32,169 bases of DNA from an uncultured Candidatus Saccharibacteria bacterium. GTDB lineage: Bacteria; Patescibacteriota; Minisyncoccia; Phycocordibacterales; UBA9973. Both the position numbers and the translations under genes were made by a program. Below, one piece after another: positions 1 through 32,169 of this stretch (the first letter of the stretch is position 1; the number at the start of each line of letters is the position of its first letter). The notes under the pieces were generated by a model that saw only the letters and a program-made list of their open reading frames with translations, was not told the DNA's origin and searched no databases. Where the stretch lies: assembly GCA_964514225.1 (NCBI GenBank), contig CAZEPT010000002.1:1-32169 (forward strand), read 5' to 3'.

Positions 1-227
1 TTTTTGAGTCCGAACTGTATGGGAGTAAATATGAAGTTAAAGAAAAGATTGAGCGCAAATGGCAAAGCGACCATCCAAGAAATTTTTCCTGTAAATGCTT
101 TGTAAAATACTGCGCCAAAAGAGATAGCAATGAGTACGTAGAGTACGGTCCATACTGGCCCGAACAACCATGAAGGTGGAGCCCATGATGGTTTAATAAG
201 AGATGAGTACCAGTTATATGTAGACAT
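1..227 (-). CDS. tspO: TspO/MBR family tryptophan-rich sensory protein (N-terminal ~75 aa; the rest runs off the window)
   Basis: Not in the ORF track. The reverse complement of 1-227 reads MSTYNWYSSLIKPSWAPPSWLFGPVWTVLYVLIAISFGAVFYKAFTGKISWMVALPFALNLFFNFIFTPIQFGLK, with the ATG at 225-227. W..L.KPSW.PP.W.FGPVWT.LY is the TspO signature. Confidence 0.8.
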   Translation of the reverse strand, partial: MSTYNWYSSLIKPSWAPPSWLFGPVWTVLYVLIAISFGAVFYKAFTGKISWMVALPFALNLFFNFIFTPIQFGLK

Positions 228-233
228 ACCTCT

Positions 234-241
234 ATTCTACA
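234..241 (-). promoter_or_regulatory. -10-like box TGTAGAAT, 6 nt upstream of the tspO ATG
   Basis: The minus strand reads TGTAGAAT-agaggt-ATG. The agagg could instead be a very close SD. Confidence 0.35.
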
Positions 242-321
242 CCATCGTTAGTGAAAAAACATGCATTTCATGTGTTTTTAAAATACACACTATGATGGAA
301 TATACAAAACTATAACCTTGA

Positions 322-330
322 TGTTATACT
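322..330 (+). promoter_or_regulatory. Extended -10 promoter TGtTATACT, 6 nt upstream of the crtE ATG (leaderless-type)
   Basis: tgttatact at 322-330, spacer gggcta, ATG at 337. No SD. Confidence 0.45.
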
Positions 331-336
331 GGGCTA

Positions 337-1359
337 ATGAATTTTGGAGAATTTCGCACATGGTTTGACGAACAGTTTTCGTTTTTATTGGAAAAAAAAA
401 TTAGAGATTTTATAGCCCACGGTAAAAATTCAGATATTACACCTATTGTTTCCTATATAACCTCCATTGCCAAAAATGGAAAACGATTTCGTCCTTTTTT
501 AGTTTATAGTGCGAGTAATCTCAACAAGAAAAACGCTAACGACCATTTTCTCTTATTTGCCAGTGTTGAGCTCCTTCATATTTTTGCTCTTATTCACGAT
601 GACATTATGGATGAAGCAGATATGAGGCACGGGGTTATTTGTGCACATAAAAAATTTACTGCTAAGTACGGAAAAACAACCAGTCAATCAATTGGAATCC
701 TTTTGGGCGATCTAGTATTCGCATGGGCATACGAATGCCTTTTTGAATACACTTCATTATTCCCTAATACTCATCATCGTATTACTCAAGAATTTACTCA
801 ACTCGTGAGTGAAGTTACTTATGGTCAAATACTCGACGTATTATCACCTTCACAAAAACCACTTGAAGAAAAAGCTATTCTTGAAAAAATGATTCTTAAA
901 ACTGCCCGATATTCTTTTGTCCGACCTCTTCTGTTGGGCTTTGTTCTTTCTGGTGATCAAACCACAGACCACGAGTTTGCGGAAAAATTCGGCCTAGCTC
1001 TTGGAATTGGATTTCAACTTCAAGATGATCTTCTTGACACCTTACCTACTGAAAAAACAGGAAAGTCTCAATTTTCTGACATCCAAAACAAAAACCAAAC
1101 TCTTCTGTCTCACTACCTATTTCAATCAAAACCAGAATATAGTAATAAACTCATGCTTTTTTGGGGAAAAACATTAGTTGATGAAAACGACAGACAATCA
1201 CTTACTCACATACTTGTAAACAGCGGGGCAATAGACTACATTAAAAAACTCACTACAGAGTATTTTAACAAAGCTCAAACCACAGTTACTGAGAGAGATG
1301 ACTCTGATCAACCTCGATGGAAATCTATCATCGAACTTATTGAAAACCGAAAAAAATAA
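337..1359 (+). CDS. crtE: trans-polyprenyl diphosphate synthase, probable geranylgeranyl diphosphate synthase
   Basis: 340-aa ORF. Has the first Asp-rich motif LIHDDIMDEADMRHG and the second FQLQDDLLD. It is the first gene of a tight synthase/desaturase run. Chain length is inferred, not shown. Confidence 0.85.
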   Translation: MNFGEFRTWFDEQFSFLLEKKIRDFIAHGKNSDITPIVSYITSIAKNGKRFRPFLVYSASNLNKKNANDHFLLFASVELLHIFALIHDDIMDEADMRHGVICAHKKFTAKYGKTTSQSIGILLGDLVFAWAYECLFEYTSLFPNTHHRITQEFTQLVSEVTYGQILDVLSPSQKPLEEKAILEKMILKTARYSFVRPLLLGFVLSGDQTTDHEFAEKFGLALGIGFQLQDDLLDTLPTEKTGKSQFSDIQNKNQTLLSHYLFQSKPEYSNKLMLFWGKTLVDENDRQSLTHILVNSGAIDYIKKLTTEYFNKAQTTVTERDDSDQPRWKSIIELIENRKK

Positions 1360-1360
1360 T

Positions 1361-2203
1361 ATGCTCACATTAGCTGAAATAGACCCGCGAATAATCATTA
1401 AAAAATACGGAACTGGGTACTACCGGGCGTCATTTCTCTTTCCAAAAGAAATAAGAGAAGCCACATGGAAATACTATCAGTTTGTTCGAATTGCGGATGA
1501 ACTTGTTGATGCAGACCAAGTTTATGATAAAAAAAATGAGCTCGACAAACTAAGAAACGAATGGAAAAAAACCCAATCTTCTGCAAGTACTTTTAATTTT
1601 CTTAATCAATACAAAGCTGTTGTAGACAAGTACAACATCCCCACAAGTTACACCGAGGTTTTTTTTAATTCAATGGAACAAGATTTATATGTCAGCACAT
1701 ACGAAACATACGCTGATTTAGAGAACTATATGCATGGATCTGCTGTTGTTGTTGGATATACGATGAGTCATCTTATTGGTTTCAAAGAGGGGGCTCTCGT
1801 TCACGCAAAAGCACTCGGAGAAGCATTCCAAATGACAAATTTTCTTCGTGACATACGAGAGGATTATGAAGACCGAGGCCGGATATATATTCCAAAAGAA
1901 GATATGGTGCGTTTTGGTGTGACTCCTGATCATATTGCAAACCACATCCAAGATGACGCATGGCGTGCCTTGATGAAGTTTGAGATAACCAGAACAAGAA
2001 AACTTTATGAGATCGGACTAGCTGGAATACCCATGCTGGATAAACACGGTAGACGAGCAGTGTATGCTGCAATGCTCATCTATAAAGAGATACTCAATAC
2101 AATCGAACTGCGTGATTACGATATTTTTTCTAAACGCATTACAGTTAGTCCAATCCGCAAAACGATGATACTATTGAAAGTACTATGGAGAATAAAACTG
2201 TAA
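1361..2203 (+). CDS. crtB: phytoene synthase (squalene/phytoene synthase family; a C30 CrtM-type is not excluded)
   Basis: ORF 1298-2203 trimmed to ATG 1361, one nt after the crtE stop (1357-1359). Motifs YYQFVRIADELVD and GEAFQMTNFLRDIREDYEDRGRIYIPKED. Confidence 0.85.
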   Translation: MLTLAEIDPRIIIKKYGTGYYRASFLFPKEIREATWKYYQFVRIADELVDADQVYDKKNELDKLRNEWKKTQSSASTFNFLNQYKAVVDKYNIPTSYTEVFFNSMEQDLYVSTYETYADLENYMHGSAVVVGYTMSHLIGFKEGALVHAKALGEAFQMTNFLRDIREDYEDRGRIYIPKEDMVRFGVTPDHIANHIQDDAWRALMKFEITRTRKLYEIGLAGIPMLDKHGRRAVYAAMLIYKEILNTIELRDYDIFSKRITVSPIRKTMILLKVLWRIKL

Positions 2204-3690
2204 CTATTATTGGTGCTGGGATTGGTGGCATGGCTCTTGCGTGCATGGTTGGGATAGCTGGATACAAAGTAACTGTTGTTGAAAAAAACGAAATGACTGG
2301 TGGTCGTGCGCGCATATTTTCAGACACGGGATTCACCTTCGATATGGGACCGAGCTGGTACATGATGCCTGATGTATTTGAACATTTTTTTGAAATCTTG
2401 GGTGAAGATATCACGCACTACTACACACTTGAAAGACTTTCACCTTCATACCAAATCACACTCAAAAGCGACGGTAAAAACTATACCTTTTATTCTGACA
2501 TGCAAAAAAATAAAGAATTATTCGAATCTATCGAGCCCGGTGCTGGTGCAGTACTTGAGGAATTCCTTATGCAAGGGAAAGAACAATATGAACTCTCAAA
2601 AGCAGAATTCATGTACAAAAACTATAATTCTATTCGAGACTTCATGACACTTCGTGTCATGCGCCAAGGGGCAAAGCTTCCACTGTTCAAAAAACAAAAA
2701 CAGATAATTGAGAAAAAATTTAAGAGTGAAATCCTTCGTAAAGCACTCCAATATCAGACTGTACTTTTAGGAACTGCTCCTGGAGATACCCCAGGTATTT
2801 ATACTCTTATGAATTATGTAGATTTAGTGCTTGGTGAATGGTACCCTAGCGGAGGTATTAGGTCTATTCCAGAAGCGCTAGAAACTATTGCAAAAAAATA
2901 CGGTGTGCAGATACTCTTGAACTCACCGGTCAAAAAAATCCTTATTACAGAAAATCACGCGACAGGAGTTCTTCTGCAAAACAACACGACTCTTCTCTCT
3001 GACCTTGTTGTTTCAAATGCAGATGTTGAACATACAGACAGAACATTACTCCCAAAAGAGTACCAAACAAAATCTAATGCATATTGGGAATCACGAGTAC
3101 TAGCTCCAAGTGCCTTCATTTTATACCTCGGAATACAAGGTAAAATTCCACAAATGCAACACCACAACCTTCTTTTTACAAAAAACTGGGAACATGGATT
3201 TTCTCAAATTTTTAAATCACCTGAATGGCCGGACGATCCATCTATGTACATTTGTATGCCCTCAAAAACTGACGAGAGTATTGCTCCAAGTGACCATGAA
3301 AATCTTTTTGTTCTTGTACCTATTGCATCAGGACTGACGTACGACGATGCATTTGTAGAAACGTATGGTGATAAAGTACTCAAAGAAATTGCACAGTACT
3401 ACAACATTCCAGACCTTCTGGAACGAGTTGTTGTTCGACACAGCTACAGTGTGAAAAACTTTATTAATGACTACAACGCTTTTAAAGGAACTGCACTTGG
3501 ACTAGCACACACACTTGGACAGACAGCAATTTTTCGACCAAACAATATTCACAAGAAAATAGATAATCTTTTTTATGTCGGAGCGGGAACGAATCCTGGT
3601 ATAGGTATGCCGATATGTCTTATTTCTGCTGAACTCGCATATAAACGTATCGAAAAAATTAAACACCCCTTCCCTCTCAAAAAAATCTAA
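2185..3690 (+). CDS. crtI: phytoene desaturase, CrtI family FAD-dependent oxidoreductase
   Basis: 501 aa. N-terminal Rossmann motif VTIIGAGIGGMALA and C-terminal FYVGAGTNPGIGMPICL typical of CrtI/CrtN/CrtD. Overlaps the crtB stop by 19 nt. Confidence 0.85.
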   Translation: MENKTVTIIGAGIGGMALACMVGIAGYKVTVVEKNEMTGGRARIFSDTGFTFDMGPSWYMMPDVFEHFFEILGEDITHYYTLERLSPSYQITLKSDGKNYTFYSDMQKNKELFESIEPGAGAVLEEFLMQGKEQYELSKAEFMYKNYNSIRDFMTLRVMRQGAKLPLFKKQKQIIEKKFKSEILRKALQYQTVLLGTAPGDTPGIYTLMNYVDLVLGEWYPSGGIRSIPEALETIAKKYGVQILLNSPVKKILITENHATGVLLQNNTTLLSDLVVSNADVEHTDRTLLPKEYQTKSNAYWESRVLAPSAFILYLGIQGKIPQMQHHNLLFTKNWEHGFSQIFKSPEWPDDPSMYICMPSKTDESIAPSDHENLFVLVPIASGLTYDDAFVETYGDKVLKEIAQYYNIPDLLERVVVRHSYSVKNFINDYNAFKGTALGLAHTLGQTAIFRPNNIHKKIDNLFYVGAGTNPGIGMPICLISAELAYKRIEKIKHPFPLKKI

Positions 3691-4571
3691 ATTACATTTT
3701 TTATAAAAAGTTCAATCGACACAAGTGCTCCGACGCTTGTATTAATAAGTGGGAAATATGTGTATATCTTAAAGAGCGCTGCATCTGAACGTGCTTGACT
3801 TGAACGCCACATAAAATAAGAAAATGTGATCAGACCTGCAATACTCGCGAATGGAATACTCTCAAACACTAAGTACGCAGCTAAAACATACAAAAACCAA
3901 CAAAAATAAATAGTTCGCTTTGCGCCAATAATAATGGCGATTGTTTTAAGTTTTGCCGCAATATCTGCTTGAATATCAGGAACAGCGCTGTATGCGTGCA
4001 TCGCGACTGCCCAAGAAACACCCGCGATCACTCCAATCACAGGGAAGCCAATTCCACCAGCAAGATAGTACCCAAACACACCTGTTGCAACATAGTGCCC
4101 CGCAGAAAAAAGTGAGTCGATAACCGGACGAGCTTTCGCACGTATTGGTGGTGCCGAGTAAAAGAATGCAAAAAAAAGGAAAATTATAAACGAAAGCATT
4201 GTTTCTCGGGCTGAGGGAACAAAAAACAAAAATGGTATATTAGTTAGCCCAATCCACACCCAGAGCATCCGGTTTTTCTCCGGGGTTACTAATTCTTCGT
4301 ACGTTCCCTTTTTTGGATTCAGTTTATCTGTTTCGTAATCAAACATATCGTTAACACCATAAATCAAAATATTTGCGGGAATGAGGAAATAAAATGCAAA
4401 TATCCAATAGTGCCATTGTGTAAAAAATGATAACCCTTGCATTGCACCAACTGCTCCAACGAGACCAAATGTTGCGGCTTCATACAACCAAAATCGAGGA
4501 CGTGAAATACGTAAAACTTCATATATGTTCATACGCTGTAGTATATCATCAAATATCAATTTACTTTTCAT
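3687..4571 (-). CDS. UbiA-family integral-membrane prenyltransferase (candidate lycopene-elongase-type enzyme)
   Basis: 294 aa and polytopic. Asp-rich motif NDMFDYETDKLNPKK after TM2. Convergent with crtI, with stop codons overlapping in CTAA at 3687-3690. Confidence 0.7.
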   Translation of the reverse strand: MKSKLIFDDILQRMNIYEVLRISRPRFWLYEAATFGLVGAVGAMQGLSFFTQWHYWIFAFYFLIPANILIYGVNDMFDYETDKLNPKKGTYEELVTPEKNRMLWVWIGLTNIPFLFFVPSARETMLSFIIFLFFAFFYSAPPIRAKARPVIDSLFSAGHYVATGVFGYYLAGGIGFPVIGVIAGVSWAVAMHAYSAVPDIQADIAAKLKTIAIIIGAKRTIYFCWFLYVLAAYLVFESIPFASIAGLITFSYFMWRSSQARSDAALFKIYTYFPLINTSVGALVSIELFIKNVI

Positions 4572-4667
4572 AAATTCACACTAAAAATTTCGGTACTCTT
4601 CACGCGCAAAGAGAGATCCTACACTCCTTAAGGTATCGTTAGATATTTTTGTTTTTAAGGAAAGGAC

Positions 4668-4676
4668 TGCTATAGT
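4668..4676 (+). promoter_or_regulatory. Extended -10 promoter TGcTATAGT, 6 nt upstream of the ATG
   Basis: tgctatagt at 4668-4676, spacer aaatac, ATG at 4683. Confidence 0.45.
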
Positions 4677-4682
4677 AAATAC

Positions 4683-5246
4683 ATGGAATCAATCGAAATA
4701 TTTTTTGGAAATTATAAAATACCCCTTACAGTGCTTCATGTTCTTTCAGTAGTATGTGGCATGGGTGCAGCACTCGTATCAGATTTTTTATTTAATTTCT
4801 ATACTAAAGATAAAGAACTTTCAAAAACTGAAATCTCCACATTATCAACTTTATCAAAAGTAGTACTCATTACTCTTCCTTTAATTATGCTTACTGGAGC
4901 TGGAATTTTTTTAAGTAATACAGATAAATACCTACACTCAGCTAAGTTTCTAGTTAAAATGACACTTATGGCTATCCTCCTTATAAATGGATTTATCTTA
5001 GATAAGTACATTTGGTCCCATTTACTCAATAAAAAATTTTTTACATCTCCAAACGAAAAAAAGTTTAGGATGCTCTCGTTTATATGTGGATCAACCTCAA
5101 TTATTACTTGGCTCTTTATTTGTACCCTAGGGGTGCTCGACAGTGTAACACTTTCTTATTGGCAACTTTTTGGAATTTATTCAGTGCTTCTTTTGGGATC
5201 GTTTCCAATCGCTCTCGCACTTGAATTTAAAGAATTTGGAAAATAA
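4683..5246 (+). CDS. hypothetical integral membrane protein (about 5 TM), no recognisable motif
   Basis: 187-aa ORF with five hydrophobic segments. Divergent from the UbiA gene and has its own -10 box. Confidence 0.6.
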   Translation: MESIEIFFGNYKIPLTVLHVLSVVCGMGAALVSDFLFNFYTKDKELSKTEISTLSTLSKVVLITLPLIMLTGAGIFLSNTDKYLHSAKFLVKMTLMAILLINGFILDKYIWSHLLNKKFFTSPNEKKFRMLSFICGSTSIITWLFICTLGVLDSVTLSYWQLFGIYSVLLLGSFPIALALEFKEFGK

Positions 5247-5257
5247 CACACTCCGTA

Positions 5258-6487
5258 TTATTTTTTGATAAAATTCTTATCTCGCTTGAGCTTGTGAAAG
5301 GTTATTGCAAAACGGTGCGACTCACTATTGGCGAGTAAAATTTCTTTCTTATACTCTTTAGTAAGTATCTTGTCTCCTAAAATATCTTTTGGCTTGTGTT
5401 GTTCATCTTTCAAAACTGAAACGACAGGAATCTTCAGCTGGTAGAACTTGAGAACCTGTTCAGTAACGTTAATTTGAGCGATACCTCCATCGACAACAAC
5501 TAACTCTGGTAAACCCCATTCTATGTGCCTAAAACGCCGCATGAGGACCTCATGAAGGGCTCCAGTGTCATTTGCACCAGTCTGAGACCTGATGATGAAT
5601 TTCTTATATTCGGTCTTATCAACTTCCCTGTTTTGAATGACGGTCATAACCCCAACCATCTCTTTTCCGCCCAAATGAGCAATATCATAGGATTCTATCC
5701 GAAAACTCTTATCGTCAATTCTTGATCCAAAAAAGTCAGATTTAATCACAGCAATATCATTGATATGTTCAAGTGCGAAAATCTGTTTTTTAATAAGATT
5801 GGCTTCTTCAAACTTCAATGCCTTGGCTTTAGCTTGCATGTCTTTCTTTAAATCACTGATGATTTTCTTTTTCTTACCTTGGAAAAAGAGCACGATATGC
5901 TTGATGTTTTCTTTGTACTTGTTGAGCGCTTCAGTGTTGGTCGTATCGGGTGTCAGTCCAAGTTGTTTATAAAATTCGTATGTGTCTTTCTGAATAGCTT
6001 TTCGATCGATATACGGAAAAATACGCCTGATGATCCGGAGTCCTTCTAAGATAGCACTCCCACTCGTAAATGGACCGAAGGCATACTTTGGTTTGAGTGT
6101 CGAAAGTTCTTTTTCAATTTTCAGATTCCGTCCACGAATGAGCTCAATGCGTGGGATGGGGTCATTTGTGATAATGACGTAATTAAAACTCTTATCGTCT
6201 TTTTCTTTTGTGTTGTACTTCGGCTTATACCGCTTGATAAGCTCAGCTTCTAAAAGAAGGGCCTCAAGTGCAGTGTCAGTCACTTCAAAATCAATACTCG
6301 TTGCAAGCGCAACCATATCAGCCACAGAGACACTCCGAGTTTCAATCAGATCTTTGACAAAGTAGCTCCGGGTACGATCACGGAGCGATGTCGCTTTCCC
6401 AATATACAAAATATCCCCTCCTTTCTTAAACAGATACACCCCTGGCTTATCAGGAAGTGCTCTTTCTTTCAGGTGTTGACTATTCAT
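5258..6487 (-). CDS. uvrC: excinuclease ABC subunit C, short form lacking the C-terminal HhH2 domain
   Basis: GIY-YIG motif (GVYLFKKGGDILYIGKATSLRDRTRSYF), UVR coiled coil (KALKFEEANLIKKQIFALEHI) and C-terminal endonuclease core (YDIAHLGG ... VVVDGG ... HRFAITFH). Start moved to ATG 6487 because the upstream ATG 6496 lies inside the -10 box. Confidence 0.9.
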   Translation of the reverse strand: MNSQHLKERALPDKPGVYLFKKGGDILYIGKATSLRDRTRSYFVKDLIETRSVSVADMVALATSIDFEVTDTALEALLLEAELIKRYKPKYNTKEKDDKSFNYVIITNDPIPRIELIRGRNLKIEKELSTLKPKYAFGPFTSGSAILEGLRIIRRIFPYIDRKAIQKDTYEFYKQLGLTPDTTNTEALNKYKENIKHIVLFFQGKKKKIISDLKKDMQAKAKALKFEEANLIKKQIFALEHINDIAVIKSDFFGSRIDDKSFRIESYDIAHLGGKEMVGVMTVIQNREVDKTEYKKFIIRSQTGANDTGALHEVLMRRFRHIEWGLPELVVVDGGIAQINVTEQVLKFYQLKIPVVSVLKDEQHKPKDILGDKILTKEYKKEILLANSESHRFAITFHKLKRDKNFIKK

Positions 6488-6494
6488 TGGATGC

Positions 6495-6503
6495 ATTATA
6501 TCA
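6495..6503 (-). promoter_or_regulatory. Extended -10 promoter TGaTATAAT for uvrC
   Basis: The minus strand reads TGATATAAT-gcatcca-ATG(6487). Confidence 0.5.
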
Positions 6504-6528
6504 TGAGTTCAAACAAAACTTAACAATT

Positions 6529-7026
6529 ATGAATATAATTTCTATTATTCAAGAAATCACCGTACAAGCGCTCATTGCCGTATTGATTTGTATCCCGCTT
6601 TTTATAGCATCAGCTATAACGGTCATCTACATAGACTCACTTGCTAATTGTTGGAGATATCTAAAACGAGACCAAAACAAGAACAAGGATGTGGAGATAC
6701 CACCTGAACCAAATATAGTATACGACCCTTTCCGCGGAGAAATGACACCAGTACTTTCCCTGAAACAGATACCAGCCATATTTTATGCTGGGACATTTAT
6801 TTTACAACTGTTTCCAATTGTGAATACGTTTATGCTGATTCACTCGGTTCTGCCTTTTTTTGAAATCCTCAAAAACATACGCAGGAATCCGCATTTAACA
6901 ATGCGTAGTGCTCAATATTATCTCAAAAAAAACCCTGAGGTACAGTCGAAGTTGTATCACAGTGTGATTTTACAATTTATCCTCAAGTATGGATTCGCAG
7001 CGCGATTTCGTCTTCTTTTTCTTTAA
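6529..7026 (+). CDS. hypothetical membrane protein
   Basis: ORF 6457-7026 trimmed to ATG 6529, since the upstream part overlaps the uvrC start and promoter. Has an N-terminal TM and a second hydrophobic block. Followed by a terminator. Confidence 0.6.
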   Translation: MNIISIIQEITVQALIAVLICIPLFIASAITVIYIDSLANCWRYLKRDQNKNKDVEIPPEPNIVYDPFRGEMTPVLSLKQIPAIFYAGTFILQLFPIVNTFMLIHSVLPFFEILKNIRRNPHLTMRSAQYYLKKNPEVQSKLYHSVILQFILKYGFAARFRLLFL

Positions 7027-7035
7027 AACCTTTTT

Positions 7036-7075
7036 ATGTCCTAGAACTGACTTATCAGAGCTAGGACATTTTTTA
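7036..7075 (+). terminator. Rho-independent terminator
   Basis: atgtcctag (7036-7044) pairs with ctaggacat (7061-7069). Inner ctga/tcag stem, then a T-run. Confidence 0.7.
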
Positions 7076-7129
7076 TTGACTTATTTTCTTATTTATTATA
7101 CTGTGTAGTTAAATCAAAAAAATTACATC

Positions 7130-7483
7130 ATGAGTACTATCTTAGTTTTATTTTTGGCCATTATTCCCCTTGCGGTGAATAATATTTATTTAAAAAAAGA
7201 AGTTAGCTTCTACAGTCAGGATAAGTTCGAAAGAGCATTCTGGCTCTACACCCCTTTTTTTGCAATACTTGCTACTATAGCTTGTATCTGTATTAAAATT
7301 GATAATCTTAATAAAATTATCAAAGAAATCAAAAAAGGTGCCCACACACAAAGCGATGTCATGCTTTATCGTATCTTCAAGAAAAATGATTATTCACCAA
7401 AAAAAATACGTAACAGTATTTTCCTCCGCTTTCTCTACCGCCTTTTAGGTGGAAACTATCACAATCTCCCTTTTTCACACTAA
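7130..7483 (+). CDS. hypothetical small membrane protein (2 TM), weak paralog of 6529-7026
   Basis: 117-aa ORF. Its C-terminal basic segment aligns with that of the preceding gene. Has its own terminator. Confidence 0.55.
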   Translation: MSTILVLFLAIIPLAVNNIYLKKEVSFYSQDKFERAFWLYTPFFAILATIACICIKIDNLNKIIKEIKKGAHTQSDVMLYRIFKKNDYSPKKIRNSIFLRFLYRLLGGNYHNLPFSH

Positions 7484-7500
7484 GGGAAAATCATATATCA

Positions 7501-7531
7501 AAAAATCCCAGTTAACCCCTGGGATTTTTTA
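7501..7531 (+). terminator. Rho-independent terminator
   Basis: aaaaatcccag (7501-7511) pairs with ctgggattttt (7519-7529), followed by a T-run. Confidence 0.7.
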
Positions 7532-7584
7532 TTTATCTATTACAGAGGCACTAAAAGCGACAGCTTTATTTATTTTAAAAATAA

Positions 7585-7592
7585 TGTATAAT
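7585..7592 (+). promoter_or_regulatory. -10 box TGTATAAT for prs
   Basis: tgtataat lies 24 nt upstream of ATG 7617 and downstream of the 7501 terminator. Confidence 0.45.
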
Positions 7593-7616
7593 AAGGCCAA
7601 ACAAAACTTAAAAACA

Positions 7617-8627
7617 ATGAAGAAAATTGCCCTTATTTCAGGTAGCACACACCTTGCGCTCGCTCAAAAAATTAGCTTTGACCTAAATGTAAGACTTACA
7701 GAAGTTTCAATTGAAAAATTCTCCTGTGATGAAATAAACGTTGAAATCAAAGAAACTGTACGCGGTGCCGAAGTTTTTATTATTCAAAGCTCCCTCACAG
7801 GACATGGTAATGATAATTTTGTAGAAGCAATGCTTATAATAGATGCCGCTAAACGAGCTGGTGCGTCTAAGGTTTATTTAGTACAGACCATATTTCCTTA
7901 CCAAAGACAGGACCGCAGAGAGACAAACCGTAGAAATAGACCTAAACGTAAAGCTATTTCTGGTAGAGTTATGGCTGATTGTTTCGCTAGAGCCGTCTTC
8001 GTGGATGGAATAATCAGTATTAAACTCCACAGTGATCAAATCGAGGGGTTCTTTGATAACCGAACTCTTATTGAGAACATTGACCCGACAAGTCTGTTTA
8101 TAGAATATCTAAAATCAGAGAATATTATTCGAAGTGAATACGGTGATTCGAAACCTCCAACTGTAGTTGCTCCAGATATTGGTTCAGCAAAGACAGCGGA
8201 TAGTTTCTCAGAAGCACTTGGTCTTAATGATTACGTCATTGTGAACAAAAGAAGAACTAAAAGTAATGAATCTGAGGTTCTTCATGTTATTGGCGATTAT
8301 AGCGGTAGAATTTGTATTATTTATGACGATATGATTGATACCGGTGGAACAGTCGTGAACAGCCAAAAAAAGCTACAAGAATTAAAAGAGGCAGGAGCAA
8401 CTGATGTTTACCTCATGGCACCCCATGGAATATTTTCTAAAAACGCTATCGAAAGGTTATCAAATTCTGATTTTAAAAAAATTGTCATTACAGATTCGAT
8501 ACCTAACCCTCAAGTAGAAAATAATGAAAAATTCGTAATTTTATCATTAGCCCCACTGCTGAAAAGTGTTATCAAAAATATTCATGACGCAGAGTCCCTG
8601 CAACCAGTAGTAGCAAATAAATCGTAA
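7617..8627 (+). CDS. prs: ribose-phosphate pyrophosphokinase (PRPP synthase)
   Basis: ORF 7449-8627 trimmed to MKKIALISGS (ATG 7617), because the extension crosses a terminator. Motifs FSCDEINVEI, YQRQDRR, HSDQIEGFF and the PRPP loop IIYDDMIDTGGT. Confidence 0.9.
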   Translation: MKKIALISGSTHLALAQKISFDLNVRLTEVSIEKFSCDEINVEIKETVRGAEVFIIQSSLTGHGNDNFVEAMLIIDAAKRAGASKVYLVQTIFPYQRQDRRETNRRNRPKRKAISGRVMADCFARAVFVDGIISIKLHSDQIEGFFDNRTLIENIDPTSLFIEYLKSENIIRSEYGDSKPPTVVAPDIGSAKTADSFSEALGLNDYVIVNKRRTKSNESEVLHVIGDYSGRICIIYDDMIDTGGTVVNSQKKLQELKEAGATDVYLMAPHGIFSKNAIERLSNSDFKKIVITDSIPNPQVENNEKFVILSLAPLLKSVIKNIHDAESLQPVVANKS

Positions 8628-8650
8628 TTATATAAAAACATAATTACCAC

Positions 8651-8688
8651 AAAAGCCTTATAGATTATTCTGTAAGGTTTTTATTTTT
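8651..8688. terminator. Possible bidirectional terminator between convergent prs and uvrA
   Basis: aaaagcctta (8651-8660) pairs with taaggttttt (8673-8682), including one G-U. T-runs on both strands. AU-rich, weak stem. Confidence 0.4.
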
Positions 8689-11299
8689 TCCGCAGAACTT
8701 TTTTGAGATACTGTCCTGTATAGGAATTTTTATTATTCGCTACTTCTTCAGGTGTTCCTTTAGCAACCAGTTGTCCGCCACCGACTCCACCTTCTGGACC
8801 AATATCCAAGAGATAATCGGCACATTTGATGATATCCATGCTGTGTTCGATCAGCACGACTGAATTACCCTTATTAACGAGCATGTTGAGGACATCTAAG
8901 AGCTTTGCAACGTCGTCATAGTGCAGTCCGACAGTTGGCTCATCGAGTAAGTAAATAGTTTTTTCTACATGAGGCCGGTACAGCTCTGAAGATATTTTTA
9001 CGCGCTGCGCTTCTCCACCGGAGAGCGTCGTAGCAGATTGACCAAGCTTGAGGTAGCCGAGACCTACATCGCTTAGGGTCTTGATACGGTCATGGATTGC
9101 TGGAATATCTTCAAAAAATGTCAGTGCTTCTTCGACGGTCATCTGGAGCACATCGTAGATATTCTTCTTTTTGTATTTGACGGTAAGTGTTTCTTTATCA
9201 AAACGCTTTCCACCACACACATCGCACGTCACATAAACAGTCGGTAAAAAGTGCATCTCAACGGCAATCTCACCATTTCCTTCACAAGCTTCACATCGTC
9301 CACCTTTGACGTTGAATGAGAATCTATTTGATTTCCAACCACGGAGACGTGCTTCTTCAGTCGAGGCAAACATATCGCGTATATGAGTAAATGAGCCCGT
9401 ATATGTCGCGACGTTTGATCGAGGAGTACGTCCGATCGGAGACTGATCAATCAAGATCGCTCGTGTCAGGTATTCAGTTCCAGTAAATGAGGCACAGTTA
9501 AATACTTTTGCTGTTCGGTACTTTCTTTCAAGTCGTGCTTGAAGGTTCTTATGGACGATCTCATACATAAATGATGACTTCCCTGACCCTGACACGCCTG
9601 TGATACATACCAATTTTCCAAGAGGAATTTCAGCCTGCATATTTTTTATATTAAACACATTTCCATTAACGATCTTAAGAGATCCTTTATCGTTAGTTCG
9701 TCTCTTTTCAGGAACTGGAATAGAAATTTCATTTCGCAAATAGCCGAGCGTTCGAGAACCACTCGTATTTTTCTTAGCTGAGAGGAGTTCAGAAAGCCAG
9801 CCTTCTGCTACAACATTCCCACCATGGATACCAGCTTTAGGTCCGATATCAACAATATAGTCTGATGAGTAGATCGTATCTTCATCGTGCTCAACAACCA
9901 AGATAGTGTTGCCGAGGTCACGTAAGTCAGTCAGTGTATTGATAAGCCGTTCGTTATCCCTCTGATGGAGTCCAATTGTTGGTTCGTCTAAGACATAGAG
10001 TGCGCCAACAAGTCGTGAGCCGAGTTGTGAGGCAAGTCTGATACGCTGAGCTTCTCCGCCTGAGAGCGTATTAGCTCGTCTATCGAGTGAGAGGTATTCT
10101 AGTCCCACGTTTAGCATGAATTGTATTCGGTCAGTGATTTCTCGAAGGACCGGAAGAGAAATCTCTTTTTCTTTCGGACCCATTTTCAAACTGGTAATAA
10201 AGTCTTTAGATTCTTTAATCGTCATACTCGTAAAGTCCACAATATTTTTTCCGGTCTTGAGATCACCTCCGAGCATCACATGGAGCGCTTCTCTCCTGAG
10301 TCGTTTACCTCCACACGCCTCGCATTCGTCGAGGGCAGCAAAGTATTTCGTTCCGAGACCGTTACATTCTGGACACGCTCCGTAGGGCGAATTAAATGAG
10401 AAGAGTCTGGGTTCAACTTCAGGGAAAGAAAATCCATCATTTTTACAGGCAAATTTAGCTGAGAGAACGAATTCTTCCCCTGTTTCAAAATGGATTGTAA
10501 CAAGTCCGTCAGACTCAACAAGCGCTCGTTCAACAGCTTCGGCGAGCCGCATCCGACTCGCGTCTTTGTCATCTTTAAATTCATGAAGTGCCAGTGTATC
10601 AACAACGACATCGATTTCATGTTTTTTATTTTTTGACAGGTCGATTCGGTCACGAAGGCTTTTGACAGCACCATCGATGCGCACCTCAGTGAATCCTTTA
10701 TTCAATAGGTCATAGAGCATCTGATAGTGTTCCCCTTTTCGTCCACGAAGAATCGGCGAAAGCACAGACACTTTTGTCTCATTCCATTTAACCCCCATAA
10801 GTTCTTTTTTGGTTCCGCTATTTTTTTTGAGATACGCTTGAACTTTTTCCAAGACGAATGAAATAATCTCTTCGTTAGAAAGTTTTTTAATTTCTTCACC
10901 ACATTCTGGGCAGTGTGGATGTCCAACACGAGCATAGAGCACACGCAGGTAGTCATAAATCTCAGTAATCGTCGCAACGGTCGAACGAGGGTTGTTAGAA
11001 CGGGACTTTTGATCGATTGAGATAGCAGGTGAAAGACCGGTAATCTCATCGACATCAGGCTTCGGCATCTGATTGAGGAATTGGCGAGCATAGGCTGAAA
11101 GAGACTCCACATAGCGGCGTTGTCCTTCAGCAAAAATAGTATCAAAAGCAAGCGACGACTTCCCTGAGCCTGACATACCAGTAATAACCGTCATAGTATT
11201 ACGCGGTATTTCAACACTGATATTTTTTAGATTGTGTGTACGTGCTCCTTTGACAACAATTGCATCAATGGGCCTTACTGGTTTCTTGTGATCTGCCAT
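8681..11299 (-). CDS. uvrA: excinuclease ABC subunit A
   Basis: Two ABC ATPase modules ([18 protein letters not shown], two LSGGE signatures) and Zn modules ([36 protein letters not shown]). The ORF track starts at 11311, but that ATG lies inside the -10 box, so I prefer ATG 11299 (MADHKK). Confidence 0.93.
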
Positions 11300-11309
11300 A
11301 TATGGGTGC

Positions 11310-11318
11310 ATTATAGCA
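11310..11318 (-). promoter_or_regulatory. Extended -10 promoter TGcTATAAT for uvrA
   Basis: The minus strand reads TGCTATAAT-gcacccatat-ATG(11299). It directly abuts the upstream terminator. Confidence 0.5.
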
Positions 11319-11319
11319 C

Positions 11320-11361
11320 AAAAAAAATCACAATTTCCCTGAGGAAATTGTGATTTTTTTT
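11320..11361 (-). terminator. Rho-independent terminator of the DUF3298 gene
   Basis: Perfect 19-bp palindrome, aaaaaaaatcacaatttcc (11320-11338) with ggaaattgtgatttttttt (11343-11361). The A/T runs are part of the arms. Confidence 0.8.
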
Positions 11362-11383
11362 GTGAGAGTAGAGCGATAAAATA

Positions 11384-12259
11384 CTACTGTACTTTTTCTT
11401 CTACGGGTTCTTCCACTGGGCCATAAAAAGCTGGACGATGACTAATCGTAACCTGTTGTCTTCCGTAGGCATATGGAACAACTTGGTATTCGCCGAAATA
11501 GAATATTACTTCAGTCGGTGTAAAAGTATACACTTTAAAATTATCAGTCTCCGGCTCTGTTCCATCGTAAATCATTTGAGCGAGGTTTGCGTCTTCATCA
11601 TTTTTAAATACAAGCTTGTCGAAAGATTCCTTGTATGTAACTTTAGGCAGGAGTTTTTCAAGAAGTTTTTTTCGACTTTCAGCAGAAATGAATCCAATCT
11701 GATCTACTTGTCCTTTGAATATATCTCGCAAATACACCATCTTCTTATTTTTGACATCATAATTGAGTGAAAAGACATTTTCATAACCATGCGCTCCACC
11801 TTGATACCCACTGTATGTAAATAAAACACTTACAAAATCTTCATTCGCTTGAATAACGGTATAGTCAGCGAACAGTGGATACTTGTCTTCCGTGGTAATT
11901 GGAGTACTTGGACCTCCCGTCTCAATACGAGCTTTGAAATTTTCTTCTGATAGAGCAGTATGATCTTTTATAATCCGCTCATACGTGTTTCGAATGCGAT
12001 CATTTTCTAAAGTTGGAATATTTCTGAATTGTGGGTACTTTACATTAAGAGTGGTATATGTATCTTCTTTTTGTATATGTTTAGTCTCGATAAGACTCTC
12101 ATCAACAAGACCACCTTCAGATTGCGGGACTTCTACTTGAATATGTTCTTGAGCTTTTTCTTCTCTTTTTATTGGTTTGTAAATCTTAAAAAAATAATAA
12201 GCCAAGGCCGCACAAACAACGATAACAAGAAAAATAGCGTAGATATTCTTTGCTTTCAT
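11384..12259 (-). CDS. membrane-anchored DUF4163/DUF3298 (RsiV/PdaC-like) domain protein
   Basis: 291 aa with an N-terminal TM. LNVKYPQF and YSGYQGGAHGYENVFSLNYD resemble the DUF4163/DUF3298 motifs (GGAHG). Confidence 0.7.
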   Translation of the reverse strand: MKAKNIYAIFLVIVVCAALAYYFFKIYKPIKREEKAQEHIQVEVPQSEGGLVDESLIETKHIQKEDTYTTLNVKYPQFRNIPTLENDRIRNTYERIIKDHTALSEENFKARIETGGPSTPITTEDKYPLFADYTVIQANEDFVSVLFTYSGYQGGAHGYENVFSLNYDVKNKKMVYLRDIFKGQVDQIGFISAESRKKLLEKLLPKVTYKESFDKLVFKNDEDANLAQMIYDGTEPETDNFKVYTFTPTEVIFYFGEYQVVPYAYGRQQVTISHRPAFYGPVEEPVEEKVQ

Positions 12260-12270
12260 ATATACCTTAA

Positions 12271-12279
12271 ATTATATCA
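12271..12279 (-). promoter_or_regulatory. Extended -10 promoter TGaTATAAT
   Basis: The minus strand reads TGATATAAT-ttaaggtatat-ATG(12259). Confidence 0.5.
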
Positions 12280-12303
12280 TGCAGGCAAAATAAATATACA
12301 AAG

Positions 12304-14340
12304 CTATTCACCTTTCTTTACATGTGCACCAAGTTTCCCTTTCAAAATAATAATCTCATCTCGTAAAATCGCTGCGGTTTCAAAGTCGAGTTCTTTGACT
12401 GCATCATTCATTTCTTTTTCCTTTAATTTAATGAGCTTTTTGGGGTCTTTCTTAAACACAGCACTATCAATCGCAATGTTCATGTAGACTGCTTTTTGGT
12501 GATCGCTCTCAAGTTCTTCAGTAATATCTTTAATTTTTTTTATAATCGTCTGGGGAGTAATACCGTGCGCTTTGTTATATGCGAGCTGTTTTTCTCGACG
12601 TCGGTTGGTCTCGCCGATAGCTCGTTCCATTGAACCCGTTTCGCGGTCAGCATATAAAATAACGCGCCCTTTCACATTTCGAGCAGCCCGACCGATTGTT
12701 TGAATGAGCGATGTTTCTGATCTCAAAAATCCTTCCTTGTCAGCATCGAGAATTCCAATGAGCTCAACTTCAGGCAGGTCGAGTCCTTCACGAAGGAGAT
12801 TCACTCCGACCAAGCAGTCAAATTCCCCTTTACGAAAATTTGTCAAAATTTTTATTCGATCAATTGTTTTGATATCACTATGGAGATACTCGGCTTTGAT
12901 TTTCTTACCACTCTCTTCTTTTTGCTCTTTAAGATATGAAGAAAGATCTTCAGCCATTTTTTTAGTCAACGTTGTCGCAAGGACTCGTCCTCCCCCAGAA
13001 ATCGTCTTAATCGCCTCAGCAATAAAATCCTGGATCTGTCCTGGGTACTTCCCTTGCTCCATGACCGGCTTGATGTCTATTTGCGGATCAATCAATCCAG
13101 TCGGACGAATGATTTGTTCAACAATCTTATCGGATTGTGTTCGCTCAAACTCACCTGGAGTCGCTGAAACATAGACGACTTGTCCTATCCGCTCTTCAAA
13201 TTCATTATATTTAAGTGGTCGGTTATCTTTAGCACTCGGCAATCTGAATCCGAATTCAACTAAGGTATTTTTTCTGGAAGCATCACCAGCATGCATGCCG
13301 TGGAGTTGAGGCAACGTCACGTGAGATTCATCGATGATCGTCAAAAAATCCGGACTGCCGTCTTTGTTGTGAGGAAAATACGAAATAAGTGTATCAGGCG
13401 GTTCGCCTTCTTTTTTACCAGAGAGGTGCCGGGAATAGTTTTCGATACCGGAACAGTAGCCGACTTCTTTAATCATTGCCGTATCGTATGTCGTCCGGCG
13501 TTTGATGCGGTCAGCTTCTAAGAGCTTACCTTCTTTCTCAAATTTTTTGAGTTGAGTGGCAAGCTCAGCACGGATGGATTTAACGGCGCGGTCTCGGTCA
13601 CTTTTAGCTGTCATGAAGTGCTTAGCTGGAAACACGAAAAAATCTTTCAGTTCAGAAATGATTTGAGATGTGACGGTATTGTATTTAATAATTTTACTCA
13701 CCGTGCTTCCTGAAAATTCAATCTGATAGCCATCTGTTTCAGAGACTGGCATAATATCAAGCCTGGTACCGAGGGAGCGGAATGTCGCAGGAGTGAGGTC
13801 TGCATTAGTCCGTTCATACTGCATCTCAATCAATTGCTTCATGAGGTCAGTCTTGAGAACTTTCTGCCCGATACTAATCCTAAAATTTTTATTTTCATAT
13901 TCTACAGGAGATCCCAAACCATAAATACATGAGACAGACGCGACAATGATCACATCAGGCCGGGTCAAGAGTGCTTGGGTTGTTGCATGGCGAAGCCGGT
14001 CTATCTCTTCATTAATAGTGGCGTCTTTTTCGATAAAGGTATCAGTTACCGGCATGTACGCTTCAGGCTGGTAGTAGTCATAGTATGAGACAAAATAGTG
14101 GACTGCTGCATCAGGGAAAAACTCTCGGAATTCCTGAGCGAGCTGAGCAGCGAGGGTTTTATTATGAGCGATGATGAGTGTCGCCTTCCCCCACTCTTGA
14201 ATGACGTTTGCCATCGTAAAGGTCTTTCCTGTACCGGTCGCACCCAAAAGAGTCTGTTTGACCAAACCTTTATCTAAGCCCTTTAAAAGCCCAACAATAG
14301 CCTCAGGTTGGTCACCAGAGGGAGCCCAGTCGCTTTTCAT
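12304..14340 (-). CDS. uvrB: excinuclease ABC subunit B
   Basis: ORF 12304-14427 trimmed to MKSDWAPSGDQPEAI (ATG 14340), because the extension covers a terminator hairpin. Walker A GATGTGKT, helicase motifs DESH and GRAARN, C-terminal UVR motif DFETAAILRDEI. Confidence 0.93.
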   Translation of the reverse strand: MKSDWAPSGDQPEAIVGLLKGLDKGLVKQTLLGATGTGKTFTMANVIQEWGKATLIIAHNKTLAAQLAQEFREFFPDAAVHYFVSYYDYYQPEAYMPVTDTFIEKDATINEEIDRLRHATTQALLTRPDVIIVASVSCIYGLGSPVEYENKNFRISIGQKVLKTDLMKQLIEMQYERTNADLTPATFRSLGTRLDIMPVSETDGYQIEFSGSTVSKIIKYNTVTSQIISELKDFFVFPAKHFMTAKSDRDRAVKSIRAELATQLKKFEKEGKLLEADRIKRRTTYDTAMIKEVGYCSGIENYSRHLSGKKEGEPPDTLISYFPHNKDGSPDFLTIIDESHVTLPQLHGMHAGDASRKNTLVEFGFRLPSAKDNRPLKYNEFEERIGQVVYVSATPGEFERTQSDKIVEQIIRPTGLIDPQIDIKPVMEQGKYPGQIQDFIAEAIKTISGGGRVLATTLTKKMAEDLSSYLKEQKEESGKKIKAEYLHSDIKTIDRIKILTNFRKGEFDCLVGVNLLREGLDLPEVELIGILDADKEGFLRSETSLIQTIGRAARNVKGRVILYADRETGSMERAIGETNRRREKQLAYNKAHGITPQTIIKKIKDITEELESDHQKAVYMNIAIDSAVFKKDPKKLIKLKEKEMNDAVKELDFETAAILRDEIIILKGKLGAHVKKGE

Positions 14341-14391
14341 ATTGAATGGAGTAGTCTTTTTCACATATATAGTGTACGTGAAAATGGGAAA

Positions 14392-14419
14392 TAAAAAAAG
14401 CAGTCCGTTCGGACTGCTT
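14392..14419 (-). terminator. Rho-independent terminator of the two-gene cassette
   Basis: aagcagtcc (14398-14406) pairs with ggactgctt (14411-14419), loop gttc. T-run on the minus strand. Confidence 0.75.
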
Positions 14420-14438
14420 AAAAGCAACTTGTGTATTA

Positions 14439-14840
14439 TTAAATCTTAAATACTTTACCGGTATAACCGCCTGTCGAAACACGAACGAGTCCGATATCAT
14501 TACCGATAATCGGCACATCTTTCGAGGGAATGATGAAGACAAATTTTTTCGCGGTTTTACAGATCACATCAATGCATATTTTCATATGGCCTATATCAGG
14601 ATTATTGAATTCAAGGTTCAGTTTATTTTTTGCTAGGTGAGTCACACCAAGATAATAGCTAAATAAACTTACTTTATATCTTGCCCATTTTTCATCAGTG
14701 GGGTATTCTTTTCTCATTTCTGTATGAGCATCAATATCAGGAAATTTTTCCTTTAAAAAAATTTGATACTCTTCGTAAGAGAGATTCTTTTCTTTACAAA
14801 TCCTTTTTTCGAGTTCTAGAAGGGTGATTGTTTCTTCCAT
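14439..14840 (-). CDS. hypothetical protein: N-terminal domain paralogous to 14881-15123 plus a unique C-terminal domain
   Basis: ORF 14439-15020 trimmed to MEETITLLELEKRIC (ATG 14840). The longer version overlaps the upstream gene out of frame. Confidence 0.6.
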   Translation of the reverse strand: MEETITLLELEKRICKEKNLSYEEYQIFLKEKFPDIDAHTEMRKEYPTDEKWARYKVSLFSYYLGVTHLAKNKLNLEFNNPDIGHMKICIDVICKTAKKFVFIIPSKDVPIIGNDIGLVRVSTGGYTGKVFKI

Positions 14841-14880
14841 TATTTTTTGTTTTATGACTTGCGTCGGTTTAAGATGAGGT

Positions 14881-15123
14881 TTAGATTTGAGGTAGAATAT
14901 CGGTCGAATTTTCTGCGGCCGCTTTATCAACAATTTCTTTAAACATATGAGTGTCGAATAGTCCAACTTTGTGATTTGCCCACTCTTCGTCAGTCTGATA
15001 TTTTTTCCTGAGTTCAACATTTTTATCGATATCGGGATGGTGTTCTGTCATAAATTCTTGATACTTGGAGTACCAAAGACCTAATTCATTACATCGTTTT
15101 TCTTCAAAAGTCTTTTTTGTCAT
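14881..15123 (-). CDS. hypothetical 80-aa protein, paralog of the N-terminal domain of 14439-14840
   Basis: Shares EKR.C.E..L.Y..YQ.F..E..PDID...E.RK.Y.TDE.WA..KV.LF with the downstream gene (28 identities over ~53 aligned positions by hand). Confidence 0.6.
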   Translation of the reverse strand: MTKKTFEEKRCNELGLWYSKYQEFMTEHHPDIDKNVELRKKYQTDEEWANHKVGLFDTHMFKEIVDKAAAENSTDILPQI

Positions 15124-15171
15124 AATTTTTAGTTTTGTGGCTCATGCCGGTTTTCAAATATTTTCATCAAC

Positions 15172-15179
15172 ACTATACA
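15172..15179 (-). promoter_or_regulatory. -10 box TGTATAGT for the two-gene cassette
   Basis: Lies between the upstream operon terminator and ATG 15123. Confidence 0.4.
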
Positions 15180-15195
15180 ATAAAAATCTATTTTT

Positions 15196-15229
15196 TACAA
15201 AAAAGAGCCTCTTGTGCTGGCTCCTTTTT
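15196..15229 (-). terminator. Rho-independent terminator of the proS-to-DUF1653 operon
   Basis: On the minus strand, aaaaaggagcc pairs with ggctctttttt (one G-U), followed by a T-run. Confidence 0.55.
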
Positions 15230-15241
15230 ATGTATTAAATG

Positions 15242-15568
15242 TTACCCGTAAAGTTCCTCTTTTTTCTCTTTCAACTTCTCAATGAGTTCAGGATCAGTGA
15301 TTTCTCTAAACCGAGGAAATGTCTTTCCATCTTTTGTAACCTCTTCCAAAAACATATGAAGAGGTCTGACATCAAAATGCTTGCCTTCTTTATACACTCC
15401 AGCAGCAGCATAGAGGGGCGCATAGATCACCATTGCTGATTCCCTCAGTCCTTCAACTTCTGTGTGGTGTCCAATATTGATAATTTTATAAGCATAGTTA
15501 TCTACCGAACCTTGCGGGTCATGCTTGTAGTGGTAATAAAATCCTCCAATTTTTGGTTCGTTATACAT
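15242..15568 (-). CDS. DUF1653 domain protein
   Basis: 108 aa. The pattern GGFYYHYKHDP...YAYKII..GHHTE....MVIYAPLY....RPLHMF...V......PRF matches my recollection of the DUF1653 consensus. Confidence 0.65.
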   Translation of the reverse strand: MYNEPKIGGFYYHYKHDPQGSVDNYAYKIINIGHHTEVEGLRESAMVIYAPLYAAAGVYKEGKHFDVRPLHMFLEEVTKDGKTFPRFREITDPELIEKLKEKKEELYG

Positions 15569-15577
15569 ACACCTATT

Positions 15578-16789
15578 CTACTCTCCGTAATATGTTTTGC
15601 AAAATGTGTTTTTAAAATCTAAAAACCGATCTTCTAAAATTGCCTGGCGCATGTCAGCCACGAGTTTATGAATAAAATATAAATTGTGAATGGAAGCCAG
15701 TGTTCCAGCGAGCATTTCTTTAGCACGGAAGAGATGCGCTAAGTAGGCACGTGTAAAATTTGTGCATGTATAGCATCCGCAGGCGTTATCTATTTTTGAA
15801 TAGTCTGTTTTAAAACTACTATTCATCAAGTTAATAACACCAGTCGGTGTATAAACAGTGGCATTACGGGCGATTCGAGTAGCAGCGACACAGTCAAATG
15901 TATCACAGCCTTCTTCCACTCCCAAGAAAATATCTCGGGGCTCCCCGATTCCTAAGAGATGGCGAGGTTTATCTTCCGGCAGAATTTCATTAACCCATTT
16001 TACAGCAGTACTCAAGTCGTCTTTGGTAAACGATCCACCAATACCGAAACCATCAAACGGCAAATCTGCATGAAACTGAGCTGATTTTTTTCTCAGATCT
16101 TCATAACGTCCGCCTTGAATGACCCCAAACAAAGCTTGTCTTTCAGAATTTTCTTTAGACTTGTGATAATCGAGTGAACGCTTTGCCCACCTGTGAGTGC
16201 GATCAACGGACTCTGTTTGGTATTCGTATGTATCATTCGGCGCAGTGCATTCGTCGAATGAAAAAATAATATCAGCTCCAAGATTGTGCTGGATTTCAAT
16301 CGAACGTTCAGCGGTAAAATAATGGATACTTCCATCAATAATTGATTTAAAAGTCACACCGTCTTCTCCAACGGTCGCGAGCTTCACCTGAGTACTATCG
16401 ACTGACCGCTCTGCCAAAATAGTGGATGGATCAAAACTCTCAAGGATCTTGTTGATCCCTTTGCCGTACGCTACACCGAGTGAAAAAACTTGAAAGCCAC
16501 CAGAGTCTGTCATCATCGGACCATCCCAGCCAGAAAAAGCGTGGAGACCTCCAGCATCACGCACGACTTCATCTCCAGGCTGGAGATACAGATGATACGT
16601 ATTACCGAGCATCGTTTGAGCACCGAGTTCTTTGAGTTGAGCAGGAGTCACACCTTTAACAGTCGCTTTAGTACCGACCGCAATATACGCTGGGGTCAGA
16701 ATATCTCCATGGGGAGTTGTAATCACTCCAGCACGAGCATTTGAGTCCGTGCTTTTCTTGGTAATCGTAAAAGTAAGTGGCTTTTTCAT
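15578..16789 (-). CDS. tgt: tRNA-guanine transglycosylase (queuine tRNA-ribosyltransferase)
   Basis: Motifs GNTYHLYLQPG, TDSGGFQVFSL, LFGVIQGG, LLGIGEP and the Zn site CGCYTCTNFTRAYLAHL. Confidence 0.92.
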   Translation of the reverse strand: MKKPLTFTITKKSTDSNARAGVITTPHGDILTPAYIAVGTKATVKGVTPAQLKELGAQTMLGNTYHLYLQPGDEVVRDAGGLHAFSGWDGPMMTDSGGFQVFSLGVAYGKGINKILESFDPSTILAERSVDSTQVKLATVGEDGVTFKSIIDGSIHYFTAERSIEIQHNLGADIIFSFDECTAPNDTYEYQTESVDRTHRWAKRSLDYHKSKENSERQALFGVIQGGRYEDLRKKSAQFHADLPFDGFGIGGSFTKDDLSTAVKWVNEILPEDKPRHLLGIGEPRDIFLGVEEGCDTFDCVAATRIARNATVYTPTGVINLMNSSFKTDYSKIDNACGCYTCTNFTRAYLAHLFRAKEMLAGTLASIHNLYFIHKLVADMRQAILEDRFLDFKNTFCKTYYGE

Positions 16790-16795
16790 ACGAGC

Positions 16796-17581
16796 CTATT
16801 TTTGTATATACATATGGTCGAGAGTCAGGATGTTAGTTGGAAGTGTGATATAGAGTTTTTTGTTAGCATCGCGATCATCGAGCGTGATATCGCGGATAAT
16901 CCCAATCACTTTATTGTCTAAAGCGGGATAGAGTAAACGATCACCAAGTGCAGTCTCTACTTCTTTCGGTACTTCAACAATCATATTTCCCCCACCACGA
17001 CCGACAACGGTCACATCGTAGCCTGTTCGCTCGAGCCGAGCAAAGGTCTTGTATCCAGGACTAGAAAATAGAAGTGCAACTGCTGTATTTTTTTCAACAT
17101 GATCGATGACACCAATGAGCGAGAATTCATTCACAAACACAGATTGGCCAACTACAAGTCCGTCGTCCGTTCCGCTCGAAACAAGGATCGTGTCGTAGAC
17201 TGATTGATTAGGTTTTGAGACCACATGAACCAACTGCAAATTTAATAGTTCTCGATTCTCACCAAATGAACTTTCAAATTCACTGAGGAGCGCTTCTTTA
17301 CTTAAGAGCTCGTTATTAGTCAGAACAAGGAGTTCATTTTCACTCTTGAGTTTGTTTATTTCAGTAATAAGATCTTGTTTCGAGAGTCCAATCGAAGTAG
17401 CGCGTGGTGTTTGCTTGTGAATATATGAACCAAGTGAGACAAAAGGTTTTGAGACAAGCACAAAAAGCGGATGGAAAAATGCCCGCAAGATAATAAAAAA
17501 TGCAACAACAAAAACGATGACCCCATAGACAATAAGCGATGGAGACTTTTTCTTTCTTTTATTTGAGAACTGCATCGCCAT
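16796..17581 (-). CDS. mreC: rod shape-determining protein MreC
   Basis: 261 aa with an N-terminal TM, a coiled coil (ITEINKLKSENELLVLTNNELL) and a beta-rich C-terminal domain. Lies immediately after mreB and overlaps it by 23 nt. Confidence 0.8.
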   Translation of the reverse strand: MAMQFSNKRKKKSPSLIVYGVIVFVVAFFIILRAFFHPLFVLVSKPFVSLGSYIHKQTPRATSIGLSKQDLITEINKLKSENELLVLTNNELLSKEALLSEFESSFGENRELLNLQLVHVVSKPNQSVYDTILVSSGTDDGLVVGQSVFVNEFSLIGVIDHVEKNTAVALLFSSPGYKTFARLERTGYDVTVVGRGGGNMIVEVPKEVETALGDRLLYPALDNKVIGIIRDITLDDRDANKKLYITLPTNILTLDHMYIQK

Positions 17582-18605
17582 CTACTTTAAGGAGCGCTTC
17601 TTCATAGAGCGCTAAATTATCGAGTATCATTCCTGTACCTCGTGCGACGGCAGTGAGCGGATCTTCAGCGACATAGACCGGAATACCGAGAGTTTTTTGG
17701 ATGAGCATATCGAGCCCGCGTAATAATGCACCTCCACCAGAGAGGATAATACCGTTGTTCATAATATCTCCGACTACTTCAGGGGGAGTTGTTTCTAAAA
17801 TTTCTTTGACACCGTCAACCAAGACCATAACTGATGGACCGATCGCCTCTTTAATAGTGTCACCGGTGATATGGATTTCTTTTGGAAGTCCAGTGACGAG
17901 ATCTCGTCCGCGGACAGGCATGTGGTCCCCGTTATTTGAAAGCACACCTCCGAGTCCGATTTTGATCGTCTCAGCCGTCTTTTCTCCGACGAGTAATTTG
18001 AATTCATCTTTCAAATGAGCAATGATATCGATATTGAATTGATCTCCAGCGATTTTGAGGTTTTTTGATCTGACAATTCCACCGAGTGAAATAACTGCGA
18101 TATCTGTCGTTCCACCACCAATATCGATAATCATCGAACCGACCGGTTCGTTGACTGGAAGTCGGATACCGATCGCTGCTGCCATCGGTTCTTCAACGAG
18201 GTAGACTTCTCGAGCACCGGCTGATTTTGCCGCATCATAGACTGCTCTACTTTCGACGTTAGTCACGCCTGACGGGATGCCGATGACGACGCGTGGACCG
18301 AGGAATTTTTTTGAAAACGATTCTGTTTTTCGGATGAGGTATGAGAGCATCTCTTCAGTCACTTCGTAGTCAGAAATAACTCCGTCAACGAGCGGACGGA
18401 TGGCTTTAATGTGCCCCGGGGTGCGCCCGAGCATTTGCTTTGCTTCAGTACCGACAGCCACGATTTGTCCGGTCTTTTGATTTACTGCAACAACAGACGG
18501 TTCATTAATCACAATCCCGTGATCTTTTAAATAGACGAGTGTGTTAGCCGTCCCAAGATCTATTCCGATATCGTTTGAAAATACTTTCTTTAATTTCTGT
18601 AACAT
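17559..18605 (-). CDS. mreB: rod shape-determining actin homolog MreB
   Basis: Trimmed to MLQKLKKVFSNDIGIDLGTANTLVY (ATG 18605). Actin-fold phosphate motifs DLGTANT and IDIGGGTTD. Confidence 0.93.
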   Translation of the reverse strand: MLQKLKKVFSNDIGIDLGTANTLVYLKDHGIVINEPSVVAVNQKTGQIVAVGTEAKQMLGRTPGHIKAIRPLVDGVISDYEVTEEMLSYLIRKTESFSKKFLGPRVVIGIPSGVTNVESRAVYDAAKSAGAREVYLVEEPMAAAIGIRLPVNEPVGSMIIDIGGGTTDIAVISLGGIVRSKNLKIAGDQFNIDIIAHLKDEFKLLVGEKTAETIKIGLGGVLSNNGDHMPVRGRDLVTGLPKEIHITGDTIKEAIGPSVMVLVDGVKEILETTPPEVVGDIMNNGIILSGGGALLRGLDMLIQKTLGIPVYVAEDPLTAVARGTGMILDNLALYEEALLKVDGDAVLK

Positions 18606-18606
18606 A

Positions 18607-19857
18607 TTAAAAACTATCAATGCATTCGGCACTGCTCATTATCTCTGTTTCTTTCTCATTTCTTTTCTTCACTTCGACTCCGCCCTTTTCTAGGCTCTTC
18701 TCAGAGACGACGATACGATACGGCATACCGAGAAGATCTGCATCGTTTAATTTCTCGCCGATTGAAAGACCTACACGGTCATCAAAGTGGACATCAACGC
18801 CCTTTAAAACAAGCTCACTGTAGAGATTTTCCGCTTCAGTTCGAGCAGTCTCACTTTCGCCTAAAATAACTAAGTGTACTTTAAATGGCGCGACAGCTTC
18901 CGGCCAGATGATTCCCTTGTCGTCAGAGAAATGTTCAGCAATGACACCAACCAAACGGCTGATACCAATTCCATAGCAACCCATAATGATAGGCTGTTCT
19001 ACGCCATCTGCATCTTGAAAACGAACATCGAGCGCTTCTGTATACTTTGTTTCAAGTGGAAAAATATTCCCCACTTCCACGCCTTTTCTTTCAGTAAGTT
19101 CATCTTTATTGAGGCCAATTTTTAGTAAATTTTCATCAGTATAAATTTCCTTATTAACTGCGATTTTTTTTGCTTCACTGACATAAATTGTATCTTCACC
19201 CATGTCGCTCAATGTCTGGAACTCATCACTGAAACGTTCGGTAAAAATTCCTCCATCTGCATATGTACGGTAGGTAATGTCACCAAGTCCCAAACGAGCA
19301 TACACTCGGTGGTACGCTTGCGCGACTTTTTCATAAATCTCTTCATGCTCTTCTTGAGAACGTGCAAAGCTATACATGTCTTTCATGACAAATTCTCGTC
19401 CGCGCAAAAGTCCGCTTTTAGTACGAAGTTCATTTCTGAATTTATTTTGAATTTGATACACCAAAATTGGGAGGTCTTTGTATGATTGAATATACTCTCC
19501 TATCGCATCAACAATAGGCTCTTCATGAGTGAGCCCAACTCCGAGCTCAGTCCCATTCTTAAGTGATGTCTTAAACCAGTTATCAACTTTCGCATCGTCC
19601 CATCGGTCTGTTTTTTCCCAGATTTCTTTCGGCTGAAGCGTCGTCATCATGACTTCTTGTCCATTCACGCCATTCATTTCTTCTCGCACTATTTGTTTGA
19701 TATTTTCAAGTACGCGCAATCCGAGTGGAAGGTAGGCATAGACGCCAGCCATTTCTTTGTGAATATATCCAGCACGGATAAGAAGCTGGGCGTTCTTGGA
19801 TATTTCGTCCGCTGGAGCTTCTCGCTTGGTTTTGGTGAAGAGTTGAGATTGACGCAT
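18607..19857 (-). CDS. proS: prolyl-tRNA synthetase, bacterial type without the INS editing domain
   Basis: Trimmed to MRQSQLFTKTKREAP (ATG 19857). Class II motif 2 LLRGREFVMKDMYSF and motif 3 region CYGIGISRL. Only ~416 aa. Confidence 0.9.
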   Translation of the reverse strand: MRQSQLFTKTKREAPADEISKNAQLLIRAGYIHKEMAGVYAYLPLGLRVLENIKQIVREEMNGVNGQEVMMTTLQPKEIWEKTDRWDDAKVDNWFKTSLKNGTELGVGLTHEEPIVDAIGEYIQSYKDLPILVYQIQNKFRNELRTKSGLLRGREFVMKDMYSFARSQEEHEEIYEKVAQAYHRVYARLGLGDITYRTYADGGIFTERFSDEFQTLSDMGEDTIYVSEAKKIAVNKEIYTDENLLKIGLNKDELTERKGVEVGNIFPLETKYTEALDVRFQDADGVEQPIIMGCYGIGISRLVGVIAEHFSDDKGIIWPEAVAPFKVHLVILGESETARTEAENLYSELVLKGVDVHFDDRVGLSIGEKLNDADLLGMPYRIVVSEKSLEKGGVEVKKRNEKETEIMSSAECIDSF

Positions 19858-19867
19858 AAGTAGCCTT

Positions 19868-19877
19868 ACTATACACA
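19868..19877 (-). promoter_or_regulatory. -10 region TGTGTATAGT for the proS operon
   Basis: The minus strand reads TGTGTATAGT-aaggctactt-ATG(19857). Confidence 0.4.
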
Positions 19878-19894
19878 AAATAAGGGGTTTTTAC

Positions 19895-19930
19895 AAATAA
19901 AAAACAACCCGCACTTTCGTTGGGTTGTTT
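19895..19930 (-). terminator. Rho-independent terminator of the lipoprotein gene
   Basis: aaacaaccc (19902-19910) pairs with gggttgttt (19922-19930). T-run on the minus strand. Confidence 0.7.
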
Positions 19931-19957
19931 GTAAAATTTGCTTCTTTGTAGTGAAAC

Positions 19958-20614
19958 TTACTTAAAAATGAAATTATTTCTAATATCTCTATCTTCATAT
20001 GAAGACAGGGATTCAGAATAATTCCTTGGAGAGATTCCAGATTGGTTGTAATCAACAATGTATCCTATGTTTAATCTCGGTATGTAGTAAAAAGTAAAAA
20101 CGGAGTGAGAGTAATCCATGTCTTCCTCTTTTGAAACCGTATTCTTTATTTCATTATACCAATCTCTTTTTACCGTTATTACCGGGGATAGACTTTGAGT
20201 TGTGTCAAAGTTTATGTGACACGTCCATGTTTGGGAAAACTTGTACATTGTTGTGTCATCATGTTTTTCCCAGTTTTTATCCTCTGTTGAAAAAAATTCT
20301 TTTTCAACAACAAAACGGCTTTGGTTTCTAGAAGCAGAAGCCAGATAATCTTGCGTTTGCTTTGGAGTGAGAAAAATTGAATTTTTATGTTCCGGCAGTG
20401 ATTTCAAGGAAGTCACAACAGAATCATAGGTGGTTTGAATTAAACCACTAACAACTCTTTTCAAAGAATCGTTTCGTTTAATGAAAGTTGAATCTTTAGT
20501 CATCCCTTTCCTGAGATCTTGCTCAGTTAAGGGTTTTACATCACTGCAGGACATCAGCCCGATAACTGCAAAAAGAATGAAGAGTGTTGCGGTCAAGATA
20601 ATTGTTTTTGACAT
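19958..20614 (-). CDS. hypothetical lipoprotein
   Basis: 218 aa. Signal peptide MSKTIILTATLFILFAVIGLMSC with a lipobox-like LMSC. Confidence 0.6.
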   Translation of the reverse strand: MSKTIILTATLFILFAVIGLMSCSDVKPLTEQDLRKGMTKDSTFIKRNDSLKRVVSGLIQTTYDSVVTSLKSLPEHKNSIFLTPKQTQDYLASASRNQSRFVVEKEFFSTEDKNWEKHDDTTMYKFSQTWTCHINFDTTQSLSPVITVKRDWYNEIKNTVSKEEDMDYSHSVFTFYYIPRLNIGYIVDYNQSGISPRNYSESLSSYEDRDIRNNFIFK

Positions 20615-20626
20615 TGTATTTGTTTT

Positions 20627-20680
20627 TTAATGGTTACTTTTAAGCCCATCAGTTAAAACCGGCTCAAAAATAACCATTAA
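20627..20680 (-). promoter_or_regulatory. Long hairpin in the 5' UTR of the lipoprotein gene
   Basis: ttaatggttactttt (20627-20641) pairs with aaaaataaccattaa (20666-20680): 15 bp with 1 mismatch, plus inner agcc/ggct. No T-run follows on the mRNA strand. Confidence 0.4.
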
Positions 20681-20713
20681 ACAAACGTTTTTCAAAGATC
20701 CAAACTTACCTAT

Positions 20714-20742
20714 ATGATAGCATATTTATCTATATATGTCAA
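20714..20742 (-). promoter_or_regulatory. Near-consensus sigma-70 promoter: TTGACA, 17-nt spacer, TGcTATCAT
   Basis: On the minus strand, the -35 TTGACA is at 20737-20742 and the extended -10 TGCTATCAT at 20714-20722. This predicts a ~90-nt leader before ATG 20614. Confidence 0.6.
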
Positions 20743-20764
20743 GGTCGTCAAAGTCCCCTTTTTG

Positions 20765-20782
20765 TGCTATGCTGTGTATAGG
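20765..20782 (+). promoter_or_regulatory. Candidate rpsB promoter (two overlapping -10-like boxes)
   Basis: TGcTATGCT at 20765-20773 and TGTGTATAGG at 20773-20782. Either would give a ~150-nt rpsB leader. Confidence 0.3.
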
Positions 20783-20933
20783 TTTCGTGGAGAAAAAGCC
20801 TTGATTTTTATGAATTTTCATTAGAAATTAGGTATTGGAAATTAGAAATTCCTCTATTTCTCTGTAAATACGCTGAAATGCTTATGAACGGAATCCGCTT
20901 GCTCGAAACAAGCATTAATTAATTAGAAGTACT

Positions 20934-21626
20934 ATGCAAGATAAAATTATCGAGGGACTTTTCCAAGCCGGAGCACACTTTGGCTACTCAAAGTCTCGAC
21001 GCCACCCAACGGTAGCAAAATTGATCTACGGATCAAAAAACCAAACAGACATCATTGATGTTGAATCAATGTATGCTCAATTAGAAAAAGCCTCAGATTT
21101 CATGAAAGAACTCGGCAGTCGAGGAAAAACAGTCCTCTTTGTCGCAGTCAAACCAGAAGCGAAAGAAATTGTTAAAGAAAAAGCTGGAAGTATCGGCCAA
21201 CCATTCATCACAGAGAGATGGGTCGGAGGAGTACTTACCAACTTCCCTGAAATTACCAAACGAGTAAACAAGCTCGCTGACCTCAAAAAACAAAAAGAAG
21301 AAGGAACACTCGACAAGTACACAAAGAAAGAGAGAATGCTCATCGATGAAGAAATCGCCCGCATGCACAAGCTCTTCTCTGGTATCGCTGATATGAAAAA
21401 GCTTCCAGACGCTGTCTTTGTTGTTGACCCACGAAAAGAACACATCGCTGTCACAGAAAGTGAAAAATCACTTATCCCGACAATCGCTATTGCTGGAACA
21501 GACTGTAATATCGCGAACATCTCATTCCCTGTTGTTGCAAACGACGCATCACTCTCTAGTATCGCCTTCCTTGTAGAACATTTAGTCGAAGCTTATAAGA
21601 GCGGATTTAAATCAAACATCAAATAA
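20934..21626 (+). CDS. rpsB: 30S ribosomal protein S2
   Basis: 230 aa. N-terminal GAHFGYSKSRRHP and S2-type core. Followed by tsf. Confidence 0.93.
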   Translation: MQDKIIEGLFQAGAHFGYSKSRRHPTVAKLIYGSKNQTDIIDVESMYAQLEKASDFMKELGSRGKTVLFVAVKPEAKEIVKEKAGSIGQPFITERWVGGVLTNFPEITKRVNKLADLKKQKEEGTLDKYTKKERMLIDEEIARMHKLFSGIADMKKLPDAVFVVDPRKEHIAVTESEKSLIPTIAIAGTDCNIANISFPVVANDASLSSIAFLVEHLVEAYKSGFKSNIK

Positions 21627-21629
21627 TAT

Positions 21630-22403
21630 ATGGCTCAAATCACAACAGAACTTATCAAACAATTGCGAGATCAAACAAGTGTCTCAATAATGCAGTGCAA
21701 AAAAGCCCTTGAAGAAGCTGACGGTGATATGGGGCAAGCGCTCATTATCTTAAAGAAAAAATCAGCTGAAGTTGCGGCAAAGAAATCAGACCGTGAAGCA
21801 CTCTCAGGACTCTTGATCGCTCGAAAAAACGAAAACAAAGCTGTTGCTATAGAACTCAACTGTGAAACTGACTTCGTTGCTAAAAATGATGACTTTATCA
21901 CTCTCGGAAACAAACTCGCTGATATGGCCCTTGCAAACACTGTAGAGAAAACAACAGAAGATGCAAAAGCGCTTATTGATGAAGTGGTTCAAAAAGTAGG
22001 AGAAAATATCAGACTCGGACAAATCAGCGAAGTTGGGGGAAACACACTCGGCCTGTACGTCCACGACGGCCGTATTGCTACTCTTGTGTCGCTCTCAGGC
22101 GGTGATGAAGCACTCGCTAAAGATCTCGCGATGCATATCGCAGCAATGAATCCTGAATTCAAAGACAAGAGCGAAGTTCCAGAAGATATTATTGCGAGCG
22201 TCCGTGCACTTGCTCAAAAAGAAGTAGATGAATCAGATAAGCCAGAAGAAATCAAAACAAAAATGCTTGAAGGAAAAGTCGAAGGATACTTGAAAGAAAG
22301 AACTCTTATGGATCAAACGTTTTTCAAGGATACTTCAAAAACCATTGCTCAAGTTCTCGGCACAGCGGTCATTGAAAAATATGTACGAATAAGCATCGCT
22401 TAA
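21630..22403 (+). CDS. tsf: translation elongation factor Ts
   Basis: N-terminal UBA-like LRDQTSVSIMQCKKALEEADGDMGQAL and the classic rpsB-tsf linkage. Confidence 0.92.
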   Translation: MAQITTELIKQLRDQTSVSIMQCKKALEEADGDMGQALIILKKKSAEVAAKKSDREALSGLLIARKNENKAVAIELNCETDFVAKNDDFITLGNKLADMALANTVEKTTEDAKALIDEVVQKVGENIRLGQISEVGGNTLGLYVHDGRIATLVSLSGGDEALAKDLAMHIAAMNPEFKDKSEVPEDIIASVRALAQKEVDESDKPEEIKTKMLEGKVEGYLKERTLMDQTFFKDTSKTIAQVLGTAVIEKYVRISIA

Positions 22404-22416
22404 TCCATATCATTAT

Positions 22417-22812
22417 ATGACTATCTTTTTACTCAGTTTATGTGCCTTCGGAATCCTCCTTGTGGGAGGAATTCTATGGTATCAAAAAAAGAATATCAAG
22501 AGTCATACTGATGAAAACGGAAATCTCGTCGACCAAGAAGAAAATCCTTTTTCTATCAAAAACATTCATACATCACGCTCAAAAATCCAACACTTTATCA
22601 AAGAAGAAATCATGTATCTCATCGTTGGACTCTTGAAAATCTTGATCAGACTAAGGCGTTTTTCAAGAAGAACACTCGACCGCGGGATCACCAAACTCGC
22701 TTCTGTCGCCTTTCCTGAGGAGAAGCTCAATGGCCCAATCAACGAAAACACTATTTTGAGCCACGTAGAGGAACACAAAAAAACGGCCGATAAAGGCCAG
22801 CTCCATTTGTAA
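22417..22812 (+). CDS. hypothetical membrane-anchored protein
   Basis: 131-aa ORF with an N-terminal TM (IFLLSLCAFGILLVGGILWY). No recognisable motif. Confidence 0.5.
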   Translation: MTIFLLSLCAFGILLVGGILWYQKKNIKSHTDENGNLVDQEENPFSIKNIHTSRSKIQHFIKEEIMYLIVGLLKILIRLRRFSRRTLDRGITKLASVAFPEEKLNGPINENTILSHVEEHKKTADKGQLHL

Positions 22813-22826
22813 AAAATAAAGTTTTC

Positions 22827-22835
22827 TGCTATATT
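22827..22835 (+). promoter_or_regulatory. Extended -10 TGcTATATT upstream of tRNA-Thr
   Basis: The box ends 14 nt before tRNA position 1. It is embedded in an 8-bp hairpin (tttctgct at 22823-22830 with agcagaaa at 22839-22846). Confidence 0.4.
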
Positions 22836-22849
22836 AGTAGCAGAAACAT

Positions 22850-22925
22850 GCCGCTTTAGCTCAGTTGGTAGAGCAACGCTTTTGTAAAGCGAAGGTCCTC
22901 AGTTCAAGTCTGAGAAGCGGCTCCA
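22850..22925 (+). tRNA. tRNA-Thr (anticodon UGU), CCA encoded
   Basis: Hand-folded cloverleaf: acceptor gccgctt/aagcggc, D arm gctc-agttggta-gagc, anticodon stem cgct/agcg with loop tTTGTaa (anticodon TGT), T arm ctcag-ttcaagt-ctgag, then tCCA. Confidence 0.85.
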
Positions 22926-22960
22926 TTTGAAAACCCCACACGATGTGTGGGGTTTTCAAA
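22926..22960. terminator. Bidirectional terminator (16-bp perfect palindrome)
   Basis: tttgaaaaccccacac (22926-22941), loop gat, gtgtggggttttcaaa (22945-22960). Lies between the tRNA (+) and the convergent CxxC protein gene (-). Confidence 0.8.
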
Positions 22961-22963
22961 TTG

Positions 22964-23677
22964 TTATTTGACTTCTGTTTGTGCTTTCGCCTCAGCTTCA
23001 ATTTTTGCTTTCTCAGCATCTTGTTTTTCTTTAGCAACTACTATATCAGGAATGAGCTTCTCGACTTCTTCTTCAGTCTTATATCCAGTGTAGACTTCAT
23101 CTTTCACGACGAGTGCTGGAAGCTTCGTATCTGAAATTTTAAAGATTTTGATAAGCGAGTGGAGTGGTGAAAGATCAGACGTAAAATCAAATGAGTATAC
23201 CCGAAGCTCTGGATATTTCTGACGAAGCTTTGTTAGAACGATAGATTGCTTAACACACTCAGTACAATTTTCAGCAGTGGTATAAAAATAGAATATGGGT
23301 TCAACGACAATCTTACATTTTTCTTTGAGTTGCTGAACAAGAAGGTAATCTTTAATTTGGAGGAGTCCATAGTACCGTTTGAGTTCAGCTACTTGTTCTT
23401 TGTTGTCTATATTGTTCTCACTGTAGGTAATCTTCTCAGCGAGTTCATTGAGCTCTTGAGAGAGAGTCGACTGAGATACATCTTTACAGGAGAGCTCTTG
23501 GAGTAGTTGAAATTGTGTCTCGGCAGCTAAGATGTCAATCGAAATCTTATCTTGAATCTTTTTAACTTCTGAGAGTTTCCGTCCGTTCAAAAATCCTGAG
23601 AGTGCGGCGGCTGTCACGAAAACAGCAAGAGTGATAAAAAAGACTATAATATAGCGTGTAATATCTTGTTTTTGCAT
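22964..23677 (-). CDS. membrane-anchored thioredoxin-fold protein (CTEC active-site-like motif) with a coiled coil and an AEK-rich tail
   Basis: N-terminal TM, then FYFYTTAENCTECVKQ...LPALVVKD (Trx/Grx-like beta-alpha-beta with CxxC). The track ORF begins at a GTG (23704); I prefer ATG 23677 (MQKQD). Confidence 0.6.
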   Translation of the reverse strand: MQKQDITRYIIVFFITLAVFVTAAALSGFLNGRKLSEVKKIQDKISIDILAAETQFQLLQELSCKDVSQSTLSQELNELAEKITYSENNIDNKEQVAELKRYYGLLQIKDYLLVQQLKEKCKIVVEPIFYFYTTAENCTECVKQSIVLTKLRQKYPELRVYSFDFTSDLSPLHSLIKIFKISDTKLPALVVKDEVYTGYKTEEEVEKLIPDIVVAKEKQDAEKAKIEAEAKAQTEVK

Positions 23678-23790
23678 AAATGTATGTTTAGTATACCCCG
23701 ACACCTACTTTTTTACAATCATGCTTACATATAAGCAATTCATCTTTAAAAAATAACTCCAAGGTACAAATTAAGTGTGATGGTGTAACA

Positions 23791-25062
23791 TTAAACACCA
23801 CGTGTGTCTCGCTCGGAAGTCCAACTCGCCTCATAAGAGCGAATAGCATTCCAAATTGATTTAAGGAGCCAGAATGGAGCGATCAGTGAATAAATAAAGA
23901 AGAAGTAAAAGATATTCAGGTTAATCTTAGTCTTCCCGTACCGCATCCTCTGCCCTATAAAAAGCGACGTAAAGACCATAAGATAGACTGATATCGTCAT
24001 AAAGAAGATCGCTTGCGATGGAGCGTAAAAAAGGTCGAACTTTGGCCAAGCAAAAGAAAAGGTATCAACAAATCCAACAGCTTGGTAGTACATCACTTTG
24101 TTATACACAAACCGAACAATTTTATACGCTCCATATGTGAACAAGAAAAGTACTGAAAGAATAGAAATAATACCTGACGGAAGCGTAATAAAGCCAACAT
24201 TACCATAGCGTGCTTTAAACAAGAGATGCTTGTAGTCAAACGCATTTTTAATAAACCCATAGATCCAACGAACTCGTTGTTTATACAACCCGTGAACCTT
24301 ATGTGGTGCAATCGTGTACACATATGCGTCAGGTGCATGTTCAATACGCATTCCGTTTTGATGCATCCGAAGTGCTATTTCTTGATCCTCTGTATTGTGA
24401 GCATGTTTATAGGGACCTATCTCATCAAACACTTTTTTTCTAAATATAGAAAAAGGTCCTGGTGTTACATGGATTGCATTTAACATACCGAGCATTTTTT
24501 TAATGTAAATAGCGTAATCATACTCCACACTCTGAGCTTTTTGAAGCATTGTTTTAGGGTCCTTAATGAGAATGGTTGGAGCGACTGCCATAACTTCCGG
24601 TGTATCAAAATAGGTCATAATACGCTTTAATGCTTCAGGGTGCACCTCAGAGTCAGCATCCAGGCATCCAACAAATGGTGTATGTGAGTTGAGAAGTCCG
24701 AGATTATTGGCAGCAAACTTTCCTGAATTTTTCTGAGTAAACAGTTTTACATTCGGATAATCTTTATACTGAGACATAATCTCCCATGTATCGTCTGTTG
24801 ATCCATCATCGACAACGTTGATGAAAATCTTATCAGCTGGATAATCGAGTGCTAAAAGCGAATTAACTGTTTTCTCGATATTGATTGATTCATTGTAGGC
24901 TGGAACAGTAATAGTGACTGCTGGATATTCAGGAAGGGTTATTTTTTCTGTACGAACCAAAATATCTCTCTTCTTTTGAATAAAAACAACCAGCATAAAG
25001 ACCTGAACGTACAACGACACGAAGGTAAAAATATAGAAAAATACCTCATAGAGAGACTGCAT
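23791..25062 (-). CDS. processive family-2 glycosyltransferase (NodC/PgaC/IcaA/cellulose-synthase-like polysaccharide synthase)
   Basis: 423 aa. N-terminal TM, GT-A core with VDDGSTDDT and LDADSE, a TED motif (NTEDQEIALR), QRVRW (QxxRW) and C-terminal TM bundle. Confidence 0.8.
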   Translation of the reverse strand: MQSLYEVFFYIFTFVSLYVQVFMLVVFIQKKRDILVRTEKITLPEYPAVTITVPAYNESINIEKTVNSLLALDYPADKIFINVVDDGSTDDTWEIMSQYKDYPNVKLFTQKNSGKFAANNLGLLNSHTPFVGCLDADSEVHPEALKRIMTYFDTPEVMAVAPTILIKDPKTMLQKAQSVEYDYAIYIKKMLGMLNAIHVTPGPFSIFRKKVFDEIGPYKHAHNTEDQEIALRMHQNGMRIEHAPDAYVYTIAPHKVHGLYKQRVRWIYGFIKNAFDYKHLLFKARYGNVGFITLPSGIISILSVLFLFTYGAYKIVRFVYNKVMYYQAVGFVDTFSFAWPKFDLFYAPSQAIFFMTISVYLMVFTSLFIGQRMRYGKTKINLNIFYFFFIYSLIAPFWLLKSIWNAIRSYEASWTSERDTRGV

Positions 25063-25073
25063 ATATGTGCTTT

Positions 25074-25082
25074 ATTATAGCA
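25074..25082 (-). promoter_or_regulatory. Extended -10 promoter TGcTATAAT for the glycosyltransferase
   Basis: The minus strand reads TGCTATAAT-aaagcacatat-ATG(25062). Confidence 0.5.
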
Positions 25083-25147
25083 TAAAACCCCTTAAACAAC
25101 ACACGCCATACACAGGTAATCAATCCTTGTGCCTGTCCTCTTTTGGG

Positions 25148-25156
25148 TGGTATACT
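25148..25156 (+). promoter_or_regulatory. Extended -10 promoter TGgTATACT, 6 nt upstream of the ATG
   Basis: tggtatact at 25148-25156, spacer tactcc, ATG at 25163. Confidence 0.45.
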
Positions 25157-25162
25157 TACTCC

Positions 25163-25933
25163 ATGGAACACACAGAAAAAAAACAGACACCATCTACACC
25201 AGTTGATTTTACTAATAAAAAACCTGGCATGAATGTGGGAGTCGCTATTATTATCGCTGGAATTATCATTGCGGGAGCAGTCTACTTCTCAAAAAGCGGT
25301 GGAGCAAAAACAGCAGGTTCAAAAACAATTGTTCAAGAACTTGGAATCAAACCTGCAGAATTCAAAGCTTGTTTTGATGAAAAACGCTACGATGCAAAAG
25401 TAAAAGCTGACATAGCAAGTGCAGAACGCGCGACAGCTCACATCCCTATCGACCAAGGACGCGGAACTCCATACAGTATTGCGGTTGGTAAAAATGGTAC
25501 AAAGCTAGAGATTGCTGGAGCGTATCCGATTGAATCAGTAAAAAGTATGCTCGATGAAATGCTCGCTGGAACAGCAAAGAGCCAAGCAAATATCGCTATT
25601 GACCCAGTTACTGAGACAGATCACTACTTCGGTTCAAAGGACGCAGAAATTGTGATCATCGAATATTCTGATCTCGAATGTCCATACTGTGCACGATTCC
25701 ACACAACCATGCACCAAATTGTTGAAGACTACGGAGGTAAAGTTGCTTGGGTTTACAGACACCTTCCTCTTGAATCAATCCACCCAAATGCGTACAATAA
25801 AGCTCTTGCAGCAGAATGTATAGCTTCGCTCGGAAACAACGATAAGTACTGGAAATACATAGACGACATTTTTGAGAAAATGGCGCCAAAACCACCAGTT
25901 TTTGATCCTCTAACTGGAGAGACAGCAGAATAA
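25163..25933 (+). CDS. membrane-anchored DsbA-family thiol:disulfide oxidoreductase with apparently permuted segment order
   Basis: ORF 25067-25933 trimmed to MEHTEKK (ATG 25163). Has a TM segment, IIEYSDLECPYCARFH (CPYC at 25688-25699) and YRHLPLESIHPNAYNKALAAEC. The GTP cis-Pro-loop-like segment (25463-25471) lies upstream of the CxxC. Confidence 0.8.
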   Translation: MEHTEKKQTPSTPVDFTNKKPGMNVGVAIIIAGIIIAGAVYFSKSGGAKTAGSKTIVQELGIKPAEFKACFDEKRYDAKVKADIASAERATAHIPIDQGRGTPYSIAVGKNGTKLEIAGAYPIESVKSMLDEMLAGTAKSQANIAIDPVTETDHYFGSKDAEIVIIEYSDLECPYCARFHTTMHQIVEDYGGKVAWVYRHLPLESIHPNAYNKALAAECIASLGNNDKYWKYIDDIFEKMAPKPPVFDPLTGETAE

Positions 25934-25960
25934 ACAAGAGTACAAATTTCTAACTACAGA

Positions 25961-26013
25961 GGAAATACAACAAAAGCAGGTCGCCTGAGGCGACCTGCTT
26001 TTGTTGTATTTCC
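25961..26013. terminator. Bidirectional terminator (25-bp perfect palindrome)
   Basis: ggaaatacaacaaaagcaggtcgcc (25961-25985), loop tga, ggcgacctgcttttgttgtatttcc (25989-26013). Lies between the convergent dsbA-like gene and rpoD. Confidence 0.8.
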
Positions 26014-26020
26014 TATTTAC

Positions 26021-27361
26021 TTAATCAAAATAGTGACGCAATCGAGCGATCTTTTCGTTAGCTCGAAGTTTTTCATGAACCTTCGCTTCAATCTGACGAA
26101 TACGTTCCCGAGTGACATTGAATTCAACACCGACTTCTTCGAGTGTATGTTGAACTCCATCAACGAGCCCGTATCGCATCTCCAAAATCTTTCGTTCTTT
26201 CTCAGAGAGTTCACCGAGCGCTTCACGGATATGGTCTTGAAGTATTCGACGTGACGCCTCTTGATCAGGACGAAGGATCTTATCGTCAGCAATAAACTCA
26301 CCACGAGTTGATTTCTCATCATCATCACCAATTGGTTGTTCAAGTGAGAGTGTGTCTTGATTGATGTTTTCAATAATATGAATCTTCTCAACTTCGACTC
26401 CCATCTCAGTCGCTATTTCTTCAGGCAATGGATCACGTCCGAGATCTTGAGAGAGACGTCTGTAGACTTGTTTGTATTTTGAAATTGTCTCAACCATGTG
26501 GACGGGAATACGGATAGTTCGAGACTGATCAGCAAGCGCACGAGTAATAGACTGTCTGATCCACCAGGTTGCATACGTTGAAAACTTATACCCTTTTGTC
26601 CAGTCGAATTTCTCAACTGCTTTAAAGAGTCCAATGTTCCCTTCTTGAATCAAATCAAGGAGTGTGAGGTCAGCACTTCGCCCAACATATTTCTTAGCAA
26701 TAGAAACTACGAGACGGAGGTTTGCACGAGCGAGAAGTGTCCGTGCTTCGGTGTCGCCTGCTTCAATTCTTTTAGCAAGCTCGCGTTCTTCACTCGCATG
26801 AATGAGTGAATATTGTCCAATTTCCTTAAGATACATTTGAATCGAATCATACCCCGAAACATCCTTGCCGAGTTTAAAATCTTTTTTCTCAGTCGGCTCA
26901 AGATCGAGAAGGTTTCCTCCTTCTAAAATATCAATACCCGCTTGCTGGAGTTTCTCGTAGAGTTCCTCCAAAAATGCAATATCATTTTCAATATTAGGGA
27001 ATGTCTTAACAATCTCATCATATGTAATAAAATGTCTTTTCTTTCCTTTGTCCAAAAGCATTTCGGTTTTTTTGACCTGATCTTCAGCAGTTTTACCGTC
27101 TTTTTTGTGAATAACTACCTTAGGAGTTACCTTCTTCGGAGATACTTTCTTAACGACTTTTTTAGATCCTCCATTTTTTACGGGAGCCTTTTTTACAACA
27201 GCTTTTTTGACGACATTTTTTTTCTTTGATACGCTTTTCTTTGCTTGAGGTACGGCTTTTTTAACCTGTTTTTTGACAGGCTTTGGAGCTGTTTTCTTAA
27301 CAACTTTTTTTACTATTTTCTGTGTTGGTTTTTTAAGCACTTTTTTCGTTGTTTTTTTCAT
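26021..27361 (-). CDS. rpoD: primary RNA polymerase sigma-70 factor with a lysine-rich N-terminal extension
   Basis: Regions 2-4 are recognisable ([65 protein letters not shown]). The N-terminal 90 aa are KK-repeat rich. Confidence 0.92.
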
Positions 27362-27362
27362 A

Positions 27363-29066
27363 TTATTTTTTTTGCATTTTTTGAGTGATTGTTGCGACCT
27401 CTCTTATTTTTTCTTGCGTATCAAGTCCTAATAATTCATCTTGGTTCATCTCATTCCTGAGGCGTCCCAGCTCTTGTTTATAATACTCTCCCTCATACAT
27501 CGTGTACATAAAGAGTGCATCTTTGAGGAGTGTCTCACTGTTTGAAAAAGTTTTCTCTATCATAAACAGCAGTTGTTCTTTTTTGACTTCGTGAATCTCT
27601 CTTATTTCAAGATACTTCTCTCCTAAAATCGATCTCATCTTTTCATCGTAGAGTTCATACTCTTTTTGATATCCATGAGATTCAAAGTAGAAGACCAGTC
27701 CGAACATTTTTTCAAGAGAGCTTTCACCTTGAGCAACGCTTAACTCTTTTGTTCCGTCACCTAACTTAGGGTCTTTTTTCTGGAAGAGTCTAAAGTCATC
27801 AAACAGCGCTCGTTCGTCAATAGAGAGAAGCGACGATATCTGAGTAACATAGTGGGCCTGTTCGATTGGACTTTTAATGGCAACCAAGAGTGGCCAGATT
27901 TTCTCAGAGATTCCCTTGCGAAGGATATGAGATGACGTATGATTTTTAAGATAATTCGTAAAGAACAAAATCGCATCTTGTTTTTTATCGATAAGCTCTC
28001 GAAGTCCTTTCGGGTCAGTTCGCGCAATATCAGCAAAATCTTTTTGCCCCACAATTGAGATACAGTACACGAAGAATCCAAGAGAAAGTGCGGCCCCAGT
28101 TGCCCGATACATCGCTTTGAGCCCAGCACCATCATTATCAAACGCAAGCGAGATACTGTCCGTCATGCGCTTAATGATGCCTAGGTGGGATGACCCACCG
28201 ACTTTAGCAGTGTCAGCACCAGAGAATGCAGTACCTGAACTTGCAACCACAAAATGGATTCCTGATTGATGAGTCATAACGACATCCATCTGACCTTCGA
28301 CGACAATAGCTTTTTTAGAAGCCCTGATAGCGTCTTTCGCTTGATAGAGTCCATAGAATATTTCGCTCTTATTGAAGAGCGGACTCTCTGGTGAGTTGAT
28401 GTACTTTGCTTCTTTTGATTCCGGATCAATAATTCTCCCTGAAAATCCGATGACGCGCCCGTTTGTATCCATAAAAGGAAACATGATTCGGTTACGAAAA
28501 CGATCATAGAATCCATAATCCCCTTTTTTAATGAGCCCGGCTTCTTCGATGAGTGTTTCAGGAAATCCTTTTGATGTTAAGTGTGTGTAGAGTGACTTCC
28601 AATCTGCTGGAGCAAATCCGATTCGAAATGTATTAATCGTTTTTTGTGTCAGTCCACGAGTGGTGAGATATTCAGAAGCAGTCTTATTTTTTGATAAAGC
28701 TTCATGAAAGAAGAGTGATGCTTGTTCTAACACAGCGTAGAGATCTTTTTTCCCTTCTACTACTCCGCCACCCATGTCATAGTCTTTGAGATTGACATGG
28801 GCTTTCTCAGCGAGCGCAACAAGTGCATGTTTGAAATCAAGTCCTTCATACTCTTCCATGAAAGAAAATATATCTCCTTTCTTTCCGCATCCGAAGCAGT
28901 AATAGGTATTTCGGTCAGTAGATATGTAAAACGAAGCGGTCTTTTCTTTGTGGAAAGGACACCTAGCTCGATAATTTTTACCAGCTCTTTCAACAGGAAT
29001 ATATTGTTCAATAAATTCAAGTATAGGAAGCCGTGATTTAATTTCTAAAGCAGCTCCGGATTTCAT
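27363..29066 (-). CDS. dnaG: DNA primase
   Basis: Zn finger [30 protein letters not shown] and TOPRIM region ([15 protein letters not shown]). Its stop is 1 nt from the rpoD start. Confidence 0.92.
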
Positions 29067-29082
29067 AATAGTACTCTTCTTT

Positions 29083-32000
29083 TTACGCTCCTTTTTCGGA
29101 GTCGGCAGCTTTTCGAAAGCCCGTTCCTGCAGGAATCAAGCCTCCGATAATAACATTTTCTTTAAGTCCTCGAAGTCGATCAACTCCTCCTCGAACGGCA
29201 TTGTTGATGAGTACACGGTTTGTGTTTTGGAATGATGCAGCAGAGAGCCAACTTGTAGTCGTCAGTGATACATCTGAGATTCCCAAAATGATCGTATCTG
29301 CCTTTGCAGGAAGACCGCCTTCTTCTTCAGCTCGAGTGTTTTCTTCATTGAGTTCAATAAGCTCGACGGTTTCACCTCCTGAGAAGTGTGTATCGCCTGA
29401 TGCTTTGATCTTCACACGAGAGAACATTTGCCTAATGATGATCTCGATGTGTTTTCGAGAAATAGATGCTCCTTGGAGTTCGTACACTTTGTTAATTTCA
29501 TCAATAATATATTCTTCAGCAACTTGCTTGCCTCCAAACTTGAAGATCTCTGAAATATCAGCTGATCCATCAGTAAGCTTTTGGCCTGAAATAACATCTT
29601 CTCCAACTTTGACGAGCGGGTTTCGACGGAATGCAACTTTGTATTCAGTCGTATTACTCTTAAGTCCTCCTTTGCTATCTTCTAGGATAACGATTGTCTT
29701 TTCTTTTTCATGTTTGATGATTTCGATCACCTTACCAGCACCATGACAGATAACTGCAGGATTCTTCGGAAGACGTCGTTCGAAAATTTCTTCAACACGA
29801 GGGAGACCAGCAGTAATATCAACTGCCACAACTCCTCCGGCGTGGAATGTTCGAAGTGTCAACTGTGTACCTGGCTCACCAATAGCTTGTGCAGCGACGA
29901 TACCAACAGCTTCACCGATATCAACGAGTCTGTTTCGCCCAAGATCAAGACCGTAGCACATCTGACAAACTCCGTGGAGTGTCTTACATGCAAGCGGACT
30001 GCGGACAAGCACTTTCTCAATACCGAGCTTTTCAACATGCGCCGCATCTTCTCGGTTAAGAAGTGTTCCTTTTTTGTAGATGACAGTACCAGCACTATCT
30101 TTAACATCTTCGAGTACAATACGTCCTCGGAGGTTCTTAGAGAGAGGAATTTCAATTCCCATAACGTTATCTTTTTGAGCGTAGCGTCCTTCTTTTGTTT
30201 TACAATCGTGGTCAGTAACGACAACATCTTGCGCAACGTCAACGAGACGTCGTGTAAGGTATCCAGCTTTAGCAGTGTTGAGCGCAGTATCAGCGAGACC
30301 TTTACGAGAACCGTGAGTGATAATGAAGTATTCAATCGGAGAAAGTCCTTCTTTGTATGATGGAATAACTGGGAAGTCGATTGTTCGTCCTTGTGTATTG
30401 ATGATGAGACCTTTCATACCAGCCATCTGTGAGATTTGTCCAACAGATCCTCGGGCACCAGAGATGACCATGTCATAGACTGACCCGGCAGTGTTGAGTG
30501 TTGCAGGAATAAGTTTTTCAACTTCTTTCTTAGCAAGTTCCCAGATTTCAATTACTTTTTGGTATTTCTCATCTTTCGAGAGAAGACCATCGTTGTATTG
30601 TTCGATAATAACTGCTTCTTTCTTTCGAGATTCTGCGACGATCGCTTTTTTCCCTTCAGGAACTTTGACGTTGTCATATCCGAATGTTGTTCCAGAGACA
30701 GTAGAGTACTTGAATCCGAAATCTTTGATTTTATCTAGAATTTTTGGTGTTGCATCAATACCAACATCTGTGATGACTTCGTCAACGAGACTCGACATAA
30801 CTTTCTTCGTTATTTCTTTCCCCGTATAGGCAAAATCTCTTGGGAGGATTGAGTTGAAGAGGAGTTTTCCAACAGTTGTTTCAAAGAGTCCTCCTTCAAA
30901 TTGTGCGTATTTTGGTGAATCAGTTGGAAGCACTTTAATTTTTGCTCGGAAACCAAGGATACCGTGTTCGTAGGCCGCAATCGCTTCATTTGGGCTGGAG
31001 AAAATACTTCCCTCTCCTTTTTCACCTTCAACGTCTTTCGTCATCCAATAACATCCTAAGATAATATCGTTTGATGGGTTGACAATCGGTTCTCCAGACT
31101 GAGGTTTAAGGAGGTTTTTGTTTGATGCCATGAGATCTCGTGCTTCAGCTTGTGCTTGAACAGAGAGTGGTAAGTAGACTGCCATTTGGTCTCCATCGAA
31201 GTCAGCGTTGAAAGCCGCACACACGAGTGGGTGGAGTTGAATCGCATTTCCTTCGATCAAAATTGGGTGAAATGCCTGAATACCAAGACGGTGAAGTGTT
31301 GGCGCACGGTTAAGGAGAACATATTTTCCTTCAATACATTCTTCAAGGATTGCCCAGACTTCAGGAATACCATCTTCGACGAGCTTGTTCGCCCCACGAA
31401 TATTGTAGGTAAATTCTCGTTCGATTAATTTTGAAACAACGAACGGCTTGAAAAGTTCAAGCGCCATATGCTTTGGAAGTCCACACTGATCAAGGTGAAG
31501 GTTTGGACCGACAACGATCACAGAACGCGCAGAGTAGTCCACACGCTTCCCAAGGAGGTTTTGTCGGAAGAGACCTTGTTTTGATTTAAGGTTATCAGCG
31601 AGAGACTTAAGTGCTCGTTTTTGAGATTGGCTCATTGCTTGAGTGTCATTTTGACTTGCAATCGAGTTATCCAAGAGTGCATCAACAGCTTCTTGAAGAA
31701 TACGCTTTTCGTTTCTCAAAATAACATCAGGTGCGCCGATTTCTTTCAATTTCTTGAGACGGTTGTTTCTGTTGATCACACGACGGTAGAGGTCGTTGAT
31801 ATCAGAAGTTGCATGTCGTCCACCATCGAGCGCAACCATCGGTCGGAGCGCTGGAGGAATAACAGGAAGCACTGTCAAAAACATCCATTCCGGCCGCATA
31901 TCAGCGTGGATCATTGAGCGGATAAGAGCGAGCCTCTTTTCCAGTTTTTCTCTTTCTGAGTTCCCTGCCTTGTCGACAAGTACTTGAGTAATATCACGGA

Positions 32001-32169
32001 GTTTATGAAGATCGATATTTTTGAAGAGTGTATAGATTGCTTCAGCACCGATAGATGCTTCGAAACAGGTCCCATACTTAAGACTATAGTGATGATACTG
32101 AATTTCATTCAAAACCTTACCTTCATACATTTCAGCAATTTCTTTTTTTGCAGTCAAAAAGAGGTCTTT
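29083..32169 (-). CDS. rpoC: DNA-directed RNA polymerase beta' subunit (C-terminal ~1028 aa; the N-terminus is outside the window)
   Basis: Catalytic NADFDGDQMAV, the bridge-helix/trigger-loop region and C-terminal GLIPAGTG. The track's M at 32157 is a TTG. The frame stays open to 32169 (KDLFLTAKKE...). Confidence 0.93.
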   Translation of the reverse strand, partial: KDLFLTAKKEIAEMYEGKVLNEIQYHHYSLKYGTCFEASIGAEAIYTLFKNIDLHKLRDITQVLVDKAGNSEREKLEKRLALIRSMIHADMRPEWMFLTVLPVIPPALRPMVALDGGRHATSDINDLYRRVINRNNRLKKLKEIGAPDVILRNEKRILQEAVDALLDNSIASQNDTQAMSQSQKRALKSLADNLKSKQGLFRQNLLGKRVDYSARSVIVVGPNLHLDQCGLPKHMALELFKPFVVSKLIEREFTYNIRGANKLVEDGIPEVWAILEECIEGKYVLLNRAPTLHRLGIQAFHPILIEGNAIQLHPLVCAAFNADFDGDQMAVYLPLSVQAQAEARDLMASNKNLLKPQSGEPIVNPSNDIILGCYWMTKDVEGEKGEGSIFSSPNEAIAAYEHGILGFRAKIKVLPTDSPKYAQFEGGLFETTVGKLLFNSILPRDFAYTGKEITKKVMSSLVDEVITDVGIDATPKILDKIKDFGFKYSTVSGTTFGYDNVKVPEGKKAIVAESRKKEAVIIEQYNDGLLSKDEKYQKVIEIWELAKKEVEKLIPATLNTAGSVYDMVISGARGSVGQISQMAGMKGLIINTQGRTIDFPVIPSYKEGLSPIEYFIITHGSRKGLADTALNTAKAGYLTRRLVDVAQDVVVTDHDCKTKEGRYAQKDNVMGIEIPLSKNLRGRIVLEDVKDSAGTVIYKKGTLLNREDAAHVEKLGIEKVLVRSPLACKTLHGVCQMCYGLDLGRNRLVDIGEAVGIVAAQAIGEPGTQLTLRTFHAGGVVAVDITAGLPRVEEIFERRLPKNPAVICHGAGKVIEIIKHEKEKTIVILEDSKGGLKSNTTEYKVAFRRNPLVKVGEDVISGQKLTDGSADISEIFKFGGKQVAEEYIIDEINKVYELQGASISRKHIEIIIRQMFSRVKIKASGDTHFSGGETVELIELNEENTRAEEEGGLPAKADTIILGISDVSLTTTSWLSAASFQNTNRVLINNAVRGGVDRLRGLKENVIIGGLIPAGTGFRKAADSEKGA

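Follow-up and report, generated by a model that had tools for sequence, protein, structure and literature searches.

The first 5,246 nucleotides of a 32,169-nt stretch of DNA (the window) raise the question of what a compact carotenoid cluster would make in a CPR genome, and what the pigment would serve for. The original prediction had left the end product open. We consider it probable that the block encodes a self-contained bacterioruberin-type C50 pathway in a Paceibacteria genome, with bisanhydrobacterioruberin as its end product and a photoprotective function. The substrate, product and physiological role we infer from protein and gene-neighborhood comparisons. Bacterioruberin genes in Patescibacteria are already known, having been reported in 2023 (PMC9948471).

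All six ORFs first proposed within 1–5246 are present at their coordinates. Their identities were borne out by Pfam and NCBIfam scans, which also took in the window's other ORFs of at least 100 aa, and the Pfam E-values of the island genes lie far past chance level. crtE (337–1359, + strand), crtB (1361–2203, +) and crtI (2185–3690, +) are adjacent and co-directional, matching the canonical lycopene module (PF00348, 158 bits; PF00494, 214 bits; TIGR02734, 488 bits). The true start of crtB is the ATG at 1361, giving 280 aa as called in relatives; with this start the tight packing first described, a 1-nt gap from crtE to crtB and a 19-nt overlap of crtB with crtI, holds. The UbiA gene (3687–4571, −) is convergent with crtI, the two 3′ ends overlapping by 4 nt, and translation probably begins at Met14 (4532), yielding 281 aa as in relatives.

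CrtE is a short-chain trans-polyprenyl diphosphate synthase (PF00348, E=3e-46), CrtE/IdsA-like and probably a GGPP synthase; its best NCBIfam matches are the GGPP_syn and IdsA models, each under its cutoff. Its FARM reads DDIMD with Phe at −5 and Ala at −4, and its SARM reads DDLLD, a pattern that we take to be that of an archaeal type-I GGPPS under the Ohnuma chain-length rules. The gene lies directly upstream of crtB in 48 of 67 CPR loci. CrtE would make GGPP, and two GGPP would then be joined into phytoene by CrtB. The latter (PF00494, SQS_PSY, E=3e-63) carries the Asp-rich motifs DELVD and DIRED, finds its best solved structure in a phytoene synthase (5iys), and shares 34% identity (E=3e-43) with the CrtB encoded in a Halococcus bacterioruberin locus. 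Since neither CrtE nor CrtB reaches an equivalog cutoff, we infer their C20 and C40 specificities.

Some of these matches could also be read as a squalene/hopanoid (HpnCDE) or C30 (CrtM/CrtN) pathway, or as a source of retinal precursor for rhodopsin. The top NCBIfam match of the synthase is HpnD (167 bits, cutoff 279), with HpnC at 155 bits (cutoff 250); CrtM structures match at E=2.5e-25, and some other CPR loci (L078, L080–82) pair CrtI with a lycopene cyclase. However, the synthase matches all fall under cutoff, and bona fide haloarchaeal CrtB is likewise HpnD-first and below threshold. The cluster has a single SQS_PSY gene where the hopanoid route has an HpnC and HpnD pair, a GGPP-type synthase lies directly upstream, and the desaturase scores 40 bits on HpnE (cutoff 283) against 595 bits on CrtID. 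In agreement with the original statement, profile scans (Pfam/NCBIfam) of the window ORFs of at least 100 aa detected no carotenoid cyclase, hydroxylase or ketolase, and neither a rhodopsin nor a cleavage dioxygenase (blh/brp included). This reading is largely refuted and retains hardly any probability; the placement of synthase and desaturase outside the Hpn enzymes stands.

The desaturase had been described as a phytoene desaturase, CrtI. Its best matches side with the haloarchaeal bifunctional CrtI/CrtD type ("CrtID") and not with generic CrtI: it scores 595 bits on NF058655, below the cutoff of 640, and the next equivalog, CrtD, follows 340 bits lower at 255. It is 42% identical to the Halococcus CrtID, whose own score on NF058655 is 772 bits. 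The protein passes the TIGR02734 cutoff of 238, carries the GxGxxG FAD motif, and matches the PDB structures 4dgk (phytoene dehydrogenase) and 4rep (gamma-carotene desaturase) at E ~1e-68. One desaturase per cluster is found across all CPR loci. In the proposed pathway this lone enzyme would convert phytoene to lycopene and later add the 3,4 and 3′,4′ double bonds.

The UbiA protein (PF01040, E=2e-18; motifs NDMFDYETD and DIQAD) is predicted to be a LyeJ-type lycopene elongase/1,2-hydratase, belonging to the same pathway and not a separate item. It would put a C5 unit from DMAPP on each end of lycopene and hydrate the 1,2 bond. Its score on NF009516 (228 bits, cutoff 205) is about half that of true haloarchaeal LyeJ (431–437 bits for the gene located between crtID and cruF), and the model is named only "prenyltransferase". 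UbiA proteins of cruF-linked CPR clusters score 215–245 bits, level with that of the window. Identity to Halococcus LyeJ is 38%, and JGI/KEGG labels members of the same 90% cluster as lycopene elongase/hydratase. A LyeJ-type UbiA together with a CrtID-type desaturase makes a C50 bacterioruberin-type carotenoid the likely product, and the end product is thereby given a definite prediction.

UbiA is nevertheless a very broad superfamily. Its generic model name, the label "4-hydroxybenzoate polyprenyltransferase" given by JGI to many cluster members, and a position on the opposite strand, so that the gene is not co-transcribed with crtEBI, would suit a pathway that stops at C40, with lycopene or its 3,4-didehydro derivative as the pigment and UbiA acting on a quinone, lipid or cell-envelope prenyl acceptor. 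We regard this as very improbable, because non-LyeJ-like UbiA models all give at most 37 bits against the 228 of NF009516, and the sister-clade UbiA is flanked by cruF, which encodes a carotenoid-specific enzyme. The tail-to-tail crtI/UbiA pair also argues against it, being kept in 61 of 67 CPR loci over CrtI identities of 49–90% (five of the six remaining loci stop at or just past crtI).

Alternatively, UbiA might elongate lycopene by other chemistry, off the bacterioruberin route: in the manner of CrtEb, with C45/C50 products that are non-hydrated or bear terminal hydroxyls, or at one end only. Window-type UbiA proteins form a clade of their own (89% NJ bootstrap) and share only 36–40% identity with cruF-linked enzymes of CPR and with haloarchaeal LyeJ; in 8 relatives crtI and UbiA are separated by small membrane ORFs of no assigned function, and a loss of cruF could accompany altered end-group chemistry. 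Yet the top score is on the LyeJ-containing model and equals that of the cruF-linked CPR proteins, and C50 cyclases (CrtYe/Yf-type) are found neither in the window nor recurring beside the cluster in relatives, which makes such chemistry improbable. In the NJ tree the nearest neighbors of this clade are cruF-linked, and with two cruF-linked clades it forms a supergroup (73% NJ support) apart from the haloarchaeal LyeJ clade.

Within the preferred bacterioruberin-type pathway, the identity of the end product depends on CruF, the C50 carotenoid 2'',3''-hydratase (PF04240/TIGR03460). Neither tblastn nor hmmscan detected a homologue in the window (32 kb) or in the 99.9% identical contig L083 (~34 kb of genome), and cruF is likewise missing from the 10 kb on either side of the cluster in ~50 window-type loci. 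Elsewhere it lies next to UbiA in seven other CPR loci (L028, L032–35, L042, L053), in haloarchaea, and in nearly all of 80 metagenome cruF loci with enough flank; none of the metagenome cruF loci has a window-type UbiA, the top identity being 52%. Since cruF, which elsewhere is almost always joined to lyeJ, is not beside this cluster, bisanhydrobacterioruberin (a C50 diol) is predicted and not bacterioruberin. The full tetrol, bacterioruberin, would be formed if a cruF at some other, unlinked site of the genome served to hydrate both added C5 units. The window covers only ~3% of a genome of roughly 1 Mb, a few cruF loci of the metagenome set (L098, L121) lack a UbiA within several kb, and a study of Lake Baikal Patescibacteria reports lyeJ, crtD and cruF, the last lying far from lyeJ/crtD in one of the genomes (PMC9948471). 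Set against the adjacency of cruF and LyeJ-type UbiA, seen across CPR, haloarchaea and other taxa in nearly all loci with sufficient flank, and against the absence of cruF from the 10 kb around window-type clusters, an unlinked cruF is unlikely, although it deserves to be kept in mind.

The slot held by cruF in related clusters is filled here by a membrane ORF with five TM segments (4683–5246, +, 187 aa), which had been counted as a member of the island. It is above cutoff in no family, with a weak DUF2214 match under cutoff. A relationship to CruF was rejected (hhalign probability 0.4%), and a single-sequence AlphaFold model had a pLDDT of 52, too low for use. Homologues occur only in L001 and L083–85 (87%) and in L043 (31% identity, 6 kb off the cluster), and its dN/dS is 0.06. 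The ORF is a real gene, but lineage-specific and outside the conserved module.

The host is, judging from its genes, a CPR bacterium (Paceibacteria), in line with the CPR-like organism first suspected. Paceibacterota/Parcubacteria MAGs hold all of the closest CrtI and UbiA relatives as well as the syntenic uvr genes (uvrA, uvrB and uvrC), the named CrtI and UbiA homologues coming from Parcubacteria, Pacebacteria, Paceibacterota and Taylorbacteria. In the CPR MAGs (L003–L066), syntenic uvrA is 69–82% and uvrB 68–70% identical to the genes of the window. The arrangement of crtE-crtB-crtI facing UbiA is kept in ~60 CPR species-level genomes, so the module is common in the lineage. The original prediction had counted against itself a contig from an ordinary pigmented phylum in which this exact cluster is common. 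Part of this objection applies: the cluster is indeed common in its source CPR lineage, and bacterioruberin genes in Patescibacteria had already been published.

The module is under purifying selection. Against the sister contig L001, dN/dS is 0.04–0.13 for each island gene (CrtE 0.12, CrtB 0.13, desaturase 0.04, UbiA 0.07). Island dS is close to that of the flanking uvrA, the GC content of the island is no different from the remainder of the window, and pairwise identities of UbiA follow those of UvrA (r=0.83). Together these favor a module that is functional and has been inherited vertically. The correlation of CrtI with UvrA identities is weak (r=0.34, Mantel p=0.08).

The surroundings, taken at first as neutral housekeeping context, suggest what the pigment may do. 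The cluster is flanked, in this genome as in a dozen relatives, by uvrC (5258–6496, −; a short form of 412 aa with GIY-YIG, UVR and UvrC RNase H-like domains; TIGR00194, 255 bits), uvrA (8681–11311, −; UvrA_inter and ABC_tran domains) and uvrB (12304–14427, −; UvrB, UvrB_inter, Helicase_C and UVR domains). Among the 67 CPR loci, uvrA is linked to the cluster in 15, uvrC in 14 and uvrB in 10; uvrC adjoins the crt module in 14, and in 13 relatives the gene immediately upstream of crtE or crtB is uvrA. The uvr linkage falls mostly in one subclade (plus L051) and hence represents few independent events. A photolyase gene is located within two genes of the cluster in L015–17, L019, L058, L067, L068, L074 and L111, directly adjoining it in all of these except L058 and L111; an HhH-GPD glycosylase recurs near the cluster in five loci and a peroxiredoxin (AhpC) in three. 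uvr genes, photolyase, HhH-GPD, peroxiredoxin and tspO beside the cluster point to protection from sunlight and oxidative stress. The pigment may thus act as a membrane-embedded shield from sunlight and photo-oxidative damage, and possibly as a membrane stiffener. Membrane stiffening and UV protection are both ascribed to C50 carotenoids (summarized in PMC11946383). The sole published proposal for Patescibacteria is membrane cold adaptation in dark deep water, not photoprotection (PMC9948471).

tspO is divergent from crtE. The window holds 75 of its 134 codons, an N-terminal part (227–1, −; PF03073, 63.5 bits on the fragment), the rest lying beyond the window edge; the full 134-aa protein is seen in L083 (PF03073, 97.6 bits). 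The 109-bp intergenic region (228–336) is presumed to hold promoters, and a consensus promoter scan of it returned fewer sites than shuffled sequence and was hence uninformative. The tspO–crt linkage originally noted holds here; of the 67 CPR loci, only 8 have tspO at a distance of 10 kb or less. In the Rhodobacter crt cluster, too, tspO (crtK) directly adjoins carotenoid genes, but the window differs in having no photosynthesis or tetrapyrrole genes, and a regulatory role of tspO here would be purely conjectural.

Other C50 systems share parts of the design. Actinobacterial pathways (Corynebacterium crtE-B-I-Yef-Eb; the Arthrobacter bacterioruberin cluster) have the same crtE-crtB-crtI core and a UbiA-type lycopene elongase, and the pigment of Arthrobacter has been tied to membrane adaptation (PMC3598387, PMC9122864); the cluster of the window has no C50 cyclase genes. 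The haloarchaeal cluster is comparable in its single CrtI/CrtD-type desaturase adjoining a LyeJ-type UbiA, in the presence of CrtB, and in the best-scoring models (NF058655 and NF009516), at the modest identities to Halococcus given above for desaturase, UbiA and CrtB (42%, 38% and 34%). In Haloarcula japonica the functions of c0507-c0506-c0505 (crtI/D-lyeJ-cruF) were established by knockouts, C0507 having both CrtI and CrtD activity and crtB lying nearby (Yang 2015 and Yatsunami 2024, PMC11946383), and the Halococcus locus (L077) has the same crtID-lyeJ-cruF order with an adjacent crtB on the opposite strand. In contrast, the window lacks cruF and has a dedicated GGPP synthase, its UbiA is convergent with the desaturase where the haloarchaeal gene is co-directional, and its host is a low-GC CPR bacterium of non-saline water.

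Closer in layout are the cruF-linked CPR clusters and the clusters of other taxa in L111, L107, L118 and L127, in which crtE, crtB and crtI face UbiA in the order and orientation of the window. Their cruF occupies the slot of the unrelated 5-TM ORF, and their UbiA is 36–47% identical to that of the window; in L111 a photolyase gene lies beside cruF, two genes from UbiA. The Patescibacteria of Lake Baikal (Haro-Moreno et al. 2023, PMC9948471) agree with the host at the level of phylum and in the lyeJ and crtD families, and that work, too, credited CPR with the capacity to encode C50 carotenoid synthesis. There cruF was found and the genes were unclustered or on separate reads, whereas the window carries crtE-B-I and lyeJ as one compact module that lacks cruF, is conserved widely and is set amid UV-repair genes.

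The 5.2 kb at the left end of the window carry six genes, each of which was found in the ORF list and translations at the position given in the original prediction. The tspO gene (227 to 1, minus strand) is truncated by the window edge, with 75 codons lying inside; the whole gene, present in the 99.9% identical Logan contig L083, encodes 134 aa. It is followed on the plus strand by a crtE-like polyprenyl synthase gene (337–1359), by crtB, which starts with an ATG at 1361 after a gap of 1 nt and ends at 2203, and by a crtI-family gene (2185–3690) that shares 19 nt with crtB. The UbiA gene (3687–4571, minus strand) overlaps the 3′ end of crtI by 4 nt with its own 3′ end, and an ORF with five transmembrane segments (5-TM ORF) occupies 4683–5246. 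The Pfam and NCBIfam E-values of the island genes are far outside chance. A scan for promoter and terminator consensus sequences returned nothing above chance. Comparison of the window with the sister contig L001 gives dN/dS values of 0.04–0.13 for all island genes, and the genes are therefore functional. In the same comparison CrtE and CrtB (window 337–2203) are 71–74% identical, against 97–98% for UvrA and UvrB, at similar dS (1.0–1.8). Since the dS values are similar, the lower identity indicates that the enzymes early in the pathway are less constrained, and allele replacement is ruled out on the same ground. The counterpart of window 1–9515 in JGI 3300056850 (L084) has its crt genes called in pieces. 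These are not pseudogenes: the alignment with the window shows 99.4% DNA identity and 27 one-base gaps, and the fragmentation arises from long-read indel errors.

The UbiA gene was correctly recognized beforehand as a prenyltransferase gene; its predicted identity as a lycopene elongase was overlooked. With NCBIfam NF009516 (cutoff 205) the protein reaches 228 bits, and the remaining UbiA subfamily models give 37 bits or less, except for two related unnamed "prenyltransferase" models. The same model gives 431–437 bits for the gene flanked by the gene of CrtID, the bifunctional CrtI/CrtD, and by cruF in Halococcus (L077) and Salinibaculum (L079). Haloarcula japonica has this same gene order in c0507-c0506-c0505, of which c0506 encodes LyeJ, a bifunctional lycopene elongase/1,2-hydratase (PMC11946383). 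The KEGG-based annotation of JGI likewise gives the name lycopene elongase/hydratase to members of the 90% cluster of the window UbiA itself. For the desaturase, the model NF058655, "bifunctional phytoene desaturase/3,4-desaturase", gives 595 bits, which misses the cutoff of 640, with the next equivalog 340 bits lower. This model evidently rests on the demonstration in 2024 that C0507 combines CrtI and CrtD activities (PMC11946383).

The best NCBIfam match of the phytoene synthase is HpnD, under the cutoff. This is dismissed as a sign of squalene synthesis, for genuine haloarchaeal CrtB shows the identical sub-cutoff pattern with HpnD first. The Hpn/squalene pathway fails as an alternative because there is a single SQS_PSY gene and the HpnE score is only 40 bits. 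The polyprenyl synthase misses every equivalog cutoff. Its DDxxD FARM motif has no insertion and is preceded by Phe at −5 and Ala at −4, a pattern which, by the chain-length rules, we take to be that of an archaeal type-I GGPP synthase.

A sequence of steps can be assigned to the island from its homology to the Haloarcula enzymes, which have been characterised genetically. CrtB would convert GGPP to phytoene, and the CrtI activity of the desaturase would convert phytoene to lycopene. At one end, LyeJ would then add a C5 unit and hydrate the 1,2 bond, after which the CrtD activity would introduce the 3,4 double bond. Repetition of the LyeJ and CrtD steps at the other end would yield bisanhydrobacterioruberin, and bacterioruberin would be the product given an unlinked cruF, the gene of bisanhydrobacterioruberin hydratase.

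Gene maps were drawn for 67 loci of the candidate phyla radiation (CPR), the window counted in. Of these, 64 have the crtB-crtI pair and 48 have crtE upstream. In 61 loci UbiA and crtI are convergent; of the six that differ, five stop at or shortly past crtI. Only seven CPR loci (L028, L032–35, L042 and L053) have a cruF gene (PF04240) after UbiA. None is found in the window, nor within 10 kb in any window-type locus, that is, one whose UbiA belongs to the window's own clade. Metagenomes were also scanned with a CPR-only CruF alignment. There cruF almost always adjoins a LyeJ-type UbiA, in hosts with a GC of 0.31–0.74, and no case beside a window-type UbiA appeared among the results, which did not include long window-type contigs. 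In four loci (L111, L107, L118 and L127), arranged as E>B>I> <U cruF>, cruF sits exactly in the slot of the window's 5-TM ORF. In a bootstrapped NJ tree, drawn without characterised CrtEb or Arthrobacter references, the window-type UbiA form a clade with 89% support. They group with a cruF-linked CPR clade (93%) and a convergent cruF-linked group into a supergroup (73%) that stands apart from haloarchaeal LyeJ. In a separate first tree the tips L076 and L077 are disregarded, antisense shadow ORFs having been called in these high-GC loci. Loss of cruF in the window-type clade is the simplest explanation, relocation being less likely. A different type of cluster, encoding a CrtI 42–44% identical to that of the window and a lycopene cyclase (PF18916), occurs in L078, L080, L081 and L082, three of them labelled CPR and L081 Gammaproteobacteria; L080 has a LyeJ-type UbiA as well. 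This type hints at cyclic carotenoids elsewhere in the radiation, or possibly at a retinal precursor.

The 5-TM ORF is a genuine gene (dN/dS 0.06), limited to the closest relatives, and is outside the module. AlphaFold run on the single sequence gave a pLDDT of 52. In L012, L014–L017, L037, L046 and L064, crtI and UbiA are separated by small membrane ORFs of 118–152 aa, which share the strand of UbiA. They have no Pfam match and no relation to CruF, and a weak likeness joins two of their three groups (hhalign 44%). Possible identities are accessory carotenoid proteins or mere filler. That the 5-TM ORF or the inter-gene ORFs are a cryptic CruF is ruled out by hhalign probabilities of 2% or less.

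The neighbours of the island, previously described as housekeeping genes, are uvrC, which adjoins it, uvrA and uvrB. In 13 relatives uvrA lies immediately upstream of crtE or crtB. Another few genes upstream of uvrA comes uvrB, and uvrC is mostly found downstream of UbiA. Because these relatives fall mostly into one subclade, the linkage amounts to few independent events; uvrC is also close by in L051, of another clade. A DNA photolyase gene within two genes of the cluster is found in L015–17, L019, L058, L067, L068, L074 and L111, directly adjoining it in all save L058 and L111, and is more independent evidence than the uvr linkage. Also near the cluster are an HhH-GPD glycosylase (five loci), a peroxiredoxin (three) and tspO (eight). 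Judged by record titles, the habitats are mostly the water columns of rivers, ponds and lakes.

Several further features of this neighbourhood were recorded. UvrC of the window (5258–6496, minus strand) and its homologues in L001–L027 are of a short form, 409–417 aa against the 574 model positions of TIGR00194, taken as the yardstick for a typical bacterial UvrC. The GIY-YIG, UVR and RNase H-like endonuclease domains are present, and the protein stops where the C-terminal (HhH)2 domain would start; this form seems general among these CPR genomes. Between uvrA and uvrB lies a gene for a PdaC/DUF3298 protein (11384–12259, minus strand), which is kept in L001 and L083 (82% identity). The ribose-phosphate pyrophosphokinase ORF (7449–8627, plus strand) has 392 aa from a GTG, compared with 324 aa called in L001, and overlaps a 117-aa ORF at 7130–7483; its start is probably over-called, since the initial 60 residues have no domain match. 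Directly past tspO, in this lineage only, is a gene for an NmrA-like NAD(P)H-binding protein (PF13460; L083 14751–15380, left of the window start, and L001 6996–7625), and a peroxiredoxin (AhpC-TSA) gene follows a few kb further in L001 and L084. By Rfam and tRNA scans, the sole RNA gene of the window is tRNA-Thr(TGT) (22850–22925, plus strand), far from the island. At the right edge rpoC (29083–32157, minus strand), a 1024-aa ORF, continues past the window.

An exact search for the window CrtI gave no recorded copy. Close homologues of CrtI and UbiA number in the hundreds, and all the named ones belong to Candidatus Parcubacteria, Pacebacteria, Paceibacterota or Taylorbacteria. A scan with a CrtI alignment, taking one genome per GTDB species, gave 80 loci, among which L003–L066 are CPR MAGs with a CrtI 49–83% identical to that of the window. 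In many of these, uvrA (69–82% identity) and uvrB (68–70%) are syntenic with the cluster. The record titles and this synteny confirm the CPR-like host that had been supposed. Recent horizontal transfer of the island is rejected on the combined evidence of its syntenic position in relatives, its GC, equal to that of the rest of the window, its dS, close to that of the flanking uvrA, and the correlation of UbiA with UvrA pairwise identities (r = 0.83). The title "uncultured Candidatus Saccharibacteria" is borne by many of the CPR-cluster MAG records (L005–L007, L010, L012–L017 and others). Among the records of L022, L067, L073 and L081, the title "Nanoarchaeia archaeon" occurs once and "Gammaproteobacteria/Pseudomonadales" in some, and L067 has flanking gene families in common with Paceibacteria loci. 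Such titles look generic, or else the contigs look mis-binned.

C50 carotenoids are described as protecting against UV and as stiffening membranes (PMC11946383). Together with the uvr, photolyase and other neighbours and the water-column habitats, this UV protection favours a function in defence against sunlight and photo-oxidative stress, possibly with a membrane role. We propose, tentatively, that a mostly freshwater Paceibacteria clade (about 50 species-level genomes, the UbiA clade of 89% support) may keep a derived bacterioruberin pathway that lacks cruF. Its natural end product would be bisanhydrobacterioruberin or another non-canonical C45/C50 pigment, and the cluster may belong to a single locus of defence against sunlight, together with uvrABC and tspO and, in relatives, with photolyase, glycosylase and peroxiredoxin. 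CPR bacteria are held to be biosynthetically minimal, many being unable to make their own lipids. If the proposal is true, these ultra-small, lipid-scavenging bacteria would carry pigment and supply themselves with a membrane-spanning isoprenoid, which suggests that they meet sunlight as exposed, possibly free-floating cells and not as shielded symbionts. A conserved, purifying-selected pathway predicted to make a C50 membrane-spanning pigment, in about 60 species, would mean that some CPR invest in their own envelope chemistry. The compact cluster, four genes in about 4.3 kb, could also serve as a small C50 carotenoid cassette.

In 2023 lyeJ, crtD and cruF were reported from Lake Baikal Patescibacteria as unclustered genes, and cold adaptation was suggested (PMC9948471). 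That proposal, the sole one in the literature searched, concerns deep water, whereas the recurrent adjacency of UV-repair and photolyase genes leads here to a testable ecological reading, defence against sunlight in surface waters. What is added to the Baikal study is a compact crtE-B-I/lyeJ module widespread in Paceibacteria, its consistent lack of cruF, and its linkage to UV repair.

Follow-up and report, generated by a model that had tools for sequence, protein, structure and literature searches.

A gene for a UbiA-family prenyltransferase lies end to end with a crtI gene in the 32,169-nucleotide stretch of DNA analyzed here (the window), and a gene for a five-helix membrane protein stands next to it. 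The question is whether the prenyltransferase belongs to the carotenoid pathway and whether its neighbor takes part in it. The original prediction proposed the prenyltransferase as a candidate lycopene elongase or novel tailoring enzyme rather than an enzyme of the quinone, heme, or chlorophyll type. It left the neighbor as either a CruF- or CrtYe/f-like tailoring partner or an unrelated protein. The reading that we favor, with a probability of about 0.8, is that the gene at 3687–4532 on the minus strand (lye) would encode a LyeJ-type lycopene elongase/1,2-hydratase. It would be the final enzyme of a cassette, crtE>crtB>crtI><lye, that is self-contained and horizontally mobile and whose predicted product is an unhydrated bisanhydrobacterioruberin-type C50 (or C45) carotenoid. 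The host is a Patescibacteria (Paceibacteria-type) genome of 0.59 Mb that is 91% complete. The presence of lyeJ genes in Patescibacteria was published in 2023, and the gene in the window is a further case.

Position and motifs of the UbiA-family gene

The maximal open reading frame of lye spans 3687–4571 on the minus strand (294 residues) and converges on crtI, as first described. The two genes share the tetranucleotide CTAA at 3687–3690. The TAA stop of crtI occupies 3688–3690, and the TAG stop of lye is the reverse complement of CTA at 3687–3689. No terminators were found between the convergent genes, and the number of terminator-like hairpins within lye, two, is no more than chance would give (1.5 expected). 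Translation probably starts at 4532 (Met14), giving 281 residues, rather than at 4571. This start is preferred because the homologues are mostly 281–283 residues long, covering 95–96% of the query, and because an extended −10-like box, TGATATACT, lies at 4540–4548 on the minus strand, 7 nt before the Met14 ATG. The box matches the consensus, and the arrangement is of the leaderless type.

The protein scores 66.9 bits against the Pfam UbiA model (cut-off 34.2). It carries the first Asp-rich motif NDMFDYETDKLNPKK and lacks the R..RP segment of E. coli UbiA (NDYADRKFDGHVKRTANRP), both as anticipated; the segment is likewise missing from all elongase relatives examined. The family-invariant residues are all present, including NDxxDxxxD..N..K and PDIxxD. 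The stretches NDMFDYETD and PDIQAD of the window protein occupy invariant columns of the family alignment.

Profile scores and phylogeny

The NCBIfam models were calibrated on named proteins from haloarchaea, Arthrobacter, Rubrobacter, and flavobacteria. Against NF009516, the LyeJ model, the window protein scores 227.9 bits, above the cut-off of 205 (E = 1e-67). With the same model, haloarchaeal genes located between crtI and cruF score 397–454 bits, the Rubrobacter protein 302, and those of Jejuia and Gillisia 218. In a tblastn search of 72,556 plasmids, the only records with matches were one from Arthrobacter and three from haloarchaea; we inspected two of the haloarchaeal loci, and both are crtI-lye-cruF clusters.

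A tree of 90 proteins was calculated with E. coli UbiA, MenA, and CyoE as the outgroup. The window protein falls in a clade with the haloarchaeal, Rubrobacter, Arthrobacter, and flavobacterial elongases. Here it belongs to a Patescibacteria clade of 16 rows (SH-aLRT 96), which is sister (94) to a Flavobacteriaceae clade. The family is patchy and polyphyletic within Patescibacteria, and polyphyly of the elongase-pathway genes was also found in this phylum by Haro-Moreno et al. 2023 (PMC9948471). The expected separation from UbiA, MenA, and CyoE was thus obtained in the tree itself; CrtEb, ChlG, and DGGGP synthase stood outside the tree and were compared through NCBIfam and PDB profile scores only. 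The match to NF009516, the tree, and the synteny with crtI described below bear out the assignment to the carotenoid-type elongases.

Genes and conservation of the cassette

Upstream of crtI are two further genes of the pathway, both on the plus strand. The crtE-like gene (337–1359), the first of the cassette, encodes a trans-polyprenyl (GGPP) synthase (Pfam polyprenyl_synt, 158 bits). Its top NCBIfam matches are GGPP synthases, every one of them under its cut-off. In a set of 21 relatives, polyprenyl synthases are confined to the elongase-positive genomes, where they adjoin the elongase. The phytoene synthase gene crtB (Pfam SQS_PSY, 214.5 bits) is placed at 1361–2203. Its maximal frame opens at 1298, and a start at Met22 (1361) gives 280 residues, matching the 280-residue gene called in the relative L008. 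The specific NCBIfam matches of CrtE and CrtB are all under their cut-offs, so a C40 rather than a C30 chain length is not fixed by sequence.

The desaturase gene crtI (2185–3690, plus strand) is the sole CrtI-family gene of the genome (a single PF01593 hit) and belongs to the elongase-linked CrtID subfamily. Its product scores 595 bits against NF058655 (CrtID; cut-off 640). The corresponding scores of elongase-adjacent desaturases are 750 for haloarchaea, 659 for Rubrobacter, 649 for the clade-mate G086, and 578 for Jejuia and Gillisia. It is 43.5% identical to the elongase-adjacent CrtI of Halarchaeum and about 29% identical to Pantoea CrtI. In Haloarcula japonica, the enzymes C0507 and D1086 have been shown to combine CrtI and CrtD activities (PMC11946383). 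For the window desaturase, which lies under the CrtID cut-off, we infer a similar bifunctionality with 3,4-desaturase activity.

The elongase gene is present in 6 of the 151 genomes of the order. These six are exactly the genomes with the closest CrtI (50–58% identity), and the two genes are adjacent and convergent in every case; the proposed co-occurrence of the UbiA-family gene with crtI therefore holds in 6/6. All five other elongase-positive genomes of the order keep the full crtE-crtB-crtI><lye arrangement within unrelated flanks. The convergent ends overlap by 4 nt in two of the loci (L015 and L016) and by 12 nt in a third (L018), and abut directly in the remaining two (L014 and L017). 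Since five further genomes share the abutting or overlapping arrangement, the layout of crtI and lye is not a chance juxtaposition. The clade of the window protein contains 10 named loci, with crtI beside lye in 10/10, the two convergent within 300 nt in 8/10, and cruF in 0/10. Over all named elongase loci, crtI lies within the locus in 70 of 80.

On its other side the cassette is flanked by a TspO/MBR (CrtK-like) gene that is truncated at the contig end (Pfam TspO_MBR, 63.5 bits). Its 5′ portion occupies 3–227 on the minus strand, divergent from crtE. The tspO<>crtE layout is also found in L008 and is not kept in more distant cassettes.

Could the protein instead be a housekeeping prenyltransferase of quinone, heme, chlorophyll, or lipid metabolism whose gene adjoins the crt operon without belonging to it? 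Many homologues carry the automatic JGI name "4-hydroxybenzoate polyprenyltransferase", and the genome has no UbiA-family gene other than lye. However, the NCBIfam models of homogentisate phytyltransferase, DGGGP synthase, and ChlG match with E-values of only 1e-9 to 1e-3, far from the value for the LyeJ model, and the profile search found remote matches only to UbiA-superfamily members in the PDB. The gene is also missing from 145 of the 151 genomes and is co-inherited with crtI, and the branches leading to E. coli UbiA, MenA, and CyoE in the tree are saturated. We regard a housekeeping role as extremely improbable. Just as little weight falls on mis-binning or contamination, in which case the cassette would come from a different phylum (e.g., Flavobacteriia or Acidobacteriota). 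The patchy, polyphyletic distribution and the flavobacterial sister clade would suit such an origin, but the cassette shares its 32-kb contig with uvrC/A/B and with other genes that are syntenic with relatives, and the GC content is even over the whole window. Moreover, the same cassette and flanks are found on a 470-kb contig (L008) and in a single-contig genome of 0.98 Mb (G086).

The five-helix neighbor

The neighboring gene at 4683–5246 on the plus strand encodes 187 residues, as predicted. An extended −10-like box matching the consensus, TGCTATAGT, lies at 4668–4676 on the same strand, 6 nt before its ATG. The AlphaFold2 model (pLDDT 91) has five long helices and a short N-terminal helix. 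A Foldseek search of the PDB with this model gave nothing significant (best E 0.4), and a sequence profile search of the PDB gave no match. The protein has weak CopD/DUF2214-like matches. It reaches 22.2 bits against DUF2214 (gathering score 34.1), and its homologues have sub-threshold Pfam scores for CopD (27.8 vs 32.1), DUF4149 (20.2), and DUF2269 (21.6). It has no Pfam match to CruF (PF04240). In relatives, the domain occurs in fusions with VKOR, cupredoxin, or cytochrome b5 (Cyt-b5) domains.

Missing genes and predicted product

CruF (PF04240) has no match in the genome, whose completeness is 91%, nor in the five other elongase-positive genomes of the order, which are 99–100% complete. CrtY-type and CrtYc/d-type lycopene cyclases were likewise not found in the genome, and PF18916, the CrtYe/f-type C50 cyclase domain, has no match in it. 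A cruF or cyclase gene may sit on the missing DNA of this genome, even though the more complete clade-mates also lack cruF.

In the pathway that we propose, CrtE would supply GGPP and CrtB would join two GGPP to give phytoene, which the single CrtI-family enzyme would convert to lycopene. Lye would then transfer a C5 dimethylallyl unit from DMAPP to C-2 of the psi end, with water quenching the cation at C-1. The 3,4-double bond would be introduced afterwards by the same desaturase. Both ends of lycopene would be open to elongation because there is no lycopene cyclase, and the added C5 units would be left unhydrated because there is no cruF. The end product would be a bisanhydrobacterioruberin-type C50 diol, or C45 isopentenyldehydrorhodopin if one end alone reacts. 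Since neither cruF nor a lycopene cyclase was found, the product is predicted to be acyclic and not bacterioruberin.

Two alternatives bear on this product. In the one, the five-helix protein would be a new carotenoid tailoring enzyme, a non-homologous replacement of CruF or of a cyclase that works with the elongase. Its gene has no assigned function, the genome lacks cruF, and the divergent spot upstream of lye is the position of cruF in many bacterial clusters. Its distribution argues strongly against such a role. The protein occurs in 41 of the 151 genomes of the order, 38 of which lack the elongase, and half of the elongase-positive genomes (3 of 6) are without it; in G059 and G068 the copy lies on a different contig or at a distance of 41 kb. 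Within the family it is found in 10 of 12 genomes vs 3 of 12 for the elongase, and a genome of the same genus (G151) has it at 71% identity with the elongase missing. At L010 its neighbor is uvrC and crt genes are absent, and at the closest elongase loci (L022 and L023) its position is occupied by a photolyase gene. An hhalign comparison of its alignment with a 10-sequence CruF alignment gave a probability of 1.7%, and the domain fusions of its homologues also speak for another function. The proposed partnership fails on these grounds: the protein is far commoner than the elongase, does not track the crt genes, and is never adjacent to the elongase elsewhere. The other option of the original prediction, an unrelated neighbor, agrees with the phyletic pattern, the synteny, and the profiles, and we see very little chance of a tailoring role. 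The five-helix protein is a vertically inherited membrane protein of the lineage, a core gene outside the carotenoid cassette, which lies beside it by happenstance. The other alternative, which we consider unlikely though less so than a tailoring neighbor, is that elongation takes place at one end only or on another backbone (e.g., a C30 diapocarotenoid), giving C45 or C35/C40 rather than C50. The closest characterized products, those of the flavobacterial sister clade, are C45 (PMC4256183), and no NCBIfam cut-off that fixes the chain length of CrtB or CrtE is passed. However, the flavobacterial C45 arises through cyclization of the other end, and no cyclase was found here. The characterized acyclic systems (haloarchaea, Arthrobacter, and Rubrobacter) extend both ends, and the best matches of CrtE are GGPP synthases.

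Comparison with known systems

The haloarchaeal enzymes LyeJ/Lye (Haloarcula japonica c0506 and Halobacterium salinarum Lye) are bifunctional elongase/1,2-hydratases of the bacterioruberin pathway. Like the window protein they pass NF009516 and have the invariant motifs, and they are 32–37% identical to it. The pairing with a CrtID-type desaturase is alike, as is the predicted chemistry, with C5 added at C-2 and a hydroxyl at C-1. The haloarchaeal genes are co-directional (crtI>lye>cruF), whereas crtI and lye converge in the window, whose 0.59-Mb Patescibacteria host has no cruF anywhere in its genome. Since cruF was not found, bacterioruberin itself could not be made here.

The flavobacterial elongases of Jejuia pallidilutea and Gillisia limnaea, from the sister clade (SH-aLRT 94), show the same convergent lye><crtI layout, with LyeJ and CrtID model scores near those of the window; cruF is present in 2 of 15 flavobacterial loci. 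J. pallidilutea, with no cruF in the locus, makes 2′-isopentenylsaproxanthin, and G. limnaea, with cruF in the locus, makes 3″-hydroxy-2′-isopentenylsaproxanthin (PMC4256183; reference list of PMC10784355). Flavobacteria have a separate crtI-crtB-crtY-crtZ cluster, and the other end is cyclized to give monocyclic C45 products (PMC4256183). The window cassette differs in having its own crtE and crtB, one desaturase only, and no detected cyclase.

Patescibacteria from Lake Baikal have lyeJ, crtD, and cruF, the full bacterioruberin set, as unclustered genes (Haro-Moreno et al. 2023, PMC9948471). The host phylum and the enzyme family are the same, but the clade of the window has a compact, operon-like cassette of four genes and no cruF. 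CrtEb of Corynebacterium glutamicum (flavuxanthin/decaprenoxanthin) and the actinobacterial elongases are also of the UbiA superfamily and add C5 units to lycopene, as proposed for the window protein. Against NF009608, the model of the actinobacterial elongases, the window protein scores 153.8 bits (cut-off 217) and the Arthrobacter protein 466. The CrtEb-type pathway uses a CrtYe/f-type C50 cyclase domain, which was not found in the window genome.

Isoprenoid supply and implications

No route to IPP or DMAPP was detected: IspG, IspH, HMG-CoA reductase, and all GHMP kinases were not found in the genome, nor were UppS or a polyprenyl synthase outside the cassette. Given this, the cassette could be without function in vivo. 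If it is active, the cell must import prenyl diphosphates or their precursors, because it has no detected route of its own. We put forward only tentatively, and with more doubt than belief, that this ultra-small, presumably host-dependent cell takes up C5 or longer prenyl diphosphates or precursors from its partner and turns them into an unhydrated C50 pigment. The cassette would be set in a small "light-damage island" beside uvrC/A/B, with photolyase in the closest relatives. Independently of the import scenario, we propose a photoprotective or membrane role for the pigment. No bacteriorhodopsin or heliorhodopsin, for which a carotenoid could serve as retinal source or antenna, was matched in the genome; since the control genomes were likewise without a match, this negative is a weak one.

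The assignment gives a specific function to a gene that is usually named "prenyltransferase" or "4-hydroxybenzoate polyprenyltransferase" in hundreds of Patescibacteria assemblies, and it delimits a clade that has the compact cassette of four genes and lacks cruF. The five-helix neighbor is dropped as a candidate carotenoid enzyme, and the domain fusions of its family suggest a function in the membrane related to redox or metals. The four-gene cassette could be expressed in E. coli for bisanhydrobacterioruberin-type C50 carotenoids. The finding also raises the question of where genome-reduced episymbionts obtain their isoprenoid precursors; if the import scenario is true, the pigment would be built from scavenged isoprenoid units.

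Identity of the UbiA-family protein

Contig C2 of a 586 kb genome (47 contigs, 91% complete) makes up the window, and its named homologues point to Patescibacteria of the Paceibacteria/Parcubacteria type. A crtE-like polyprenyl synthase gene (337–1359, +) is followed by crtB (1298/1361–2203, +) and crtI (2185–3690, +), which converges on the UbiA-family ORF, here called lye (3687–4571, −). As described in the original prediction, the two genes share CTAA at 3687–3690, because their stop codons overlap (crtI TAA at 3688–3690; lye TAG, the complement of 3687–3689). The lye product has the Asp-rich motif NDMFDYETDKLNPKK and, also as first noted, lacks the R..RP segment known from E. coli UbiA; all relatives examined lack this segment too. 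At the contig edge, a TspO/MBR (CrtK-like) fragment (3–227, −) is divergent from crtE; this layout recurs in locus L008 of a relative and is absent from more distant cassettes.

The lye product scored 227.9 bits on the NCBIfam model NF009516 (PRK12875; cut-off 205), whose sole name is 'prenyltransferase'. The meaning of this model was calibrated by scanning named proteins. Haloarchaeal genes (from Halocatena, Halarchaeum, and Halorarius) flanked by crtI on one side and an annotated cruF on the other scored 397–454 bits, Rubrobacter 302 bits, Chloracidobacterium 253 bits, the window protein 228 bits, and Jejuia pallidilutea and Gillisia limnaea 218 bits. The Arthrobacter protein matches NF009608 instead (466 bits). 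A tblastn search of 72,556 plasmids with the window protein as query returned only four records (three haloarchaeal and one Arthrobacter), and the PDB contained only remote UbiA-superfamily relatives.

When one genome per species was scanned, 595 relatives were recovered, the best 80 of which belong to Patescibacteria, Pyrinomonadaceae/Chloracidobacterium, Abditibacteriaceae, Flavobacteriaceae, Friedmanniella, Rubrobacter, and Halobacteriales. Maximum-likelihood analysis of 90 proteins, run as a quick search with no bootstrapping (deep branches therefore call for caution), placed the window protein within a 16-member Patescibacteria clade (SH-aLRT 96), and a Flavobacteriaceae clade including Jejuia and Gillisia is its sister (SH-aLRT 94). 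The branches leading to E. coli UbiA, MenA, and CyoE are saturated, and these proteins do not group with the window protein.

Because homologues are mostly 281–283 residues long and an extended −10-like element, TGATATACT, lies at 4540–4548 (−), 7 nt ahead of Met14, the true start of lye is probably 4532. Extended −10-like boxes (TGnTATAnT) are found 6–7 nt before the ATG of both lye and its divergent neighbor (4540–4548, −, and 4668–4676, +), with no Shine–Dalgarno sequence at the usual distance ahead of either gene. This pattern supports Met14 as the putative lye start and suggests that both transcripts may be leaderless.

The crtE-crtB-crtI-lye cassette

The order was sampled evenly with 151 genomes, of which six carry the elongase and 13 carry CrtI-family genes. 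The six closest CrtI proteins (50–58% identity) come from exactly the six elongase genomes, each adjacent and convergent to the elongase gene. The order crtE>crtB>crtI><lye (>< denoting convergence) holds in all five other positive genomes, where the stops overlap or abut and the flanks are unrelated. Among 80 named loci, 10 belong to the window's clade; crtI lies beside lye in all 10, convergent and less than 300 nt from the lye stop in eight, and cruF is found in none. In contrast, Halobacteria carry crtI>lye>cruF on a single strand (7/8 loci), and other bacteria mostly show cruF< lye> <crtI, with cruF in 36 of 47 loci. The model match, the tree, and this crt linkage together bear out the proposal of a carotenoid-type (LyeJ-like) elongase.

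The same-genus genome G152 has a different elongase (C20:2014–2826; only 38% identity), close to which lies a separate polyprenyl synthase gene, and G151 of the same genus has none, which suggests that carotenoid cassettes were repeatedly gained or replaced independently. In genome G068, a same-strand BacA/UppP undecaprenyl-diphosphatase gene (L018:9089–9892, −) shares 4 nt with the start of lye, and for this reason the polyprenyl-diphosphate phosphatase appears to be co-transcribed with the elongase in this lineage.

In the two closest named relatives (L022 and L023), a DNA photolyase gene (4611–5984, −, in each) is divergent beside lye; L023 also has an EndoIII-like gene (3691–4332, −), and uvrC comes next in both. 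In the window, uvrC (short, 5258–6496, −), uvrA, and uvrB follow the cassette, within 5258–14427. Judged from gene content, these surroundings look like a light/UV-damage island.

Desaturase and predicted product

The window CrtI is the sole CrtI-family gene in the genome, and would have to desaturate phytoene if the cassette yields lycopene. It is 43.5% identical to the elongase-adjacent CrtI of Halarchaeum versus approximately 29% to Pantoea CrtI. The best model for every elongase-adjacent desaturase tested is NF058655 ('CrtID, bifunctional phytoene desaturase/3,4-desaturase'; cut-off 640 bits), with scores of 750 bits for haloarchaea, 659 for Rubrobacter, 649 for the clade-mate G086, 620 for Chloracidobacterium, 595 (below the cut-off) for the window protein, and 578 for Jejuia and Gillisia. 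Bifunctional CrtI/CrtD activity has been demonstrated genetically for Haloarcula japonica C0507 and D1086 (PMC11946383). We infer that the window CrtI also performs 3,4-desaturation.

CruF (PF04240) was not found in the window genome or in the five other elongase-positive genomes of the order (99–100% complete), nor were CrtY-type or CrtYc/d-type cyclases in the window genome. The cultured flavobacterial sister clade offers a natural calibration: the Jejuia pallidilutea locus has lye and crtI without cruF, whereas that of Gillisia limnaea carries cruF, and the literature assigns 2'-isopentenylsaproxanthin to the former and 3''-hydroxy-2'-isopentenylsaproxanthin to the latter (PMC4256183; reference list of PMC10784355). 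We therefore predict an acyclic, unhydrated, bisanhydrobacterioruberin-type C50 product; reaction at one end only would give C45 isopentenyldehydrorhodopin. The sole CruF match among the 151 genomes (G112:C44:29945–30604) is in a genome, 87% complete, with no detected elongase or CrtI.

The five-helix neighbor

The 187-residue membrane ORF (4683–5246, +) had been proposed as a possible tailoring partner of the elongase, which its distribution does not support: it occurs in 41 of the 151 order genomes versus 6 for the elongase, in 10 versus 3 of the 12 family genomes, and in just three of the six elongase-positive genomes, with adjacency in the window's own genome only. G151 has it without the elongase, and the photolyase gene occupies its position in L022 and L023. 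L008 repeats the window's arrangement; in L010 the gene (71% identity) adjoins uvrC-uvrA-uvrB without crt genes, and in L012 and L013 its context is unrelated. Searching the large protein database gave only 44 homologues, versus 2,254 for the elongase. No family matched above threshold (DUF2214, 22 bits). The confident AlphaFold2 model (pLDDT 91) has five long helices and no significant PDB fold match, and hhalign against CruF gave 1.7%. On distribution, lack of synteny, and this comparison, a role as a carotenoid enzyme was rejected.

In other Patescibacteria, the domain is fused to an N-terminal VKOR (L105:1337–2362, −; L106:111–1157, −; L107:1151–2158, −; 335–358 residues), to a cupredoxin-like motif and YNCE-type beta-propeller (L109:1586–3712, +; 708 residues), or to two Cyt-b5 domains and a cytochrome-d1-type propeller (L110:1433–3748, +; 771 residues). 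Homologues of the domain match CopD, DUF4149, and DUF2269 weakly. The protein is a lineage core membrane protein whose role is probably redox- or metal-related, and in quinone-less organisms its fusion to VKOR might point to a different path for electrons or metal.

Precursor supply

IspH, HMG-CoA reductase, IspG, any GHMP kinase, and UppS were not found in the window genome, and IspG, GHMP kinases, and UppS are also absent from same-genus genomes that are 97–100% complete. Among 21 relatives, trans-polyprenyl synthases occur in three elongase-positive genomes only, each beside the elongase. The cassette thus comes with its own GGPP synthase, in a lineage where isoprenoid metabolism is otherwise undetectable. 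From gene content, the lineage (G000, the window's own genome, and G151–G162) apparently makes no isoprenoids by itself, yet carotenoid synthesis requires them, as does cell-wall synthesis (undecaprenyl phosphate).

The family to which the enzyme belongs, its CrtID partner, and the CruF step are known already, and Patescibacteria from Lake Baikal have been reported to carry lyeJ, crtD, and cruF, which are likewise polyphyletic there (PMC9948471). Specific here is a Patescibacteria clade that, without cruF, carries a compact crtE-crtB-crtI><lye cassette.
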